In this document: one piece after another, positions 1 through 64,000 of the stretch
Position numbering within the stretch: the first letter of the stretch is position 1
How the letters are laid out: every line of letters begins with the position of its first letter
Origin: a virus
Direction: 5' to 3' (one strand)
IMG/VR virus record: IMGVR_UViG_3300005841_000032
Location: 46,428-110,427 of that record
DNA: 64,000 nucleotides
Program-made: the position numbers and the translations under genes
The notes under the pieces: generated by a model
The model's input: the letters and a program-made list of their open reading frames with translations, nothing else
What the model was told of the DNA's origin: nothing
Databases searched by the model: none

Positions 1-305
1 TCTTTATTGGCAATTTTGTCCCACTTATTAAACAAAGAATCGCAATTATAACCCAAACTGCCAACAATAAGAATATCGTGTATTTGTCCAGTGGGTATAG
101 TGAAATAATAAGATATAACTGTAATAAAAGTAGCTATTACAGCTAATAGAGTGCTTTTAAAATGATTGCTAAAGTATCCTTTGATTTCAACAAAAGTTTC
201 TCCGGTAACATTCTTTTTCAAGAAATGACTAAACATGCCAACCATTCCTATCGCCAATAAAGAAGGCAATTCAAATAACCATTTATATTGTTCTATTGTA
301 TCCAT
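1..305 (-). CDS. Membrane protein, holin-like (partial, runs off window)
   Basis: Translated by hand from ATG at 305: MDTIEQYKWLFELPSLLAIGMVGMFSHF...TLLAVIATFITVISYYF...ILIVGSLGY; three hydrophobic segments. Confidence 0.55.
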   Translation of the reverse strand, partial: MDTIEQYKWLFELPSLLAIGMVGMFSHFLKKNVTGETFVEIKGYFSNHFKSTLLAVIATFITVISYYFTIPTGQIHDILIVGSLGYNCDSLFNKWDKIANK

Positions 306-312
306 AATTCAA

Positions 313-642
313 TTAATATATTTTCCATTTAGATTCATCCTGTTGCGGATTGTCATATAAAGCTCTTAAATTTAATTTCAATTCTTCTTCTACTGGGCTT
401 GCGCCAAGCACTCCGCTTCCAACTATAATCCATTCATCGTTTTTCTTTACTAGCCCCGTATCCCCATTGCCTCTTTGAGTAGGGAATAAATTGCCGCTCG
501 CATCCCATTCGCCACGATCATGAAAATTAATTATTGTCTCAGTAGTTACTTTTACATTACCATTATCTTGCACCAATGGCAAAACCTCAGGTCCCTTTAA
601 GGTAGTCGCATCATTTAATACTGATATTCTTTTATCTGCCAT
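313..642 (-). CDS. Small virion/tail-fibre-associated protein
   Basis: N-terminal KRISVLNDATTLKGPEVLPLVQ resembles the motif that starts many phage fibre proteins; follows baseplate genes. Confidence 0.5.
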   Translation of the reverse strand: MADKRISVLNDATTLKGPEVLPLVQDNGNVKVTTETIINFHDRGEWDASGNLFPTQRGNGDTGLVKKNDEWIIVGSGVLGASPVEEELKLNLRALYDNPQQDESKWKIY

Positions 643-2073
643 TTATTCTAATAATATTCCGTCACCGCTTTCAAGTAAAAAATGCCCCTCATTTTCCAAA
701 GCCAAATAAAATGTTTCAATCACAGGGGCAACTGAAATTTCATTCAAAAATAATGTAGCAAAAGCGGTATTATAATTAATGAATGTTTTTCTTAAAAATA
801 CCCTTATTTCATCATTAGTATATCTTCCGTTTTTATTGTCTCCGATAACATCAATGAAATTTTTATTATTTAAATAACATCTATCATAGGGTAATGAACA
901 TGGAGTTATTTTTACATTCCATATGAAAATAGAAGGTTGCATATCGTATGCGCTATCACTACTAGCCCCAAGATCAACGTCTATTGAAGTTGAATCAAAA
1001 TTGTCTTGCTCGCTATCCTGATCATCGCTATTATTTGTATCAAAAAATATTTGCGGTATTATTTTAACCGCATTTTCAGGAAATTTTAATTGATGGCCAA
1101 AACCTATATTTAGTCTCGCATCATTTTCCGATAATGTACCCTTGTCTTTATTATAAATTATACCTCTTACAAAATACCATGTTCCTGTTTTATTCAACCG
1201 TCTAGTTTCAAAGAAAAATTTACTGTCGGTGTTGTCTATTATATTCTTTAATGAAATTTCATTTCCATTTACATCAAAACATTTACAGCCAAACGTTATA
1301 TTTTCATTTGTTATATCTTGCGCTACATAAAATGAAATCTCAAAATCTAAACGAGGATCAATTGTTCTTCTTTTACCTATATCGTCACCACCTATTCCAG
1401 AATCACTTATTGGCTGTTCAATTTCCATACAACGTTTACCTCTATAAGTAGTGATGAAAACATTTTCTGGAGTAATTAATGGATATAAACTAGAATCTTC
1501 TATATCTTCTGTGTATTCGTAACTGGAGTTAAGATCATATCTTCCAGTATTGCCCTTGAACAAGGGAGAACAATTATCTATATTCCATCCATTTTTATGT
1601 ACTTGGAATCCTCCTAGTTTAAAATATGTAAGATCATTCCAATTAAACAATCGCAAAATCTCTCCGTCTGGTATATCATCTTCTTGTGAAACTTCAATAG
1701 ATTTTATTCCACCCCTTTGCAACCTAAGTCGCAATGAATTAGACATTTCATAAAATAAATGATTAATGGACTCTGTGTTTGAAGTGAACAATCCATGTTG
1801 CACTAGATACTCATTCAAAAGAAAATCGTCATCTGTAAAGGTTTCAAATTCTCTAGTCAATTGCACAAGATAGCCCCAAAATACTGCGATTGGGAAATAA
1901 TAATTTTCAAAATCAGTTGCTCCTATTTGTTCATCTTCTCTTAAAATGTATTCCGCTACCCCGCCATTAGCTTTAAGTTTTTCTAATACATTATTAGCCC
2001 AATTCTGAACATCTGCTGAATCAGCATCAAAATAAGGCTTAAATATACTTGAATCAAAAAACTTAGTTGTCAT
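643..2073 (-). CDS. Baseplate wedge / tail protein
   Basis: Directly after baseplate-J gene; C-terminal LALENEGHFLLESGDGILLE motif; 476 aa. Confidence 0.55.
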   Translation of the reverse strand: MTTKFFDSSIFKPYFDADSADVQNWANNVLEKLKANGGVAEYILREDEQIGATDFENYYFPIAVFWGYLVQLTREFETFTDDDFLLNEYLVQHGLFTSNTESINHLFYEMSNSLRLRLQRGGIKSIEVSQEDDIPDGEILRLFNWNDLTYFKLGGFQVHKNGWNIDNCSPLFKGNTGRYDLNSSYEYTEDIEDSSLYPLITPENVFITTYRGKRCMEIEQPISDSGIGGDDIGKRRTIDPRLDFEISFYVAQDITNENITFGCKCFDVNGNEISLKNIIDNTDSKFFFETRRLNKTGTWYFVRGIIYNKDKGTLSENDARLNIGFGHQLKFPENAVKIIPQIFFDTNNSDDQDSEQDNFDSTSIDVDLGASSDSAYDMQPSIFIWNVKITPCSLPYDRCYLNNKNFIDVIGDNKNGRYTNDEIRVFLRKTFINYNTAFATLFLNEISVAPVIETFYLALENEGHFLLESGDGILLE

Positions 2074-2075
2074 GA

Positions 2076-3290
2076 TTATAAAACTGTTGCGCTTAAATTA
2101 ACTGATATCTCCTGATCATAAAAAATTGGATTTACAACCTCTGTTCCTTGACTTATCATTACGTTACCAAATAAATCTCTAGCTATAAAGCCTCTAAATC
2201 TTGGAAATTCATTTGCTTTTAAAGTTATATCTACATTTGGGGTAAAATATCTATCAGCAACACTTTTTACACCATCAACATTTATTACAATGGAAAGCAA
2301 TTTATCCCACTCTATTTTATTCAATGAGCTATCCCAAAATCTAAAATCTACAAGCTTACTAAACTTTTGTTGAATATCAATAACTACATCACTGAAACTT
2401 ACACCTGTAAATAATTCTATGCGCATATCTACATCAATAGGAAAATAAGTTACATTTTTCAATTTAACTCCATAGCTTTTTGTTCCTATTGGATTTAATT
2501 CAGTTAATGCAAAATATTGACTTCCTTGTTCCAGTAATGTATTTAATTCATCATCATTTAAATCAATACCATTGACCGTAAGTATAGATAATGTCGCTTT
2601 TCCATTTTGATCTATCCCATCAAAAACAACTCTTAAAACATTGCTATTAATTTTTATAAATGCTTGCGTTAAATATGATAACGTGTCCTGAGCTAAAATA
2701 TCCGGCCCCTCTTTTATTCTTTGCAAAAACGTTGCGTCATCTTCAACATCTCTCCCACCTTTTGCTCCATATTCATTTATTACAGCAATATGCCCCGATG
2801 GCTCTGGTGAAATATTTATAATGGTATACGGATCAACATTAGAGCTACCACTAGATTGTTGCGATCTTACCTTTACATAATCATATCCCTTAACACCTAT
2901 AGTTAAATCGCTTTCAAGATCAAATATATTACCCTTATTATCTGATACCGTATTTATTCCAGCTTCATAAAACGTTCCTTCATTTGCCACCATTCTTACC
3001 CATGTAGACGATTGAGCAGCATTAAATCTAGGAGCTATTCCTAACATTTCAGCTACACTATCCAAGGTAGAATCAAAAGCAAGATCGGGGTACAAATGGG
3101 ATACTGCTAAAACAATATCTTTTAATGCTTTCTTTGCCGTTCTTACGTTTCCCCTAATTAATCCACGCAAAGCAGAATGGTCTGAAACTTTGGTTATCTT
3201 ATTCTGCGAGTTATTAATAAATGATTCAATGTGAATTGACTCTAATTCCTGACTAGTAGCTTGTCTAATTATATTTTTTGCATTTGGCAT
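2076..3290 (-). CDS. Baseplate J-like wedge protein
   Basis: LDSVAEMLGIAPR and GGRDVEDDATFLQRI motifs typical of baseplate J/gp6-like proteins. Confidence 0.85.
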   Translation of the reverse strand: MPNAKNIIRQATSQELESIHIESFINNSQNKITKVSDHSALRGLIRGNVRTAKKALKDIVLAVSHLYPDLAFDSTLDSVAEMLGIAPRFNAAQSSTWVRMVANEGTFYEAGINTVSDNKGNIFDLESDLTIGVKGYDYVKVRSQQSSGSSNVDPYTIINISPEPSGHIAVINEYGAKGGRDVEDDATFLQRIKEGPDILAQDTLSYLTQAFIKINSNVLRVVFDGIDQNGKATLSILTVNGIDLNDDELNTLLEQGSQYFALTELNPIGTKSYGVKLKNVTYFPIDVDMRIELFTGVSFSDVVIDIQQKFSKLVDFRFWDSSLNKIEWDKLLSIVINVDGVKSVADRYFTPNVDITLKANEFPRFRGFIARDLFGNVMISQGTEVVNPIFYDQEISVNLSATVL

Positions 3291-3291
3291 A

Positions 3292-4224
3292 TTATAATGG
3301 TAATGATTGAGATATTATTTCTCTTGATCTTGTTTCTACTTCAAACTCTACAAATATTGCATCAGCATCTTTTTTTATATCCTTTATGGTGAAAGATTTA
3401 AAACAATCATCAGTAGCAAAATTTCCCGATATTTGTCTAAATATTGTAGGATAAGAAAGTGCAGCTATGGTGCCCCCTTTAAAATTCAACCCCCTATCTG
3501 AAAAGTCAGGATCGTCTCCCCTTTTTAAATCAGTAAGAATTTTTGCACTTTGAATTAATGTATCATTATAACTTAAACAAGTTAGATCCGATTCAACTGT
3601 ATCAATTATTATACGTCTATCTATATCTTTCCCGTATGTTTTTTCTACTGTATCGATGTTATCAATAACAGAATTCAATACAATGGCTGAATTGTTCTTG
3701 TAAATGACTTTAATTAAATACCCCCCTGACAATGTATAATCTTCTTCTCTTAATTGATTTTGTAATGCAGTGTCAATCCAGCTATCAGGGTCATTTGATT
3801 TTAAAATATCTCTTTCTAATTCTTCAAGTCCCTGATTTTGTGATGTGGTAGTAGTCATCACTACACTTCTTCTAAATCCATCTCTAGTTTGACTTGATTT
3901 TAACCAAATATCAGAATTAAATGCTGTTTCAAGTGCATTTCCAATATCTTCAATATATTCAGTAACTACCCAAAATTCATAGTTAGCAAGTATATTGGAA
4001 TTAAGATTTATTATTTCAATTACTCTATTTTGTTCCTTGATTAAATTATCAAGCCTCTTTAATTCATCTTTAGGATTTATATCTGAAAATCCAGAATAAT
4101 AATTTGCTATCGTTGAATAATCAATTTCAATGAATGAAATATAATCTGCTAAAAATTGACTTATGTCATATTTTGTAACAGACTCAAAATCGTCTAATAT
4201 TTGATCAGTTATTTGTTCGTTCAC
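3292..4224 (-). CDS. Baseplate wedge protein (gp25-like C-terminus inferred)
   Basis: Position before baseplate J; YGKDI motif followed by a gp25-like region. Confidence 0.55.
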   Translation of the reverse strand: MNEQITDQILDDFESVTKYDISQFLADYISFIEIDYSTIANYYSGFSDINPKDELKRLDNLIKEQNRVIEIINLNSNILANYEFWVVTEYIEDIGNALETAFNSDIWLKSSQTRDGFRRSVVMTTTTSQNQGLEELERDILKSNDPDSWIDTALQNQLREEDYTLSGGYLIKVIYKNNSAIVLNSVIDNIDTVEKTYGKDIDRRIIIDTVESDLTCLSYNDTLIQSAKILTDLKRGDDPDFSDRGLNFKGGTIAALSYPTIFRQISGNFATDDCFKSFTIKDIKKDADAIFVEFEVETRSREIISQSLPL

Positions 4225-4997
4225 CTTCTTATCAATTTTTTCAATTTACTAACCGACTTCAAATTAGATACAATACTATTAGCTGTCTTTTGCAATGAGG
4301 AAAATGAAAGATTCTTAATAGCTGATTTTATATTGGACAATCTTGACAGTATACTGTCTAATGGCGCAACCGCCACTAGTTGTAAACTATATGCGGGTAA
4401 CATATTATTTTCATTCTCATTTTGCGTATGAGTAAAATTAATCACCTCCACTTGGTAATTGTTGCCTAATATAGGATTATAAAAATATAAAGAATGCGGT
4501 TTACCATTTTCGTCTAATTGTTTAGACTTCTCTTTCATTGATTCTAAAATCTTAATGCATCCATATCCCGTCTTAGCAATAGAACTAAATTCTGGAATAC
4601 GTTGCTGCAATAAATTTGGAGGCGTTATTTTTGGCACTCCATTGTTAAGCGATAATCTAAATCCAGCTAATTCTACCCTTGTATTATTTACAAGTAATTT
4701 AAAGCGTCTACCAAATGTCCCCGAAATATTTATTGTGCTGGGTGTAAATGTTGTATTTTTCAATACGTATACTCCACCTATAGTCTTTCTTACATTAGTA
4801 ATTTCTTGTTGAGTTTCTCTTATTTCTTTTGGCAATACAGGCCAAGCAAAGTAATCTACAACATCACCGTTTGAATTTACAAGTTCTAACGCAAGCAAAT
4901 AGAATTCGACGTCATTCGAATAAATTGCATTAAGAGCGCCTCTTCCAAGTTCCTTAATTTTCTGATTAAAACTTAATTCTACAGCTTCTTTTGACAC
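4221..4997 (-). CDS. Baseplate / tube-initiator-like protein
   Basis: PVLPKEIRE...INISGTFG pattern and position within the baseplate module. Confidence 0.5.
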   Translation of the reverse strand: MSKEAVELSFNQKIKELGRGALNAIYSNDVEFYLLALELVNSNGDVVDYFAWPVLPKEIRETQQEITNVRKTIGGVYVLKNTTFTPSTINISGTFGRRFKLLVNNTRVELAGFRLSLNNGVPKITPPNLLQQRIPEFSSIAKTGYGCIKILESMKEKSKQLDENGKPHSLYFYNPILGNNYQVEVINFTHTQNENENNMLPAYSLQLVAVAPLDSILSRLSNIKSAIKNLSFSSLQKTANSIVSNLKSVSKLKKLIRR

Positions 4998-5022
4998 TAT
5001 TTAAAAATACGAAAATGGCGTT

Positions 5023-5253
5023 TTATGAAAGTGTGCCTGTTCCGGGTGCCGTTGTGGCCCCTGTTCCCGCAGGCACAGCTACAACTACAGGAATTCCAGC
5101 TGATACAGTTATCGTTGCAGACTTTATTGAAGCTTCGATTATATTGGCAAGCCCTGTGCAAAATGCTTCCTGAGCTTGTTTTTGCTCTAACCCCTTTGTT
5201 TGTTCAATAAGAGTGTTTATTTGAGCTTTTATGGTTGAATTTACTATTGGCAT
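5023..5253 (-). CDS. Small baseplate spike-tip-like protein
   Basis: 76 aa with Gly/Thr/Ala-rich C-terminus, immediately after the putative spike gene. Confidence 0.45.
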   Translation of the reverse strand: MPIVNSTIKAQINTLIEQTKGLEQKQAQEAFCTGLANIIEASIKSATITVSAGIPVVVAVPAGTGATTAPGTGTLS

Positions 5254-5256
5254 ATT

Positions 5257-6072
5257 TTATTGAACAAATGACTTTTGACTTTTTAAATCTTCCAGTTGCT
5301 CTTTTAATTGAAGATATTCAGTAGAACTTCTTAGCGGATAAGGTCCCGCCGAATCATTTCCTAACGTATTTAAAATTGATTCTAAAAGACTTACTGTTTT
5401 ATTCCCCCTAAGTATAGGTTCATCAGATTCGTTTAATTGCACTGTATTAGAATTAATTAAACACCCATTCTCATCTATTTGTATTGATATTGGTTCACTT
5501 ACGCTATCCTTTTTATATTCTACCTTAAAACTAGTTGATGTTTTTATAGAAGTTACTCCATCGTTCACTATTTCTATATCTCCGTTAACATTAACGTTCA
5601 ATTTACCTCCTCTATCTTTATTTGTAACTTTTATTTCCAAATTTCCACTTCCTTGATCGCCATCTACTGAAAGTATAATTTTTCCTCTTCCGTCTATAAT
5701 AATTCCAGCCGTTCCAATTCCATTCTTTTTTATAAATCTAAATTGATCTTCCTTTTGAAATTGATATTGTTGAGGTGTATTAAAAACATCCATTACATAA
5801 AGTTTACCACTATAGGGAGCTTTAACACAAATTACATCAGAGCCAAAATCATCTATGGAATTTGGAAAATCAACAAGTTGCAAAGCTATTTTACCTATTC
5901 TTATATTATGTTGATATTCCCCATTTTCATTTGAGATGGTTACTGTATTCGTAAGATAACAATTTTTAATATAAACTTCTCTGTCTACATCGATAGGCAT
6001 AGCAATTCTCCACTCTGAAATATCATAGCGATTATCTGTCATGCCTACTGTTCCTATGCCATTGCTACTCAT
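5257..6072 (-). CDS. Baseplate central spike (gp5/gpV-like)
   Basis: Beta-repeat-like C-terminal half (LNVNVNGDIEIVNDG), EPILRGN motif; follows hub gene. Confidence 0.6.
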   Translation of the reverse strand: MSSNGIGTVGMTDNRYDISEWRIAMPIDVDREVYIKNCYLTNTVTISNENGEYQHNIRIGKIALQLVDFPNSIDDFGSDVICVKAPYSGKLYVMDVFNTPQQYQFQKEDQFRFIKKNGIGTAGIIIDGRGKIILSVDGDQGSGNLEIKVTNKDRGGKLNVNVNGDIEIVNDGVTSIKTSTSFKVEYKKDSVSEPISIQIDENGCLINSNTVQLNESDEPILRGNKTVSLLESILNTLGNDSAGPYPLRSSTEYLQLKEQLEDLKSQKSFVQ

Positions 6073-8435
6073 TTAACAAATTGTCTACGCTGTAAAAAAA
6101 AGTTAAAAATGTTGCGATTTACACTCCAGTTCTTTAAAAATCCTGAATTTTTTATAGAAGCATTTGTGTCAATGGAGGTATTGATAATATCAAAGTAACT
6201 AACCTTTTCCGGTTTAGCTCCAAATAATTCTACCTTGCCCTTAATATATTTTTCTATCATTCCTCTACTTACTGTTAAAATTGTATAACGGTCATTTAAA
6301 GTTCTTACATTTCTTACAGCGTCAACATAAAAAATTTCATCAGTTGGAACATAATAAATCATCATTCCAGATTTTATTCTTCTATCTCCATTTATAGTAA
6401 TAGTTCCTTGTCTTGTAAATGGCAAATACGCATGACTTTGAATAATGTATTGTAAATCATAAAAAGCTTGAGATTCAGCATACTCCATTTCTTTTTTTGT
6501 TACGCTGCTATCAATAAATTCCGTAGGCGAATAATTATACTCTATTTCATAAGATTTGTTGCCAAATACCTCCGCATATTCATCAAATACCACAATAGAG
6601 GCAAGCATAAAAGAAGACAATTCACTTCTTACTCCTAAACCTCTAGGGATTATTCTATACCATGAGTAAGCGTCATTGCTATAGCTTAAACTATCATTTA
6701 TTATATCTTGTTCCTTTATATCTATTACTAAATCACTAATAAGAGACTCTCTACCCAATCTAGTATCTTTTACAGATATTGTCGGCAACACAATTGCATT
6801 GTTTATTTCTGGTACTGAATTTCTACTTATGTTTCTAAGGCCCTTTTTTATCGAGCTTGTCAAATAATTTTTAGTTCTTGAAATATTGCCAAGAACGTTT
6901 ATTCCATCTTTAATATCTTCTACTTCAACATCTTTATAAACCATACCTCTATATCCTTGAGCGTCAAATGGCATTTTGCGAACTATGAAATAATATTTAT
7001 CTCCATAAGTATCGCCCCTAAATTCAACAAATGGTTCTTGACAAACTTTTTTTATACTGTTAATAATGCTTCCATTATCAGTGGAAATTGAATTATCCGC
7101 TAATACTCTATTGGCTGCGCTAGGATCAAAAACAAATTCAATTATTCTCCAAAGCCCTTGCCTTTCTTCTTGTAAAAATTTATTATTTAACGATTGTACA
7201 ATGGTATTGTCTGTTACGATACTGTATTTTTTTGCTTGCGCCCTTAATCCATATGAATTAAAAACACTATTTGGAATTAACCCAATGCTGGAAAACTTAT
7301 TGAAAATATATTTTAAGATTGTGCTTACGGGCTTAAAACTAGTTGCCGCTGCGCTAAGAAATCTGGATTCAGCCTCTATTAAATTTCTTTGTGTTAATAT
7401 ACTATCCGGATTATTAAATATTTGCGCTCCTATTTGCTCTGGGAAAAATATCGATCCGTCTTCTACTAATAATTTCATCAAATCTCTACCGGATACAGTG
7501 ATATTCTTATCTCTTGAACTGCTACTTGTATTAACTACATCAATTAGTCCAATCATATCGTATATGTTGCCCGGAACATCTTGGGGACCAAATGAACGGT
7601 CAAATAACTTATTTCTTTTTTCTGATTCCAAACCTTCAAACCTTATATATACAAGATCGTTTTCCTGTAATACTTTATCGAATAAAAAGTCGTTTCGTCT
7701 TAAAAAACTATCATTTTTAATCTCATATTTAGATATACTAGCAGTCGAAAGTATATCTTCTCTTATTCCGCCTGAATTACGTCCAATTACATTATCCATA
7801 ACCCACCCAGCCACTTTATCATAAACAGCAGCAACAGGCGTTAACCCTAATGCAAAAGAACCTAATTGACCATTTACACTTGTTTCAGCATATTCCACAA
7901 ATGAAGAAATGTCATACCAGTAACCTTCTTGATAATTACTTCCTATAAAAGTTGAGGAACGAATCCAAATATAAACAGATATATCATTGATTTGTTCTTT
8001 TAATATTTCCTGATCATTTTGATTTTTTATTATTGATATATAATTGGGATCAGTAAATAAATCTCTTAATGCCTTTGCAATAAAAGGTTTATAATCAGTT
8101 AGCTTTATTGTGTCGGGTACAATATTTGATTTTGTTACTTGCCTTTTTATTACTCCATTAGACAATACAACAGAAGTCCCTGACTTTATAATCAAATTTT
8201 CAGGAATGGTTTTGCTAAAAAGTTCTAATTCCTCTTTGGTATAATGAGATATTATTCTTTGATAATTATTCTTATCTAATTGATCTATAAATTGGCCCGC
8301 AGAAGTGATTTTAACAATTAAAGTATCAATAAATTTTTTTGCAGTAAAATCAGGAGCTAATTCAAATTGTGAAAGGAACTCGCCTACAGTTTGCTCATCA
8401 TCTACGCAAAATTCATTAAGGTCATTAATTAACAT
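6069..8435 (-). CDS. Baseplate hub protein
   Basis: After tape measure; ITVSGRDLMKLL and GTITINGDRRIKSGM motifs of hub/gpD-like proteins. Confidence 0.65.
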   Translation of the reverse strand: MLINDLNEFCVDDEQTVGEFLSQFELAPDFTAKKFIDTLIVKITSAGQFIDQLDKNNYQRIISHYTKEELELFSKTIPENLIIKSGTSVVLSNGVIKRQVTKSNIVPDTIKLTDYKPFIAKALRDLFTDPNYISIIKNQNDQEILKEQINDISVYIWIRSSTFIGSNYQEGYWYDISSFVEYAETSVNGQLGSFALGLTPVAAVYDKVAGWVMDNVIGRNSGGIREDILSTASISKYEIKNDSFLRRNDFLFDKVLQENDLVYIRFEGLESEKRNKLFDRSFGPQDVPGNIYDMIGLIDVVNTSSSSRDKNITVSGRDLMKLLVEDGSIFFPEQIGAQIFNNPDSILTQRNLIEAESRFLSAAATSFKPVSTILKYIFNKFSSIGLIPNSVFNSYGLRAQAKKYSIVTDNTIVQSLNNKFLQEERQGLWRIIEFVFDPSAANRVLADNSISTDNGSIINSIKKVCQEPFVEFRGDTYGDKYYFIVRKMPFDAQGYRGMVYKDVEVEDIKDGINVLGNISRTKNYLTSSIKKGLRNISRNSVPEINNAIVLPTISVKDTRLGRESLISDLVIDIKEQDIINDSLSYSNDAYSWYRIIPRGLGVRSELSSFMLASIVVFDEYAEVFGNKSYEIEYNYSPTEFIDSSVTKKEMEYAESQAFYDLQYIIQSHAYLPFTRQGTITINGDRRIKSGMMIYYVPTDEIFYVDAVRNVRTLNDRYTILTVSRGMIEKYIKGKVELFGAKPEKVSYFDIINTSIDTNASIKNSGFLKNWSVNRNIFNFFLQRRQFVK

Positions 8436-10249
8436 TAGTGATAATAAGTTTTTGGACTAGTTCCTGCCGTTGGAACATAATCAACTGAACTGCCATCTTT
8501 ATTGTAGTATCTATCTTTACCTTTTTCTAATGGCTTTTTACTGCCCACTGCATTATGTTTAATAACAGTTTTATCATCACTACTTGTTAAATCAGGAAAT
8601 TTAAATTTTTCTCTAAAATGTTCAGCGGCCTTATCTATTGCTTGACTAAATCTTTTTTCAAATTGCGATTCTAGTTCAATAATGCCCTCCATAAATCCAT
8701 CTATAAATGCATCAGTTACTCTTGCTGCATCCTTTTGTTGCGTTGAAGTATATTTTTCAGATTCGCTTTTTATAACATTATCAGGAATCAATTTTTGAAT
8801 TTCACTTGGACTCATTGATCCTATTTTATCCCCCTGTGCAAATAATCTATCTATAGCTTCAGACGGTAAATTAAATTCACTTTTAGCAATAAATTTTTGA
8901 TATGATTCACTAGCAGAACTACTTCTAATCATTTTCATCATTTCTTGCAAATAACCTGGGGTTTGTATACCTTGCTCTTGCATTTTTTGAAGCTCCCACA
9001 TATCAGCATTGGGCTTTAATGATCTTAAAACAGAATAGCTCATTGCTTGCGAAAATGGAGTTTGCGGATTACTTAATCCAGAATTAATTTTATCAATATT
9101 AGACAATGAACGAGGATCGCCAATAGAAAACATTCCACCTATTCTATTAAATTCATACATTAATCTAGTTGCATCTGATCCAGAAACATTTTCTTTTGTT
9201 TCAGAAAACTTTTGCAATAATTGAGTTTGAGTTTTTATAGCATCGCTGAATCTTGATCTATCCAATCCCTCTGCTATACCAACGCCCAAGGCTCTTTGAA
9301 CATTTATTTTTGCACTGCCTCCTCCGCTACGTTCCATTCCAAATGCAGATAATGTAGCGTCTTCGCCAACACCAAATCCTCTTTGTAAGCCAAGCACCAT
9401 TGCAGCATTCCCACTAGCATTATTAGTTGATCCACTTGCAAGAGAAATTCGACTCATTGCCTCTTTAACTGCAATAGAATCAAATCCCGAATTTGCCATA
9501 TTTACTCCTTCTCCCCTACCTCCAATAGCATTAAAACCAAATGTAGCTTGTTGGAATTTATCTAATGTCCTAAAATGCCTAACAACTGCATCAGCTGCCA
9601 TTCCAGATAAATCTTTACCGAATTGCATTCCAATAGCAGAAAAATTAGTTTGACCGGCTCCCGTTCCTAAAATTTTAGTTCCAGCCAATGCATCCATGCC
9701 GGTGCCAACTAATCCACCAGCAAGTCCTCCGGTTATTTGAGCAAACGGGGAAACTATATCCAATCCAGTTTCAGAATTCACAGAATTTTTTAACAATCCT
9801 GCTATGTCCCTTAAAAATCCGGCTTTTAAAACTTCTGAAAAAATATTTTTTTCTTCTTTCGGCCCATTTGATTTATTAAAATCTTGCGCTCCCCTTATTG
9901 ATTTTTCTTCCCCCTTAATGCCATTAAGTTCATTTTGCAATCTTTGAATTTTTCTTTCTGCTGCTACCCTTTCTGCCCTATCTTCAAAAGAGTCTCCTAA
10001 TCCACTTACTATTGATTTGGCTTGTTTTAATTTTTCTTGAGTTATTTCTTTTTGAACTTTAAGAAATTCCCTAGAAGCTTTTAACTGATCTTCAATTATC
10101 TTGAATTGTTCCTTCTGATTCTTAGTTTGTTTCGCAGCTTCATTGGCAAACGATTCATACATAGTTTTAGAATCCGATTGCAATTTTTTCATGAATGCAG
10201 TTAACTCACTACCTTCTGCCGAAAACTTAATTTTCTTTTCTTCTGCCAT
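8435..10249 (-). CDS. Tape measure protein
   Basis: Coiled-coil N-terminus, Gly/Ala-rich helical middle, located after tube and chaperone genes. Confidence 0.8.
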   Translation of the reverse strand: MAEEKKIKFSAEGSELTAFMKKLQSDSKTMYESFANEAAKQTKNQKEQFKIIEDQLKASREFLKVQKEITQEKLKQAKSIVSGLGDSFEDRAERVAAERKIQRLQNELNGIKGEEKSIRGAQDFNKSNGPKEEKNIFSEVLKAGFLRDIAGLLKNSVNSETGLDIVSPFAQITGGLAGGLVGTGMDALAGTKILGTGAGQTNFSAIGMQFGKDLSGMAADAVVRHFRTLDKFQQATFGFNAIGGRGEGVNMANSGFDSIAVKEAMSRISLASGSTNNASGNAAMVLGLQRGFGVGEDATLSAFGMERSGGGSAKINVQRALGVGIAEGLDRSRFSDAIKTQTQLLQKFSETKENVSGSDATRLMYEFNRIGGMFSIGDPRSLSNIDKINSGLSNPQTPFSQAMSYSVLRSLKPNADMWELQKMQEQGIQTPGYLQEMMKMIRSSSASESYQKFIAKSEFNLPSEAIDRLFAQGDKIGSMSPSEIQKLIPDNVIKSESEKYTSTQQKDAARVTDAFIDGFMEGIIELESQFEKRFSQAIDKAAEHFREKFKFPDLTSSDDKTVIKHNAVGSKKPLEKGKDRYYNKDGSSVDYVPTAGTSPKTYYH

Positions 10250-10252
10250 TAT

Positions 10253-10537
10253 CTAAAAATCTTTCAAATCAATCTTATCAAACGCTTCTATCAATTTTTC
10301 TTTATTTACTATACTTTCACTGATCCAGCCATCTTTTTTAAATCTTTCTTCACGCCTCTTCTCTTCCTCTCTTTCAGTAAAGAATTCTTTTATTAAATTA
10401 TCTTCAATATATTCAAAATGAATATCTAATTGGTTGGCGCTTCTATGCTGCTCACTATTAAATGAAACATTATATTTTTTCCTCCACCAAAAGTCACGCT
10501 TCCAATCGTTATCCCATTTTAATACAAACTCTCTCAC
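10253..10537 (-). CDS. Tail assembly chaperone partner (putative)
   Basis: Synteny between chaperone and tape measure. Confidence 0.45.
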   Translation of the reverse strand: MREFVLKWDNDWKRDFWWRKKYNVSFNSEQHRSANQLDIHFEYIEDNLIKEFFTEREEEKRREERFKKDGWISESIVNKEKLIEAFDKIDLKDF

Positions 10538-10926
10538 TATTCATCTTTCTTTTCTTCTGTCTTTAGTTTTCTAGCTTCATCATTTAAAGCTTCTCTCCAT
10601 TCCTCCATCCAAGCATAATAATTCTCATAAGCCTTAACAACTTGCTTAGATTGAAAAAGATCTAAATCAAACAAAGAGGTAACATTCATATCAGTTTTTA
10701 ATTCAGGTATAAGTATCTCAAAGGTACAAGCTGATTCTACTGCAAGATAGGCTTCTCGTGAAGCCACACTACCAAATAATAGATCTTTATGCATTCCGTT
10801 TGTTACGTGTAATTTTCTAACTTCTATATCGATTAATTTGGCATTCTTAGGAAAGGCAATAGAATAAGTATTCGGACCTATGGTGACCTTCAATTCTCTA
10901 GGTGGTAGTTTCTTTGCTTCTGTCAT
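10537..10926 (-). CDS. Tail assembly chaperone (putative)
   Basis: 129 aa between tube and tape measure. Confidence 0.55.
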   Translation of the reverse strand: MTEAKKLPPRELKVTIGPNTYSIAFPKNAKLIDIEVRKLHVTNGMHKDLLFGSVASREAYLAVESACTFEILIPELKTDMNVTSLFDLDLFQSKQVVKAYENYYAWMEEWREALNDEARKLKTEEKKDE

Positions 10927-10953
10927 AATTATTTAATTGTGCTTATTAAAATT

Positions 10954-10986
10954 AAAAAGGCTATGGTTTATTTCATCCATAGCCTT
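10954..10986 (-). terminator. Rho-independent terminator-like hairpin
   Basis: AAGGCTATGG...CCATAGCCTT stem running into a T tract on the minus strand. Confidence 0.65.
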
Positions 10987-11008
10987 AAAAATACGGTTTG
11001 TAATTAAC

Positions 11009-11998
11009 TTACAGATTCGGTGAAAGCCTCCACTTAAATCCATATAATGTATCTAAATTACTTTTCCCTCTTATAAATCTACCAATAGCATCTGCTTTGC
11101 CACTATTATAATCGCCAGCTTCTTTTAAAGTTTTGAATTCTGCTAAAATTTCACCAGTAATAGCATCTAATTTCTGAACACTCGTTTTCCCATTTTCACT
11201 ATTTTTAGCCAATAGAATTCTATCATTAAACTGATCCAAAGACATTTTTTCATAATCTGATTTGTAAATAAATACAAAATTATGCGCCTTACGAACTGTA
11301 TTTAAGCAGCATGGAACAACTCCTGATATTTTAGTAATTTTCTTAGCTTGAGTTGCCGATTCATATTCAGCTATCAATCTACCATTAAAATCAAATTGTA
11401 ATACCCGTTTGGCATACATTTGAATCAATTTATTTTTTTCGCTTTCAGTGTAAATGCGTTTCTTTCTAACTCCCTTAAAATTTTTCCTTGCTTCTTTAGC
11501 CGAAACACTCATTTTGGCTCTTGTTTCATCACTAACTTTTTTACCCAAATTAGCCAATCTATTATTTTCTATTTCTTCTTTACTTTTAACACTGCCCTTT
11601 GGACGCCCTATTCTTTTCTTGGCTTCTGTAGAATATCTTATATCAGCTATACTCTTTTTAGCCCTTCTATCTTTATTGTACCCCAACTTATAAAATCGAT
11701 TATCTTTTTCAGAAGCAAAAAGAATATCGTTCAAATATTCTTGTTCAATATCTTTTAAATGATCCTTAAATCTATCCATAGACAAGCCTTTATTTTCTAC
11801 TACCTCTAAAATATATGGAATTAAAAATAGCCCATGCATTTGATATGCTTTGCACAAATCTTTATTTGAATGTTGTTGCAAGCGCATATATCGTTCATGG
11901 TCCTTTAATCTTCTAGCCAGATTGCAAGATGAACCAATATAAATTTTTGATTTATAAAAATCAACAATAGCATAAATGCCAGCCTTAACTGAATTCAT
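11009..11998 (-). CDS. GIY-YIG homing endonuclease (NUMOD3/NUMOD1-type repeats)
   Basis: GIYAI...IYIGSS...RRLKDH; GKKVSDETRAKMS; EYESATQA helix-turn-helix repeats. Confidence 0.9.
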   Translation of the reverse strand: MNSVKAGIYAIVDFYKSKIYIGSSCNLARRLKDHERYMRLQQHSNKDLCKAYQMHGLFLIPYILEVVENKGLSMDRFKDHLKDIEQEYLNDILFASEKDNRFYKLGYNKDRRAKKSIADIRYSTEAKKRIGRPKGSVKSKEEIENNRLANLGKKVSDETRAKMSVSAKEARKNFKGVRKKRIYTESEKNKLIQMYAKRVLQFDFNGRLIAEYESATQAKKITKISGVVPCCLNTVRKAHNFVFIYKSDYEKMSLDQFNDRILLAKNSENGKTSVQKLDAITGEILAEFKTLKEAGDYNSGKADAIGRFIRGKSNLDTLYGFKWRLSPNL

Positions 11999-12023
11999 GC
12001 TACAAATCTAATAAAAATAAATT

Positions 12024-12509
12024 TTATAAATTTGGTGAGAGTATAGGATTAAGATACCGGAAGCCAATATTATGTCCAGAAATAGTATTTTCAGTAATAT
12101 TAGCACCTTCTGTGTCAATGTATACTTGACCTAAGATTGCATAAGGAACTGCTTTTGGAATTTTCTTTCCAGTTTCATCTATCAAATCAGTTACTTTTTT
12201 GAAAATATCGATTTGAATTCCATCGCCTTCTAACAAAAGTTGATCATCAAACTCTTGATTAGTTTTTACATTTCTATTAATACCCCCTAATCCAGTACTT
12301 GTAAAATCAATTTCATAAAAATCACAAGAACCTCTACCGCCCCAAGATAAAATTGGAACCTCGCTAGTTAATGCCGTTCCTATTCCGCGGACTTCGCCGC
12401 GGCTCATATCTTCAGTCCAAGAAATATTACGCATTCTTCCTATCGCTGTACCATTTTTCCTAATTACTGCGATGTTGCCGGTGAGCACCTTGCCTTCGTT
12501 TGCTGCCAT
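12024..12509 (-). CDS. Tail tube protein
   Basis: 161 aa directly after sheath; IGRMRNISWTED...EVRGIG. Confidence 0.85.
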   Translation of the reverse strand: MAANEGKVLTGNIAVIRKNGTAIGRMRNISWTEDMSRGEVRGIGTALTSEVPILSWGGRGSCDFYEIDFTSTGLGGINRNVKTNQEFDDQLLLEGDGIQIDIFKKVTDLIDETGKKIPKAVPYAILGQVYIDTEGANITENTISGHNIGFRYLNPILSPNL

Positions 12510-12519
12510 TTATTTTTTA

Positions 12520-14502
12520 TTAACTATTAGGGTCTAAAATTGTACCAGTAAAGAAAATAAAATTAACAGCAGTATTGGCTACAAATGCATACGTTACTTC
12601 ATATGCATCTACATTCAATACTACATTTACGTCCCTAAAACTGATTATTAAATTGTCTTGATTATCTTTTGCGCACTTTGTTTGCAGATAATTTTCAACA
12701 AAAGTTTTTACATCTTCTGCCTTTAATGTATTACGATTTGTACCATCCGGTTTCTTAAGAAGAACCGTTTTTGCATTAAATACCAACTCCTTATTTAATT
12801 GCCTTTCAATACGTGCCAGTTGCTTACTATAAGTTGAGCCGTCAGGGTTGACTAGTAATTGATCATTTTGAAGAGTATTAATTCCTTCAACAATTTCAAA
12901 AGAATTTCCAATTGCGCGCGTCATTAGCACACCATTCGACAAACCTAATTCAAGGTCATTCTTTTTAAGTGAATGAGCTTCTCCCTCAATTCCAATGTTT
13001 TTAAATGTCAATGGAATCTGTGGCGCTAATCCTGCTTCACGACCAAGTATTGCTGCTGCTTTATAAATAGAATCGTAATGCTTAAACCCTTGTCCGCCTA
13101 TCGCTATCTTATTTGCACCACCATGTACCAATGTTACATATTGACTATCAAAAGCCACTGCTAATGAATTAGAACTATTGGAACCCGTATTCCAATCAGA
13201 AACATCGTAGCCTCCACCAATATAAATATCTGGTTTAATTTGAAGTTCATTTGTTGCAAATTCAATAATAGAAAGATTAGAAGTAGATCGTGCATTAACA
13301 CCCCAATCATCTGCAAGTATAAAATCAAACGTTAAATCTGCAATAGCCTCTAAAGCATCTGTAAGATCGTCTGAGCTATAAGATTCAGTGCCGCCTACTG
13401 CTTTTTCATAAATGCTATATGCAGCAAGATCATCAGTTGTAATTTCATCACTAGCCCCTATTGAATAATCTGCAAGCGTAAAGTAAAATTTGAATGTAAA
13501 GTTACTATTCATCCAGTTTACTAATTCCTGAACAGTGCTAACCTCTGGTGATTTTACAATCAATTCAGGAATAGTACTTAATTCTGGAATTCCATCAAAA
13601 TCTTCTGGAGCGTCAATTGAAATAATGCCATCTAATCCTTTATATGTTCCCCTATAAAAACTCAAGATGAATTTAGTATCGTCTACTTTTCCAGCTGACA
13701 TTCTTGCAGCATAACCACGAGTAAGAATGGTTCCCTCTACCCCACCTGAAAAATTACCACTGTTACCTGCAACTGAACCGGTTGTCTGAATAGTAGCAGG
13801 TAATCCATTCAATGAATCCGCTGAACCATGAGGTGCGTAAATCACTATCTGAGTTGTGTTTTGTGAAAACACTTCACATAAACCATTTGCATCTATTGCC
13901 GATGCAAGTCCTGCAACAATTGCTACAATATTGTCACCGGGTTTAACTACATAGGTTCCAGCAGGTTCACCTCCAATATTTACAGCAATAGAGTCACCGA
14001 CTACACCAACATTAGTAATTGTTATTGTTGCTTTTGCCCTTGTTTCGTCTCCGAGCACTCCATTCCCAATATACCCCTCGGCATTCACTTGAATATCGAG
14101 CGAACCATCATTTTCATCACCATCACTAGCCGATGAGCCAAAAAATAAATTAATTTCAGCCGGAACGGTTTGTGCGGCGCGAATATAAGTTAGACTATCT
14201 ATCCCTTTTGAAGCTCCGCCTCCGGGCAAGAACAATGGACCGGCAAGAAACCAATGTAAGCCACCTTTTTGAAATTTTCTAAATTCTCCTAATTGATTAA
14301 AAGTATAAATAGCATCTTTACCGCTTTTCAATGTGCCATTTATACCGGAGCCTCCACCATAAAACTTTGAATTACCCGTAGAAATTAACAAAGTATTACC
14401 AAAACCTAATTGCAATACCGGAGAAGTAATGCCTCCCTTAATTGTTGAATAAGCTCCGGGAATTGTAATAACTGAAGAGTCGAAAAAATGCTGTCCGGCC
14501 AT
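12520..14502 (-). CDS. Tail sheath protein
   Basis: N-terminal IPGAYS, AAAILGREAGLAPQIPLTFK, IVEGINTLQ, C-terminal VNFIFFTG. Confidence 0.92.
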   Translation of the reverse strand: MAGQHFFDSSVITIPGAYSTIKGGITSPVLQLGFGNTLLISTGNSKFYGGGSGINGTLKSGKDAIYTFNQLGEFRKFQKGGLHWFLAGPLFLPGGGASKGIDSLTYIRAAQTVPAEINLFFGSSASDGDENDGSLDIQVNAEGYIGNGVLGDETRAKATITITNVGVVGDSIAVNIGGEPAGTYVVKPGDNIVAIVAGLASAIDANGLCEVFSQNTTQIVIYAPHGSADSLNGLPATIQTTGSVAGNSGNFSGGVEGTILTRGYAARMSAGKVDDTKFILSFYRGTYKGLDGIISIDAPEDFDGIPELSTIPELIVKSPEVSTVQELVNWMNSNFTFKFYFTLADYSIGASDEITTDDLAAYSIYEKAVGGTESYSSDDLTDALEAIADLTFDFILADDWGVNARSTSNLSIIEFATNELQIKPDIYIGGGYDVSDWNTGSNSSNSLAVAFDSQYVTLVHGGANKIAIGGQGFKHYDSIYKAAAILGREAGLAPQIPLTFKNIGIEGEAHSLKKNDLELGLSNGVLMTRAIGNSFEIVEGINTLQNDQLLVNPDGSTYSKQLARIERQLNKELVFNAKTVLLKKPDGTNRNTLKAEDVKTFVENYLQTKCAKDNQDNLIISFRDVNVVLNVDAYEVTYAFVANTAVNFIFFTGTILDPNS

Positions 14503-14558
14503 TAGGTGTCTTTAAAATGCGTTAATCTTAAAAATACCAAATCGGCGTTTATAATTCC

Positions 14559-15317
14559 CTAACTTGAACTATCGTTTAAATCGTCGCTTTCTTCAAATTC
14601 AATTGAACCTTGTGGCGTTTCTGCTCCTTCTGGCTTCCAATATATTCTTATTTTTCTAAATATTTCCTGAATCACAATAGATGGTGACACTTGCTCATAT
14701 TCAAATGTTAACACTATCGCTTTCTGGAATAATCTATCTGGAATCTCATTTCTCATTTTCAATTCCTGACCTGCTATTTTTATATTACTTAATCCCGTTA
14801 ACTCAAAGTGATTTATGCAAGAGACTAGAAGGGCTTTCATAACATTATAAATAACTGTCATTTCTACTCTATTCTCGCAAACGATTAGAACGTAATGGGT
14901 AGCTAGATAACGTCTCATATATTGAGCCCTATATTGATCTGGTTCAGGGGCGTTATTAGCTATTTCAATTTCATCCTGATCTCCTTCACCTATCATTATT
15001 GAATTATTTGCGGGGCTTTCAGATGGTTGCGTAATGTATAATTGCGGCACCTTTGTGTCATTGTGATCAAAGTTTAGAGTGCAATTGAAATGCTTTGGAC
15101 TTTGAGGAGTAGTTATAAAAATCTTTACCGCTTCGTCATATAAACTTCTATTTGATACCGTTTGATTATTTAATAGCAAGTAAAGTAAGCCTTCTTCTTG
15201 TTTTCCTTCTATTTGCTTATTTCTGTAATCGTCTCTTATCGTTATCAATAACTGATTGATTGTTTCTAAGATAACGTGCTCGGGCAACAGGAGGGGTATA
15301 TTGTTCAAAACTGCCAT
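14559..15317 (-). CDS. Tail terminator / neck protein (start revised to ATG 15317)
   Basis: Immediately upstream of sheath; the longer track start runs through a terminator and promoter motif. Confidence 0.6.
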   Translation of the reverse strand: MAVLNNIPLLLPEHVILETINQLLITIRDDYRNKQIEGKQEEGLLYLLLNNQTVSNRSLYDEAVKIFITTPQSPKHFNCTLNFDHNDTKVPQLYITQPSESPANNSIMIGEGDQDEIEIANNAPEPDQYRAQYMRRYLATHYVLIVCENRVEMTVIYNVMKALLVSCINHFELTGLSNIKIAGQELKMRNEIPDRLFQKAIVLTFEYEQVSPSIVIQEIFRKIRIYWKPEGAETPQGSIEFEESDDLNDSSS

Positions 15318-15332
15318 TACCTTAAAAATACG

Positions 15333-15355
15333 AAAACCCGCCTTTGAAGCGGGTT
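15333..15355 (-). terminator. Rho-independent terminator
   Basis: AACCCGC-TTCAAAG-GCGGGTT followed by T residues. Confidence 0.7.
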
Positions 15356-15585
15356 CTACTTTAAGCCAAAAAAAAAGGAATTTCAATTTTTATTTTGAAG
15401 CGTCCTCCACGCAATAGTATCTAATTTTGTACTAATTCCATATCTTGGCATAACTTCAATATCACGAATCAATTCTGAAATCAATCTACCACGAGAAACC
15501 AATCCATGTTTAACACCTGTAAATTTAGCAAGAACTTTTTAAAGGAATTTTTTAAAATATTTTTGATAAGAAATTTAGCAAATTG

Positions 15586-16326
15586 CTAAAATATATCATC
15601 TAATATTTCCCCCACAATTTTTGGAACGTCAAAGTTAGCTAAAGTTTTCCCAAATAAATCCCTTTTTTCAAATCCCGGATGCCAAAATGCCATTGGATCA
15701 GATTTTGAACTTACCCGCCTAAATGACGTATAGCTATTCTGCTTTGTGACACTATCTTTTTTCTTTGTTATTCCTTCATGAATACTATGCTTATGCTGAT
15801 ATTCTTTGATAGCATTAGTTCCCGGCATAGTTATTTTCTTAACCTGTGGCTGCTGAAACTTTTTAGGTAAATCGCCTTTCTTTATTGGTTGACCTACATC
15901 CTTTTTCTTTGCAACCTTATAAACTTCTTCCGGCATTATATTGCTAAAATTTTCAGGCAAGGCACTGGGTGTCCCGTGAGTAAATGGAACAGTATTGTAA
16001 GTTGATCCTGATTTACTTTGCTTTGCATTTGGGCCTGCCAAAAGATCAGGTTTCATATCCCAACTTGGCTTTCCGCTTTCAATGGCATTAGCTAATTCAC
16101 CCGTCAATACTACCGCGCCTTGAGCAAATCCTTCATCAACTACATTAATATTAGAAATATATTCTAATCGTGCAGTATGTAAGTTGTTGTTTGCTTCTGT
16201 TTCTAATGCCTGTGCAAATCTTCCAGTTACTTCTTTTACTGTATGATCAATAAGATTCCTTACATCTTCATCACTCAATGAATATGCTTCAACTAATGGT
16301 GTCGGATCAAAGTCAATTTTTATCAA
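15586..16326 (-). CDS. Neck / tail completion protein
   Basis: WDMKPDLL, YTSFRRVSSKSDPMAFWHPG motifs seen in neck proteins of large myoviruses; synteny. Confidence 0.6.
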   Translation of the reverse strand: MIKIDFDPTPLVEAYSLSDEDVRNLIDHTVKEVTGRFAQALETEANNNLHTARLEYISNINVVDEGFAQGAVVLTGELANAIESGKPSWDMKPDLLAGPNAKQSKSGSTYNTVPFTHGTPSALPENFSNIMPEEVYKVAKKKDVGQPIKKGDLPKKFQQPQVKKITMPGTNAIKEYQHKHSIHEGITKKKDSVTKQNSYTSFRRVSSKSDPMAFWHPGFEKRDLFGKTLANFDVPKIVGEILDDIF

Positions 16327-17267
16327 ATTGATTCACTTAAAAGTATTCCAAGCGCCACTTTTTGCGCACTTGTTAAATTGTCAAAAATAGTTTGCGCTGA
16401 GCTATATTTCAATTGCCTTATAAAAGCTGGCAATTCTTCCGGTTCACAAGCATTAGGTAACCAACTATTATCCAATAAACGGTCACCAGTATAGTTTTCT
16501 GTATCCTTAATTAGATGCGCTCTTTTACCAATCGCTCTTATTGGCAATATTAATTCTTCTTGACCTTGCGATACATTATTTTTTGTTGAAGTCAATGATT
16601 CTCTTACAATATCTATAATATGAAATACGGGTCTATGAACAAAACGAATAGAAACAGAAGGCGCAGTAATATTATTTGATTCAAGAAACGTTGTAAACGT
16701 ATTGCTATATTCAATAACATTATCATGAAATGTATAGTCAATATATTCCTCTAACTTCTTTATTGGTTCATCGTCACTTACGAACAATCCAATAAAATGG
16801 ATAGACTCAATATTATACTTTGTAAATGAAAAGTAATTAGTATCATCATCATTCAATGTAGGAAACATTACTTGAGTATGATGCGCTGTTGCATTTTCAA
16901 TAGTTATGCGATCCATGAATGATAACTTGTTTTCATCAAATGAAGTTATCATTACGGAACCAGAATCAATCATGCCCCAATCTACAAATTGATTTTGATT
17001 AAATTTACCATCATGAGCAATACCAGTAATAATCATTCTGGTTCTAGTGGGATTGGCAAATATATAGCCAATACCACCACAATTCATGCATTGATTCCTA
17101 TGATCTATTTCTTTAGTCTTACATGGGCAAAGAATAACGGTTTCATAGATAACCTTGTAACCTTTATTGGTTACCATGCCATCTATATCTTCTTTTCTAA
17201 AGCTAGATTGCTTTACCTCTGTCCCCGGCAGGGATTGATTAATTATAGTTTTTTGAGACGGGCGCAT
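16323..17267 (-). CDS. Head closure / neck protein
   Basis: CPC...CxxCGGxGY motif and position between adaptor and tail completion genes. Confidence 0.65.
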   Translation of the reverse strand: MRPSQKTIINQSLPGTEVKQSSFRKEDIDGMVTNKGYKVIYETVILCPCKTKEIDHRNQCMNCGGIGYIFANPTRTRMIITGIAHDGKFNQNQFVDWGMIDSGSVMITSFDENKLSFMDRITIENATAHHTQVMFPTLNDDDTNYFSFTKYNIESIHFIGLFVSDDEPIKKLEEYIDYTFHDNVIEYSNTFTTFLESNNITAPSVSIRFVHRPVFHIIDIVRESLTSTKNNVSQGQEELILPIRAIGKRAHLIKDTENYTGDRLLDNSWLPNACEPEELPAFIRQLKYSSAQTIFDNLTSAQKVALGILLSESI

Positions 17268-17287
17268 AAATTGCCATTTTTACTTTA

Positions 17288-18091
17288 TTAAAGTGCGCCA
17301 ATAGATATACCCCGATATCTCGCAATAAGGCGAGGAATAGTAATATCCATATCTTTTTCATATTGCACAATTCTACTAGAAAAAACCCCATACATTGCGC
17401 TGGCAGAGGTACTAATAGACTGACTGACGCCATCAACAGAATTCGACACACCTGTCACCCCAACGCCAAATAAAATGTCACCCATCGCATTGAACATATT
17501 TATTGTGGCTTGTTTACCAATCACATTCAATATGTCTGCCGGAATACCTCTTTTACAATCTCCAATTCCCGTTAAATATTTAACGCTCCAGTAGTTTGGG
17601 ATTGTGGTATTACCTAGAAATCCCATATAAGGAGTTACACCAATAAATACAGCCGTACTTGATAAGGTTGTAGTTGGTCCATTAATCGGTACAAGATTTA
17701 TTGACCTCCAAAATAAATCAGGGTCACTACTTTTCTTTGTTGAAATCTGACTTTCTGGATAACTAATTTGAAGTGTAGTGTTAATAAACCCCTGTACACT
17801 ATATGCTTTTATTGCCGGATAAGTTGTAGGAATGTATCCAAACTTTCTATAATCATTATTGTGATAATCTCTTCCTTCTTCTACCGCTTGCCTTACAAGT
17901 TTTATTGAAAGATAATTCTCTATTTCTCTTTGAGCTGCTTCAGTATAAAAATTTATTGTTTCCTCAGGGATAGGATTTCCAAATTGATCCTGTAAGTCAA
18001 TGCCAATAAAATAAAGATTCTTTATCTCAGTTGCATTGTAAACTAAGCCTGTATTTTTTGAATATTTAATCGATAAGACAAGTTCAGCCAT
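17288..18091 (-). CDS. Head-tail adaptor
   Basis: AQREIENYL, IPADILNVIGK, SVDGVSQSIST motifs; follows capsid genes. Confidence 0.75.
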   Translation of the reverse strand: MAELVLSIKYSKNTGLVYNATEIKNLYFIGIDLQDQFGNPIPEETINFYTEAAQREIENYLSIKLVRQAVEEGRDYHNNDYRKFGYIPTTYPAIKAYSVQGFINTTLQISYPESQISTKKSSDPDLFWRSINLVPINGPTTTLSSTAVFIGVTPYMGFLGNTTIPNYWSVKYLTGIGDCKRGIPADILNVIGKQATINMFNAMGDILFGVGVTGVSNSVDGVSQSISTSASAMYGVFSSRIVQYEKDMDITIPRLIARYRGISIGAL

Positions 18092-18649
18092 TTAGCTTTT
18101 CTTAATCTCTCTTACCTTCTTTCTTACTTCATCAGAACGTTCCCTTTCTTGTTTTGGTCTTGCTTCTCCAAAATGATATTCCGCTTGAGCCGTATGATGA
18201 ATTTCTTTTTCTTCCGATTCTTTTTTCATCCCCTCATACTTTTTTGCCTCTTCTTTATCGCCATCTGCTTTTGACATATTGGCAAGTGCATCATAGTGAT
18301 ACTTTTTATCTCTTTCCTTTTTTGCTAAATCCTGATGCTTATAGCCAGCTTCATGATGATCATTTTCATGAAAATTAGAATAATCAGAATGCTTGCCGTC
18401 TTTATAAATATCCTTTCCGGAATAAGTTTTGCTAATAGAGCTTCTTTTATCTTCTTCTGCTTTCTCCAAATAATTGCCTTTATTCAATTTCTCTAATTGA
18501 TTTAAGGCACTTTCGTACAAAGGTTGATCTATGACACCCTTTTCTAATTTGTTTTTTAAAGATTGTTTAATTACGTCTACCGGCTCTGGTTTATACAATT
18601 TTTCAAGCCAAGTTCCTTTGTAGGAGTCAAGAGAAGTGATTCTATTCAT
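18092..18649 (-). CDS. Charged, His-rich protein, possible internal head protein (start revised to 18649)
   Basis: LEKG/LEKA motifs; ATG 4 nt after the late-promoter motif. Confidence 0.5.
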   Translation of the reverse strand: MNRITSLDSYKGTWLEKLYKPEPVDVIKQSLKNKLEKGVIDQPLYESALNQLEKLNKGNYLEKAEEDKRSSISKTYSGKDIYKDGKHSDYSNFHENDHHEAGYKHQDLAKKERDKKYHYDALANMSKADGDKEEAKKYEGMKKESEEKEIHHTAQAEYHFGEARPKQERERSDEVRKKVREIKKS

Positions 18650-18677
18650 GTTCTTAAAAATACGCAATTATATAAGC

Positions 18678-18705
18678 AAAAAAGCCCGTCCTTTTGGGAC
18701 GGGCT
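18678..18705 (-). terminator. Rho-independent terminator
   Basis: AGCCCGTCC...GGACGGGCT stem followed by T tract. Confidence 0.85.
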
Positions 18706-18729
18706 ATATTCTTCTATTTTTGATTATTT

Positions 18730-19116
18730 TTATTTAGCTGTCATTTTTTCAAACAATACCTTTCTCAATTTTCCATCTGTTGCCCCCTCCATTTTAATCA
18801 GGTCTATTCCAGCTTCTTTTGCAAGAGTTACCAATTGCTCAAAATTGAGTGATTCTAATTGCTCCTTAACGGCCTTATTTTCTTCTTCCTGCTTCAATGC
18901 CTCTTTTTCTTCCTTGGTCAATTTTATAACTTTGTCTCCGGGTTTGATATACTTTCGGAAATCAAAAGAGGGTCTGGTTAATTCAAGAAACTCAGTTACC
19001 TGTTCGTCGTCAACTTCCAATAGACCATTCTTGTCAAATGTAGCTTGTCCGATCAATGGGAATGTTACTGTTTGCTCTGCATATTCAGTAGGGTACTTAT
19101 TAGAGATTAGTTTCAT
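18730..19116 (-). CDS. Hypothetical head-region protein
   Basis: 128 aa downstream of capsid; short helical C-terminal domain. Confidence 0.5.
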   Translation of the reverse strand: MKLISNKYPTEYAEQTVTFPLIGQATFDKNGLLEVDDEQVTEFLELTRPSFDFRKYIKPGDKVIKLTKEEKEALKQEEENKAVKEQLESLNFEQLVTLAKEAGIDLIKMEGATDGKLRKVLFEKMTAK

Positions 19117-19149
19117 GTTTTATTGTTTTTGTAACAAAACTAAATCAAA

Positions 19150-20358
19150 TTATTCTAATTTCAAAGGATAATTTTCAGTCTTTTTCTTAAAAATATAATC
19201 GCCGCAATAACCAGTTCTTCCACTTAAATTATTACTAATTGCACCCCTATTCAATCCATATTTTTCGGCTGCAAGATAAATGCCATCAAATTCTTCTATA
19301 AATAAAAGGGTATGACGATTATAAGCTAAAATATGTTTTATAGTTAAATGATATTTTATCTTTTTACGAATAAAGTCAATACCTAATTCATCCATATCTC
19401 TTTTCTTCCACCAAAAATAACCATGACAATAATGATCCTTTTTCATTTCTCTGTTAATATTAGATTGAATGTTTTTTCTACCAAGCGACAATGCAGCCGC
19501 AACTTCTCCTTTATGTTCAGCGACTACATTCCCCTCTTTATCAATTTGAACAATAATTGAAACTGGTTTTTCGCTTACTCTTTTTAACCAATTGTCATAA
19601 TCTTTATATTTTGGTATTGGAGTTATTTTTAAAGGGAAGTCTTCGCTCTTTTTCTTTACAAGGTGCTTGTCTTTTATGTATCTACGCACACCTTTCAAAA
19701 CTTTTGAAATATTGCTACGATGAGTGTTAAATTTTCTAGCACATTGTCTTAGCCCAACAATTTCTTCAATGAAATAACCAGTATGCATATCATACACTAG
19801 AATATGAGTTTTTAATTTTTTAGCCTTTTCGCTATTTGCATTAGCAATTCTAAGTTTCTCTCTAAATTCATCTGTTTTACGAAACGCTGTTACTCTTTCT
19901 ACAAATTCTTCTTGCTGCCACAAAATTCTTAGTGTTTTATTTCTTTTATCAATGCTTATTTGACTCTGTTTTTTAGGCTTGTGACTATACGTATAACCAC
20001 GCATATCATTAACGCTGGGCTTTATATTAAAGCCATATTTATGAAACCTGTAATCATTCCATTTAGAATCTATATATTCTTGAGCATACAAAAATATATC
20101 TAAATACAATTGCTCTGTTTTAAATTGAATATTTATATCAGTATACTCAAGAATGTAGGCTCTAAATGAAGATTCTCCATAATTATCAAATGCCTCTAAC
20201 AACAAATTGTTTGGATGATAACTCCCCCTTAATGCAGATATATGCGCTCCAATTCTATTCTTAACATCGTAAGAAGAGCCTATATAAATTCTATTATCTT
20301 TTAGGCATTCTATACAATATACTCCCGATTCACCCCTAATATTGTCTTCAATTTGCAT
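19150..20358 (-). CDS. GIY-YIG homing endonuclease
   Basis: SGVYCI...IYIGSS...RIGAH; three NUMOD1-like C-terminal repeats. Confidence 0.9.
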   Translation of the reverse strand: MQIEDNIRGESGVYCIECLKDNRIYIGSSYDVKNRIGAHISALRGSYHPNNLLLEAFDNYGESSFRAYILEYTDINIQFKTEQLYLDIFLYAQEYIDSKWNDYRFHKYGFNIKPSVNDMRGYTYSHKPKKQSQISIDKRNKTLRILWQQEEFVERVTAFRKTDEFREKLRIANANSEKAKKLKTHILVYDMHTGYFIEEIVGLRQCARKFNTHRSNISKVLKGVRRYIKDKHLVKKKSEDFPLKITPIPKYKDYDNWLKRVSEKPVSIIVQIDKEGNVVAEHKGEVAAALSLGRKNIQSNINREMKKDHYCHGYFWWKKRDMDELGIDFIRKKIKYHLTIKHILAYNRHTLLFIEEFDGIYLAAEKYGLNRGAISNNLSGRTGYCGDYIFKKKTENYPLKLE

Positions 20359-20370
20359 AAATGCAAAAAT

Positions 20371-20404
20371 AAAAAAGAGACACTAATTTTCATAGCGTCT
20401 CTTT
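20371..20404 (-). terminator. Terminator after major capsid gene
   Basis: AAAGAGACGCTA...TAGTGTCTCTTTTTT hairpin on minus strand. Confidence 0.7.
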
Positions 20405-20432
20405 CGATAAAACCTTTATTTATTGTTGCTTA

Positions 20433-21941
20433 CTAAGCTGCAACGAAAGGTCCAATGTTAATATAGCGAACCATCTTCTTCTGAGCCACCAATACAGGAG
20501 TTCCCCATTGGTAAACCATGAAATTATTTGCTGGCCCGGTAATGCCAAAATCTAGACGACTGATAGGCCCCAGTTGCTTAAAATAGTTGACCTCTTCTTG
20601 CATAGCTTCAATGAAACCATTTTCAGTATCTGGTAAGAACCTATTACGATCCCTAACTACTCCTGCTGCTGCTCCATCATAACCTTGTGTCAATTGAGCC
20701 GCACTTACTTTGAAGATAGGATAAAATTCTACCTGACTTGTAGCTGCATTTGTTACAGTCGAGATCTTCGAACGATACACTACATAATGGCTAGGAGTAA
20801 ATGTACCCGCGCCCGCTGTCCAGCTTAAATCTACCGATTGACCTGCTGTCAATGTCACTTTATTAGTATCTCCACCTAAAATTCTAACTGGGCTTTCACC
20901 ATATTGATTTGCTGCTGATACTCCATAGAACACTGTTCCAAGTGCGCCCGTATGAGCTTCACCTGCTGCAAAACGAGACTTGCCATCTGTGCCAGTCAAT
21001 GCTGCGCTTACTGAAACTGGAGTTGCAGGAGCCTTACCGCTAGTTGCCGAATCTGTTGCCAGACGGAAACCGGGAGTCTTCATAAACAAATCTTGTTTCA
21101 ATGCTACTTCACCGAAAGTAGTATCAACTGCTTTAGGATTGCTACCAGCTACGCCACGATAACCACTTGATCCTAAAAGAATCCTTTGACGCTCATAGTA
21201 ATCTTTTGCAAAACCTGCAAGTACTGTAGGGGGAGCATAGAAAGTATCTACTGTCCCGAATGCTGCATAAATGTTCTGTGAACCATCTTCAAAATCTTGT
21301 TGACGAATACTTGCGCCACGAAGGTCAATTACTGCTGGGCTATCTTGCCATGCATCCAAAGTAGGATACAAATCTCCTGAGCTTGCACCAATGCGGGCGT
21401 GTTGAGCAAACAAGCTATTGAATTCAAGTGAATTCATGTTGCTGTCTGCTTTAGTCAATGAGTTAGCAGTCTTGCGAACAACCCACATTGTTTTGTTCTT
21501 TACTTCTTGTGCCATTGCATCGACATAAGAACGAACTTTTTGAGCTTGAAGAGTTACGCTACCCATGATCTGGATATACTTAACCAATTCAGCTCTACGT
21601 CTGTAAACAGAATCTTCAAGGTCAGGCGTTTCACCCTCTGCATAAAATCCGCCACGATCGAAACCATACGATTCAAGCTGAATATATTCTTCAACTGTGT
21701 TCATTGCATCCAGTTTAGGAATATCATAGTACAGTTTTACCTGTTCCATTTTGAAATCTAAAAGACGCAATGTCTTTTCAAGAGATTCTACTTTAAGCGG
21801 CTCTTGTGTTAAAGCAAGATCATTGGTATCACGACCTGTGATATTGCCAGCTTGCATAGCTTTAATAAGTTCACTCACTTCCGATTGACTAGCGAATGCA
21901 CCGCCCAATTCTGTTTCTTGATAATGATTAAGTTCGACCAT
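20433..21941 (-). CDS. Major capsid protein
   Basis: PLKVESLEKTL, NTVEEY, FYAEGETP motifs resembling SPO1/Twort-type capsids; strong codon bias; follows protease and scaffold. Confidence 0.9.
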   Translation of the reverse strand: MVELNHYQETELGGAFASQSEVSELIKAMQAGNITGRDTNDLALTQEPLKVESLEKTLRLLDFKMEQVKLYYDIPKLDAMNTVEEYIQLESYGFDRGGFYAEGETPDLEDSVYRRRAELVKYIQIMGSVTLQAQKVRSYVDAMAQEVKNKTMWVVRKTANSLTKADSNMNSLEFNSLFAQHARIGASSGDLYPTLDAWQDSPAVIDLRGASIRQQDFEDGSQNIYAAFGTVDTFYAPPTVLAGFAKDYYERQRILLGSSGYRGVAGSNPKAVDTTFGEVALKQDLFMKTPGFRLATDSATSGKAPATPVSVSAALTGTDGKSRFAAGEAHTGALGTVFYGVSAANQYGESPVRILGGDTNKVTLTAGQSVDLSWTAGAGTFTPSHYVVYRSKISTVTNAATSQVEFYPIFKVSAAQLTQGYDGAAAGVVRDRNRFLPDTENGFIEAMQEEVNYFKQLGPISRLDFGITGPANNFMVYQWGTPVLVAQKKMVRYINIGPFVAA

Positions 21942-21974
21942 GTTTATTATTCAGCTTAAAAAATTCTTTATTGA

Positions 21975-22694
21975 TTACTTAGTTAAAACAATTTTATGAT
22001 TATCCTTCAAAAATCTCTGAATACGTGCGCTAGTTTCAGTATCAGGAATTGATTGCAATTCAACATACGTTACAGCCTTCTTGAAGAAATTATCTACAAT
22101 TCCTTTTTCTTTATCTTCCAATGCTTTTTCTAAAAGAAGTTCAGCTACTTGTGAACGATCATTTTTATTAGAAAGACTCATTACAGTTTCATTCTTTTTA
22201 CTTTTATCAGAATTGTCTCCACCTTTTTCAAGGAAATTTGTAGTAGTTACTGACTTACGCTCACCCATGGGCTGCTTTTCAAGTATGCCTACTTTCTTGC
22301 CCAAAACTGTATTAAATTCTTCTGCCTTTTCAAGTTTCTCAGACAATTTGTCAATTACTTCATCTTTTGATTTAATGAGAGTGCCAAGAGCTTCAAATTT
22401 TTCATTGAACTTGTCTACGATTGATTTTTCTAGCGCATCAGTATTAAATGGCTTTACCTCTTCTGATTTTACAATTTCTTTTACAGTAGTATCGCCTTCC
22501 ATTTTTGCTTTTAGCTCTTGAGCTTTTTGCAAAACATCTGCGTATTCTTTTTCAATAGTTGCTTTAGCTTCTTCTGCTTTTTTCAATTCATCTTGTTTTG
22601 CTTTTTCTTCGACCGTTGGTTCAAATGCCTTCTTCAAGCCAAGTGCTATTTCCGCTTTCTCAATTGCCTCTTTAGAAACTTTAGTAACTTCCAT
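21975..22694 (-). CDS. Scaffold protein
   Basis: Lys/Glu coiled coil with many (I/L)xK(A/S/G) sites, between protease and capsid. Confidence 0.7.
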   Translation of the reverse strand: MEVTKVSKEAIEKAEIALGLKKAFEPTVEEKAKQDELKKAEEAKATIEKEYADVLQKAQELKAKMEGDTTVKEIVKSEEVKPFNTDALEKSIVDKFNEKFEALGTLIKSKDEVIDKLSEKLEKAEEFNTVLGKKVGILEKQPMGERKSVTTTNFLEKGGDNSDKSKKNETVMSLSNKNDRSQVAELLLEKALEDKEKGIVDNFFKKAVTYVELQSIPDTETSARIQRFLKDNHKIVLTK

Positions 22695-22772
22695 GAAAAA
22701 ATTTTTATTTCTTTAATTTTAAAAATACTACTTTTTTATTATGTTTTCCCTTAATCAAAATTTTGCTAAATG

Positions 22773-24074
22773 TTACTTTGAAATAAATTCATTCAATTGA
22801 TCATTTGTCATTGCTGCTCTTTTTTTATCAGCTTCCCATCTATTGCAACAAGCATTTGGATGAATTTTATTGGGAGTATCTCCATCACTATCCTTATCAA
22901 CTTTTAAACATGACATTTTATCAATAATAAAATATTCACATCTCTTACATGAAAAGCCAGTATTATTTTCATTATACCCCGCTTCTTGTTTAGACACTAT
23001 TCCAAGCCAAGGTATTATAGGAGTATTTTCTCCCTTAGGGTCCATATGCATCCAAAATCCACAAGATCCAAATGGCTTTATACTTTCAGAAGCCCCCAAC
23101 ACAGCACATTTATTTGATTTGTTTTTACTAAAGACGCATTTATCGCACGTATACTGCGTTTCTGGCCTAAACATATATAAAGCAGCTTCCTTAGGGATTA
23201 GATTGGTCTTTTTTTTTACTATTTCAGTATCGCCTAAACCTTTTTCAATCTTATTAATTATACTCCATGTATTCTTGCATGACTCTTCGTCCATGCCATA
23301 AGTATCAATTAAATATGTAAGAACTTCTGCTTTGCTAAGCTCTTCTGATTCTATAGGTGTATCTTTCTTCTTTTTTTTCTTTTTGCCTTCTAACGAACCT
23401 TCTTTTAATGATTCTTGAGTTAGCGGTTTATCTATTGTTTCTGTTCCGGTTATGTTTCCGGCTGCCATTGCTTTTTCGATATTTAATTCCTTGTCAACCG
23501 TAGTACGTTCACCATTTTCATTTACGGTATCGATAATAAAATCACTACCGATTTCCGTTTCATATTCAGGAGATTCACCTTTAGTAATTATTACACTAGT
23601 GCCCTTGCATTTTGGATGAGGAGCGATAGCTAATCCATGAATTGTACTTTTTTTAATTCTCCTCTTGTCTTTCGGGTCACGCAATAAACCTTCACCCTCT
23701 ATAGAGTACCCTAACTTTCTGCTAGAAGAACTTTTAGATAATGTTTTTGTTAAATCAAATACCTTCTTTGCCATTTCTGATCCAGAATATAATTTTGATT
23801 TAACCATTAGTTTACCATCTTTTTTTTCAAATGAAAGCGGTTCACCTATAATCATTGATGGGTCTTTGTGCCCCAAATGGTTCCAGTTAACGAAGCCGCG
23901 GTGCATTAACTTAGTTAAGTCCATCCCATCAACTTCCAAAATATCTCCATCTAAATCGGCTCCCGTAGTTTCATCACTTACTACTCCGCCTACGATCATT
24001 ACTTCGTCACCATTTTCATCCGTAGACTTTTCAAGAATATCAAAGGGTACGAAATAGGAAAATTTATCATTCAT
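22773..24074 (-). CDS. Prohead protease with C-terminal Cys-rich (HiPIP-like) repeats (start revised to 24074)
   Basis: DLDGD, GFVNWNH, IIGEP, LGYSIEG protease motifs; two CxxC...C...C-x2-W units at the C-terminus. Confidence 0.85.
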   Translation of the reverse strand: MNDKFSYFVPFDILEKSTDENGDEVMIVGGVVSDETTGADLDGDILEVDGMDLTKLMHRGFVNWNHLGHKDPSMIIGEPLSFEKKDGKLMVKSKLYSGSEMAKKVFDLTKTLSKSSSSRKLGYSIEGEGLLRDPKDKRRIKKSTIHGLAIAPHPKCKGTSVIITKGESPEYETEIGSDFIIDTVNENGERTTVDKELNIEKAMAAGNITGTETIDKPLTQESLKEGSLEGKKKKKKKDTPIESEELSKAEVLTYLIDTYGMDEESCKNTWSIINKIEKGLGDTEIVKKKTNLIPKEAALYMFRPETQYTCDKCVFSKNKSNKCAVLGASESIKPFGSCGFWMHMDPKGENTPIIPWLGIVSKQEAGYNENNTGFSCKRCEYFIIDKMSCLKVDKDSDGDTPNKIHPNACCNRWEADKKRAAMTNDQLNEFISK

Positions 24075-25128
24075 AATAACTCCATTTAAATTTTTTACAT
24101 AAGCCATCTCTTCTAATTGAATTTCCAATCGCAGATGGCGAAACATCAAATTTCTTAGCTGCTGAACTCAATGATTTAAATACCTCAATTATTTCAAATG
24201 TTTTAGGATTTAATTGAGCTACTGATTTCTCAAAGTGAGGTGCGGGTATGGACTTGCCTTTATTCCAAACAGACTTATCGGCATTCAATGTTACCAATTT
24301 GAACAATAACTCTTCGCTAAAATCTTTTTCTCTAATCCAAATGCTCTTATTACAACTGTTAGTTTTGCCCCTTGCATTGTTATTAATAGCTACCGGATCA
24401 ATGCTATAAAATTTTCCTGCTAATAGAGATGAATCAAATTCGTTTATTTTATTCCCCTTCAAATCAAATTCGAATAGCTTGTAGCCCTTTTTCTTTGCAA
24501 GAATAATTTGTCTTAGTTTTTCTTTTGTTTCATCAGACTGCTTTTTACCTAAATGACTTTGTCTATTTCTTTCAATTTGGTCAGGCGTACACTTTTTACC
24601 AAGCATGCCGCTAGGTTTCCCTAAATGCTTGATTCTATTTTTTTCTTTTGCTTCGTCAGTATGCTTGCCTTTAAATCCAGTTGACCAAGTGCCATTTTTT
24701 AATTTAGTCGCTAAACTCTTTTCTATTGACTCTTTAGGCATTTTATAGCCAGCGCTAGTTTCGCCTCCATTAGTGAGATTAGTTAGCGGCCCCCTTTTTA
24801 AATCTGCTCGGCCAATAACTTTTACTAAATATTTTTCACTCTGGTTAGCAACGTTATTTGATAATCCATTATTCAACTGAATAATTATAGGCTCCAAACC
24901 TTCATTAATAATTGCCCTTATGGTATTTTGTTTGTGACTATTTTTTTTATAAGTTTCGCTAAATGATTCCCATAGATGAGCCGTTTTTCTATCACCCTCT
25001 CCACGACCAACATAAAAAGGTTGCGCTGGAAGAATAATATCTATTCCGGGAATTTTATATAGAATCCTTTTTCTAGGATCGCAGTAGACGTAATTGTAAA
25101 ATCGATTAGACGTGTTAACTAAGTTCAC
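24067..25128 (-). CDS. GIY-YIG (LEM-3-like) homing endonuclease (start revised to GTG 25128)
   Basis: YVYCDPR...PFYVGRG.GDR...H, GPLTNLTNGGE, NUMOD3 and NUMOD1 repeats. Confidence 0.85.
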   Translation of the reverse strand: MNLVNTSNRFYNYVYCDPRKRILYKIPGIDIILPAQPFYVGRGEGDRKTAHLWESFSETYKKNSHKQNTIRAIINEGLEPIIIQLNNGLSNNVANQSEKYLVKVIGRADLKRGPLTNLTNGGETSAGYKMPKESIEKSLATKLKNGTWSTGFKGKHTDEAKEKNRIKHLGKPSGMLGKKCTPDQIERNRQSHLGKKQSDETKEKLRQIILAKKKGYKLFEFDLKGNKINEFDSSLLAGKFYSIDPVAINNNARGKTNSCNKSIWIREKDFSEELLFKLVTLNADKSVWNKGKSIPAPHFEKSVAQLNPKTFEIIEVFKSLSSAAKKFDVSPSAIGNSIRRDGLCKKFKWSYYE

Positions 25129-25158
25129 GTCCTTAAAAATACGAAAGTCTATAAAAAC

Positions 25159-25189
25159 AAAAACCCCTTGCCTATTTCTAAGCAAGGGG
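25159..25189 (-). terminator. Rho-independent terminator
   Basis: CCCCTTGC...GCAAGGGG stem followed by T tract. Confidence 0.75.
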
Positions 25190-25222
25190 CCGCAACTCCT
25201 TTTCAGTTTCTATTTTACATTT

Positions 25223-25408
25223 TTACCAGCCGCTGTTTTCTTTGTTCATTTCGTTCACTTCCATTCGCAAACGTTCAAGATTTGCTGTGATTGTTTCAGG
25301 AATGTAATTCTTAAACATTGCGTCCCAAATAGCATACAATGTGTCGCTGTCACCTTTATCTTTATAAATACTAACTTTGAATCTTTTCATGATTATCGTT
25401 TGTTTCAT
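25223..25408 (-). CDS. Hypothetical protein
   Basis: 61 aa with its own bipartite promoter and terminator. Confidence 0.55.
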   Translation of the reverse strand: MKQTIIMKRFKVSIYKDKGDSDTLYAIWDAMFKNYIPETITANLERLRMEVNEMNKENSGW

Positions 25409-25414
25409 ACCTCC

Positions 25415-25443
25415 AATAACGACAAAAGTTGCCGCTTGGACAA
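25415..25443 (-). promoter_or_regulatory. Bipartite promoter-like motif TTGTCC-N16-CGTTATT (copy 1)
   Basis: Identical boxes and spacing at 46038-46066; both lie 6 nt before an ATG. Confidence 0.6.
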
Positions 25444-25499
25444 CTTTTTAAAAGAAATTTTTAAAATATTTTTTGCTAAAAAATTTAGCAATATCATTA

Positions 25500-25746
25500 G
25501 TCTACTGTTTGTTTTTCTTCTTTTTTTCTTAGATTTTTCTTTTTTTTCCTCATTAACATTTCTACGCTCTAATTCACGCTTTGCCGACCCCCCCTTATAT
25601 GTTGATCTGGATGCAACTTAGTAACTTTTTTAAGCGATTCCTGAGAAGTGTTTTCAGCATGAGTTATAAGATCGGGAATCTTGTAAATATAATTTATCTT
25701 TTCGTTTTTACCTTGTTCTTTTTTAATATCCTTGGCTTTTTATAAA
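25500..25746 (-). pseudogene. Frameshifted coding remnant, probable C-terminal extension of the Nudix protein
   Basis: Joining frames across homopolymers gives KAKDIKKEQGKNEKINYIYKIPDLITHAENTSQESLKK/VTKLHPDQHIR/SAKRELERRNVNEEKK. Confidence 0.5.
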
Positions 25747-26784
25747 TCAAAAAAAACCTTCTGCCTTTTGAATAGTAGGAACTGAATCTATATTTAATTC
25801 AGGAAACTCCATTGCGATCAAATGATCTTTTAAATCAAAGAATAAATCAGCATCCATCCATTCATCTGATTTCATCCATTTAGCATTCTGGCTTTCACCG
25901 TCAAGTATTGCTACTTCACCTTGTGGATAAGCAGATAAATAAAATGCCCACTTTTTATCATCGCATTTAGCTTTACCTATGATCCACATTGATGATGGAT
26001 CGCATTCTAAATTTGCTTCTTCTTTAAGTTCTCTTGCGGCTGCTTGGTTAATACTTTCGCCTTCGTCGATATGACCTCCCGGTAAACACCATTGATTAGG
26101 TGCAACATCTTTTGCACTTGCTCTTTGAAGGAAAAGAATTTTTCCATCTTTCTTTACAATTACATTTGCATAATGTCCTTCAAAAGTAACGGCTTTTTCT
26201 ATTGTTTCTTCCACAATAGGTTCAGCTTCGCTTTTTTTTTGCTCTATCTGTTTTTTTTCAAATAGATCACTATCCGCTTTAACAATTAAATCAATAGATG
26301 TCACGATAGCACGAAGTTGATTTGTTACCTCTTCACCTTTAATTAAGCTCGTTTCTTGCCACGTTGACATTATATCTCCAATAGCCCTTTGTTCTTCTTC
26401 TGAAAGCAATGAAGTTAATTCAATAGATTTGCTTAATATTTCAGCTTCTAAATTATCTTTTTGATCTTGTTTATGATTTATTTTATCAGTTAGTTCTTTT
26501 GCTTTTCCTAAGAAATCATTAGTGATTCTATCTAATCTATCACTTAATGATTTCTTATTATAACTGCCTTCACTAGAACCTTTTTCAATCAATTTTTCAC
26601 AAGCTTGAATTTTTAATTCAAAATCATTTGAAACTGAATCAAATTCTACTTGAGCCTTTTTTAACTCTGATCTTAATTCAACCAATTCTCCGTCTACTTT
26701 TTCAAAAGTATCTATTGACTGTTCGTCTTCAAGAACAATACTCTTAATACCAGCCCACTCTCTTATTTTATTTAAAAAACTCAT
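25747..26784 (-). CDS. Coiled-coil plus Nudix hydrolase
   Basis: Nudix box GGHIDEGESINQAAARELKEEANL. Confidence 0.88.
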   Translation of the reverse strand: MSFLNKIREWAGIKSIVLEDEQSIDTFEKVDGELVELRSELKKAQVEFDSVSNDFELKIQACEKLIEKGSSEGSYNKKSLSDRLDRITNDFLGKAKELTDKINHKQDQKDNLEAEILSKSIELTSLLSEEEQRAIGDIMSTWQETSLIKGEEVTNQLRAIVTSIDLIVKADSDLFEKKQIEQKKSEAEPIVEETIEKAVTFEGHYANVIVKKDGKILFLQRASAKDVAPNQWCLPGGHIDEGESINQAAARELKEEANLECDPSSMWIIGKAKCDDKKWAFYLSAYPQGEVAILDGESQNAKWMKSDEWMDADLFFDLKDHLIAMEFPELNIDSVPTIQKAEGFF

Positions 26785-27116
26785 TAAGTTCTTGGATAAA
26801 CACCACTAGTCATATGTTGCGAAGAATCTGATTGTGCACCATCATGTATAATAAAAAATGTCTGATCACAAGCGCTAATTATACTCAAAGGATATGGAAC
26901 GCGCCCCTTGGCCACAGACATATTTGCAAACGCATTGCCGTGCTTGTCTTTGCCACTAATTATCGCATCTGCATTTACATGAATTTTAAAGTAAGCCAAT
27001 TCATATCCTAGAGATGCACTTACCTGCTTGTTTGCATTAACTATTCCCGGTTCAATATAACTACCATCAGGAATAATTACACTATCATTAGCTCTTTTTG
27101 GCTGTAAACTTTTCAT
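26784..27116 (-). CDS. Hypothetical protein, possible virion component
   Basis: In a late-promoter operon upstream of the head genes. Confidence 0.45.
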   Translation of the reverse strand: MKSLQPKRANDSVIIPDGSYIEPGIVNANKQVSASLGYELAYFKIHVNADAIISGKDKHGNAFANMSVAKGRVPYPLSIISACDQTFFIIHDGAQSDSSQHMTSGVYPRT

Positions 27117-27119
27117 TGA

Positions 27120-27320
27120 TTAAGAAGTAGTTACTGTTTTCCAAGATGTATTTTCTTTTACTTTCAATTTGTTAGTTGTAGTGTTATAATAAATAGATGC
27201 AGCATTAGCAACCCCATTTGCAACGGCTGCATCCGCTGCCGCATCGCTAGCAAATTTAGGAATTTCAAGCAGTTGCCCCTTAGTTGTTTGTGCTGATTTT
27301 TGTTTAGCAGAAGATTTCAT
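27120..27320 (-). CDS. Small putative capsid decoration/fibre protein
   Basis: IYYNTTTNKLKV...W motif of trimeric fibre/decoration proteins; late-promoter motif upstream. Confidence 0.5.
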   Translation of the reverse strand: MKSSAKQKSAQTTKGQLLEIPKFASDAAADAAVANGVANAASIYYNTTTNKLKVKENTSWKTVTTS

Positions 27321-27349
27321 TTTGATAGTTTAATTATCTTTAAAAATAC

Positions 27350-28069
27350 TTAAATCATTTCGTATTTACTTGGATTTGGATATAACTCATTTAATACATT
27401 AAGCATCTTAAATCCTATTGCCCCATTCCCCATTGAAAATACCTTCCTGTCTTTTATAATTTCTTTGATCTCTGTTTCTGTAATCTGACTATTTATTTTA
27501 CAATCAGGCTCTCTTACGCCCTCTATTTTTAATGAATTTGCGTACATGGACTTAACGACATAACTCACTTTTTGATCCCAGTCATACTTTGTCATTACAT
27601 CTATAAATTTTTTTTTATTATAAATAATAGGCATGTGTATATCAAAACTTTTCGTTTCTAATCCAAGAGAACTAAGGGTTCTATAAGCATTGTCAACCGC
27701 TTTCTTGTATCTATTTCCCGGTTTCATCATTTTAGATGAGTCTCGTAAATTACTTTTCCAAAAATACGGAAAATCGCCTGCAATAAAGTCTTGTAATATA
27801 AAATGGTCATCATTAAAAAATAAAAAGTCATCTGATATTTCTTTTTCCTGACAAGCTCTTAAAATCTTTCTGTAAATATTAGTTTCCTTACAAGGATGTT
27901 CATCTTTAAATTCTATATGTCTGACATTTTGTAAAAATGGTGGACGATAACCTACTATCCAAATGTTACCATAATTAGATAGATGTTTTTCTATAGAACG
28001 AAGCGAATATTTAATTTCTAAATCATTCCATAGCGAACCCCTGCCCAGTGTACAAATCAGATCAATCAT
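27350..28069 (-). CDS. Stealth-like sugar-phosphate transferase
   Basis: EIKYSLRSIEKH...IWIVG and ISDDFLFFNDDHF motifs. Confidence 0.7.
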   Translation of the reverse strand: MIDLICTLGRGSLWNDLEIKYSLRSIEKHLSNYGNIWIVGYRPPFLQNVRHIEFKDEHPCKETNIYRKILRACQEKEISDDFLFFNDDHFILQDFIAGDFPYFWKSNLRDSSKMMKPGNRYKKAVDNAYRTLSSLGLETKSFDIHMPIIYNKKKFIDVMTKYDWDQKVSYVVKSMYANSLKIEGVREPDCKINSQITETEIKEIIKDRKVFSMGNGAIGFKMLNVLNELYPNPSKYEMI

Positions 28070-28093
28070 TTAACTGTGAAATTTAATTTCAAT

Positions 28094-28121
28094 AAAACAG
28101 CCCGATATTTCTATCGGGCTG
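28094..28121 (-). terminator. Rho-independent terminator
   Basis: CAGCCCGATA...TATCGGGCTG stem followed by TTTT. Confidence 0.8.
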
Positions 28122-28152
28122 GAAAACAGAAAGAAAACAGAGAAAACACTAA

Positions 28153-28458
28153 TTAGCTACCGGAACCCATATCTACTAAAAGAATGGAGTCTTGTCCGGA
28201 AGTATCAATACTTGTTAAATTAAAACCATAATGAGTGGCCAAATCGACCATTTCATCTAAATTATAAGGACCGCCGCCTATTTTGCGGTAACGCTGAAAT
28301 GTAGCCATTACCTGTTCAGCGTGTGTATTGTGAACGTCTTGTGGGTCCAATCCAAAAACTTGATATATTGTAAAATTCTTATTGTTGTGACTAGCTAAAT
28401 CAGTTCTAAATGTTACACGAAATGAACCTGAATCGTTAGAAAAAATTAAGTCTCTCAT
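28153..28458 (-). CDS. Hypothetical protein, probably highly expressed late gene
   Basis: Own late-promoter motif and terminator. Confidence 0.5.
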   Translation of the reverse strand: MRDLIFSNDSGSFRVTFRTDLASHNNKNFTIYQVFGLDPQDVHNTHAEQVMATFQRYRKIGGGPYNLDEMVDLATHYGFNLTSIDTSGQDSILLVDMGSGS

Positions 28459-28518
28459 TGAGTTTTATTTGTACCAATTTTAAAAATACGCAATTTACTT
28501 TTACTATTTCACTAATTT

Positions 28519-29175
28519 TTATTCATGTTTATGAACTATTAGATAATCTTTTTCTATATCCAAATATTCAGGACAAGATATATCTAAATTATGTTTTTCG
28601 CCAATATAAGTAAACATCGCTTGATCGAAATTCATAAACTCAAGCACTTTAAGCCACCAATCATTAAAAGCTTCGTTTACTTTTTTATTATTTCTTCTAG
28701 CAAAAAATCTGGTTATGAATAATACATGATTTTCAGTAATGTGACTATTCTTATAAAACGTCATTTCTTCTTCTATCGGCTCATTGCCATATCTTTTTAT
28801 AAGATACTCCGCCCCTTTCTCTATATTCGTTTTAATATATTCAAGCTCATCATATACATTACTTCGTTCATAATGATCTGAAATTACTATATCGTTTCCG
28901 GTTAACAATTCCACCATCTTGCTCACAAACTTATCGTTTACTATTTCAACACTAGAGTCTACCCAAACATAAATATCGTAATCAGGCAAAAACCTGTGAG
29001 TCATTATTTTTACATACTTGCTTTTAAGCCTAGCATTCAAATTGGGCAAAGGGAATGGAAGGCTACTATCGTGAAATTTATAAAAGTCACAAATATAATC
29101 TTGATCTTCCCAATGACGATCTTTTTCAAAATTTCCTACATTCGCTGTTACAAGCGCAACCCGTAATTTTTTCAA
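28519..29175 (-). CDS. DUF616/TOD1-MUCI70-like glycosyltransferase
   Basis: KYVKIMTHRFLPDYDIYVWVDS, HYERSNVYDE, FDQAMFTY. Confidence 0.75.
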   Translation of the reverse strand: MKKLRVALVTANVGNFEKDRHWEDQDYICDFYKFHDSSLPFPLPNLNARLKSKYVKIMTHRFLPDYDIYVWVDSSVEIVNDKFVSKMVELLTGNDIVISDHYERSNVYDELEYIKTNIEKGAEYLIKRYGNEPIEEEMTFYKNSHITENHVLFITRFFARRNNKKVNEAFNDWWLKVLEFMNFDQAMFTYIGEKHNLDISCPEYLDIEKDYLIVHKHE

Positions 29176-29723
29176 AGCAAGTGTGATTTGTCTTTATAGT
29201 CGTTTGGCATTCCCATGCGATACAAATGCAGACAATAAATTGCATCCATCCTTAAAATCTTTCTTCCCGACTGCAATATTCTATCTGAATACTCATTATC
29301 AACACCTAAACATTTCCCATCTTCATTGAATTTTATTTCATTCCATGTTTTCTTACTAATCAACATAATAAATCCAGAAATATGCTTATGTAATTCAGTA
29401 ACATTTGTCCCACAAGTATCAATAAATTGTTTAGCTCTTTTTATATGTTCTTTAATATTAACTTCCTCAAACATTGTTAAATCAACTTGCTGTTTTGCTC
29501 CCGGATGCAATCTATTAACCCAACAAGTAAATATTCCCGTATCTGGGTATTTGACTATATATTCATACATTCTTTTAATCGCATCATGAGTAAGAAGCAT
29601 TGTGTCCCAATCCATTAAGCAAACCCAATCTTCTTCATCTATATTTTTAAAAACATCATTATATGATTTGCCTAAATTCTTTGCAGGAGTTGGATCATAT
29701 GGATGAATTGCATAAATTCTCAT
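29172..29723 (-). CDS. GT-A fold glycosyltransferase
   Basis: WVCLMDWD (DxD), ISGFIMLISKKTW, GVDNEY. Confidence 0.75.
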   Translation of the reverse strand: MRIYAIHPYDPTPAKNLGKSYNDVFKNIDEEDWVCLMDWDTMLLTHDAIKRMYEYIVKYPDTGIFTCWVNRLHPGAKQQVDLTMFEEVNIKEHIKRAKQFIDTCGTNVTELHKHISGFIMLISKKTWNEIKFNEDGKCLGVDNEYSDRILQSGRKILRMDAIYCLHLYRMGMPNDYKDKSHLL

Positions 29724-30319
29724 TTATGCAATTGTTTAAAATAATCAACAGATACAAGATTAAGCCACTCTCTTCTATTCTTATCTAAATTTTCATAAGT
29801 CAATTCTTCTTTTCTATTTATTGGAATCTGTTTTCCTTTTCGTATCACACAGCATCCCCAATCAGTATCTACCGTATACATTCTTAAATCACTTCTTGCC
29901 CTCAATTCTACAATAGTTTTCCAAACATCACCGGTCCACTGCTTACTTTCTCTCGGTACACGTTGAACTAATTCACTTGTTGGATTACAATCATGAACAA
30001 CAATAAAGCCATTGTCTGAAATATTTTTAAATGAATTATTAATATCTTTTTCAACTTGTTCTTTTTCATGTAGTCCGTCTATAAACCAAATATCTATTTT
30101 ATTTGAATTATAAACAGGATTATTAAATAGCCCAAAAGTAAAAAAGTCATCAGAAGTTAAATGAATATCAGCATCTGAATTTAAGTCTGGATCAACTGAC
30201 AATTTATATTCGCATCGTATTTTATCAAAGTTGTTTTTCTTAAATTGAGTTCCAATTTCAATATATGACTTCAAATCGTATCTATCTATTAGCAATTGAA
30301 TTATTTCAGTTCTTGTCAT
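29720..30319 (-). CDS. Class I SAM methyltransferase (Methyltransf_24-like)
   Basis: YIEIG, FIDGLH, GFIVVHDCNP. Confidence 0.85.
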   Translation of the reverse strand: MTRTEIIQLLIDRYDLKSYIEIGTQFKKNNFDKIRCEYKLSVDPDLNSDADIHLTSDDFFTFGLFNNPVYNSNKIDIWFIDGLHEKEQVEKDINNSFKNISDNGFIVVHDCNPTSELVQRVPRESKQWTGDVWKTIVELRARSDLRMYTVDTDWGCCVIRKGKQIPINRKEELTYENLDKNRREWLNLVSVDYFKQLHK

Positions 30320-30998
30320 TATTATATCTTCTGTAATATTCTTTTGTAGGATATACTTTTCTTCTTTTAAAACATCTTGGCTTTTTCTCTTTATGTACGT
30401 GCTGATGATAAATTATATTTTCAAGAAAAGGGAAGTGATTAATTTTCATTCCCGGCATCATCCACCTTATAAAATCAAACGATAATTGATCTCTAACTGA
30501 ATTATCTTCTACTTCTTTCCACCAATAATCAGAGAATAAACTATTGTATTTATCATTGTCTCTAATTATGCATCCGGTTGCACTTAACCCAAATTGCTCA
30601 GGAAATACAACATTACGATATTCATTAATCTGTTTACTTATTGTTTCCGCATTATCCTTTCCTAATTCAATACATCGCTTCGCCTCCTCATATAAACAAT
30701 TTCTATCTGGGTGCTTCATTAACCAAAATCCATATTTGCCTTCAATGAATTTATCCAAAGGAATATTTATTTCTAAATTGCCATCTATCCAAACAGACTT
30801 ATCATGTTTGGGCAACCAAGCATAAGGGCGTATTTTTATATCTCTGTATATCTTATCTTTCTTTTCTATTTTTACTATCTCCCATGTTTTAGATTCAATA
30901 GGAGTATTTGAAAAACAAATTGCTCTCCATCCTTCGGGAAGATTAACTTCTTTTAGCCGGTCGTAGTTGTCTATAATACAAGAGAAAAGAATATTCAA
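30306..30998 (-). CDS. DUF616/TOD1-MUCI70-like glycosyltransferase
   Basis: NYDRL, SVWIDGN, HPDRNCLYEEA, RDQLSF. Confidence 0.8.
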   Translation of the reverse strand: MNILFSCIIDNYDRLKEVNLPEGWRAICFSNTPIESKTWEIVKIEKKDKIYRDIKIRPYAWLPKHDKSVWIDGNLEINIPLDKFIEGKYGFWLMKHPDRNCLYEEAKRCIELGKDNAETISKQINEYRNVVFPEQFGLSATGCIIRDNDKYNSLFSDYWWKEVEDNSVRDQLSFDFIRWMMPGMKINHFPFLENIIYHQHVHKEKKPRCFKRRKVYPTKEYYRRYNNDKN

Positions 30999-31211
30999 TC
31001 GTCAAATACTTTACTGGTAAATAACAAACTTAAATAACCAATTAGTACAAAAATACAACTAATTGCATAAACCAAAAATAGCAATCCAAAAAGCCAAACT
31101 AATGCTGCATTTACATATTTGTCATCTATTATAGTATTCCATATCCAAAATGGAATAAGTACAAATAGTAGCATGATAACTATGGCAGCAATAGATTGTA
31201 ATATTCTTTTT

Positions 31212-32195
31212 TCATTTGCTTAATTCTTTCATCCAATGATTAATCATTTCATCTAATGTTTGCTCAAAGGTATATTGAGGCATCCATCCAAGTAAATTTT
31301 TTGCTTTACTGGCATCGCCACAAAGATGATTCAATTCGGTTGGCCTAAAATATTTTGAATTGATCCTTACGTGCGTGTCAAAATTTAAATTCAATCTTGT
31401 AAATACATAATTAATCAAATCTCGTACAGACTGAGTTTTACCAGTAGCTATTATAAAATCATCTGGCTTTTCATAATTAATTATTTTCATTTGAGCTTTA
31501 CTGTAATCGCTAGCATGCCCCCAATCGCGATAAGAATCAAGATTGCCTATTTCTAATATATTAGTTTTAGACAACCCCAATTTTATTTTTACTGCCTCCT
31601 TAACAACTTTACTTGTTACAAAATTACTTCCTCTTCTAGGGCTTTCGTGATTGAAACAAATAGAATTACAAGCATGTAGACCATAAGAATGCCTGTAAAC
31701 CCTAACAATATGATAAGCATATAACTTAGCTACTCCATAAGGAGAAACCGGCAACATGGGGGTACTTAATCTTTGTACGCCATCTGCGTCACATGAATTA
31801 CCAAACATCTCGCTAGATGATGCTTGTAAAAACTTAGCTTGTGGGCAAATCTCCCTATATGCTTCTAAAATATTCAAAGTTCCTAGCGCATTAATTTGCG
31901 TCGTCAAACTTTGAATATCAAAACTAATTCTTACATGTGATTGCGCCGCAAGATTATATATTTCATCTGGCTGCGACTGTTTAAGTAAATTTCTAATCGA
32001 ATTTGTATCCAATAAATCGCCATACACGACCTCTATTCGATTATCTAAATGTGATATTCTGCTCTCTTGATGTTCAGGGGTACTATTGCGTCGAATCATA
32101 CCATAGACCTTATAGTTTTGATCTAATAGATGTTCTGCAAGATAAGAACCAGTTTGACCCGCTATTCCAAAAACAATAGCTTTTTTATTATTCAT
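31212..32195 (-). CDS. gmd: GDP-mannose 4,6-dehydratase (start revised to 32195)
   Basis: GQTGSYLAE, PDEIYNLAAQSHV, QASSSEMFG, SPYGVAK, FNHESPRRG, RDWGHA. Confidence 0.93.
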   Translation of the reverse strand: MNNKKAIVFGIAGQTGSYLAEHLLDQNYKVYGMIRRNSTPEHQESRISHLDNRIEVVYGDLLDTNSIRNLLKQSQPDEIYNLAAQSHVRISFDIQSLTTQINALGTLNILEAYREICPQAKFLQASSSEMFGNSCDADGVQRLSTPMLPVSPYGVAKLYAYHIVRVYRHSYGLHACNSICFNHESPRRGSNFVTSKVVKEAVKIKLGLSKTNILEIGNLDSYRDWGHASDYSKAQMKIINYEKPDDFIIATGKTQSVRDLINYVFTRLNLNFDTHVRINSKYFRPTELNHLCGDASKAKNLLGWMPQYTFEQTLDEMINHWMKELSK

Positions 32196-33042
32196 TTTTA
32201 TATTTCCATTTAAATCCCTTACATGTTTTAAGTCCATTATTGCCACTACAAAGATTAGATATATTGCCACATGCAAGTAACGAGCCGCATATATAAAGAC
32301 TTGCGGCACGAATAGTGGGAAACTCATTCAATACCGCTTCTGATACAGGATCAATTTGAATAACTGCTCTACTTACTGGATGCGGATGGGTTGCATAATA
32401 TTTCTTTTTAGATTCAGAATTATTCTTTTTCCTAACATCGTCATGCACCTGCTTAGAACTTGCAATAGATAATTTCTTTCTAGTTTCCTCCGAAACAATC
32501 TTTCCCTTATGCGCTCTACTTACTGCCACTCTATGTTCGATAGTTGGTATATAAAAACCACCATATAAATCTAATTTAGTTTTCAATCCCTTTTCAATAG
32601 ATTCTTTGCTCTTAACAGTGCCTGTAACTCTATTGGCAATTCTTTTACATTCAGCTTTAGAATGTTTCATAAATTTTCCACTTTTAGCTATCGGTAAAAT
32701 ATTAAAACCTAATCTTCTAAGCCGTGGGTCTTTTTTATTTGATTGAATATATTCTTGCGCAAACAAAAGGGTATCTAGGTAAAATTGTTCATTAACCTTT
32801 GCTAATCTTATTTTAAAATCATTATGGGATTCGTTCACTTCCTTAACAATAGTCTGGAGCACGTGCCAAATAAATGCTTCAACTCCATACTTATTATATG
32901 CCCTCTGTAAATACTTATTCTCATGCTTATTCAGCTTAAGTGCCCTAAAATGCTGATTTTTCCTTGCTGCCAAGTTAACTGCGCTACCAATATAAATCCT
33001 ATTGTTTGATAAGCAAGTTATCTTATAAATACCACTACTCAT
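32188..33042 (-). CDS. GIY-YIG homing endonuclease
   Basis: SGIYKI...IYIGSA...R...H; NUMOD3 GKIVSEETRKKLS. Confidence 0.9.
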   Translation of the reverse strand: MSSGIYKITCLSNNRIYIGSAVNLAARKNQHFRALKLNKHENKYLQRAYNKYGVEAFIWHVLQTIVKEVNESHNDFKIRLAKVNEQFYLDTLLFAQEYIQSNKKDPRLRRLGFNILPIAKSGKFMKHSKAECKRIANRVTGTVKSKESIEKGLKTKLDLYGGFYIPTIEHRVAVSRAHKGKIVSEETRKKLSIASSKQVHDDVRKKNNSESKKKYYATHPHPVSRAVIQIDPVSEAVLNEFPTIRAASLYICGSLLACGNISNLCSGNNGLKTCKGFKWKYKNE

Positions 33043-33710
33043 TAACGATATTCTTTAAATACATCCATTGATTTAACTAAATCAGGCCAATCTTTTATTG
33101 ACCATTTTCTAGGCTCAGACTCAATAGCTTTCGGTAATTTTCCCAACGCCAAGGCTGCTAATTCAGGTTGGCAATAAGCATGTATTCCAAATGAACTTAT
33201 GTTTTGTTCTCTCCAAGGAATCATTGAAATACGTCCATCATAAGATAATTTCTTCAATTCTTTCGCTTTCTTTTCATTGTCAAGTAAAATAACTCCAAGC
33301 CTACCAACCGAAAGATGCTTTTGCTTTTGACAACTAATAACCATCATTGATCCACCTATATATGAATTGGCTTTCCATAAAACAGCCGCATCATGTATAT
33401 CGTACCAAAATTTTTCTTCAACATCATAGCAAGATGCAAGTATATAATGCCCCTTCCATTCCCACCCCTCATAATACCACTTTAGTTTAATTCCTAACTT
33501 TTTTGCAAGCATGGGAATAGAAACATATGTGTTTCTAGGAACGATTATTTCATCCACATTCATTAATCGTAAGCACAATTCAACTCCACTAGTACAACTA
33601 TCAGTGGCAACCGCAAAAGGTGCTCCAAAGAATGCAGCTATTTGTTTTTCAAATTCTTCTACTACTTCAAAACCATAATTTGGTAATTGGTCTACTGTTT
33701 TTATATTCAT
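33042..33710 (-). CDS. DegT/DnrJ/EryC1-like PLP-dependent sugar aminotransferase (short form)
   Basis: VEEFEKQIA...AVATDSCTS, HDAA, SCQKQKHL (PLP lysine position). Confidence 0.8.
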   Translation of the reverse strand: MNIKTVDQLPNYGFEVVEEFEKQIAAFFGAPFAVATDSCTSGVELCLRLMNVDEIIVPRNTYVSIPMLAKKLGIKLKWYYEGWEWKGHYILASCYDVEEKFWYDIHDAAVLWKANSYIGGSMMVISCQKQKHLSVGRLGVILLDNEKKAKELKKLSYDGRISMIPWREQNISSFGIHAYCQPELAALALGKLPKAIESEPRKWSIKDWPDLVKSMDVFKEYR

Positions 33711-33916
33711 TTCCAGTCGAATTCGCTTATTTGTCTAATTTCTCTTTCTTTATCTTCTTCATAAAGTACGTCATACACTCTATAGTTTCTATAAGTTGAT
33801 TCGGGCAAAGCTTCAATTGCTTCTGCCAATTGCTCATTGGTCAATGTAAATATCTTACTCATTAAAACTTTTTGAGCGGTTTCGCGACTAATGCTAAATG
33901 TGGATTTGACACTCAT
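33707..33916 (-). CDS. Hypothetical protein
   Basis: ATGA-type overlaps with both neighbours. Confidence 0.5.
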   Translation of the reverse strand: MSVKSTFSISRETAQKVLMSKIFTLTNEQLAEAIEALPESTYRNYRVYDVLYEEDKEREIRQISEFDWK

Positions 33917-34563
33917 AAACTCTTATTCTTTAAAAGTACACTTCCATAAAATTCATTTTCCTCTACCGTTATCAATTCTTCAAAAGAAGGAAGTAAAGAT
34001 AGTAATTCTTTTTTATTTAATTGTCCATTAAAAAGTTCTTTATCTGAGTACTCTAGGTACACAAATCTAGTTTTTTTTAATGTATCTGTTGCTCCCAATA
34101 TAACATCTTGTTCAGCCCCATTTACATCACACCACAATAGATCTATAACATCAAAATTATGAAACCAAGCCCACATATCAAGAGTTGATGAATCAACCAT
34201 TTCTACTTCATCAAATTTAATATCATTGAAGTATTCAAGATGATTTTTTGGCTCTCTAATCGAACTGCTAGCAGACCAATTTTCTCTATTAATTCTATCG
34301 CTTTTATACAATGCGACTTGTTTCCAATCAACTGATCCAATGGCACATTTCCAAAGTGTTAAATTGTTATTGGAGCTATTTAATTGCTCAAAAAGCTTTT
34401 GCGATCTACTATCTGCTTCAAAACAATGTATTTCGCAATCATCAAATATATTATTAAAAGCAGCAGCGTCTTTACCATCATAGGCGCCCACATCGAGTAT
34501 TACCACCTTTTTATTATTACCAATTAAATTTGCAATCTGTTGTTTAATAGATTCCATATTCAT
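33913..34563 (-). CDS. FkbM-family methyltransferase
   Basis: ILDVGAYDG, IHCFEAD, IDLLWCDVNGAE. Confidence 0.88.
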   Translation of the reverse strand: MNMESIKQQIANLIGNNKKVVILDVGAYDGKDAAAFNNIFDDCEIHCFEADSRSQKLFEQLNSSNNNLTLWKCAIGSVDWKQVALYKSDRINRENWSASSSIREPKNHLEYFNDIKFDEVEMVDSSTLDMWAWFHNFDVIDLLWCDVNGAEQDVILGATDTLKKTRFVYLEYSDKELFNGQLNKKELLSLLPSFEELITVEENEFYGSVLLKNKSL

Positions 34564-35332
34564 TTTTTAGTCCTTTGATTAAATGTGGATATACATATCT
34601 ATCTTTCATTTCACTTAAAAGATATTCATATTCCTCGCCGTCCTTTTTAGTTTCATCTTCATTCAAAGAATGTTGATTGTAAATCGCTGTAACACTATCA
34701 TATCTTTCCACTCTGTCTACGTTTTCTCCAATGCGTATCATAAAATCTCTATCTTCATTTCTATCTGGCAATTCTGCCCATGTCTTCCATCCGCCTATCT
34801 TATTCCATACATCTTTTGTATGACACATTGCTAAATTATCTTTTGTTCCTTCCTTATTTTCCACCACGTCTCCATTCCATCTTAAGCCACCCTCAAAGTA
34901 TAAGTCATTATCTAATATATCAGATATTCTTCTATTGTGCCACAATACATCTATAAATCTTGAATATCCTACTGTGTATTCATCATTCATTCCAATGAAA
35001 GTGCCTAAATGAAAATCAAATATAATATTATCATCATCACAATAGCAAATTTTATTTGATCTTGCCATATCCACCCCAATATTTTTAGAAATAGCGCCTG
35101 CATTTTTTTGATTTAAAATGCCACCAGTACTCCAATTTTCTTCTAATATGAAACGCTTATCATATCTAAATGGAGTATCATTCATTACCCCTTTTGCATA
35201 ATTGCAATGATCTGAAACTACAATACATTCAAAATTATGAAATCGACTACGCCAAATAGCAAGTAGGCAACGAAATAAGAAATCAGGGCGATTTTTTGTG
35301 GCGACTATTATAGAAATTTCAGACTTACTCAT
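34544..35332 (-). CDS. GT2-family glycosyltransferase
   Basis: ISIIVATKNR, FECIVVSD, ICYCDDDN, EDRDF. Confidence 0.88.
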   Translation of the reverse strand: MSKSEISIIVATKNRPDFLFRCLLAIWRSRFHNFECIVVSDHCNYAKGVMNDTPFRYDKRFILEENWSTGGILNQKNAGAISKNIGVDMARSNKICYCDDDNIIFDFHLGTFIGMNDEYTVGYSRFIDVLWHNRRISDILDNDLYFEGGLRWNGDVVENKEGTKDNLAMCHTKDVWNKIGGWKTWAELPDRNEDRDFMIRIGENVDRVERYDSVTAIYNQHSLNEDETKKDGEEYEYLLSEMKDRYVYPHLIKGLKNEYGIY

Positions 35333-35871
35333 TTCTTTATGGCTTCTATATTTAATGAAACAAGCGCCCCATTATCTTTATCCATGTGAGGCAAATATGC
35401 CTGAGCATGATCATCAATAGAAGCAGTATCAGTGTCGCGCCAATCATATCGCTTCATTAAGCCAAATCCAACTGATTCTAATGCATTAGCAAGTGAACGT
35501 TTATCCCAAATACTTTTATGAGATATTTTTTCATCCCCCATTTGCCAATTACCCATTATTGGCCCACTAATTTCTTCTATCCGAACTTTTCCACTAGAAT
35601 ATAATTCCGAGATAACTTCAAAATCGGGTACGGCTAAGCGCAATACTCCACCAACTTTCAGCACATCACACCATTGTTGCAGCAATCTAACCGCCTCTTC
35701 AAATTCAAAATAATTCAAAAGATGACAGCAATAAATAGTGTCTACTGAATCAAAATCATATTCACATAACCAAACATCATCGCTTACAACGTGTTCAAAT
35801 GAAGTGTCGCCATCTATATGAATATATCCGGGATATTGCCTTTTCCCGCAGCCGACCGCTATCTTAATCAT
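35329..35871 (-). CDS. Class I SAM methyltransferase (start revised to 35871)
   Basis: VGCGKR...GYIHID, LKVGGVLRLAVPD. Confidence 0.85.
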   Translation of the reverse strand: MIKIAVGCGKRQYPGYIHIDGDTSFEHVVSDDVWLCEYDFDSVDTIYCCHLLNYFEFEEAVRLLQQWCDVLKVGGVLRLAVPDFEVISELYSSGKVRIEEISGPIMGNWQMGDEKISHKSIWDKRSLANALESVGFGLMKRYDWRDTDTASIDDHAQAYLPHMDKDNGALVSLNIEAIKK

Positions 35872-36349
35872 GCCTCTGTCTTTAGTATCCAAATGCCAAC
35901 ATTTCCCTCTTTCTTGCTAAACCCTTTAAACTTAGTATTTGTCAATGGAGATTTGCCTACATCTATCAATGGCATAATCACTTCCATTAATTGACCAAGT
36001 AATTTTAAATCGGTTTCAAACTTCTCCCATAATACTGTATCAATTTGGCCAGAAATATCTCCCTCTAAACTATCATAATCTAGACCACAGATATAAGCCG
36101 CAAACTCTTCTAAGTCATACGGATGAATTTTTGCTATTTTCATATTTCAATTATGTTTTCTTTATCTATTGAAAATAAATCATGTCCACTATGAACTCCA
36201 TTAATTTCAACTGTACAGAATTCAGGACGCGCCCATAAATCTATCCCTATATAAATCGCCTTAAATGGAGCCTTATATATTCTATCATAAGCAGCCAATA
36301 CATCAACTTTAATAATATATTCAACGCCACGAATTAATTCTACTACCAT
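35868..36349 (-). other. Two small hypothetical CDSs (35868-36143, 36140-36349)
   Basis: Overlapping start/stop coupling in the operon. Confidence 0.5.
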
Positions 36350-37845
36350 ATTGCTATAAAATTGCCCTCAGCTTCCCCCTCTATATCAGGTAATATCTTA
36401 AATGTATCTGGATATTGTTCCTTTATTAATTCAAGTGAAGGAATGGTAGCATTTGAAGTAATATATCCATGTTCACAATTCAAGGCTATATTCTTAATGT
36501 ATTCAGTTTGTAACGGTTCCTGAATTTCACTTAATGCATAATTGCTAATAAAAAAATGCCCACCAGAAATAGAGACACAATATGCATCCTTATAATTACT
36601 TTGATTATATAAATCTACATCTACTAAACCAACTTCTTTTAAATATCGCTTTTGCAATTCATTGACTTCCGGCAAATCAATAATTTCATAAGTATGCCAA
36701 TTGCATATTTTACTTAAAGCCCAACATTGACCGCCGTAACCCCCACCTATTTCAATAATACTTAGCCCATCTGGAATTTCTTTTTGCTTCCACTCATTTC
36801 TATATAACCAACTTATTTTAGATGCAATGGCTAAATACTGAACTGTTGTTGGCGATGTATAAAATGATTCTATTCTTGATTTAGTTGACACGAAAATAGA
36901 ATCACTTATTAATTGTTTCTTTATAGGGTCTCCAATAGAATCATTTTGCCGCGCATAATTTTCAGCAAGCCAAATATCATTATTATATTTCAATATTTTA
37001 AAATACTCTTCGCCCAACCTAACAGAAGTATGTTCTAAAACATAATTATAATCTGGATGACTCTTGAATGTAGCAAATACGCTTTCGTCAGTTGCAGCTC
37101 TCTTACAAATATCAAGATATGCTCTAATCTTATCCTTTGGAGGATTCCAACTTGTATTTTGTGTAATTAATCCTTTCTGTTCCATTTCTTTTATAATTTC
37201 TTGCGGAATGCCATTTAAATTATAAGCAAATATGTCGTGACGAGTTACGCCTTCATTTGTGTAAATCGGTGCATCTTCACGTGTCATTCCTACATTCTTA
37301 AATTCATCGTCCACCTTTCTCTGACATTCAAAATCCCATGGCGATAAATTAGGCGTCAAATATCGCAATAGATACTCTCTATTCCAAATTGCAGGTTGTG
37401 TAGATAGCCTATATTGCGATCTTGGAGGGGTTTGATAAATGTTTATATCGTCTATTGTTTCAAATGGCAAGGTGTGATGCTGCTGATTTTCTCCTGTTAG
37501 CTCTATTCGACCAATAGAATTATTTTGGAATAGTTTATAGAGGACTTCTAATCTATCTAATCTTACGGTCTCCCTAATGAAAGAATCTTCAAAAAACCAA
37601 AAAAACAATTTCTCTTGCCTTGCAAAATATGGCCTCAGGTCATTAGAAAAATCTTTCTTATTGCCACTTTGCTTGCCAAGCGATACAAATGTGAAATTTT
37701 CAGGCAGTTCTATGTCTGGCTTTTTATATCCTACTATTTCGACGCGTTGATCTGGGTCATTCCAGTATGTTTGATACAAATGAATCCAGATAGGAACTAT
37801 ATGCGCATAAGCGTCACTAGTGCTTACAATAAGGAGTGGTTTCAA
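36343..37845 (-). CDS. Fusion of GT-like domain and putative sugar O-methyltransferase
   Basis: N-half FFEDSF and STQPAIWNREYL...SPWDFE; C-half IIEIGGGYGGQC and FISNYALSE. Confidence 0.7.
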   Translation of the reverse strand: MKPLLIVSTSDAYAHIVPIWIHLYQTYWNDPDQRVEIVGYKKPDIELPENFTFVSLGKQSGNKKDFSNDLRPYFARQEKLFFWFFEDSFIRETVRLDRLEVLYKLFQNNSIGRIELTGENQQHHTLPFETIDDINIYQTPPRSQYRLSTQPAIWNREYLLRYLTPNLSPWDFECQRKVDDEFKNVGMTREDAPIYTNEGVTRHDIFAYNLNGIPQEIIKEMEQKGLITQNTSWNPPKDKIRAYLDICKRAATDESVFATFKSHPDYNYVLEHTSVRLGEEYFKILKYNNDIWLAENYARQNDSIGDPIKKQLISDSIFVSTKSRIESFYTSPTTVQYLAIASKISWLYRNEWKQKEIPDGLSIIEIGGGYGGQCWALSKICNWHTYEIIDLPEVNELQKRYLKEVGLVDVDLYNQSNYKDAYCVSISGGHFFISNYALSEIQEPLQTEYIKNIALNCEHGYITSNATIPSLELIKEQYPDTFKILPDIEGEAEGNFIAIW

Positions 37846-38252
37846 TCTATAAATGTTTTATCTATTGTTTGACCTTCATATTTACCAGTCTTATATTCGA
37901 GTATAGTAGAATCCTCAAGTATTGTATAATTATGGCCGCAAGAAAAAGTAAACGATGAATCTCCCGCATTTAATATTGGCTCTGCTATAATTGAATTATC
38001 CATGTCATAAAAATGGCATTGCACTGTGCCACTCAAAAGATGCCAAGATTCTTGCGCAATCACTAACCACTCTCTCCATCTACCATTGTGTTTGTGGGGC
38101 CTGAAAGTAGTTCCTGCTTTTAATTGTAATGCTGCACACTGAATAAATTGATCTGAATCAACTAAATCTTGACGACCTTCCTTAAAATCTTCTTTTCTAA
38201 AAACCAAATGAAGCAACAATTCTGGTTTAATATTAGAATATATTTTCTCCAT
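37842..38252 (-). CDS. Cupin-fold protein (sugar isomerase-like)
   Basis: FRPHKH...QESW...GHNY cupin metal ligands. Confidence 0.75.
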   Translation of the reverse strand: MEKIYSNIKPELLLHLVFRKEDFKEGRQDLVDSDQFIQCAALQLKAGTTFRPHKHNGRWREWLVIAQESWHLLSGTVQCHFYDMDNSIIAEPILNAGDSSFTFSCGHNYTILEDSTILEYKTGKYEGQTIDKTFID

Positions 38253-38254
38253 TT

Positions 38255-38494
38255 TTATTTCAATGTATCTCCTACTTCATAATTTTTAGCAATGCTGTTC
38301 GCAAATTGATCTGAGTTAAGCGTTGCCATTCGACCCGCAGAATCTCTCAATATAATAGTACAATAAGTTGTTCCTGAATAATTATTGCAATCTTCTGCAA
38401 CAACTATAATAGGTCTTTTCATACCGCCAACTCTTTGTTCAAAGGTTATATTGCAACCAAAACAAATAAGTACTAACAGTAATATCGTTTTCAT
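38255..38494 (-). CDS. Putative lipoprotein
   Basis: MKTILLLVLICFGC lipoprotein-type signal. Confidence 0.5.
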   Translation of the reverse strand: MKTILLLVLICFGCNITFEQRVGGMKRPIIVVAEDCNNYSGTTYCTIILRDSAGRMATLNSDQFANSIAKNYEVGDTLK

Positions 38495-38796
38495 TTTATA
38501 TCTATTTGAAATGATGATGTTGAATAATATTTTACTGGATGTTTGCTTTTATACTTTATTGTGTCGCCGGTTATCTCAAACTCATACCCTTCTCTTTTTA
38601 AATTGTCTATGAATTCTTGTTGCTGTTTCATTAGTTCACCTTTCAGTCTCAAGTTATTCGCGCAACACTCATGGTGATAAAAATAAGGATTGCCGGGACT
38701 ATCGTAACTATGTGGATAATGATAACTGCCAACCTCATTTAAATTTTGAGGATTGACAAACTTACCGCAATAATAACAATTAGGCAATAGTGCCAT
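38491..38796 (-). CDS. Hypothetical CxxC protein
   Basis: CYYCG...HHECC. Confidence 0.45.
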   Translation of the reverse strand: MALLPNCYYCGKFVNPQNLNEVGSYHYPHSYDSPGNPYFYHHECCANNLRLKGELMKQQQEFIDNLKREGYEFEITGDTIKYKSKHPVKYYSTSSFQIDIK

Positions 38797-39483
38797 TTGC
38801 TTTTAATCTTTCTAAAACCTTTTTATGGTACCCTCTAGTGCATTTGCCAACATAAACATCAAATACCGATCCCATATCTAGAAAAGTATGTTTGTCTCCA
38901 AACTCATTATACAAAACATCTATCATAAAATTAGCTGGCATTGAGGCGACAAACAAAACTACTACATTCTTATTCAAGAATAATAATCGCTTTACTCTAT
39001 CTAAAATTTTTTCTCTTTCTAACCAACAATTCTTTTCAGGTATTTCAATATGTAAGTTATAGAACTTTCCTAAGTTTTCCAAATACTTCGGCCCAACAAG
39101 TATAACTGGATCATCACGCTTCGTTAATAAATCAAAAAATTGATCAAAATATCCTTTTATACTTGCATGGTGAAAAACATCAGCATTTACCCAATTGAGA
39201 TTTTCAAGATCATTATCTTTTAAAAATTTCTCTATTTGCTTAGGGTAGCGGTCCTCTTTTGCAAATCGCTGCATTCCCAAATAATATTTTGGCTTGCTTT
39301 TAAGTACATTAGTTAATGCTTCGCCCATATCCTTAAAATAAATATGACCATCTGTATTCTTGTAATTTTCTCCATCTATTTGGAGTAATGCATTCCATTC
39401 TCCTTTCAACCGTCCCCCCACCTAGAAAAGGCGAGAGGACGCTTAAGGATTAAATTGTTAATAATTGTTTCAAAATCATTCAT
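38780..39483 (-). CDS. GT-D fold (DUF1792-like) glycosyltransferase interrupted by an 8-nt gap
   Basis: MNDF...AFSRWGDG stop, 8 nt later EWNALL continues in another frame; C-terminal FLDMGSVFD. Confidence 0.7.
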
Positions 39484-40001
39484 ATATAAATCTAAATTCT
39501 TTATAAGTATTTCTTTTTTCTTGAATTGCTTTGCCAACCATATATATTGACAAATTAATTGCTCTAGCATGATTACCACTGATATAATTACCCAAAATGT
39601 CTCCATTCATATTGCATACGGTAATAGATCTATAATTTTTCCTATGATGTCCAGCATTAATAGCATGATTCGTATTTTCTTTTGGCGTTAGCCATTTCTA
39701 AGTTAGTAGAACTATTATTTAATTTATTTAAATCAATATGATTAACTTCTGTTTTATTTATTAAATCATCATTTTTAACAAATGCTTTAGCAACAAGCCT
39801 ATGAACCGATCTAGTTACTTGTTTATTTCCATTTCTCATTTTAACAATTAAATAGCCATTATGTAATTGCTGCTTGATATTTACATTCAATTGCATCTTA
39901 TTCATTTTAGAACCGCGAATAAATCTTTGAATGTTGCCTAAATTACTTACTTTATAAAAGGGAACCTCTTCAACGATTCTCCAAATTTCTTCTTCACTCA
40001 T
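39476..40001 (-). pseudogene. NUMOD4-HNH homing endonuclease with +1 frameshift
   Basis: YKVSNLG, VHRLVAKAF, VNHIDLNKLNN; removing one A at 39695-39697 restores NLEWLTPKENTNHA through to YKEFRFIYE stop. Confidence 0.8.
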
Positions 40002-40548
40002 TTATTCGCTTTAGGCTTTACTTCTTTCTTTTTCTTTTGATATGCAATGGTACTATCTGTTACGCTCAATAATTTTTCTACTTCTGCAAGTGGCGTATTT
40101 GAGTCTACTATAATCTTAATATCCTCCATGTACAAAGAGTCAATATTCCTGCCTACTTTTTCATACTGAGCTTTCAGTAATTTTTGCTGATTCTTATATA
40201 CTTGTAATTTTGCTTTCTGGTACTCAGTTAAAACAATTACGCTTATTGTATCGTTTTTAACTTCTTTGTTTTTCTTTTGAGCAAATAATACATTGCAAGT
40301 TACAATTTGCAAAACGATCAACACTAGTATTTTTTTCATTCTATAGTTATTTTATTTTGTTTTCTCCATTCAATAAGACATGCTTCAAGTCCAATAAATG
40401 ATTCTATTAGTTTCATCATTGGAGTAGTATAAGATCGTCTATAATCTCTTTCCGAAAATAATTGCGGTGTATAGTTTTTCAATTCTTTAGGCCATTGATA
40501 ACGATTCAGGTCGCACCACATTTTAGCCAATTTATCTTCCTTTTTCAT
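39998..40548 (-). other. Two hypothetical CDSs (39998-40339 with signal peptide; 40336-40548)
   Basis: MKKILVLIVLQIVTCNVLFAQ signal peptide; coupled overlaps. Confidence 0.5.
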
Positions 40549-40776
40549 TTAATTTCTATATAATGTTTCGTTTGATTAAAATTTTTCATTGCCCCTTTAA
40601 TCCATTATATTAATTGTTCCCATTATCAAAGTAACTTCTTATTCCCATATAGCATGCAATAAATATTAATAGTACTATTATAACCACGGATACATTTGCT
40701 GCAATATCATCATATTTAATCATAAGAGATATAAGCCCAACCGTTATAAATATAACGCCTGTAGTTTTTAAATCTT

Positions 40777-41391
40777 TCATTGTCCTTTCAATCCGTTATT
40801 TCCCGTTCTAACTACTACTATTGGTTCGAACTTCAAAGTTAATACTTTTTCTACATCTTTTATCCATCTATAATCTGCTGCCTTATACCCATCCCAATTA
40901 GCTATATTATTTTTACTATGATGCAAAAATAAACAAGGTGCGCCTATTTTACCTTTAACTATCTTTTTATTTTCTATAAAATCTTGTGGTGGTTTTGGTC
41001 TGCCTTTCCGCAACATCTGACAAATTACTCCTTCTTCTGGATTTGTTAACTTTGTCGAGATCGTCTCAAGGGAAAGACGGCTAAATAGAAAATCATCGTT
41101 GTCCAGAAATAAAAACCAGCCTTCGTTAACTAAATTCTTTAATTGATTAGAATAAAGATTCCAATAGAAGGGGTAATTCCTGTCTATCTCGGCATCGATT
41201 ATCCTAACATTAAAAGAATCATTCTCTGTCTGTTTTTCAGCATCTTTCCTTGCTTCTTCTGAATCACAGCAAATTATAACATTTAAATTTTTTACTATTG
41301 TTTGTTCTCTGACCGAATGTAAACAACGTCCCAATAATTCAGGACGATATTTATTGCGAATGAGAACGTTTATTAGGGGCTGACCGATCAT
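40777..41391 (-). CDS. GT2-like glycosyltransferase
   Basis: LINVLIRN, RCLHSVREQT, FLFLDNDD, ADYRW. Confidence 0.8.
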   Translation of the reverse strand: MIGQPLINVLIRNKYRPELLGRCLHSVREQTIVKNLNVIICCDSEEARKDAEKQTENDSFNVRIIDAEIDRNYPFYWNLYSNQLKNLVNEGWFLFLDNDDFLFSRLSLETISTKLTNPEEGVICQMLRKGRPKPPQDFIENKKIVKGKIGAPCLFLHHSKNNIANWDGYKAADYRWIKDVEKVLTLKFEPIVVVRTGNNGLKGQ

Positions 41392-41861
41392 TTCAATACC
41401 AATTCAGACTCTTTAACTAATTTGGTATTAAATCGTTCTATTACCAATTCAGCAGTAAATTTACTGCCGCCTTTTCCAGTACATGACTTAGAACAATATG
41501 GCCCCGCTTTACCTCTTTTTCTTTCAGTTAATACCCAATGTGCCTTTTCTCCTTCCCTGATAACATCTTTGTCGCAAACAGGACATATAAAGCCTACCAT
41601 TAATCTTTCAGCGTCTTGCAAAACATGAGTCAATCTATCTACAATTCTTAAATTACTTAATTCATCATTAGTAAAATCTTGATCTATATGATCAATAGTT
41701 TCATTGCCCATCAATTTTCTACCAATATGATGTTCAACTAGAAATTTTGGATAGCTAACAGTTGTGCGCTTCCCATTATTATCGATGCAAATATGCTTAC
41801 GTCCATCCTTTCTTAAATAAGGCCCATTTATATGGCCTGTATATAAATTACTTTTAATCAT
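41388..41861 (-). CDS. HNH homing endonuclease
   Basis: GRKLMGNETIDHIDQDFTNDELSNLR; CPVC...YCSKSC zinc motif; starts 4 nt after tRNA-Leu. Confidence 0.85.
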   Translation of the reverse strand: MIKSNLYTGHINGPYLRKDGRKHICIDNNGKRTTVSYPKFLVEHHIGRKLMGNETIDHIDQDFTNDELSNLRIVDRLTHVLQDAERLMVGFICPVCDKDVIREGEKAHWVLTERKRGKAGPYCSKSCTGKGGSKFTAELVIERFNTKLVKESELVLK

Positions 41862-41865
41862 ATTG

Positions 41866-41952
41866 TGCCCCGGGAAAGAATTGAACTTTCACGATCATTA
41901 CTGATCACAGAATTTTAAGTTCTGCTTGTACTACCATTTTCAACACCGGGGC
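41866..41952 (-). tRNA. tRNA-Leu (TAA)
   Basis: GCCCCGG/CCGGGGC acceptor, CAGAA-CTTAAAA-TTCTG anticodon arm, long variable arm, TTCAATT T-loop. Confidence 0.9.
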
Positions 41953-42066
41953 AAAAATAAACAAAGAAGCTCTACTCTGTTGGTCTTTTTACAAGGGCTG
42001 GAATGTGACACCTTTTCTCTGTTTAAATACAGACGCGCTCTCTGTTATACATGCGTAATTAAGAAG

Positions 42067-42140
42067 TAGCGGGAGCCAGACTCGAACTGGCGCATAAAAG
42101 CTTATGAGGCTTTCCTTCTACCAACTGAAAGTATCCCGCG
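42067..42140 (-). tRNA. tRNA with CAT anticodon (Met; initiator-like acceptor stem)
   Basis: CGCGGGA/TCCCGCT acceptor, AAAGC-CTCATAA-GCTTT anticodon arm, GCCAG-TTCGAGT-CTGGC T arm. Confidence 0.88.
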
Positions 42141-42147
42141 ATGTAAA

Positions 42148-42246
42148 AAAACAAGTGACTGTATGTTTCTAACTAATTTGGTTAGATGCCATTAACCCTA
42201 CAGGTAGGTAATTGCCTATTGACAATATTTTCGCACCACTTGTTTT
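42148..42246 (-). ncRNA. Candidate structured ncRNA
   Basis: 10-bp closing stem AAAACAAGTG/CACTTGTTTT with two internal hairpins, between promoter and tRNA. Confidence 0.4.
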
Positions 42247-42259
42247 ATTTTTCATATTT

Positions 42260-42290
42260 CAAAATTAATCTAAAATATCATTCCAACAAA
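42260..42290 (-). promoter_or_regulatory. Bacteroidota sigmaA-type promoter
   Basis: TTTG-N19-TAATTTTG matches the -33/-7 consensus. Confidence 0.7.
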
Positions 42291-42370
42291 ATAAACTATA
42301 CAATAAGCTAAAATTCCTCCAGTTGAAATAGTAAAAATGGGCAATAGTGTTTCCCATGTATTTTCTATAG

Positions 42371-42703
42371 CTACCATTCTTCTATGCTTGGCTCTGGCTT
42401 TAAGTGAGTATGTTTTTCGTTTTTGCATATTGTAGAGATTATCGTTGTTTCTCTCTTATCTAAGTCATTAATAAAAATTATCAACCCCGTATCAGTATTT
42501 TCAAACCAAACTGAATAAAGATCATCTTTACTGCCATTACTTAATACTAAATATTGCTTATTTCTTTTCTCTAATTTCAAATGCAAATCAATCGATTGAG
42601 ATATAATATGTAATGAATCTTTATCTGCAAATAATCCTACTCTTTCATATTTGCATTGCTGTCCATTTCCTAAAACTACATATAGCCAAAGAATAAATCG
42701 CAT
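42371..42703 (-). CDS. Hypothetical protein
   Basis: 110 aa ORF just downstream of tRNA-Thr. Confidence 0.45.
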   Translation of the reverse strand: MRFILWLYVVLGNGQQCKYERVGLFADKDSLHIISQSIDLHLKLEKRNKQYLVLSNGSKDDLYSVWFENTDTGLIIFINDLDKRETTIISTICKNEKHTHLKPEPSIEEW

Positions 42704-42713
42704 TCAATTTTTG

Positions 42714-42788
42714 AGCCCGTGGATGGAATCGAACCACCGACCTGTTGCTTACAAGGCAAACGCTCTAACCTACTGAGCTACATCGGGC
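42714..42788 (-). tRNA. tRNA-Thr (TGT)
   Basis: GCTC/GAGC D arm, TTGC-CTTGTAA-GCAA anticodon arm, GGTGG-TTCGATT-CCATC T arm; one bulged A in acceptor. Confidence 0.85.
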
Positions 42789-42934
42789 AATACACTGATT
42801 CTTTCTGTTTTAATTCCGTCAAATATAACTTCTACTTTCTTCAATTCAAACTTCTTTTCTTCAACTGCTTTCTTTTTCTTCACTTCTTCTTTGAAGAATT
42901 GCGGAATGATTCGTGTTTGCTGTTCTTGTTTCAT
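42770..42934 (-). CDS. Small Lys/Glu-rich protein overlapping the tRNA-Thr 5' end
   Basis: ATG 42934 lies just after the late-promoter motif at 42946-42956. Confidence 0.35.
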   Translation of the reverse strand: MKQEQQTRIIPQFFKEEVKKKKAVEEKKFELKKVEVIFDGIKTERISVLPDVAQ

Positions 42935-42941
42935 GTTTGAA

Positions 42942-43898
42942 TTATTTAAAAATACCATATTTGCGACTTAAATTTATACCATTACAATGACTTATCCAGC
43001 CATTATACGCGGCTACCGAATACTCATTCCTATTACTCTTAATCATTCGTTTAAAGTTCTCTTTTATACTTTTACGCAACAAAGAATAGTCAGGGAATAT
43101 TTTATAACCTAAGAAATCGATTCCTCTATCTTTTACCGGAAACACTTGATAATTATTCTTTATTTCCAATTTCAAATTATCCCATAAATACACTTGAATA
43201 TCTTCTCGCAGGTTATGAAGCCAATGTTTATCGTGATGCAGTATTAAAATGTCGTCACAATATCTAAACAAATATTTTACCCGTCTATCTTCTTTCAACC
43301 AATGATCAAAATATGTAAGGTAAAAATTAGCAAATAGGCCACTCAGGTAATTGCCTATCGGTAAGCCCGTTCCGCTATCTATAATTTCATCTAATAGCCA
43401 TAATAGCTTTCCATCTTTAAATTTTCGTCTCAGCAATTGTTTAAGTATTTCATTTGAGACATTTGGAAAGTATTTCTTAATATCCAATTTTAATGCATAC
43501 TTGGTTTCTTCTTTATTCCATAAAGCCGCTTTAACATCATAATATCCTCGATGAATTCCTCTACCAACAACGCAACTATACGTATTAGCTATAAATGATT
43601 TAGTTAGAATATCACCTATAACATTAACTATTGCATGATGACAGATACGATCCGGATAATATGGAAGACGCGCTATATCTCTTGCCTTTGGCTCATAAAT
43701 AGTGAAGTAAGAATATTCAGAAGTTTTATAAGTCATTTCTTTTAAACTTCGCTGCAAATCCTTAATATTCTCATCTTCTTGCTTTCGATGTTCAATTACA
43801 TCTCTATTCCATTTCTTCCCACGACTCGCATTTTTATCCGCCAACTTAAGATTATCTAAATCATAAATTTGCTCATATAAATTGCCAACTCTCTTCAT
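42942..43898 (-). CDS. DGR reverse transcriptase
   Basis: PDRICHHA, GRGIH, LKLDIKKYF, GLPIGNYLSGLFANFYL, RYCDD, GIDFLGY; 318 aa; no maturase/endonuclease domain. Confidence 0.96.
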   Translation of the reverse strand: MKRVGNLYEQIYDLDNLKLADKNASRGKKWNRDVIEHRKQEDENIKDLQRSLKEMTYKTSEYSYFTIYEPKARDIARLPYYPDRICHHAIVNVIGDILTKSFIANTYSCVVGRGIHRGYYDVKAALWNKEETKYALKLDIKKYFPNVSNEILKQLLRRKFKDGKLLWLLDEIIDSGTGLPIGNYLSGLFANFYLTYFDHWLKEDRRVKYLFRYCDDILILHHDKHWLHNLREDIQVYLWDNLKLEIKNNYQVFPVKDRGIDFLGYKIFPDYSLLRKSIKENFKRMIKSNRNEYSVAAYNGWISHCNGINLSRKYGIFK

Positions 43899-43909
43899 TT
43901 CTCTAAATA

Positions 43910-43972
43910 AAAGTCTCTTTCAATTACTTACTAAAGACTTTCCTTCTTACTTGATCTTTTGCCTAAGGGCAA
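43910..43972 (-). other. Structured TR-RT spacer (two hairpins)
   Basis: TTGCC-CTTA-GGCAA at 43959-43972 and AAAGTCT...AGACTTT at 43910-43941. Confidence 0.6.
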
Positions 43973-44011
43973 GGTTGACACATATTTAAATAGGTAGGGA
44001 AAATTTTTAGA

Positions 44012-44082
44012 GTTAGCCTCGCCTCCATATTCGAGTTGTAGTTCCAATTATTCGCATTAGAATTCAGCACTCAACTAGAAGA
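44012..44082 (-). repeat. DGR template repeat (TR)
   Basis: TCTTCTAGTTGAGTGCTGAATTCTAATGCGAATAATTGGAACTACAACTCGAATATGGAGGCGAGGCTAAC; AAY-rich, non-coding. Confidence 0.97.
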
Positions 44083-44100
44083 AACATTCTATGTGTAACG

Positions 44101-44676
44101 CTAAGCGGAAAGATAATCTTCATAAATATCTTTAAATTGTTTACCAGCATACAAAGCTGTTCTTTCATCCCTATATGAAAGCCCCGCCCCCAAAACCGAG
44201 TCGTAGTACCAAACACCCGCAACAGAAACCAGCACCCAACCAGAAGATTTTTTTTCGAACCAAGGGTACCACTTTGATTGAGATGAATTTTTATAGTCTT
44301 CCGTCCAGCCTTCATTAAGAACTTCTGCAATCAACTGAATTTTCGCAGCAGCATTCAATGCTTTTTGCTTCTTATTTTTTGGATTATTGAATGGAACAAC
44401 ATTCTCTTCCTCTTCACCTGCTAATTCAAGAATATCTTTCCATTTCAAATCACGATCAGTCAATGTGACTGATTTAAAAACATCAAAATACTTTTTCAGC
44501 ATTTCTTTCTGTGTTTCATTAGCATCGTTAAATGCTTTCTTGATCAAAGTTTCTTCTACCTCAATCGTATCGCCTGACTGCCATAAAGCAAGTTCAGTGA
44601 TTTTCTTTTGCCAATCTTGACATACTTGTCCGTAAATTGTTTGCAAATCTTTTCGTGAAATTTTCTGTGCTTTCAT
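44101..44676 (-). CDS. DGR target protein (191 aa)
   Basis: Contains the VR near its C-terminus; LNEGW...KWYPWF...YAGKQF scaffold. Confidence 0.93.
   Translation of the reverse strand: MKAQKISRKDLQTIYGQVCQDWQKKITELALWQSGDTIEVEETLIKKAFNDANETQKEMLKKYFDVFKSVTLTDRDLKWKDILELAGEEEENVVPFNNPKNKKQKALNAAAKIQLIAEVLNEGWTEDYKNSSQSKWYPWFEKKSSGWVLVSVAGVWYYDSVLGAGLSYRDERTALYAGKQFKDIYEDYLSA
44177..44247 (-). repeat. DGR variable repeat (VR)
   Basis: TCTTCTGGTTGGGTGCTGGTTTCTGTTGCGGGTGTTTGGTACTACGACTCGGTTTTGGGGGCGGGGCTTTC; 19 mismatches to TR, all at TR adenines. Confidence 0.97.
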
Positions 44677-44719
44677 TTGTTTTTGAATATTTTCCCGGTT
44701 TAGTAAAATTAACGTATAT

Positions 44720-46031
44720 TCATTTCTTCAAATTTAAGAAAGTATTTTTATGCTGCAAAGCTCCATTGGGAACTATTATAAATATTTGCGAATGCGCCTT
44801 ACTCTTTCCTATTGGTTCCCTTTTCTTCTTTTCAGCCACGCAAATAGGATATGGCACATTTGTTTTGTGAGTTGCTATTTTCACGAAGGAATTTATTTGA
44901 GAATTCCAACGGCCTTCGATTAGATCAAATAGTTTCATTTGATGAAATCATAGTCATCCATACTTGTTTTTAAGTTCAATATTTTTAGCTTTCATTTTTT
45001 GAAAACCAGTTTCATCAAAACTTGCACTTAGCACATCGCTTGCTTCTTGTTTCTTACCTAGTTGCGCTAAATGACTTGCATATATTCTTGCGCCTAATCC
45101 GTCTTTCAGATGCAATCTTATGTTTATTTCATTCACCTTTTCTTCTGCAATCCTTACGCAACTAGAATAAAACAAATCAACAATTTCATCCTGAGTTACA
45201 TTTCTTATGGTGCCGAATGGCTTCTTTTCTGCTCTACCATAAGCTATTATTCGACCCATCTTTCTACTGAATTGGTCACCATCACGACAAACAGCTAATC
45301 CCAATTTTAAATGAAAATAATCATTTCCAAAAGCATGATCTACTATTCCCACAAGAGTAAACCTATTGTCGGAATGATATACGAAATGTTGTTTTTCAGT
45401 TTTCATTTTTTTTAAGAACGTTTATTGATTATGTTCAATTATTTTTCTTACAAATCCATAGTAAGCAACCGATGCCAATGGGCAAATTACTAACCACCTG
45501 ACATACCATGTTGCATCTATACGATACATAAATGGAAAAGCAATAAACCAAAGCACAATATAAATTATAGTAAACCCGCTAACATCTCTCATATTGCTTC
45601 CAATAATATGTATCGGATTGTGCTCCATTTGTTAGGAGAAAATCTTTCAATTCCAAAGCCACCAATTTTACGCTTAAATTCTATTGAACAATCATTTCCC
45701 CAAACGCCAATAGCTTTTGTTTTTGTAATTCTATTAATAGTAGCAACAAAATCACTGAAAGTATTTTGCACTCTAACTCGATCTCCAATTTCTAATTCTG
45801 TTTTCATATAAATTCACCATTTTTAAAATCATATCCTAATTGATCTTCAAATTCTTTCATCAAATAATGCGTTTGTTGGAATGGTTCTATATGACACAAC
45901 TCGCTCATAAGCGCACTAGCAAAGTCTTTCGCTTCCATTTTGTCTAACCCCATTCTCCTAGAATGAATAAACCATTTTGCAAATTCAATAAATCCTTTTT
46001 GTTCTTTTTGAATTTCCTCTTTTGTTTTCAT
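44720..46031 (-). other. Five small hypothetical CDSs upstream of the DGR (44720-44938, 44954-45406, 45422-45592, 45589-45807, 45804-46031)
   Basis: Tightly packed and co-oriented; 45422-45592 has two hydrophobic helices; 44954-45406 has a C-x3-DQFSRKMGR motif common in phage proteins. Confidence 0.55.
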
Positions 46032-46037
46032 ACCTCT

Positions 46038-46066
46038 AATAACGCGCTAATCCGGCATATGGACAA
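46038..46066 (-). promoter_or_regulatory. Bipartite promoter-like motif TTGTCC-N16-CGTTATT (copy 2), heading the DGR operon
   Basis: Same boxes and spacing as 25415-25443. Confidence 0.6.
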
Positions 46067-46152
46067 ATATTTTAAAAGAATTTTTTGCATGAATTTTCAA
46101 TTTACTGATTATCAGATAGTTACGTTTTAAAGTATTTTTTTAAAACCTTTTC

Positions 46153-46183
46153 TTGCTTTATTGCGTACAATATAGTAGGTTTG
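46153..46183 (+). promoter_or_regulatory. Bacteroidota sigmaA-type promoter (plus strand)
   Basis: TTG-N20-TAGGTTTG before ATG 46211. Confidence 0.55.
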
Positions 46184-46210
46184 ATTATCAATTAAAAAAC
46201 AGAAAGATTT

Positions 46211-46357
46211 ATGAAAACAACTTACAACGTAATGGTGCAAAAATTTACACCTTCAAACACAAAATCATTTAAAGGCTTCAATGTCACTATTCAAGACAAA
46301 ATAAAGATTGAAGCGAAAAATCTCAAAAAGCTTCGCAAGTTTCTTGCCACTCTTTAA
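46211..46357 (+). CDS. 48-aa basic protein, only credible plus-strand gene
   Basis: MKTTYNVMVQKFTPSNTKSFKGFNVTIQDKIKIEAKNLKKLRKFLATL; own promoter; fills an otherwise empty gap. Confidence 0.6.
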   Translation: MKTTYNVMVQKFTPSNTKSFKGFNVTIQDKIKIEAKNLKKLRKFLATL

Positions 46358-47289
46358 ACCAAAAAATCTTGACCGTTAAACTTCACCAATACCTTTGGTC
46401 TGTTTGATGTTTTAGGTTTGCTCTTATCTGTTTCAAATGAGGTTCCGTTCCATACGGAACCTTCTTTATATTCTACCGCCAAACATCGACACCTCGGATG
46501 TATTGCGACTAAAGTACTTTTCCAGTCTTTTTGTTTCCTCCCGATGTTGCTTCCATTTGCCTCTAATTCTTTTAGTGTAAATATCTTTGGCTCACTTCCT
46601 TCTCCGCCTGTCAGGTAAAGCTTTACGCAACTTGGGCAAGCTGACGGTTGGACTCTGAACCACACTTTTGCTTTCTCGTTATCTCCGTCATTCTTTCTAA
46701 GCACCATTGCAGCCCTTCCTTCATTTAATGCAGTATGAGAGATATATTCTACCGACTTTCTGAAATCTCTACTCCAATCGCCCGTAAGACGTCCTATTTG
46801 CCTTGCTATCTCTTTCTTGCTTTTCCGATCTCCCGTTCCAGTTGCCATTTGATCCTTTAAATACTCTTCCTGATTTGCCCTTGCGTTCCCAAATTGGTTA
46901 CTGACTACATTGTTCACGTCTTTGAATATGCGCTCGTTTGCCAATCTTATATCGGACATTGATTGCATCTTTATACTATTGATCGTTGCCCTTTCTCTTG
47001 CATTCAAGGGAATGTATGCGCTGGAAGTCACATAATCTTTTAATTGATTAAATGTAATATTTTGAACTTGTTTTTCTGATAAAATTTTAGAAAGCAATCC
47101 AAGATGAAAGTTCAATTCTACTAAATCCTTACTTTCATCGTAAAGCTTATCGGCGTTTATTCCATTGTCCTTTAAAACCTGCTTTTCTCCATCTGAAAGA
47201 TAGTCCCCGCCCAATGTGGTTGCGCTGAATAAAGCTGTTTGCCTCTGAATGAGAGCCAGTATAGTTTGTACTTGTTGTGGAGATAACAT
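46354..47289 (-). CDS. Head morphogenesis protein (Mu gpF/SPP1 gp7-like; start revised to 47289)
   Basis: ACPSC...HPRCRC motif; downstream of portal. Confidence 0.8.
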   Translation of the reverse strand: MLSPQQVQTILALIQRQTALFSATTLGGDYLSDGEKQVLKDNGINADKLYDESKDLVELNFHLGLLSKILSEKQVQNITFNQLKDYVTSSAYIPLNARERATINSIKMQSMSDIRLANERIFKDVNNVVSNQFGNARANQEEYLKDQMATGTGDRKSKKEIARQIGRLTGDWSRDFRKSVEYISHTALNEGRAAMVLRKNDGDNEKAKVWFRVQPSACPSCVKLYLTGGEGSEPKIFTLKELEANGSNIGRKQKDWKSTLVAIHPRCRCLAVEYKEGSVWNGTSFETDKSKPKTSNRPKVLVKFNGQDFLV

Positions 47290-47293
47290 TCTT

Positions 47294-47368
47294 TCATCCT
47301 CTGGTAAGTAATCCAATAATAATCACAGTCAAGACTATAAGGGCTAGAATAATTGTTATTGACTTCAT
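47294..47368 (-). CDS. 24-aa single-TM micropeptide
   Basis: MKSITIILALIVLTVIIIGLLTRG; ATGA overlap with upstream stop. Confidence 0.4.
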   Translation of the reverse strand: MKSITIILALIVLTVIIIGLLTRG

Positions 47369-47577
47369 AATAAATACTTTGCTATGTCCCTAGATATTCC
47401 CACCACTCTCTTTTCAAAGTACTCTAGATAATGTTTCTCAATTTCATTCACCACATTAATCTGAGGTTTTTCTATTGGCTTTAGTTTCTTTAATGGAACA
47501 GCTTTATATAACCAATCTCCATTATCAAGGAAAGTGTATTCAAAGATATTACTTTTTATCTTTCCTATTTCTTCCAT
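47365..47577 (-). CDS. Hypothetical protein
   Basis: 70 aa ORF in the portal operon. Confidence 0.45.
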   Translation of the reverse strand: MEEIGKIKSNIFEYTFLDNGDWLYKAVPLKKLKPIEKPQINVVNEIEKHYLEYFEKRVVGISRDIAKYLL

Positions 47578-47588
47578 ACACTAAATAT

Positions 47589-48008
47589 TTATCCAATCTT
47601 TAAGAAAGTATCTACGCCCATTATTCCTTTAAGAATCGCAATTATTGCTATAGTTTGAATGATAATTTGAACTAACATTCTTCCTATTTCCATCCATTTA
47701 TTTTTAACATTGTTTTTTGCACTTATAGCCACATCTTGTTCTCTGTTAACCTGTCTTATATGTTCAATTTCTTTATTCAAAGAATCTATTTGGCGTTGTA
47801 AATCAGCTTGTCTTTTAATAACACCTTCATGTCCCAAAATTTCATTTCCAAACAATCCAGTTTCAATCGTATCAAGCTTTTTTAACTTCTCATTTATTTG
47901 AGCTAATACATCCCAATGGCTATCTAACTTACCCTCAACTTTTTCCATTCTAGTTTCCAGTGCCATAATTTGCTTTTCAGCGATCTCCATAACCTTATTT
48001 TTTTTCAC
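47589..48008 (-). CDS. Coiled-coil protein with C-terminal TM helix (holin/hemolysin-like)
   Basis: Coiled coil followed by MLVQIIIQTIAIIAILKGIMG. Confidence 0.5.
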   Translation of the reverse strand: MKKNKVMEIAEKQIMALETRMEKVEGKLDSHWDVLAQINEKLKKLDTIETGLFGNEILGHEGVIKRQADLQRQIDSLNKEIEHIRQVNREQDVAISAKNNVKNKWMEIGRMLVQIIIQTIAIIAILKGIMGVDTFLKIG

Positions 48009-48393
48009 CTCTTCTTATAAAGAAGTTCACTGCCTCAATTCCAAAGGCTCCAGTTAACGTCCCAAATACAAATATCTCTCTTACTTGAACAGCGTAAAAT
48101 ACTTCAAGTAATCCAAATAAAACAAATAATTTAATGCACCACGCCGTAGAATAATGGATCAGCATTGAATTAAAATCTTCTTTATTAAATTTATTATCGC
48201 TATCCTCTATACCGTCCTTTAACCATTTTCTAAAACTTGGAACAAACATAAATCCCAACTCAGGCAAAAATAGCATAAAGCAAAAAATAGGGAATAGAAA
48301 ATGATAATCTATTCCTGCTAATGCCATTGACGCAAAGGCGGCAACGAAGCGCAATGAAAACATATACCCCAAAACAGAAATTATCTTTATCAT
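47995..48393 (-). CDS. Multi-pass membrane protein (holin candidate)
   Basis: Four hydrophobic segments and a basic C-terminus. Confidence 0.5.
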   Translation of the reverse strand: MIKIISVLGYMFSLRFVAAFASMALAGIDYHFLFPIFCFMLFLPELGFMFVPSFRKWLKDGIEDSDNKFNKEDFNSMLIHYSTAWCIKLFVLFGLLEVFYAVQVREIFVFGTLTGAFGIEAVNFFIRRGEKK

Positions 48394-50027
48394 TCTACGT
48401 TTACATATTTAGCTTCAAAAAATTCATCAAATGCTTTTTGAAATGGACTTTCCTCTTCCATTAAAAATGGATTTGTATTTGATTGTCTTTCTTCTTCTTT
48501 TTGTGAGTCTTGCTGATCTTGTTCTTGTTGCCCTTGCATTTCCATTTGCTGTTGCTGCATAAACAATGGATTCAAGGGAAGGTCGGCGGCTTTAGATTTA
48601 AGCGGTTTTAATTTTTTCCCAGCCCTTATCTCATTGGGAGTTAAATAAACAGTTGCAGCCTTTAATAGTCTTTCTTCTTCTTCAGATGCACTTTCAACCT
48701 CTAATCCAGCAAACTGGAATTCAAATTGTCTATTAGTAAGAGGGAAAATTATAAACTCATTAATCCAAGTCTGCATATAAGTCAATAAGGGTTTCAATCC
48801 CTTATTAATCGAATAATCTTTTTCCTGTTTACCTCCCTCCTTACTTCCCATTCCACCCTGCCTTGTACCTTGCAATGGGAAACCTATTTCTTCCGGCGAT
48901 ATTGTGTATACTGCACAGGCTAACTTAATCATCAGTTCATAGAATGCAGAATATTCCATGTCTCTATTGGTTTTCTGCATGTCAACCCAATCAACATTTT
49001 CAGCATCCAAAATCAAAGTTTTGCCGTTATTTTCAGCACCTGCGATCATTGCTTGCCAGTCGCGTCTTATTTGTTGTATGGCATCAGCCTGTATATTGCC
49101 TTTCTTTACAAACAAAGCTCCTTTTGGAGAGGAACCAGTTTTGAATATTGATCCATTATAACGATCTGCATTCAATAGATTAGTTACAGTAGTTATTAAT
49201 ATTTCTAATTCACTTGTCCCATATCCATTTGAATAAATACTTGTTGTTGGATTTCTTAATCCATAGCATAATTCCCAAGGATAAAATTCTGCTTTAATTA
49301 ACCCATCTATTACTTGAACATATTTGGGCAAGTATCCATTTACTCTTGTTCTTTCATGTTTATTTACATCGTTATTTGCCGTATCTGCAAACCTTACTGT
49401 TGCTCCATCTACTGCAACAAACATAGATGGCTTACCCATCCTTGTAGGTATTACCTCAAATGCAGCAAAGTCACCTACCAAAGAATCAGTAAGTACTTTT
49501 TTGCCAAACGTATCGAAATTATCTAAATCCCAAATGTTCTCTTCGTTACCGCAATTATTAATAAAATTGGTAAGGTATTCAATAATACGTTTATCCTGAT
49601 TCGTTAATTCATCTTCACTATTTACGCCTTTCTTTTTAAATTTGTAACCATTAGAATATCTATAGGGTTGAGGTTTAAGAAAATCACCTAGTTGATCTTT
49701 TCTTGTTTTAAGAATTGCAGCAATAACAGGAGTACGCGACATATTGCGTAATATGTTTCCTGTGATTCCGCCCGGGGAATAATATCCGTTTGTGCTGGAT
49801 ACATTGTACGGATCAATAATGATAGATTTCATTCCCTCAATCGGGGGCTTATATCTATCGTTTAATAAGTTGCTTTGCTGATAATAATTTTGCGCTTTAA
49901 ATATAGCGTCTACATCGCCTGACTTAACGGCGTTTTGAAGGGCTAACGCTTTTTGGATTTGTAATTTTCGTTCCGTTTCGTCAAACTCTCTAAGTTGCTT
50001 AGCGATATTTTGCCCATGAAGTGACAA
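48390..50027 (-). CDS. Portal protein
   Basis: AVDGATVR, RNPTTSIYSNGYGTSELE, CAVYTISPEEIGF, KGLKPLL, TPNEIR. Confidence 0.92.
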   Translation of the reverse strand: MSLHGQNIAKQLREFDETERKLQIQKALALQNAVKSGDVDAIFKAQNYYQQSNLLNDRYKPPIEGMKSIIIDPYNVSSTNGYYSPGGITGNILRNMSRTPVIAAILKTRKDQLGDFLKPQPYRYSNGYKFKKKGVNSEDELTNQDKRIIEYLTNFINNCGNEENIWDLDNFDTFGKKVLTDSLVGDFAAFEVIPTRMGKPSMFVAVDGATVRFADTANNDVNKHERTRVNGYLPKYVQVIDGLIKAEFYPWELCYGLRNPTTSIYSNGYGTSELEILITTVTNLLNADRYNGSIFKTGSSPKGALFVKKGNIQADAIQQIRRDWQAMIAGAENNGKTLILDAENVDWVDMQKTNRDMEYSAFYELMIKLACAVYTISPEEIGFPLQGTRQGGMGSKEGGKQEKDYSINKGLKPLLTYMQTWINEFIIFPLTNRQFEFQFAGLEVESASEEEERLLKAATVYLTPNEIRAGKKLKPLKSKAADLPLNPLFMQQQQMEMQGQQEQDQQDSQKEEERQSNTNPFLMEEESPFQKAFDEFFEAKYVNVE

Positions 50028-50033
50028 ATAATA

Positions 50034-51052
50034 TTATTTTTTAGCGCGAACAAATGTTATGACTTTCTTTCCTTCGTTATAAACGATATATGGCATAAGA
50101 CCCTCACAAGCCTTTACAAAAGCACCATCTTTATCTTCTATATCTTCGGCTTTCATTAATTCATTACGAAATTTATCAATGCCTGACAAAGTATAATATT
50201 CAAATTTATCAGCAGGATATTTTTCATCAAATTCCGCTTTTACAATTGCTTGAGCAACCGGCTTATTTGAACTTGCTTCTTTATAAGTATTATAAATTTG
50301 CGCCTTTTTTTGTTTCTGATATTCTACTATTTCTGGTGCAATTTGCTCCTGCCTTGTCATCGTATACCTAATTTATTCTTAAATATACGATTTTCAGGCC
50401 TCTATTTCTTTCTCTTTTTCTAATTGGACTAGCAAACTTTTCCTAGTCAATTCGGCATCATTAATAGAATCTTTATAATACTGAATGATAGTCTCAATGG
50501 CATATATTTTATCTTGCGTGCCAATAGTTACTTTCCAAAGAGGCTCTCTTAATTGCTCTCGATTATCTTTCCAGTATCCAATTCTCAATGAAACAACGCC
50601 AAACGCTTTACACATTTGTAATTTTTGAAGGGCTTGCATTTTATCCATGCCTGACTTCTTCATCAGTTGATCAATGGTAAACCACTTTTTACCCACCGAC
50701 TCTTCAATATAACTGGCAAAATGCAATGCTCCCTTTCTGTTTTCTGGATCAGCAAGGAATTCATTAATTGTTTTCTCTTCCTCCGAAGTGACTACGCGTT
50801 GCTCAGTTTCACTCATTTTTTATTGTGATATTCTTCTAAAATTTCATTTACAATCGGCAATACTTCCTCAAAGTATTTTGTATCGTGACATTTCATTCTT
50901 TTTTCTGGATTCTTGAATGCGCTCATTGTTTCATGGTAATATTTTAAATGCGCTTCTCCTGACTTCTTAATTGCTTTTAGAACATTGATCTGTGAAGATC
51001 TTAGACTCTCTATGTTTATTTTGAATTTCTCTTTTACATTCACCATGCTCAA
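50034..51052 (-). other. Three hypothetical CDSs (50034-50360, 50394-50816, 50813-51052)
   Basis: 50034-50360 has xxKA motifs and a late-promoter variant; 50394-50816 may carry a winged helix. Confidence 0.5.
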
Positions 51053-51091
51053 AATTATGGAATCTTTAATTATTAAAAAAAGATTTGTTTT

Positions 51092-51787
51092 TCACCATTC
51101 AAATTTAACTCTATGACTTACATTAATTCCGCTCTCCACTGTTACTTCACTACTACTCGAACGAAATCGAGTCACATAATATCTAAACAAATCGACTAAG
51201 GCTATTACATCATTCATTGCTCGGTGACCATCTGCCATTTGTATTCCAGCTCTTTCGCAACACGAACCCATTTTGAAATCATCCGTTCCCTCTGCCAATT
51301 CTCCATGAACCATTTTTGCAAGATCAATAGTGTCTATAAATCTAGGGTGCCATTTACCAGTCGGATCAATATAACCGGCCACATATTTACTTAAATCTTT
51401 TCCGCATCGCTTAAATACATCTTCTGTAAAGGGGTTGTCAAATGATCCATTATGGGCAACAAGTACTGGAAGCTGCACTTTGCTTTTGTGAACATTAGCT
51501 TCTTCAAATACTTGAATCATATCATCAACTAACTGTTCTAATTCTACTCCGTCTCTTTCGCATTGTTCAATGGATAATCCATTTATTTTCATTGCTTGAG
51601 GCTCATAAATTAGTTTCTCATCATATGGCTTAACCAGATTGTCGTAAGCAATTATGTTTTCTAGCGTCTTGCCACTTATAGCTATCATTGCTAATTCCAT
51701 TACGGCGTTTTTCTGGCAACTAAGCCCCGAACTTTCCCAGTCATAAATAATATAGCTATTTACTTTCTTGTTTTCTTTTGTTGCCAT
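51092..51787 (-). CDS. DEDDh 3'-5' exonuclease
   Basis: YDWESSGL, VAHNGSFD, IDTIDLA, HRAMND. Confidence 0.9.
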   Translation of the reverse strand: MATKENKKVNSYIIYDWESSGLSCQKNAVMELAMIAISGKTLENIIAYDNLVKPYDEKLIYEPQAMKINGLSIEQCERDGVELEQLVDDMIQVFEEANVHKSKVQLPVLVAHNGSFDNPFTEDVFKRCGKDLSKYVAGYIDPTGKWHPRFIDTIDLAKMVHGELAEGTDDFKMGSCCERAGIQMADGHRAMNDVIALVDLFRYYVTRFRSSSSEVTVESGINVSHRVKFEW

Positions 51788-51940
51788 TACTTCTTTATTT
51801 CAGGCCAACTCCAATTATATAAATCATTTCCAAATGCAGATTTTTTATATTGCATTTTATCTGCTCCAAAACTTTCCCAATCTATATAAGTGCCCATTTC
51901 ATATTCATCGCTTGAATTCACATTCTTACGATCACCATAA

Positions 51941-52132
51941 TCATGTCCACATAAGCGTAACATCATTTATGCTTACCACCATATTTCTAAATACAAGTAG
52001 CCAGATACCATTTAAACCAATGGCGGCTAATGTGTGATACAGAATTGATTTACTGTTTCTTGCTCTACTTACAAGGGTAAAACTTGCGTTTTGTACAACA
52101 ACAAGTAAAAATAGAATTATGATTTCTTTCAT
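51941..52132 (-). CDS. Small membrane protein, possibly truncated
   Basis: Two TM helices; followed by an overlapping 59-codon frame coupled to the exonuclease start. Confidence 0.45.
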   Translation of the reverse strand: MKEIIILFLLVVVQNASFTLVSRARNSKSILYHTLAAIGLNGIWLLVFRNMVVSINDVTLMWT

Positions 52133-52134
52133 AT

Positions 52135-52420
52135 TTATTGATTTCCGCCGCCTCCCCAATTATCTGATTTGCTTATTATAGTTTCTATTGCTGGTTTATT
52201 CATCATTTCATCCCAATCTTTCCTAAACTGATCTACATTATCCAATTTTTCTAGTTTTCTTTCTAGTTCAATGCTATTAACTAAATAATAAGGAATTGAA
52301 CAAATAGGATTTTTTTCTAAATCATGAAAGTGAATAAAATTATTATCCCCAATGATAACCAAACGCTTGAATAATTTTTTCTGGCGCGTAATATTTAAAT
52401 GTCACTTTGTATTCATTCAT
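52135..52420 (-). pseudogene. Hypothetical gene with +1 frameshift in a G run
   Basis: MNEYKVTFKYYAPEKIIQAFGYHW joins DNNFIHFHDLE if one G at 52347-52350 is removed. Confidence 0.55.
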
Positions 52421-52653
52421 ACTCGCGTTCTTATTTTATCTGTTAATAGTGTTACTAATTCAAACAAAACTTTCAATCTTTCTAGCGCCTCATAGCCACC
52501 CACTTCACGATTTCTAAATAGTTCTTCTACTAATGCTATTTCTGCCCCTATTCTTTCAATTCCTAATAAAACTTCTACCGTCAAAGCATCATCTTCATTA
52601 ACTTCCGTTGCTGCTTTGTATTCTTTATGCAGATCAATTTCTTCTTCGTCCAT
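52417..52653 (-). CDS. Hypothetical protein
   Basis: 78 aa acidic ORF. Confidence 0.45.
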   Translation of the reverse strand: MDEEEIDLHKEYKAATEVNEDDALTVEVLLGIERIGAEIALVEELFRNREVGGYEALERLKVLFELVTLLTDKIRTRV

Positions 52654-52654
52654 T

Positions 52655-53296
52655 TTATATCAAAGGTAATGTTTTTACTACATTTAAATCTACTTGTCCA
52701 GAAATTCCATTTACACTTCCTTTTGCAGTCCATTGCCACATAATCCAATCATTCCAACCAATAGGTGGTTTTGGCAACTTTAACTTTTCAAAAGTGGAAT
52801 CTAAAACATAATTATTGTTTCTATCTAATGGGTAACCTGACAGCCAAAGAGGCAATCTACCAAGTCTATGTGTCGGGTTTAAATATGAATTAAGAAAGCC
52901 AGCGCTAGAATATAAAACGCATTTCCAATTCAATATTTCACAGTAAGTTTCAATCCACTGTTCTACCTCTGATTTATTTAGATTTACTTCATTTGTTTCT
53001 ACATCAATAACTGGCAATAAATCAACTTTAATATCTTTAGTTGTTTTCAAGAAAAATTCAGCTTCTTTCTTGGCATCTTCTTTTTCATTAGGGTCATTCA
53101 ATGAAGCAAAATGATACAGACCTACTTTCAATCCGGCTTTCTTAGCATTGGTGAAATTTTCTACAAATTTATTATCTATACTATCAACTCCCTGAGAATG
53201 TTTTACATAAACAAATTCATAGCCACTTGCTTTAACTTTATTGAAGTCAATAGCATATTTACAATTCCATTTCGATACATCGATTCCCTTTATCAT
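52655..53296 (-). CDS. GH25 muramidase (endolysin)
   Basis: GIDVSKWN, GLKVGLYHF, IDVE, WQWT, VDLN. Confidence 0.93.
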   Translation of the reverse strand: MIKGIDVSKWNCKYAIDFNKVKASGYEFVYVKHSQGVDSIDNKFVENFTNAKKAGLKVGLYHFASLNDPNEKEDAKKEAEFFLKTTKDIKVDLLPVIDVETNEVNLNKSEVEQWIETYCEILNWKCVLYSSAGFLNSYLNPTHRLGRLPLWLSGYPLDRNNNYVLDSTFEKLKLPKPPIGWNDWIMWQWTAKGSVNGISGQVDLNVVKTLPLI

Positions 53297-55356
53297 TATT
53301 CTATCATGTTATCTTTATATACTTGCCAGTCTTCGATGCTTTGCGGGTAATTATTTCTATCCTCTATTAGCTGTAGATTAGCATTTATATAGTCTAAAAA
53401 TACTTTGTGACCATATTCCTTTACTTTATTCTTAATTTCTACAGAAGTTTCGTCAATTATTCTTTGCGCTACCTCACTTCTCATAGCTCATTTATTATTT
53501 TCTGATATATTTCCTGATCATGTATTTTTATGTACCCTAACTTTCGTTCAAAGTTAAATAACTTCTTTTTATTTTCCAAGCAATCATGCTCCCATATTAC
53601 GTGTCCACTATCACTTGCGCCCATTGATTCAAGAAAAATATTATTCTTATCCCAAATCAATTCTGTCTTTCCTAGATTCTTACAACGCCTTTGCGAGATT
53701 GTGTGCGAATGACTAAGTGGTAAATCAGTTCTACCGGTTGCCTCACAATATTGTTCTCGCTCATTATCTATTTCATCACAAACTATTCTATACCTACTTA
53801 CTATTTCGACTTGCGTGACCAACTCCCCATTGCTACAACGAAATTTGTTTTCTCTCTTTGTTCGACTCTTTCTTGACGATCTTTTTTGAATTGATCTAAA
53901 TTCTCTTTCAATTTCTCTTGTTGCTTCTCTATCTTCTTTTCCTTGCACTTGCAATTTATGCATTTGCAATCTTTCTTGATTGTGTTTTTGGCAGAGTTTG
54001 TATTTTTTGTTGACGACATATTTGCTATTACAAGTGAGGCATCTTACTTCTTCCATCCAATAAAATTTGCGGTATCTGCAACCCTTTCATAAGTTTCTAT
54101 TTCGTTCAATTCTTTCCAGCGTGTTTCATATCGCTTTAATTGAAATACTGCTGATTCTTGTAATTTATAATATATTTCTTCATTTACTTTATTGTCAAGC
54201 GATTTTAGATGCAAGTCTGCAAGATACTTTATTTGCTCACTAATTCGCTTCTGCAAAAACTTCTTATCATTCCAAAGATCTGTTTTCATTTTTTGAACGT
54301 CTTTCTCCATACTATATAATCACCTATTAATATTACAATACTAATTCCAAAAAGAACACACTCTATGCCCCACCATTCAGGTTTATTAAAAGGACTTATA
54401 ACATGAGCCAAAAACACAAATACATGAGCTGCCGCAAAGAAGCGAATCCAAATCTTACCATTTGTTATAAAATATTTCCAAAAGCTCATAGTTATTATTT
54501 TTCGTAGTACATCCAATCAGTTTCCTTGCCAGTCCACCCTTTAACTCGCTTACCTCTTTTTACCTTATGTAACTTTAACCGTTTCAATTTACTGTATAAT
54601 CAGTTATAAAATCAGTTCCATTTTCTTTTTTGCCACCTATATGCTGTTTTTGCTGCAAGTACTCTTCGGGTGTCATTTTAAAATAACTTTTAAAATGATC
54701 GCCTACTATCTTTTTATTTTTGTTAGTTAATTCCCAAGCGAAACGAATATGTCTAAAGAGAGGCGTCTCTCCATCATCAAATATAAGAAGATTTCTAAAC
54801 AGTTCGTCTATAGCTTTATATTCATTATAAGCAAACAATGAGGCCTGTCGCAAATTAAATACCTCTAATTTGTTTATTTTCAGCGTTTCTTTATTGTTTT
54901 CAAACAAAATAATGTTTTCCTTATGTATTGCTCTCACTTCCTCATCCATCATTATTGTTTTCTGTCTCTCTTTAAGGGTTTGCCAATACATTTCTTCTAA
55001 TTTTTTGGAAGCCTCGTTTAACGCATTTGTTTTATCTCTAATCAATTCTGCGTTTGACCCTATCCAATCTACTAGTTTGTCGTTATCTTTTAATTCTGAC
55101 CGTCTAATGAGCTTAAAAATAGCAAATAAAGCCGTTGAATACCCAATGAATAGGAATATGACAAATTCTACGCTCATGGAAGTAATTCGTCACCTGCATT
55201 TTCTAAATCTGATCCAGCCGATTCCAGTAATTCCTTGGTTGCGTCTGGAACTTCACCCGTCACCACACTAGCTGCATCCTTTACAATAGCCACTGGCGTT
55301 AAAACTACTTTAACTGTTGCCGTTGCTATATTAGTCACAAAATCAAATAACCCCAT
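53296..55356 (-). other. Small hypothetical CDSs (53296-53484, 54044-54310, 54286-54516, 54584-55177, 55174-55356)
   Basis: Co-oriented and coupled; 54286-54516 and 54584-55177 have TM helices. Confidence 0.5.
53481..54056 (-). CDS. Zn-finger / degenerate HNH-like protein
   Basis: CLTC...LCQKH; CEATGR...SHSHTIS...NNIFLE...H. Confidence 0.45.
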   Translation of the reverse strand: MEEVRCLTCNSKYVVNKKYKLCQKHNQERLQMHKLQVQGKEDREATREIEREFRSIQKRSSRKSRTKRENKFRCSNGELVTQVEIVSRYRIVCDEIDNEREQYCEATGRTDLPLSHSHTISQRRCKNLGKTELIWDKNNIFLESMGASDSGHVIWEHDCLENKKKLFNFERKLGYIKIHDQEIYQKIINEL

Positions 55357-55359
55357 ATT

Positions 55360-56070
55360 TTAATCAATTAGTTTTTCAGTTACTATTCCTCCACCAACTC
55401 CTAACAGGAACCAATGATACCATTTCAATTTCTTTTCTTCTTTCACAACCACTGCTTCAAATTTACCTACTTTCATATTTGGATCACCAAACTTTAAATC
55501 GGCCACTAATTGTTTTTTTCTAAAAACCTTACCCTTTTCTCGTGGCATTTTCTTTCTATACGTTGTTAAATCAAATCCACCTAAATCATATTGATATTCA
55601 ACTATTACTACATTATCAGAAAGGTAATAATCTTCATTTATTGTTAAATATTTATTAGACCAACTAAAGTTTTTAAAATCAATAGTATCTCTTACCCCTG
55701 CTTTATCTACAAATCTAATTGAATCTTTCCACTTAACACTATCTTTTCCTTTAAATCCAGCCTTACCTTTCCAAAATCCCACAAGGTTTTTCAAATTTCC
55801 CACTTGCCCTATTAACTCTTCTTTACTAGTTCCATTTTCTTCTGCCAATCTTTTCAGGTCTCTTATGGTCAATTCCTGAACCGATACTTGATGAATCAAT
55901 TCACCATGTCTGTTAATATAGGTTCTGGCAATATGAAATGCACTATCCTTTGCATTAGACGCATTTACTACTTCATTGCTTTTACTTTTACAAGTCTTTA
56001 CGCTAATCGCAACCATTGCAATTAGTATAAAGATTGCTATTTCACGCCAATACTTTTTAATGATTTCCAT
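55360..56070 (-). CDS. Membrane-anchored protein, spanin-like candidate
   Basis: N-terminal TM/lipoprotein signal (IAIFILIAMVAISVKTC) and C-terminal hydrophobic WYHWFLLGVGGGI. Confidence 0.5.
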   Translation of the reverse strand: MEIIKKYWREIAIFILIAMVAISVKTCKSKSNEVVNASNAKDSAFHIARTYINRHGELIHQVSVQELTIRDLKRLAEENGTSKEELIGQVGNLKNLVGFWKGKAGFKGKDSVKWKDSIRFVDKAGVRDTIDFKNFSWSNKYLTINEDYYLSDNVVIVEYQYDLGGFDLTTYRKKMPREKGKVFRKKQLVADLKFGDPNMKVGKFEAVVVKEEKKLKWYHWFLLGVGGGIVTEKLID

Positions 56071-56333
56071 GTTATAATGTGATATATTCCCTCTTTAGAT
56101 TTTTCTAATGATTCTACTTCCAAATTAACCTCACTTAATAAATCAATTGTTTCTTTAGATAGCTTTCTATAAACGTTTAACTTTTTCTCTTTAGCCACTT
56201 TAGGCTCTGTCTTAATACATTTGCGAATCGTATCGCAAACAAAATCAGCTTCTATTTCATAAATTGATTTTTCATCTTCTTTTACCGGTTTCAATTTTTG
56301 GGCTTCTAAATCAGCTTTTGACAATTTGTTCAT
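56037..56333 (-). CDS. Hypothetical late protein
   Basis: ATG 4 nt after the late-promoter motif; LSKA/LEKS motifs. Confidence 0.5.
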   Translation of the reverse strand: MNKLSKADLEAQKLKPVKEDEKSIYEIEADFVCDTIRKCIKTEPKVAKEKKLNVYRKLSKETIDLLSEVNLEVESLEKSKEGIYHIITWKSLKSIGVK

Positions 56334-56350
56334 AATTTTAAAAATACGGT

Positions 56351-56980
56351 TTATATGTCGAAAACTATTGGTTCATTTACAAGTCTATAATTTTCATTTA
56401 ATACGCTTGCGTTTACAAAATGAGTGTTGGGAGACAATAACTTACCATACGCTTCATGTATGTGCCCAAATAAATGAAATCTCGGTTTTTTGTCTAAAAC
56501 GCTACGCAATAAATCTTCGCATCCACATTCTTGACTATTATCATTTTTATCTAAAATACTCTTTGGTGGACCATGTGTAATTAGTATATCAAGGTTTTCA
56601 GGTATATCGTCCCAATATTTCTTTATCTCTGCACCCCTATGAACATTAAACGCCCAATCAAAAAACCACGGTGTCACGGGTGAACCATATATTTTAATGC
56701 CATTTACTTCAACGCCTTCATCTTTAAGATAAATAATGCCTCTATTCATTAAAGCGCTATCTATTTCTTCCTGATCTGTCTCTTGGAAATACCAATCATG
56801 ATTCCCAGCTATAAAGATTTTATATAAAAAAGGCAATTGCTCAAACCAATTTAAAAATTCATAAACTTCTTGTTTGTATCCTCTACTAGTTACGTCTCCA
56901 CAATGAATAATACAATCACATTTTGGCAATACCAATTTATTATGCTGACCATGTGTGTCGGAAATTACAACCACCCTCAT
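56351..56980 (-). CDS. Calcineurin-like metallophosphoesterase
   Basis: SDTH, HCGD, AGNHD, ITHGPP, FGHIHE. Confidence 0.92.
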   Translation of the reverse strand: MRVVVISDTHGQHNKLVLPKCDCIIHCGDVTSRGYKQEVYEFLNWFEQLPFLYKIFIAGNHDWYFQETDQEEIDSALMNRGIIYLKDEGVEVNGIKIYGSPVTPWFFDWAFNVHRGAEIKKYWDDIPENLDILITHGPPKSILDKNDNSQECGCEDLLRSVLDKKPRFHLFGHIHEAYGKLLSPNTHFVNASVLNENYRLVNEPIVFDI

Positions 56981-56981
56981 A

Positions 56982-57971
56982 TTAATCGTTTCTATGTTTC
57001 TTCAATTTATCCCTTAGCTTATTCATCATGTTTTCTTGCAACTTGTCTTTTAATTGCTGCTCTGTTTTTTGCTCTATTTCTTTTGGGCGATTATCTATAA
57101 ATTTAGGGTCTTCTTTTATTACTTCTGGATAAGGCGTTATATCTTTAAATTTACCAACTACTTCTAGTGGCATTTCTTCATATTCAATATCAATTGTTTT
57201 TGTTTTGTCTGTCTTCTTAATTTCTTCCACTATCTTCCGATTGCCACTTTCAATATCTATTTCTATTTTCTTCTGCTTTATAATTACTCGCTGAATACCG
57301 TTAATAGGAACTGTTCTTGCTTCTTGAATCAACTTAAGCATTTCTACTTTTTCTTCAAGGGAAAGATTATCTAAATTATACCCCGGTATTCCTCTATAAA
57401 TATCTCTTTCATTTCTTACAATAGTAGCCGTATCATCATTAAATTCTAATACCACTTTCTTGTCATGCAAACCTAACAATTCTTCTTTATACTGCAATGC
57501 TTTTATAGCATGCATATATTTTGTCATTATCTGCTGAATATCTTTTGGATTCTTTTTGTCCAATTCCATTCCGTGCCAAAATCCTTCCATTGCCATACAC
57601 TTTTGATATATATCTTCATATCTACTCATGTGAGTTTGAAAGGCGTATTCTCGATCTTTTAATAGGCTATTTTCAAAGAACTTATACGCATCTACACAAA
57701 GCTTCATGAACTTTGTTTCCGTCATTTGTTCGTCTTCTACGCAAAGAGTGGCGAATATCTCATTCGTTCTTAATCCATCTTTTATTAAATGATAAACGCG
57801 CTCTGCCAGCGCGTAATGTTCAGGTGTGTCGTTTACATGAACTTCATGACGTTCATAATTTCCTCTTTTCTGATCGTCATTTAGAAAGGTCTTTTGATAT
57901 TTTACTAATTCACCTTTCTTGTTCTTACCTTCTATTTTTACTTTAGATGGTTTCATTTTTATCCAAACCAA
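56982..57971 (-). CDS. Terminase small-subunit-like paralog
   Basis: Shares H..RYE.IY...AL..KE.LLG.H with 59880-60464. Confidence 0.5.
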   Translation of the reverse strand: MVWIKMKPSKVKIEGKNKKGELVKYQKTFLNDDQKRGNYERHEVHVNDTPEHYALAERVYHLIKDGLRTNEIFATLCVEDEQMTETKFMKLCVDAYKFFENSLLKDREYAFQTHMSRYEDIYQKCMAMEGFWHGMELDKKNPKDIQQIMTKYMHAIKALQYKEELLGLHDKKVVLEFNDDTATIVRNERDIYRGIPGYNLDNLSLEEKVEMLKLIQEARTVPINGIQRVIIKQKKIEIDIESGNRKIVEEIKKTDKTKTIDIEYEEMPLEVVGKFKDITPYPEVIKEDPKFIDNRPKEIEQKTEQQLKDKLQENMMNKLRDKLKKHRND

Positions 57972-58415
57972 CCTTCAACTTTAATTGGCTTTCCCTTAGG
58001 CTTTGCTTTTTTGCCACGCCCTACTATTTCGCTTGCTTTCATTGCATCATTCATTTCTTCAAAATCCAATTTACTTTGAGCGTAAATTTCAATAATATCA
58101 AAATAAAACTCCAATATATTATTGTCATCTTTATCTTTTAAAAGATTTCGCAATCCACCGAATACTTTCTCAAATCGCTTGCTTCTCTTTTTCTTTTTCA
58201 TATAATTGACTTCAATCTAAATTTACCTTTGAAACATTGTTCAATAATTCATTAAGCTTTTCACATGATTCTTTGCTTAATCTATTTCCTCTTTCACTAT
58301 ACCATTCACAATTATCTGATTCGTAAAAAGCAAGTTGAGTAATTTCAATACCTCCTTCTTGAACAGATCCGCATACTACAAATGGAATCAATTTATTTAA
58401 TTTTTTAATAATCAT
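57959..58415 (-). other. Two small hypothetical CDSs (57959-58201, 58212-58415)
   Basis: Co-oriented ORFs downstream of terminase. Confidence 0.45.
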
Positions 58416-59887
58416 ACAAATGCACTATAAAATTCATTCACTGGTATCAATTTATTCAAAGCGTATACTGTTACGTCTACCGCTTCATCATGTTGCGCTT
58501 TAGGAAATGCAGTTAAGTAAGTCAAGTACTGATCTACATAACTTCCATTTACTAATTTTACTCTTCTAGCTTCTACCATTCCCGATACACTTGTTGCTCT
58601 TGCTACCTTATCGTCTTTTAAGAAGTCGCCAGTTATTTCAATTACATTCAACTTAGTTGCCGCTTTCATTTGTTGTGCTACTGACTTTCCATTCGCTTTA
58701 GGTTCAATATATATACAACTATTAAAAGTATAACCTGTCTGCTGTATATATTTCGGCAAAAAGTCAAGCAATTTAGGAAACTCCATTTTAACTTCCAAAA
58801 AATTAATAACATATATATCATTTCCCTTTTTAAAACAAGCAAGGATGCCAGTAAAATCATTTTCCTCATCTTCCGTAAACGCAGTATCTATAAAGAAATG
58901 AATGGGGCTATTATTATGATCTCTACTGACTTGTTCTGGTTCCATAATATCAAACCACCTACGCTTAAATATATTACCTTCTAATGGAACTGGCCTTTGT
59001 TGAAATTGTCCAGCGAAATATAAACTGCCCTTCTTTCTTTCTCCATTTAATACTTGTTCTGAAAAACGACTTGCCCAAAATAATCCGCCTTGTTCATCGT
59101 AATACTTTTTCAAATCTTTAGGCATTACTATCTGTTCATCATATTCAGCCGGTATACAGATATGTTCACATTCTTCAGGCCTACCTTCTTTTGGGTCCAG
59201 CATATACCCAAATAAATCTTTTAGATGCAAACGTTGGGCCACATTAATGCGTGAACCTATTTCCAATTGATTAATACGATTTGAAATAGTTGAATTCCAT
59301 CTTTCTATTGCACTATCTCTTTCTTTATCTGATGCAGCTATTTTGGGACTTAACGCATCATCTCCCACCAAAAAATCCCCTCCCATTCCTGTAACTGTTC
59401 CGTCCAATCCAAATGCATATCTAAACCCACCAGCCGTATTTGCATAATGACCCGCTCCTGAAAGATCACTTCTTAATTGAACTTTCCCACCATACAATCT
59501 TTGATACCAAGCCGTTTGAATTAAATCTTTTGATTGACGTGCAAGATTAACAGCAATTGTATCTGAATAAGAAAAACTTAAAAATTTAAAACAAGGATTC
59601 AATGTCCACAACCACGGCAACCAAATAACAGTTACTATCATTGACTTAGAAGAACGAGGGGGAACATTTATTAAAATGTCCTTTAATCTTTTTTCTCCTC
59701 TTAAAACTCTTAATCCCTCTTCTTGTAGTCTGTCACAAAGAAACTTTGCATGCCAATTTTCATCATATTGCAATCCCGGATGCAATTGACAGAATGCAGC
59801 TTTGTAAAATTCATAGTAGGATTGTTTGTAAATTCTACGTTCAAGATTTATTTCTATCTTATTTAATATGCTAAAGTCTTCACCCAT
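58412..59887 (-). CDS. terL: Terminase large subunit
   Basis: INVPPRSSKS Walker A variant, FLVGDD Walker B, QRLH, QFQQRP, FIDTA, FPKAQHDEAVD. Confidence 0.95.
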   Translation of the reverse strand: MGEDFSILNKIEINLERRIYKQSYYEFYKAAFCQLHPGLQYDENWHAKFLCDRLQEEGLRVLRGEKRLKDILINVPPRSSKSMIVTVIWLPWLWTLNPCFKFLSFSYSDTIAVNLARQSKDLIQTAWYQRLYGGKVQLRSDLSGAGHYANTAGGFRYAFGLDGTVTGMGGDFLVGDDALSPKIAASDKERDSAIERWNSTISNRINQLEIGSRINVAQRLHLKDLFGYMLDPKEGRPEECEHICIPAEYDEQIVMPKDLKKYYDEQGGLFWASRFSEQVLNGERKKGSLYFAGQFQQRPVPLEGNIFKRRWFDIMEPEQVSRDHNNSPIHFFIDTAFTEDEENDFTGILACFKKGNDIYVINFLEVKMEFPKLLDFLPKYIQQTGYTFNSCIYIEPKANGKSVAQQMKAATKLNVIEITGDFLKDDKVARATSVSGMVEARRVKLVNGSYVDQYLTYLTAFPKAQHDEAVDVTVYALNKLIPVNEFYSAFV

Positions 59888-60464
59888 TCTTTTTAGGCCT
59901 ACCTCTTTTCTTTTTTGGCTTTTCCCCTATTTGTTTTTCTTCTTTTGATTGTGACAATTTCTTCTCCTTCTTTGCTTTTTGTAATAACTCACTTAACCTA
60001 TCTCGCTTTTCCTTATTCAACTTCATTACATCATATTCACTATTAACTGTTTGAAGTTGGACAGTAGATATTTCACCTTTCGATACTCGCATGTGGAATC
60101 CTTCTTTGTGAAATCCTAGCAATTTCTCTTTTGCTCTCAAAGCAGACATTGCTATACCATATGCTTTTATTTCATACAATCCAGCGTATATCTTTTCATA
60201 TCTCTCTACATGCAACGAAACAAGATTGTTTACCTCAAAATCTTTTCTTCCTCTTATTATAGCACGACAATGGCTAATAAAAGACTTTGCTGTATTATGT
60301 TGTATGCGGTATTTATTGATGACGTACTTTATTATTTCTTCTTGCTCTTTCCCCTCAAGCAAAAGAGATATTACATCATTCTCTTTTTGAAGTGCTAATA
60401 TTTTGTTTAACCTGCTTTGTTCTTGTTCAGGTTCAAATTGTTTATGTTGAAGTTTTTTAGACAC
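59880..60464 (-). CDS. Terminase small subunit (putative)
   Basis: Overlaps terL start; helical with HTH-like N-terminus. Confidence 0.6.
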   Translation of the reverse strand: MSKKLQHKQFEPEQEQSRLNKILALQKENDVISLLLEGKEQEEIIKYVINKYRIQHNTAKSFISHCRAIIRGRKDFEVNNLVSLHVERYEKIYAGLYEIKAYGIAMSALRAKEKLLGFHKEGFHMRVSKGEISTVQLQTVNSEYDVMKLNKEKRDRLSELLQKAKKEKKLSQSKEEKQIGEKPKKKRGRPKKNG

Positions 60465-60467
60465 ACG

Positions 60468-61853
60468 CTAATCTAAATCATCGCCCGCAATGATATTACT
60501 TGTAAATCTTGCCTCCAATCCACGTTCCTTATTCCAAAGGAAGGCTTCTGCTGCCCTTGTCGGGCCAATGAAGCCATTAAGATGGTGATACAAGTCGCTA
60601 CCCGACAATGAAGAGAGTGAACGAATAGTAATACCCAACTCTTCTGTTGCCAATTCACGGTGTTGATGACCTAGGTGAAATTCTCGATATGCCGTTCTTG
60701 CCCACGCTTCTTTCATTTCCCACGCCATCAACGATCTTAACTTTTCTCTCTTTTCATTATTCCCATGACTGAATCCAAGTAATACTTTTCCATACTCATA
60801 ATACTTTCTTGGATTTGCACTATTATTTACGTTTACACTCTTATCGTTTCTATACCATGCGGCTAATGTTTCTCCAAGAAAGAATGACTTCGTATAATCG
60901 TGGTTGCCGGGGATAACTAAAATATCTACAGGAGCAAATGTACGCATATAATCAATCCCATAAATCAATAATTGCGTACCTGTTCTAAATGTCTTTTGCC
61001 ATCTATTATCTTCATCTTGCTTTGTGCCCTTAGTTGTCTCCCCCAAATGATTGTCGCTATTAAAGAAATCATTACCCACAATGAATAATATTCTTTCATA
61101 ACTACTCGACTCCGCTTTCTTCAAAAGATCAACAATAGCGTGCTTAAATCTCTTAGTGGCAATCTTCGTGTCATAGTTATTATTACTTTCTTGTCCATAA
61201 ACTAATTTTCCGAGATGCAAATCGTATATTGACACCTCTAGTAAATTATTAGTATTGTTTTTAGAATACTTTATCTTAGGATAATTAATTGGCTTATGTT
61301 TCTTTAAAAGGTCTACAAAGAAATCCTCAAATTTAATAGCAACCTCGAATTGTACTTTCTTCTTAAGCCAAACCTTTACTTGATAATTTACCTTACTAGT
61401 CCAACTACCTGACCTTTTAGCGTAACCGCTCATTACGCCACCCTTCCAAGTTAAATCTTGTTCTCTTTCTTTACCAGAAACAGGATAACTATTACAAATC
61501 CATTTATCAACTTCCCAAATTCTTGTATCTATTTTAAAAAAAGAAATCGCCTCTTCAAGCGATTTGATCATTTCATCTCCCTTATACTCGAATGAGGCGT
61601 TATTATCCGACTCTGTAAATTTCTTTTGTCCGTCTTTTAAATCTGATTCCGGCTCATTTATATTTGCTGAATTTTTAAATGAATTATACAGCTTAATAAA
61701 TTCTTCATATCCTTCATACCCTACACATTCACCTCTTATTTTTCTTAAGTATCTTTCATTAACTCTAAAAAACTCACACGCTCTTCGTAAACTTTTATTA
61801 TTTTCTTTTGCCCACTGAATTATCTTACTTGCTTTCTCTAATCTTGGCGTCAT
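60468..61853 (-). CDS. Calcineurin-like metallophosphoesterase/nuclease with N-terminal HTH
   Basis: YDLHLGK, VGNDFF, PGNHD, SHG, GHQH. Confidence 0.85.
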   Translation of the reverse strand: MTPRLEKASKIIQWAKENNKSLRRACEFFRVNERYLRKIRGECVGYEGYEEFIKLYNSFKNSANINEPESDLKDGQKKFTESDNNASFEYKGDEMIKSLEEAISFFKIDTRIWEVDKWICNSYPVSGKEREQDLTWKGGVMSGYAKRSGSWTSKVNYQVKVWLKKKVQFEVAIKFEDFFVDLLKKHKPINYPKIKYSKNNTNNLLEVSIYDLHLGKLVYGQESNNNYDTKIATKRFKHAIVDLLKKAESSSYERILFIVGNDFFNSDNHLGETTKGTKQDEDNRWQKTFRTGTQLLIYGIDYMRTFAPVDILVIPGNHDYTKSFFLGETLAAWYRNDKSVNVNNSANPRKYYEYGKVLLGFSHGNNEKREKLRSLMAWEMKEAWARTAYREFHLGHQHRELATEELGITIRSLSSLSGSDLYHHLNGFIGPTRAAEAFLWNKERGLEARFTSNIIAGDDLD

Positions 61854-62117
61854 TCAGATTTGCTTTTAGTTAATTTGTAAAAATACACAACTTAACTAAT
61901 ACGAAGCAAAATTATTTTGATTAAGACTGTGGGCTTAATTGATCAATATTAAGTCATGTGCCTTAATTACTTTTCTTTACTTTCTCTTATCTTCTTTGCT
62001 CTATCTTGGCACCATTTCCCCTTATATCCTTCTGATTTATATTCTTTATTTGGAGGATTAATTACATACCAATCAAGCAACTTTTCAGATTCTATTCTGA
62101 ATCCTCTTTTATCTTGA

Positions 62118-62417
62118 TTACTCATCAACGCGTTTTCTTTTTTGTAATTTATCTATAATAGAAAGTACGTCATCCAATGATGCCATCGTAACTGCAGCGC
62201 TGGCCCCTTCAATATAACAATATTGATCTCTCTTGGCTTGGACTTCCTCCCTGATCTTTTCTAACTTTTCAGCATAACTAAGAGCAGCATCCATATAAGC
62301 ATCTCTTTTATTTTGAGTATCGGTAGTAGTATACTTTTTACCTTTGAAGCCAGTGGATGGATACATTTGTTCAGCTTCTTTCTTGATACGTTGTTGTAAT
62401 TCGGTCATGTTATTCAT
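62118..62417 (-). CDS. Hypothetical protein
   Basis: 99 aa ORF. Confidence 0.45.
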   Translation of the reverse strand: MNNMTELQQRIKKEAEQMYPSTGFKGKKYTTTDTQNKRDAYMDAALSYAEKLEKIREEVQAKRDQYCYIEGASAAVTMASLDDVLSIIDKLQKRKRVDE

Positions 62418-63148
62418 TGTTTAATAAATTAAAGGCCTTTTCAATCTCTTTAACTTGAGCTTCTGAAGGGCGCCAATAACCATTACCATTGCTATCGACT
62501 CCTAGCCAAACTATTTCATTGTCGCCTTTATCGATTCTAATCAGAAACTCTTTTCCTAAATCATACCAGAAAGGAAATCATTACCGCATAGGCAACATTT
62601 ACAAATGTACTTGCCATTCTCGTGGCTATAATCTTCAATCCAGTTTCTTCCTTCTTCGTTGTTTAACAACTCTTTCATACTCCGTTTACTTTATTTCACA
62701 AATCTTCTAATCCTAGTAGATAACTTAAGCACCGTTTCTTTAAACCATTTCTGAAAAGCCGGATGTTTAGTGTCATATTCAAGTTGACCATTATTTGCTT
62801 TAATCCAAGGTTTCATATTTAACTTTACCTTTTTCATCTAATATAATACCTTGATTTCTTTTTACCAAATATATTACTTGTTCTTCTATTTTATTCCTTT
62901 TTGATCGACTTAATTTAAACTTTTTATCCTGAATAAGATTGTTATTCGTTCATTAACTCTATTAACCAAATAGGCAATTTAGTTGGCAAATCATCAATAC
63001 TGACTTCTTTTCTTTTATTTGCAATAATTTTATAGATTCCCCTATTGCTCTATCTTCGATATAAGTTAATGCAGTTTTAGCGGCACTTATTGGTATATCA
63101 AACTCATCCATAAATTACACATTCTTTTGATTCTTCCAATACTTCTAG

Positions 63149-64000
63149 CTACTTCACCACAAACCTCACCGCATATTTCTGACTCCCCGATGCATAGAAG
63201 AGCGTATATAATCCGGTCGTAAATATCTTTCCAATATTTATCTCCTTCGCTCCAACTTCAGTCTCACCCACCAACATTCCTACATTATTATAGATCATCA
63301 CCTTATCCCCTTCCTGTCTTGCGAAGCTCGTTCTCACACTAAACGTACCATCCGTTACGGGGTTGGGATACAATCGTATCTTATCTGCCGATGCGTTAAA
63401 TTCTACTTTTATGATCTTCGAGTTTTCGAATTTGCCATCGAAATCAACCGAACGCAACCTGTAATAATTGGCACCCGTCGACGGCATATCATCTTCGAAC
63501 GAATACTCGTTCAGTTGATTACTGTTGCCATGACCGGGAACGCTCCCAATTTCTGTGAAGCTGGTGGCGCTCGCAGATCTCTCGATCACAAACTTGTCGA
63601 AGTTGAGCTCCGAAGCGGTCGACCAGTCAAGCGTAACGGTCGAACCAGTAGCCTTTCCTTCGAACGAAATCAAAGTAATTGGAAGCGCTCCATTGGTACA
63701 GAAGCCCGAAGGGCCTGTACAACCTCCGCCCGCCTGTACACAACCAGTACAACCTGAAAGCGTCGAACCATTGCCCACGCTGATTGCGCCCGATATCGAA
63801 ATGGTACCCGACGGAACTGTAATAGTAGTGTTGTTACCCCCAGTAAAACTCCCGCCAACCTGTAGCGTTCCACCACCGGTCACGTTCAGGTCGGCGTTGT
63901 TGGCCATAATTACGCTACCCTTGATGATAACGGTTCCTGTAATATTCCAAATCACGTTATTGTTCACCTGCAGGTCACCCCAAACTATCAGCGTTCCGGC
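63149..64000 (-). CDS. Bacterial secreted protein with T9SS type A sorting domain (partial, 5' end outside window)
   Basis: LPITLISF...WSTASE...F.IERS...NYYRL..VD.DG...IRLYPNP...GLY...RFVVK; GC-richer than the phage part. Confidence 0.9.
   Translation of the reverse strand, partial: AGTLIVWGDLQVNNNVIWNITGTVIIKGSVIMANNADLNVTGGGTLQVGGSFTGGNNTTITVPSGTISISGAISVGNGSTLSGCTGCVQAGGGCTGPSGFCTNGALPITLISFEGKATGSTVTLDWSTASELNFDKFVIERSASATSFTEIGSVPGHGNSNQLNEYSFEDDMPSTGANYYRLRSVDFDGKFENSKIIKVEFNASADKIRLYPNPVTDGTFSVRTSFARQEGDKVMIYNNVGMLVGETEVGAKEINIGKIFTTGLYTLFYASGSQKYAVRFVVK

Follow-up and report, generated by a model that had tools for sequence, protein, structure and literature searches.

An interrupted glycosyltransferase gene

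The window analysed here, 64,000 nucleotides of a virus record (IMGVR_UViG_3300005841_000032, positions 46,428 to 110,427), holds on its minus strand a glycosyltransferase gene whose metal-binding motif is split by 8 nt that include a stop codon. The best-supported explanation of this interrupted gene is a programmed short translational bypass ("stop-hop") over the 8 nt, in which ribosomes would pass, assisted by a hairpin, from GGU over UGA to GGA; we judge that this proposal could fall either way.

Minus-strand positions 39423-39395 read AGG TGG GGG GAC GGT TGA AA GGA GAA TGG, which is the layout of Gly codon, stop, short gap and Gly codon, 25 codons into a gene, that a sequence-only reading of the window had described. 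Codons 1 to 25 of the GT-D-like enzyme (39409..39483, minus strand) run from the ATG at 39483, end in ...AFSRWGDG and are closed by the TGA at 39408-39406. The last of them, GGT (39411-39409, minus strand), is the proposed take-off codon. The coding gap (39401..39408, minus strand) consists of the TGA, AA at 39405-39404 and GGA at 39403-39401, and is not found in other homologues; its GGA, the first GGN triplet past the take-off codon, is the proposed landing codon. Codons 26 to 231 (EWNALLQ..., 38780..39400, minus strand) follow in the +2 frame relative to codons 1 to 25, and this frame is open as far as the stop at 38780.

Omission of 39408-39401 joins the two frames into a protein of 231 aa, P0001, in which SRWGDGEW is restored. 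P0001 has 41 homologues of 204 to 252 aa, and its SRWGDGEW aligns gap-free with 31 homologues, with G23, G25, and E26 invariant, as expected from the earlier claim that removing 8 nt rebuilds the motif. The gap lies between the X and the E of the DXE metal-binding motif. The non-coding block thus disrupts an ORF whose flanks are contiguous in homologues. With the exception of P0007 (see below), the motif was uninterrupted in every other homologue examined, amounting to about 70 proteins (the 31 aligned homologues and about 40 further ones) and 136 loci (from family-alignment scans of IMG/VR viral contigs and JGI metagenome contigs, all at most 56% identical). Interrupted alleles number 2 in roughly 200 family members examined, the second being deduced from protein sequence.

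Other ways of reading through the site do not rebuild the motif. In the 0 frame, read-through of the TGA meets a TAG after 9 codons, and TGA is the normal stop codon in 38 of the 105 genes of the phage genome; recoding of TGA (codes 4 and 25) was rejected on both counts. The +1 frame closes after 24 codons, which disposes of a +1 frameshift of the prfB type. A +2 reading yields GDGKGEW, with the Glu of DXE out of place. Slippage on the G-run was likewise discarded: an altered run length opens solely a frame reading GGRLKGEW, in which the Asp is lost, in agreement with the initial observation that changing the run effects no rescue. The 8-nt skip from GGT to GGA is the only reading that restores the invariant motif. 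An 8-nt stop-containing insert between X and E, with intact conserved frames on both sides, is not a product of chance.

Searches for further interrupted genes covered DNA and protein. Two DNA pattern scans of the IMG/VR viral contigs for the gap pattern gave no matches and 17 matches, respectively, the latter all in unrelated contexts. A profile search for N-terminal fragments ending in GDG recovered the window's own alone, and the best 150 entries in an exhaustive representative search were all complete proteins. By eye, GAAAGGA and GAATGGA resemble each other, a likeness that would fit an origin of the 8 nt by imperfect tandem duplication, and the gap pairs in part with its 5′ flank (UCCUUAA). 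The relative L059 has an in-frame TGA at another place in the gene.

Phage, host, and identity of the enzyme

The genome is a 110,427-bp contig of 33.5% G+C with tightly packed genes, all on the minus strand, among them the tailed-phage genes for terminase, portal, protease, major head protein, and a DGR reverse transcriptase. The interrupted gene belongs to a glycan-synthesis island flanked by the portal and protease genes. The closest relatives of the terminase are from phages of Chryseobacterium, Riemerella, Croceibacter, and Cellulophaga, and Shine-Dalgarno (SD)-like motifs were found upstream of only 7 of the 105 genes. Given these terminase relatives and the scarcity of SD-like motifs, the host is probably a member of the Bacteroidota, likely of Flavobacteriia type. 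Bacteroidota ribosomes are insensitive to SD sequences (PMC10798248). The phage genome encodes no tRNA-Gly and has numerous ATGA stop/start junctions. Among the INPHARED phages we found no homologue of the glycosyltransferase, and blastn similarity was restricted to the HNH gene that precedes it.

The R-x-G-D-G-E signature had suggested a GT-D protein, and membership in GT-D is confirmed for the family at the level of profiles and a predicted fold. Pfam PF22882 (GT-D fold-like) was matched by 17 of 32 family members and PF08759 by 5 of 32, while P0001 alone had no Pfam match at an E value of ≤10. The family profile matches the DUF1792 structures 4PHR and 4PFX (E value of 1.3e-6), with the motif aligned to their RFGDGE. 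An AF2 model of P0003, an intact homologue 74% identical to P0001, had a pLDDT of 96.9, and Foldseek searches with it gave significant matches to the three DUF1792 structures 4PHR, 4PFX, and 5V4A only (probability of 1.00, TM of 0.55 to 0.62); the fold assignment is that of this homologue rather than of the window's own protein. In the P0003 model, strand beta-1 (residues 18 to 22) ends at the junction and a helix (24 to 30) starts there. The defining feature of GT-D enzymes is a DXE motif, which binds Mn2+ and is needed for catalysis (PMC9804384). The DXE of P0001, D24-G25-E26, is present only with the 8 nt skipped.

A strong sense-strand hairpin ends on the stop codon

Folding of the sense strand places a hairpin of 13+4 bp (39406..39446, minus strand) directly against the proposed take-off site. 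Its 13-bp stem pairs 39441-39429 with 39423-39411 around a UUUCU loop, and past a G/G mismatch the stem continues for 4 pairs (39446-39443 with 39409-39406), which take in the last base of GGU plus the UGA, the hairpin thus ending on the stop codon. The 5′ arm corresponds to codons 15 to 18 and the 3′ arm to the R-W-G-D codons and the first G of GGU. With a folding energy of −27.1 kcal/mol (z of −6.2; 0 of 200 shuffles as stable), it is more stable than any other 46-nt fold that the coding strand of the 110-kb genome offers, the runner-up reaching −21.1. Most other strong folds of the genome are terminators, in which a hairpin is followed by a T-run; a terminator reading of the present hairpin was ruled out since a U-tract is absent behind the stem. 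No Rfam family matches the hairpin.

On the antisense strand the same segment reaches only −11 kcal/mol, owing to three G-U pairs in the sense-strand hairpin, and a structure confined to the sense strand points to a role in mRNA rather than in duplex DNA. The arms are built from codons that are rare in the genome: CTC (2% of Leu), GGG (11% of Gly), GCC (12% of Ala), CGT and AGG (14% and 15% of Arg), and GAC (22% of Asp). At this site the three nearest intact relatives with DNA have AT-rich codons and fold at −7 to −11 kcal/mol, the same as their shuffles. High-GC relatives are able to form a comparable stem through composition alone. A weaker second hairpin (39382..39403, minus strand; GGAGAAUG / CAUU-A-CUCC), also predicted by folding, starts on the landing codon, two bases past the first, and adds about −8.5 kcal/mol; it is not significant on its own and is a possible forward barrier.

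A second allele, P0007

The one other homologue without the motif is P0007, from a 117-kb Logan contig and 68% identical to P0001. Its N-terminus, MKTVPIAFLAMGTVEGEW, is unlike the family in its own frame and joins the family alignment only from GEW onward. When P0007 is back-translated, the neighboring frame is compatible at nine consecutive positions with P-Y-S-F-S-R-Y-G-D-G, followed by NGA directly before GEW; equal compatibility with the motif was seen at 17 of 101,344 null positions. The gap deduced for P0007 is 7 nt, N-GAR-GGN, between GGT and GAR-TGG, against T-GAA-A-GGA in the window. Since this is the same string with one A fewer, the frame relation in P0007 differs from that in the window.

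In the codon register of the window's hairpin, P0007 could also form a 16-bp stem closed by a 5-nt loop, for which the peptide sequence forces 10 Watson-Crick pairs. The maximum of such forced pairs was 8 in 8,793 control windows, and intact homologues had at most 4 at this site. In three of the pairs, both partners differ from those of the window hairpin (U-G to A-U, C-G to U-A, and C-G to G-C). P0007 therefore appears to retain both the gap and the hairpin of the window allele, as deduced for each from the protein sequence alone. As to the earlier suggestion that the same gap be sought in related phages, this allele is a candidate; the 136 DNA loci are uninterrupted. The 195-aa ORF P0044, which starts five residues past the motif, may be a third interrupted case.

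Constraint and ancestry of the interrupted genes

Neither interrupted gene shows any sign of relaxed constraint in sequence comparisons. Among alignment columns with conservation of 90% or more beyond the gap, P0001 deviates at 1 of 34 and P0007 at 0 of 33, counts as good as, or better than, those of intact relatives. The terminal branch of P0001 is the shortest of its clade (0.16 versus a median of 0.55). Both proteins belong to an eight-member clade with weakly supported inner branching. They were sisters in 0% of bootstraps, yet no well-supported branch forbids a single origin, and the two gaps may or may not be of common ancestry. When divergence from a common ancestor to 68% identity was simulated with substitutions only, about 0.1% of trials left both ORFs free of stops. 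Should the gap be ancestral to P0001 and P0007, selection would have maintained the gene in its interrupted state. Were it instead acquired, or formed, twice, the common architecture of hairpin and gap would still need explaining.

The upstream HNH gene is itself broken

The gene directly upstream encodes an HNH homing-type endonuclease, and the TGA of its last frame overlaps the ATG of the glycosyltransferase (ATGAATGA). The coupling to an HNH gene claimed earlier is upheld by this overlap; what had been missed is that the HNH gene is itself frameshifted by 1 nt. Its N-terminal piece (39657..40001, minus strand, 114 codons) contains NUMOD4 (E value of 3.6e-7) and most of HNH_3 (E value of 1.6e-3). 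In tblastn searches with the HNH protein of phage D6E, residues 4 to 111 align in the N-terminal frame, and precisely at NLE|W the match leaves frame +1 for frame +2. The site is GAAATGG (39692..39698, minus strand), where a single surplus A separates the Glu and Trp codons of NLEW, and the C-terminal piece (WLTPKENTNHAINAG..., 39476..39694, minus strand) continues in the +1 frame. The truncated ORF, P0078, is found on 4 contigs (JGI/IMG, Logan, and ENA). Programmed +1 frameshifting at this site is unlikely because its GAA-AUG comes without a stop, hungry codon, or structure.

L057, at 56% identity the only syntenic intact relative with DNA, has a GT2 gene, then an intact GT-D gene, then a cupin gene; it has no HNH gene and none of the window's small ORFs. 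The gap cassette may have arrived together with the HNH gene, in the way that the gap of T4 gene 60 came with mobA.

A proposed hop from GGU to GGA

Under the proposed bypass, ribosomes would translate codons 1 to 25, melting the 13-bp GC-rich hairpin on the way, and pause once UGA enters the A site, with peptidyl-tRNA-Gly paired to GGU in the P site. By then the 5′ arm and loop would have left the ribosome, the 3′ arm still being in the mRNA path directly behind the P site, and refolding of the hairpin behind the ribosome would pull the mRNA forward. Released from GGU, the tRNA-Gly would re-pair with the first GGN triplet to follow, GGA, after a move of 8 nt (7 nt in P0007). Decoding would restart at GAA UGG and give a single 231-aa enzyme with the R-W-G-D-G-E-W (DXE) site intact; the predicted tryptic junction peptide of this product is WGDGEWNALLQIDGENYK. 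Since the genome makes little use of SD motifs and the host is likely of Flavobacteriia type, the hairpin would be a plausible stand-in for an SD-type stimulator.

The proposal has weak points. GGU and GGA are normally decoded by different tRNA-Gly species, and since the two codons differ at the wobble base, re-pairing at the landing site would be 2/3, a caveat raised from the start that still stands. UGA-A is a frequent, ordinary stop context in this genome. Re-formation of a helix so near the P site, inside the ribosome footprint, is speculative.

There are precedents for parts of the mechanism. The nascent chain at take-off ends in ...SRWGDG, and a WG nascent context has been noted at other shift and bypass sites (PMC5009743). 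With 70S ribosomes, a GC-rich 12-bp upstream hairpin refolding by the E site boosts forward shifts at CUU-UGA, and the stimulation by refolding hairpins on bacterial ribosomes is ~60% of the effect of an SD duplex (PMC6321510). A 5′ stem-loop is counted among the proposed stimulators of bypassing in gene 60 and in phage Hau3 (PMC5009743; PMC10732093). We offer a fuller version of the proposal more tentatively, as somewhat less probable than the hop itself: an SD-independent micro-bypass of 7 to 8 nt, from Gly over a stop to Gly, driven by a refolding 5′ hairpin in a Bacteroidota host with SD-blind ribosomes, maintained over long divergence in phage glycosyltransferase genes, seeded by a homing endonuclease as self-immunity, and one of a wider, undescribed class of short hop cassettes situated in catalytic motifs of phages.

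Alternative explanations

The interruption might instead mark a dead gene with a recent 8-nt lesion, for example from error-prone repair near the HNH cleavage site, the hairpin being unrelated or otherwise used. The neighboring HNH gene has been broken by a plain 1-nt insertion, which indicates that real lesions are tolerated and that broken genes persist in this region; interrupted alleles are rare in the family (2 in about 200), L059 also has an in-frame TGA elsewhere in the gene, genes of the glycan island may be dispensable, and a very recent lesion would show no decay. We nevertheless consider a dead gene unlikely, though it deserves serious weight, because it leaves unexplained both the genome's strongest hairpin, sense-only, built of rare codons and ending on the stop, and the apparent gap and hairpin with compensatory changes in P0007 at 68% identity, and because the conserved residues are kept in both proteins. 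A functional gene in two pieces, with termination at the UGA and restart at the overlapping UUG (UUGA) or at a GUG four codons upstream, seems improbable to us. Its products, a 25-aa peptide and a protein of 209 to 213 aa, would have to assemble non-covalently, with D and E of the metal site on separate chains, surplus residues at the active site, and helix 1 and core strand beta-1 (residues 2 to 22 in the P0003 model) consigned to a 25-residue peptide; the start codons would also sit inside the hairpin, which would have no role beyond coupling. On its side are the resemblance of the stop/UUG overlap to the genome's many ATGA junctions, an AUG five codons before GEW in P0007, the split ORFs annotated by the gene callers of three sources, and the precedent of functional split topoisomerase and NrdA arising from endonuclease insertions (bioRxiv 10.1101/2022.08.31.505936).

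The +2 frame of the downstream part, together with the G6 run and the stop codon at the site, could be taken to indicate a conventional +2/−1 frameshift at GGU-UGA or on the G-run. Either product, GDGKGEW or GGRLKGEW, would destroy the invariant D-x-E spacing, a slippery heptamer is absent, tRNA-Gly would find no re-pairing at +2 or −1, and the deduced 7-nt allele of P0007 would require another shift (+1), so that we regard such a frameshift as very improbable. That the record is a metagenome-derived contig leaves room for an assembly or sequencing artefact such as merged alleles, as the sequence-only reading had cautioned. However, identical broken ORFs (the 209-aa C-part, a 66-aa ORF holding the N-part, and the 114-aa HNH piece) are on record in JGI/IMG, ENA, and Logan as P0002/P0043, P0077, and P0078, on contigs of 110,586 and 110,581 bp, which makes a single-assembly artefact unlikely and largely removes that caution. 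An 8-nt non-repeat insertion would also be atypical as an error, and no other obviously split gene was seen in the remainder of this tightly packed genome. An artefact is in our estimation scarcely credible.

Relation to known bypassing systems

To our knowledge, natural bypassing has been published only for the T4 gene 60 family, for yeast mitochondrial byps and, still provisionally, for phage Hau3. The proposed hop would most likely be, judging from sequence features, a rare, short natural relative of the T4 gene 60 bypass. In both, a Gly take-off codon is followed by a stop and then a Gly landing codon, the insert interrupts an invariant metal-binding motif near the start of the downstream ORF, the take-off site borders on an mRNA structure, and the gene lies directly behind one for an HNH-type endonuclease (MobA in T4) that can be pseudogenised. 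The gene 60 bypass spans 50 nt and is carried by the MobA HNH homing-endonuclease element (bioRxiv 10.1101/2022.08.31.505936; PMC5009743), and members of this family often keep the bypass even where the endonuclease has become a pseudogene or is gone (bioRxiv 10.1101/2022.08.31.505936). In contrast to those 50 nt, the gap here is 8 nt. In gene 60, the take-off codon folds with the 5′ portion of the gap into a take-off stem-loop, which lies 3′ of that codon; such a stem-loop is absent here, where the stable structure is an upstream hairpin with the take-off codon in its 3′ arm; the window hairpin may be comparable at best to the gene 60 5′ stem-loop. The present gene also has no added N- or C-terminal extensions, is not split by the endonuclease gene, shares no sequence homology with gene 60, and encodes a glycosyltransferase in a phage of a likely Bacteroidota host.

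The site had been read as a miniature analogue of gene 60. The bypass part of that view gains from the fact that the GGT-to-GGA hop alone restores the motif, from the abutting hairpin, from the apparent second allele, and from the constraint that has been kept. The analogy to gene 60 is weakened by the position of the hairpin 5′ of take-off, the wobble difference between the codons, and the broken HNH gene.

Closer in size is the bypass of phage Hau3, which spans 10 nt of the terminase gene and has a 5′ stem-loop and nascent GWG (PMC10732093). The two have in common a short frame-disrupting block of about 10 nt that starts with a slow A-site codon, flanks that are contiguous in relatives, a Gly take-off in nascent ...WG, and a proposed 5′ stem-loop stimulator; they differ in that the A-site codon here is a UGA stop and the genome is without SD use. 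The prfB +1 frameshift and other sites with upstream hairpins are similar in having a GC-rich 12- to 13-bp hairpin or a G-rich tract 5′ of the P-site codon, with UGA in the A site (PMC6321510; PMC10798248), but a +1 shift gives no rescue here, where the needed move is +8 to a non-overlapping codon. Short peptidyl-tRNA re-pairing across a stop or unused codon, with 2/3 landing tolerated, is shared with synthetic stop-hops in E. coli and with the mitochondrial byps of Magnusiomyces; the former, however, are of low efficiency and in artificial constructs, and the latter are inserts of 27 to 55 nt in a mitochondrial system (PMC5009743). According to reviews, natural short stop-hops are not known (PMC5009743).

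If the proposed hop is real, the ~60-nt element of hairpin, Gly codon, stop, 2 nt, and Gly codon would be a minimal model of how mRNA refolding behind a ribosome moves it forward, in a host whose ribosomes are SD-blind. Such genes would also be systematically missed or labelled pseudogenes, since three public sources, relying on gene callers, list this enzyme as two "hypothetical proteins" of 66 and 209 aa.

Pairing and nucleases around the gap

The 8-nt gap in the GT-D-like glycosyltransferase gene can pair with sequence bordering the neighboring hairpin. By eye, six of its eight bases, together with the third position of the take-off codon, are pairable with UCCUUAA immediately 5′ of the hairpin, with a 2-nt bulge (39443 to 39450 with 39401 to 39409 in the window), and the gap therefore extends the palindrome. 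Such pairing would fit an insert that arose by a templated, quasipalindrome route, and it would equally fit a role in the proposed ribosomal hop.

The glycan island of this phage is predicted to contain at least two free-standing endonuclease genes. In one, an HNH/NUMOD4 gene on the minus strand, one additional A at GAAATGG (39698 to 39692), within the HNH motif, breaks the gene into two pieces (39657 to 40001 and 39476 to 39694); the same lesion is found in four public contigs. The other, in the region 41388 to 41861 and 41865 to 42788, is a second HNH_3 gene of 157 aa, whose stop codon shares bases with the GT2 start. Upstream of this HNH_3 gene, three tRNA genes are clustered: Leu-UAA, Met-CAU, and Thr-UGU. 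In L057, the syntenic relative with an intact GT-D gene, a GIY-YIG-type endonuclease gene (L057:4098-4877) instead follows the cupin gene, whereas in the window phage an HNH gene precedes GT-D. The island is occupied by different putative selfish nucleases in different phages.

Unusual homologues and an atypical tRNA

Among GT-D homologues, one in L059, from a groundwater phage (ERZ1292642 contig, 104,598 bp), carries an in-frame TGA (L059:3487-3489). This stop falls in a variable loop, between NYINN and HKKNIIVLFCASM, and same-frame homology continues beyond it; the codon may have arisen by nonsense mutation, or it may be recoded or read through in a selenocysteine-like manner. A marine contig (L132:2-852) has two tandem GT-D-like genes: the end of one, and after it a second copy that is complete.

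ARAGORN also called a tRNA on the minus strand of the phage contig (G000:C1:7308-7383), 39 kb before the window start and thus outside it. Its anticodon arm is abnormal, with either an 8-nt loop on a 4-bp stem or a 6-nt loop, CUCAUA, that an A/A mismatch closes, and the anticodon is either UCA (UGA decoding) or CAU (Met). It may be a tRNA-Met that has degenerated, or it may be suppressor-like; it does not rescue the glycosyltransferase gene, because read-through of the TGA runs into a TAG.

Follow-up and report, generated by a model that had tools for sequence, protein, structure and literature searches.

Organization of the locus

The phage record analyzed here, IMG/VR virus record IMGVR_UViG_3300005841_000032, is a complete IMG/VR virus of 110,427 bp with a GC content of 33%, and its right-hand 64 kb (64,000 nucleotides, record positions 46,428 to 110,427) is the stretch referred to throughout as the window, from whose first letter all coordinates are counted. 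The best match of the terminase is that of Chryseobacterium phage MA9V-3 (43.5%), with those of other Flavobacteriia phages coming next, and the carrier is a phage of about 110 kb of the Bacteroidota, probably of the Flavobacteriales. The phage itself is not crAss-like.

Positions 42942-44676 of the window contain a DGR cassette of 1,735 bp, encoded on the minus strand and organized in the order target, template repeat, spacer, reverse transcriptase. The target gene (44676→44101) is an open reading frame coding for 191 amino acids, and the variable repeat (VR; 44247→44177) lies in frame within it, coding for residues 144-167. A gap of 18 nt separates the target gene from the template repeat (TR; 44082→44012), which is non-coding, 71 nt long, and contains 22 adenines. 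The TR is followed by a spacer of 113 nt (43899..44011) that contains a conserved structured RNA resembling the RT-17 motif, and then by the gene for the DGR reverse transcriptase (RT; 43898→42942), a protein of 318 amino acids with matches to RVT_1 and phrog_1423. The open reading frames and repeat coordinates agree with the layout given in a preliminary description of this DNA, which had also called the cassette very compact. The length of 1,735 bp stands, but such compactness is the norm in the Avd-less lineage, both in the related loci described below and in published examples (PMC7290462; PMC5758913), and is not special to this phage.

The cassette is situated in the head-morphogenesis region, with the portal gene (48390-50027) on one side and the protease and major head protein genes on the other. 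Its remaining neighbors form a tRNA/HNH island.

The template and variable repeats

There are several features of the repeats that characterize this element. First, the TR and VR align without gaps over 71 nt and differ at 19 positions, every one of which is an adenine in the TR (19/19), and all 49 of the non-adenine positions are identical (49/49); the hypergeometric probability of finding every mismatch among the 22 adenine sites is 1.8e-14. Second, when the complete record of 110,427 bp is scanned with adenines masked, only these two copies have no non-adenine mismatches, and the next best site is at 24/49; there is therefore one TR and one VR, and no remote target. Third, when the TR is read in the frame of the VR it contains seven AAY codons, with 20 of the 22 adenines at codon positions 1 or 2; the theoretical protein diversity is about 8e11. 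The adenine-only divergence had been claimed from the outset and is fully confirmed, as is its reading as the signature of mutagenic retrohoming, since all of the elements claimed for the cassette are present and the pattern is far beyond chance.

One feature of the TR is at odds with this simple picture. In the frame of the VR the TR reads TGA at the position of the Trp147 codon, such that faithful copying of the adenine there generates an in-frame stop codon, and this would count against the reading of the element as an intact DGR.

The reverse transcriptase

The RT matches the RVT_1 profile at 7.6e-14 and phrog_1423 at 1.4e-115. Its best relative of solved structure is 8ub7_A (E 2.4e-43), which a tblastn search identifies as the brt protein (bRT) of Bordetella phage BPP-1; group II intron and retron RTs follow at about 1e-11. 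The Asp of motif A and the YCDD motif are conserved, as are the equivalents of bRT residues R74 (R73 here) and I181, which we take to be residues that influence adenine mutagenesis. The earlier statement that the RT is intact is thus upheld, the open reading frame being full length and the catalytic motifs present. There is one departure, in that the DGR motif [I/L/V]GxxxSQ reads IGNYLSG in the window RT, where the Gln is kept in 49 of 51 relatives and in bRT.

A different account of the locus would be that it is not a DGR at all and that a chance repeat happens to lie next to a retron, group II intron or defence RT. The RT does match DRT, retron and group II models in a generic way. However, none of these generic matches reaches its curated cut-off, the match to bRT is better than any other by about 30 orders of magnitude, an adenine-only pattern of the probability given above has to be accounted for, and dozens of loci contain the complete cassette. 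We therefore find this account scarcely conceivable.

Outside of the solved structures, many crAss-like phages have RTs with about 45-53% identity to that of the window, among them crAssphage LMMB (44.6%). The crAssphage LMMB DGR has the arrangement TG-VR-TR-RT without avd, and its authors placed the RT in the Avd-less lineage 3 (PMC7290462); the DGRs of lineage 3 lack avd according to Wu et al. 2018 (PMC5758913). Similarity and architecture together suggest that the window RT belongs to this lineage, corresponding to DGR clade 1 of Roux et al. 2021.

The resemblance of the window cassette to the crAss-like and other Bacteroidota Avd-less DGRs (LMMB, PMC7290462; cr52_1, NC_055888) extends beyond RT identity to the gene order and the lack of avd, and in phage cr52_1 also to the spacer RNA motif and to a VR peptide ending in a similar motif of the G-S-R-L type. 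The target genes are different. Those of the crAss-like DGRs code for tail-collar or tail proteins that are large (>400 aa) and carry Mtd- or sulfatase-like annotations, whereas that of the window codes for a small stand-alone protein of a different family.

A conserved RNA in the TR-RT spacer

Alignment of 55 TR-RT spacers reveals two structural elements, a hairpin of the form ACCUUGCC-loop-GGCAAAAAAU and a bipartite stem that encloses an invariant GUA...GAA, and compensatory changes are present at all 11 of the predicted pairs (11/11). The window copy fits this alignment, with hairpin 1 (TTGCC-CTTA-GGCAA) at 43959-43972 and stem 2, bipartite and with the GUA...GAA internal loop, at 43910-43940, both on the minus strand. 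The spacer had been described as structured, and the covariation substantiates this and identifies a conserved RNA.

With a covariance model built from the 55-spacer alignment, the motif is recovered at the corresponding position in 18 bacterial loci outside of the training set, with scores of 66-110 bits. The model also matches two phage loci that were likewise untrained, crAss phage cr52_1 (48.8 bits) and, weakly, Psychrobacillus phage Perkons. The window spacer, itself one of the training sequences, scores 55 bits, below the 18 untrained bacterial loci and above the two untrained phage loci. Comparison with the Rfam model RT-17 (RF03020) gives 30.9 bits (E 0.0026) for the window spacer, which does not reach the gathering score of 40.4, but three related cassettes (L141, L121 and L029) pass the gathering score at the same position.

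The published description of RT-1 to RT-19 places these motifs near RT genes and assigns them no role (Weinberg et al. 2017, PMC5737381). The spacer RNA described here resembles RT-17 in being a conserved structured RNA immediately 5′ of RT genes, and differs in that it lies between the TR and the RT gene of a DGR, with a window copy that is below threshold. The RT-17-like spacer occupies the position of the BPP-1 spacer RNA, and the DGR setting would assign the RT-17 motif a role.

The 3′ end of the VR and the target site

The GC-rich 3′ end of the VR, GGGGGCGGGGCTTTC (44177..44191, minus strand), is probably the equivalent of an IMH, and its counterpart in the TR, GGAGGCGAGGCTAAC, would then probably be IMH*-like. 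The last substituted adenine is no more than 1 nt from the end of the TR/VR homology, and since the substitutions run to the very end of the homology there is no long unmutated IMH in the window, a departure from BPP-1.

The related cassettes suggest how these terminal substitutions are to be understood. Among 27 related pairs with the TR 3′ anchor GTCAGYTCNCACCTATG in common, the last three TR adenines always correspond to G, G and T in the VR, whereas the adenines upstream vary freely; one of the fixed 3′ changes is synonymous (CTA>CTT). The 3′ end in the window conforms to this family pattern, with GAG>GGG, AGG>GGG and CTA>CTT generating the GC-only run GGGGGCGGGGC. The 3′-most differences are therefore best read as fixed changes of the IMH/IMH* type that fall on adenines by chance, and in the window these would probably be the last three to five. 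This bears on the figure of 4^22 DNA variants that had been proposed for the element. There are indeed 22 adenines in the TR, but because the 3′-most adenine differences are probably fixed the full figure is an upper bound, and the adenines that are truly diversified likely number about 17.

The TR 3′ end of the window itself differs from the usual family sequence GTCAGYTCNCACCTATG. Its two closest relatives (L005 and L010) deviate at the TR 3′ end too, and the difference may therefore mark a sub-lineage.

A perfect 7-bp inverted repeat, CTTTCAT-N6-ATGAAAG (44162..44181, minus strand), straddles the 3′ end of the VR and is a candidate target-site hairpin; perfect 7-bp inverted repeats of this kind are present at a frequency of one per ~913 nt across the genome. 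In the family as a whole, the VR 3′ junctions form more stable folds, at -4.04 kcal/mol, compared with -2.36 and -2.99 kcal/mol for random or shuffled controls. The folds of the window and family junctions recall the target-site hairpin that is present in BPP-1 (PMC3240598).

With these elements described, we can consider whether the DGR is frozen or weakened, such that the signature records past retrohoming and either the RT or the RNA is now inefficient. Three departures from the family are compatible with this: the replacement of Gln by Gly in the RT motif that 49 of 51 relatives and bRT retain, the spacer score below the RT-17 gathering score (30.9 vs 40.4 bits), and the divergent TR 3′ end. 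However, the last of these is shared with L005 and L010 and is possibly the mark of a sub-lineage, the RT open reading frame is full length with every catalytic motif kept, and the TR, the spacer helices, the VR frame and the 3′ hairpin are all intact. Moreover, the finding of no differences at the 49 non-adenine positions argues against long drift after an inactivation. We consider a frozen element improbable, and the window copy is presumably active.

Related cassettes and their diversification in nature

A profile of target homologues retrieves more than 500 IMG/VR loci, of which 83 were compared for their RT genes and TR/VR pairs. An RT homologue (47-58% identity) is located just downstream in 74 of the 83, and adenine-specific TR/VR pairs are present in the same order in 70 of the 83. 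The typical cassette contains one to three small targets in tandem, each with a VR that matches a single TR of 63-87 nt, followed by a spacer of ~100 nt and then an RT of ~313 aa. In 112 TR/VR pairs from the family there are 1,556 mismatches at adenines and 38 at non-adenine positions.

When all open reading frames from 57 distinct loci are clustered, only the target and the RT are universal. The tested flanking open reading frames of the window match no Pfam family at E<=0.1, and hence none of Avd type, and neither Avd nor an HRDC accessory protein was found in the window flanking ORFs or in the 57 related loci. The lack of a conserved third gene together with the lack of an Avd-type match in the flanks thus indicates that there is no accessory gene.

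Among bacterial genomes, the family is found nearly exclusively in Bacteroidota (Chitinophagaceae, Flavobacteriales, Sphingobacteriales and Bacteroidales), apart from a small number of Ignavibacteria. Cultured strains with a relative, all non-pathogenic, include Epilithonimonas sp. UC225_85, Soonwooa buanensis DSM 22323 and Dyadobacter sp. Leaf189. Annotated genes near the cassette in the relatives most often code for a Mu-type transposition protein, a MuB-like ATPase, Gam, a DNA methyltransferase or a primase, all of them non-structural, and the usual setting of the relatives is among early or replication genes. The position of the cassette thus differs between the window phage and its relatives and is not conserved, as is typical of a moron-like element.

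Three pairs of closely related contigs show diversification directly. Two contigs from different samples (L043 and L044) share 99.93% identity across 8,152 nt, and all six of their differences (6/6) lie within 160 nt of VR and at TR-adenine sites, with the TR unchanged (P≈6e-11). Likewise, in the pairs L066/L079 and L048/L051 all VR differences are at TR-adenine positions. Because L043 and L044 differ solely at such sites, the family is active in nature. The recent activity that the preliminary description had suggested is shown in relatives only. For the window phage itself, exact-pattern scans of IMG/VR and of JGI metagenomes found no second copy.

A proposed mechanism

We conclude that the cassette is very probably a complete DGR of the Avd-less target-TR-RT lineage, carried by a phage of the Bacteroidota and using a mechanism like that of BPP-1. 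By analogy with BPP-1, the TR and the structured spacer 3′ of it would be transcribed, probably jointly with the target and RT genes. The RT would then bind the RT-17-like spacer RNA and copy the TR into cDNA, misincorporating opposite template adenines, and the cDNA would replace the VR. This replacement may be guided on the 3′ side by the GC-rich IMH-like stretch and the adjacent hairpin, and on the 5′ side by plain homology. About 17-19 adenine-templated positions would be rewritten in this way, recoding one face of a beta-strand and the loop that follows it, which are predicted to sit on a small helical scaffold protein. Neither Avd nor any other accessory protein would be involved.

The likeness to the BPP-1 element (mtd-avd-TR-brt) includes the adenine-specific transfer from TR to VR, the location of the TR directly upstream of the RT gene with a structured spacer, an RT for which that of BPP-1 is the closest solved relative and in which the R74 and I181 equivalents are kept, and a GC-rich VR 3′ end with an adjacent hairpin. 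Beyond the IMH, there are several differences. The window cassette is without avd, its TR is 71 nt rather than the 134 nt of BPP-1, and 25 more codons follow the VR. Finally, the BPP-1 target is the tail-fibre tip Mtd, whereas that of the window is a protein of 191 aa in which no C-type lectin match was found.

The element class, the Avd-less architecture and the abundance of such elements in phages of the Bacteroidota have already been published, and the window cassette is an ordinary member that, as a DGR, adds little to the published class. What makes it valuable is that it offers a clean and minimal example of a family that has thousands of members, is diversified in nature and has an unexplained target. 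With two proteins and one RNA in 1.7 kb, the cassette is also attractive as a minimal system in which to study Avd-independent mutagenic retrohoming.

The target protein

In the target, a helical N-terminal part covering aa 1-70 precedes a variable domain at the C-terminus (aa ~75-191). Searches assigned the protein to no Pfam, NCBIfam or PADLOC family and found neither a sequence relative in the PDB nor a match among INPHARED GenBank phages (tblastn); among PHROGs it matches phrog_11581, of unknown function. The family is nonetheless a large one, with 5,146 representatives at E<=1e-3, mostly of 150-165 aa and including some tandem fusions. Its members conserve the sequence ALNEGWxPDWxNxNQxKYYPWF, followed by about 20 hypervariable residues and then GSRLCFKSxELAxYAGKQF.

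An AlphaFold2 model of residues 75-191, computed with 137 sequences, has a pLDDT of 92.3 and a pTM of 0.86. It contains a pair of helices, a long beta-hairpin, a loop and a further pair of helices at the C-terminus, and the VR corresponds to the second beta-strand and the loop after it, with the residues coded by AAY alternating along the strand and running on into the loop. Comparison of this model with solved structures gave no fold match, and there was no C-type lectin among the matches. The scaffold thus appears not to be recognizably a C-type lectin, though a very divergent one could escape the methods used. When the target profile is compared with that of the cr52_1 DGR tail target, which ends in ...VGSRLTYIP, only a 26-column VR segment aligns, and weakly; a template-encoded hairpin appears to be shared across scaffolds.

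In the survey of Roux et al. 2021 the annotated VR domains are all C-Lec and the viral targets are mostly tail proteins (PMC8144416). Supplementary Note 8 of that study sets apart one protein cluster, PC_00007, as 'Phage_other', present in FCB phages and with 1.6% of its members predicted to be structural (PMC8144416). The window target and PC_00007 have in common FCB-group phages, targets judged non-structural or of unknown type, an origin in mixed biomes, and a similar location of the VR, which is at ~0.72-0.77 of the protein length in PC_00007 and at 0.75 in the window target (PMC8144416). It is probable that the target family is PC_00007, and this large phage family would then be catalogued but uncharacterized.

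What the target does can be approached from its context. One reading is that it is a virion protein, such as a receptor-binding adaptor, a fibre-tip adhesin or a capsid decoration, and that its variation switches host range as in BPP-1. The location of the cassette among the head genes of the window fits with this, as do the diversification of crAss-like phage tail proteins by the same RT lineage, the weak alignment of the VR segment with the cr52_1 tail protein, and the predominance of tail proteins among phage DGR targets in Roux 2021 (PMC8144416). However, the annotated neighbors in the relatives are Mu-type or replication-like rather than structural, the position of the cassette varies between phages in a moron-like manner, and, if the family is PC_00007, few of its members are predicted structural. 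In addition, no longer forms fused to fibre domains were found in a search that is weak as evidence. A role in the virion is possible but seems to us rather unlikely.

The other reading is that the target is a non-virion protein that acts in or on the infected cell, for example as a diversifiable binder for counter-defence or host takeover. This accords with the early or replication-gene neighborhoods of the relatives, with the small size of a protein that matches no PHROG structural family, and with the presence of one to three tandem paralogues in each cassette. There is also a precedent in the second DGR target of Quimbyvirus, which is non-structural and lies beside methyltransferases (Benler et al. 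2021, PMC8008677); it differs from the window target in that a C-type lectin domain has been described. On the other side, the target has no similarity to any known anti-defence protein, and in the window it is surrounded by head, tRNA and HNH genes and not by early genes. We regard action in the infected cell as a real possibility, although one with less than an even chance.

Our best guess is that the target is a diversifiable binding protein and not a tail fibre. [quoted passage not shown] If both the non-CLec and the non-virion parts were true, the family would constitute a second class of DGR variable protein, distinct in both structure and function, and a non-virion target could be, for example, a binder that is rapidly re-aimed at host defence or takeover targets. 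Identification of the ligands of the family would test the assumption that phage DGRs serve receptor recognition only.

The substitution spectrum

The 19 substitutions between the TR and VR of the window comprise 11 A>G and 8 A>T with no A>C, and 3 of the 22 adenines are kept. In the 112 family pairs a mean of 69% of TR adenines are substituted, and the spectrum is 57% G, 29% T and 14% C. These family statistics under-count pairs with high substitution, because the blastn-based TR/VR detector fails at 27% differing sites and missed the window's own pair. We considered whether the C-free and near-saturating spectrum of the window is unusual and rejected this, as 12 of the 112 family pairs are also without A>C and the probability of finding none among 19 is ≈0.05. 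The 86% substitution of adenines in the window is at about the 95th percentile of the 112 pairs, and in both its substitution rate and its lack of A>C the window pair is therefore at the upper edge of the family spectrum and not exceptional.

Template and variable repeats

The adenine differences at the 3′ end of the template repeat (TR; for example, positions 4940–4958 of the related cassette L008) may not all be what they appear to be. Opposite the final three TR adenines, the variable repeat (VR) carries G, G and T in all 27 of 27 related TR/VR pairs, with one of the three substitutions being synonymous. They resemble fixed differences of the IMH/IMH* type that pass for adenine mutagenesis, so that diversifiable adenines are over-counted in this Avd-less lineage.

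A further TR adenine lies within an in-frame stop codon. In the window, TR positions 44071–44073 read TGA when translated in register with the VR, whose corresponding codon (44236–44238) is TGG and encodes the conserved Trp147, such that a faithful copy of the TR would truncate the target protein. Among 111 related pairs, a TGA at this Trp is shared with only one, L010. A 134-residue protein (P0001) is 99% identical to the N-terminal 130 residues of the target; its source contig is just 925 nt long and stops immediately before the VR, as might be expected if hypervariability at that site had interrupted the assembly.

Reverse transcriptase and related cassettes

The reverse transcriptase (RT) departs from most of its relatives at the DGR 'SQ' motif. 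Residue 185 (codon 43345–43347) is the Gly of IGNYLSG, at the position occupied by Gln in 49 of 51 related RTs and in the BPP-1 enzyme (bRT); one relative (L049) has Ala.

In the closest IMG/VR relatives, L004 and L005, the region at about 5680–6300, downstream of the RT, holds an additional small target gene, absent from the window, and after it another adenine-rich repeat. This arrangement may represent a second TR/VR pair, which would make these two-template cassettes. In locus L085, from the crAss phage cr52_1 (NC_055888), the DGR target (positions 1495–2736) is a tail protein. The C-terminal residues that its VR encodes, ...VGSRLTYIP, are similar to the GSRLCF motif seen in the small-target family. 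The tail-protein gene contains two in-frame TAG codons, consistent with the recoding of stop codons that some crAss-like phages are known to use.

Neighboring tRNA and HNH genes

Directly downstream of the RT, and on the same strand, are genes for tRNA-Thr (TGT; 42713–42788), tRNA-Met (CAT; 42066–42140) and tRNA-Leu (TAA; 41865–41952). A 62-aa open reading frame (42770–42958) overlaps the tRNA-Thr gene and is probably spurious. The tRNA island adjoining the DGR is flanked by two HNH homing endonuclease genes (41388–41861, phrog_14913; 39657–40001, phrog_59). As a whole, the tRNA/HNH region looks like a zone of mobile-element insertion within the head-gene module.

Follow-up and report, generated by a model that had tools for sequence, protein, structure and literature searches.

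A minimal two-gene DGR of a Bacteroidota phage and its small soluble target, a protein assigned to family PC_00007

We found that the DGR in the last 64 kb of a complete 110,427-bp IMG/VR virus genome (the 64-kb stretch being the window analyzed here) is a genuine, mutagenic retroelement of two genes, encoding a target and a reverse transcriptase (RT), and that the target, a small soluble protein, is by its sequence a member of the catalogued family PC_00007. The best-supported reading of the sequence evidence, and one proposed earlier in the literature, is that the target would be a non-virion intracellular binder; we hold with moderate confidence that this minimal DGR would supply a hypervariable binder of this kind to phage-host or phage-phage conflict. 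The sequence-only reading of this DNA had put the locus forward as its best candidate for an undescribed system, a suggestion that fell, since the family is already known as PC_00007 (Roux et al. 2021, PMC8144416) and through the CLec3 proteins t120 and t121 (Wu et al. 2018, PMC5758913).

Anatomy of the DGR

All genes in the window lie on the minus strand, and the DGR comprises two genes arranged as target, TR, RT, and lacks Avd. The target gene (44101..44676, minus strand) is supported by its open reading frame, by a match to phrog_11581 (E 5.7e-15), by homologs and by AlphaFold2 models. VR (44180..44247, minus strand), recognized as one copy of a repeat pair, occupies codons 144-166 in frame, such that residues 144-166 of the 191-aa target are variable and 24 constant residues follow; the VR-encoded peptide and constant tail described from the sequence were thus correct. 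TR (44015..44082, minus strand; 68 nt) begins 18 nt past the target stop codon. Between TR and the RT gene lies a 116-nt spacer (43899..44014, minus strand) with stem-loops predicted by folding only, which is presumed, on the BPP-1 model, to be the 3' part of the DGR RNA. The RT gene itself (42942..43898, minus strand) encodes 318 aa with matches to RVT_1 (7.6e-14) and phrog_1423 (1.4e-115).

TR and VR form a 68-nt direct repeat with 75% identity, in which 17/17 mismatches fall at TR adenines; 17 of the 20 TR adenines are changed in VR (11 to G, 6 to T), and three extra 3' bases (44177-44179) would add two A-to-T changes, bringing the count to 19/22. Seven TR codons are of the AAY type, and the theoretical VR repertoire is ~2e11 peptides. 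Three features by which a DGR is recognized were found, namely TR/VR differences at adenines only (17/17 over 68 nt), an in-frame VR near the 3' end of the target gene (codons 144-166 of 191) and an adjacent RT of the DGR lineage (RVT_1, phrog_1423; 48-58% identity to 66 cassette RTs). The suggested check for additional VRs was run as an A-tolerant scan of the whole 110,427-bp genome, and no second VR was found.

A 7-bp inverted repeat, CTTTCAT-N6-ATGAAAG (44162..44181, minus strand), identified from the sequence and with RNAfold, overlaps the VR 3' end and has no counterpart after TR; it may be a target-recognition hairpin. It is preceded by a G-rich run (VR GGGGGCGGGGC vs TR GGAGGCGAGGC), a candidate IMH. 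In 24 relatives, we found no conserved hairpin 3' of VR, the stems there being short, weak and inconsistent in position. Since the equivalent hairpins in relatives are weak and inconsistent, we only infer a target-recognition role for this inverted repeat.

Genome context of the cassette

The window phage is a phage of Bacteroidota and, to judge from its portal, a 110-kb SPO1-like myovirus; the nearest relatives of the portal are in Chryseobacterium phage MA9V-3, Bacteroides DAC phages and SPO1-like myoviruses. Along the minus strand, the DGR cassette (42942-44676) is preceded by the terminase (58412-59887), the portal (48390-50027), a 320-aa gene for which our guess is head morphogenesis (46354-47316) and small unknown ORFs (about 44700-46031). 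It is followed by three tRNAs (41865-42788), by HNH, glycosyltransferase and sugar-nucleotide genes further downstream, and by the prohead protease (22773-24149), the major head protein (20433-21941) and the baseplate wedge (2076-3290). No integrase was found among the ~40 window ORFs scanned.

The tRNA genes, which follow the RT immediately and share its strand, are Leu-TAA, Met-CAT and Thr-TGT (41865-41952, 42066-42140, 42713-42788), and a 62-aa ORF (42770-42958) that overlaps tRNA-Thr is probably no gene. Several ORFs resembling GIY-YIG or HNH homing endonucleases are interspersed with the structural genes (11009-11998, 19150-20358, 24067-25185, 41388-41861), some of them adjoining the major head and protease genes. 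A Nudix hydrolase, a nucleotide-sugar epimerase and a GT2 glycosyltransferase (25747-26784, 31212-32327, 40777-41391) lie between the portal and the protease, and form a sugar-modification cluster within the morphogenesis region.

A promoter-like site of the Bacteroidota type, TTTG-N19-TAAATTTG (44729..44759, minus strand), identified by consensus match only, lies 53 nt before the target ATG; this consensus has 15 matches in the window, compared to 5.9 expected. A terminator-like hairpin (46335..46347, minus strand), likewise identified by consensus match only, follows the 320-aa gene and bounds, on the upstream side, the run of small genes of which the DGR is the last element. Since both sites fit such an arrangement, the DGR cassette is probably in its own transcription block.

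The placement of the target ~30 kb from the tail genes was right, given the positions of the baseplate wedge (2076-3290) and the major head gene (20433-21941), but the portal and the 320-aa gene are just 1.7-4 kb upstream of the target. Unlike the cassettes of relatives, that of the window lies inside a mosaic morphogenesis region, between the portal and major head genes, and this position counts against an intracellular role for the target.

The target family and its cassettes in related phages

With the target as query, phmmer found 50 homologs of 125-230 aa (best 1.7e-51), none with a Pfam domain, while a profile search of 1.84 billion representatives yielded 5,052 clusters (50% identity) at E<=1e-3 and 3,539 at E<=1e-10. 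Family members are mostly 150-165 aa in length (median 158 aa), with some tandem duplications of 250-350 aa; they are acidic to neutral, with no signal peptides or TM segments. The family occupies >460 loci in IMG/VR, almost all of them in Bacteroidota phages or prophages, and 134 confirmed loci in GTDB species genomes, again almost all of Bacteroidota (Chitinophagaceae, Flavobacteriia, Sphingobacteriia, Bacteroidales and Cytophagales).

The family alignment has a hypervariable stretch that coincides with the window VR and lies among conserved flanks (ALNEGWxPDW, K-YPWF, GSRLCF and AxYAGKQF). Column entropy is 2.3 bits in VR, compared to 1.3-1.5 in the flanks, and N121, G123, W124, K135, P138, F140, A177 and F181 are invariant or nearly so. 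Four near-identical natural proteins (P0036, P0039, P0043 and P0044) differ solely in VR, and the comparison of their sequences shows natural diversification in these relatives.

Most relatives have the same kind of cassette, the contexts compared being those of IMG/VR and GTDB loci. An RT that is 48-58% identical to the window RT lies ~200 nt downstream of the family gene in 66/80 viral loci, and 63/66 of these RT-bearing cassettes have A-only TR/VR pairs, with TR just upstream of the RT. At least two VRs (two or three), each in a tandem paralog, are present in 59 of the 66 cassettes, and in the three closest relatives of the window cassette (L002, L003 and L050) the RT is flanked by a target on one side, ahead of it, and by a paralog behind. 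The window shows the layout by which PC_00007 was recognized: VR occupies the same place in the hairpin-loop, and TR and RT come immediately after the gene. Directly after the RT, 56/80 related cassettes have a basic ORF of ~100 aa (median pI 9.0, phrog_19665, no Pfam; for example L010:8086-8382 and L023:7917-8213), which may be an Avd-like accessory.

The neighborhoods of these cassettes are rich in genes of DNA metabolism. Annotated neighbors in relatives include DNA polymerase, exonuclease, a Gp2.5-like SSB, Mu-like transposase A/B and an ATPase, and L002, L003 and L050 sit between helicase, primase, Sak4-like and 3'-5' exonuclease genes. The PHROGs encountered most often among the 115 nearest large neighbors (from ~60 loci) were those of DNA methyltransferases, exonuclease, DnaB-like helicase, primase/helicase, hydrolases, HNH endonucleases and DNA polymerase; head or tail families were absent from the 25 commonest.

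We also searched 50,697 phage records with the window protein by tblastn and obtained no match, whereas a typical family member used as query reached LoVEphage and crAss-like phages. Cultivable carriers of the family include LoVEphage, Phocaeicola phage PV4-TP1 and Bacteroides phage BI-TP1. In crAss-like phage cr56_1, gp09 (L086:4980-5384) is a full-length homolog of the core (hhalign probability 98.4%) that is surrounded by small genes of unknown kind; no RT is annotated there within 5 kb, and the protein may be a non-diversified relative of the scaffold. Thus, the scaffold may also exist outside DGR cassettes.

No fusions with fiber, Ig or collar domains were found among the longer family proteins; the only fusions there were with a small DUF1566/Lcl_C target and with a weak MazG-like tail, both of which are probably products of read-through or assembly. 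The former is P0200, a metagenome protein of 402 aa in which one ORF holds DUF1566/Lcl_C (a DGR target domain of the CLec2 type) and a complete family member, and which may be two adjacent targets read through.

Features peculiar to the window copy

The window cassette departs from its relatives at several points. Its RT has the motifs YCDD and IGNYLSG (codons ~190-199, window 43300-43330), whereas 55/60 related RTs have YADD as the catalytic box and 58/60 have the signature SQ (IGxxxSQ) in place of SG. Its target is single, with no tandem paralog. The 110-kb genome has no match to Avd (PF05635) at E<=1 and nothing homologous to the small basic ORF found downstream of the RT in relatives. The lack of Avd is no bar to membership among DGRs, since DGRs without it have been documented (Wu et al. 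2018, PMC5758913).

TR and VR also differ at codons of interest. Codon 147 of TR is an in-frame TGA, where VR has TGG (W147); thus an unmutated copy of TR would truncate the target. TR adenines also fall within the codons of the family-conserved residues G163 (GAG) and R165 (AGG). VR restores the consensus Gly at position 163, and it has Gly at position 165, where 131/143 relatives have Arg. Since Gly replaces this near-invariant Arg165, the window allele may be non-functional; either this VR allele is impaired, or position 165 may be more tolerant than it appears. Given the RT without the usual SQ, the missing Avd and accessory genes and the Gly at Arg165, ongoing activity of the DGR in this phage is best treated as putative. 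The only near-identical copy of the target (P0001; 132/133 residues), on a 925-bp metagenome contig, ends at residue 133, just before VR, as expected if VR heterogeneity breaks assemblies, and leaves the window with the one full copy from this phage.

Properties and predicted fold of the target

The target was described from its sequence as a soluble protein of 191 aa with no signal peptide or TM segment, and this description was borne out: the 22-kDa protein is hydrophilic (pI 5.5, GRAVY -0.66) and has no TM- or signal-like stretch, the maximum KD19 being 1.38 and itself inside VR. Residues 1-69 form two helical repeats at the N-terminus, and residues 70-191 are a conserved core of 120 aa within which VR lies. 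AlphaFold2, run with a 145-sequence alignment, gave a pLDDT of 90.4 for the whole protein, and 93.1 with a pTM of 0.88 for residues 70-191. The N-terminus of the model forms two strand-helix-helix units, and the core has three helices, a single beta-hairpin (135-143, 146-155), a loop and two C-terminal helices. VR makes up the second strand of this only hairpin and the loop that follows, the part of the model with the lowest confidence.

Searches with the model and the sequence yielded little outside the family. The best Foldseek matches in the PDB had E 0.76 for the whole model and 1.4 for the core domain, with no C-type lectin entries among the matches listed; VIA-align (wide) gave nothing above noise for either; and matches in BFVD and the ESM Atlas were only to uncharacterized phage proteins, some from crAss-like viruses. 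Pfam, NCBIfam and PDB sequence searches with the target found no significant family, and the target has no similarity to head or tail PHROG or Pfam families. When profiles were compared, the C-terminal 299 residues of the hankyphage target did align over 41 columns (probability 78%, E 1.9e-5), limited to the VR hairpin and the GSRL motif. Since the alignment covers this hairpin and motif, the VR module is of the CLec3 type. Thus, the structure check that had been suggested, with a CLec-like fold in mind, gave models with pLDDT 90-93 and a CLec3-type VR hairpin by profile, but no solved structure matched above noise.

Relation to described systems

The family has been catalogued before. In the catalog of Roux et al. 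(2021, PMC8144416), PC_00007 is labeled 'Phage_other' and is one of two large viral target clusters scored as non-structural/unknown, in this case because PhANNs called 1.6% of its members structural; the authors caution that such clusters may be uncharacterized structural proteins. Look-ups of motifs and gene ids in the supplements of that paper identified IMG genes 2576065990/91, 2585424986 and 2588220293/94 as family members, labeled PC_00007, viral, FCB group and DGR clade 1; primary targets there adjoin secondary ones. Wu et al. (2018, PMC5758913) placed the small members t120 (123 aa) and t121 (131 aa) in the VR class CLec3, described the smallest targets as lectin or Ig folds alone, and listed 'CH1' proteins, small and acidic, among the possible accessories of avd-less DGRs. 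The window protein shares with PC_00007, t120 and t121 included, the sequence family, the motifs ALNEGW, YPWF, GSRLCF and YAGKQF, the small size, the position of VR at ~0.7-0.8 of the length and an RT of the clade-1 type of FCB-group phages. It is a divergent member, 25-50% identical to the others, with a doubled N-terminal helical unit. It is also the sole target in its cassette, whereas tandem primary and secondary targets are a trait of PC_00007, and the cassette further differs in the stop codon in TR, in having no accessory ORF after the RT and in its place in the morphogenesis region of a 110-kb myovirus.

A second comparison is with the distal DGR targets of Quimbyvirus and LoVEphage. 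The LoVEphage protein QVQ57199.1 (194 aa), matched by the typical family member, is a homolog of the window target that likewise lies away from tail genes; it is flanked by cytosine and adenine methyltransferases, radical SAM genes and an RtcB ligase. Its residues 131-168 correspond to a VR with 19 A-only mismatches over 113 nt to a TR adjacent to a tail-collar-fiber gene and the RT, such that one TR serves both the VR region next to the tail-collar fiber and this remote target, ~15 kb from the RT. The LoVEphage protein differs in belonging to a long-insert subfamily, represented also by P0036 and with 30 extra residues, that has a 113-nt VR, and in being a remote second target, while the VR of the window target has 68 nt and is served by a TR and RT of its own right next to it. 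A part in phage-host conflict or counter-defense had been suggested for the distal target of Quimbyvirus by Benler et al. (2021, PMC8008677), who described a 'defence island' around it. The methyltransferase/RtcB island of LoVEphage resembles that one, and the analogous LoVEphage target is the one for which homology to the window family was computed. Distal second VRs and an undeciphered role of DGRs in gut prophages were also reported by Dahlman et al. (2025).

The cassette resembles that of BPP-1 (Mtd, Avd, TR, bRT) in adenine-specific mutagenic retrohoming from TR to VR, in the VR near the 3' end of the target gene, in the AAY codons of TR and in the G-rich tract and hairpin at the VR 3' end. 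[quoted passage not shown] The CLec3 target of the hankyphage (Bacteroides phage p00) shares Bacteroidota hosts and an alignable VR hairpin and GSRL(A/C)F motif, but it has ~2,245 aa, adjoins tail genes and has nothing alike outside the 41 columns; since VR alone aligns, we rejected identity with this target. Tentaclins (Baykov et al. 2023, PMC10743442) are second DGR targets of gut phages and also have a hypermutated hairpin, but the model of the window protein has no beta-rich Ig-like domain, its topology is another one and its VR is C-terminal; identity with tentaclins was ruled out on topology. Nor does the target resemble a phage tail fiber or receptor-binding protein in homology or position: it has no tail PHROG or Pfam match and lies ~30 kb from the baseplate genes, and its relatives lie among replication and methylation genes.

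Discussion

To our knowledge, all experimentally understood phage DGRs diversify receptor-binding tail proteins. We read the window target as a non-virion hypervariable binder because it is small, soluble and unlike tail fibers, and because the cassette sits among DNA-metabolism and methyltransferase genes in >60 related loci. We favor a place inside the cell for this binder because it is soluble and has no structural homology, and because the family has replication, methylation and early-gene neighborhoods and tandem repertoires. The proposal of a non-tail hypervariable binder made from the sequence alone has thus gained from the non-tail context of its relatives, and its further idea of intracellular counter-defense is reasonable yet not new, since the family has been catalogued and a role in phage-host conflict has been proposed (Benler et al. 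2021).

We considered that the target might instead be an unrecognized virion or adsorption accessory, such as a small adhesin, a fiber-tip adaptor (functionally like T4 gp38) or a capsid or fiber decoration, whose loop binds cell-surface or environmental glycans and whose gene happens to lie apart from the tail genes. Predictors of structural proteins perform poorly on small, novel proteins, and the window gene does lie between the portal and head genes. An origin as an adhesin is plausible since the VR segment, through the hairpin and GSRL alignment (41 columns, 78%, E 1.9e-5), is homologous to that of the giant, tail-adjacent hankyphage target of 2,245 aa. Moreover, the LoVEphage TR is shared by the VR region adjacent to the tail-collar fiber and a protein of the PC_00007 family, and the caution of Roux et al. 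(PMC8144416) applies to just such clusters. However, the target resembles no head or tail PHROG or Pfam family, >60 relatives have replication and methylation neighbors, PhANNs scored 1.6% of the cluster as structural (Roux et al. 2021, PMC8144416), and the longer proteins have no fiber, Ig or collar fusions. We regard a virion accessory as rather unlikely, yet as a serious rival.

Another reading is that the target acts against competing phages or mobile elements, as a sensor or exclusion factor, a diversified 'antigen receptor' guarding the infected or lysogenic cell instead of inhibiting host defense. Many carriers are temperate or Mu-like (transposase A/B beside the cassette; integrases and a repressor in LoVEphage), several tandem paralogs per cassette would suit a repertoire, and a published account (PMC10907252) includes DGR-diversified putative antigen sensors in bacterial conflict systems. 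No effector domain, however, is fused to family members or consistently adjacent, and the window phage is, by its portal, a 110-kb SPO1-like myovirus with no integrase among the ~40 ORFs scanned; a sensor of this kind is quite improbable. That the target mainly serves the DGR itself, standing in for Avd or assisting retrohoming, with its diversification incidental, would suit a genome that lacks Avd (PF05635) and the ~100-aa basic ORF found after the RT in 56/80 relatives, as well as the small acidic 'CH1' proteins of avd-less DGRs (Wu et al. 2018, PMC5758913), but it is very unlikely, given a LoVEphage member ~15 kb from its RT, the full-length homolog cr56_1 gp09 with no RT annotated within 5 kb, and a strongly conserved VR position with A-only variation across >120 VRs, which points to selected diversification.

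If the target is a non-virion intracellular binder, the system might work as follows. By the established DGR mechanism, for which BPP-1 is the paradigm, the RT would reverse-transcribe the TR RNA, placing random bases opposite adenines. The resulting cDNA would then replace VR, such that up to 13 codons of the 23-residue hairpin-loop could be recoded, yielding ~2e11 variants; the G-rich VR end and the 7-bp inverted repeat may mark the target for retrohoming. The target protein would be made inside the infected cell and act outside the virion, where its conserved helical scaffold would present the hypervariable loop to a variable partner in phage-host conflict. The most plausible partner would be a polymorphic host defense factor or DNA-associated factor, and progeny phages that differ in VR could each deal with other host strains.

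A more far-reaching proposal, which we consider possible but doubtful, is that the 120-aa core is a new minimal scaffold for DGR hypervariability, distinct from C-type lectin and Ig folds, and that the family is a phylum-wide set of intracellular, phage-encoded adaptive binders that neutralize polymorphic host defense or DNA-associated proteins, a repertoire-based form of counter-defense.

Across the phages of Bacteroidota, among them highly prevalent ones of the human gut, the family comprises thousands of sequence clusters, and to these the window adds a minimal, single-target, Avd-less version in a large myovirus. Its compact scaffold could serve as a small evolvable binder. If the family does act inside the cell, phages would use targeted hypermutation beyond adsorption.
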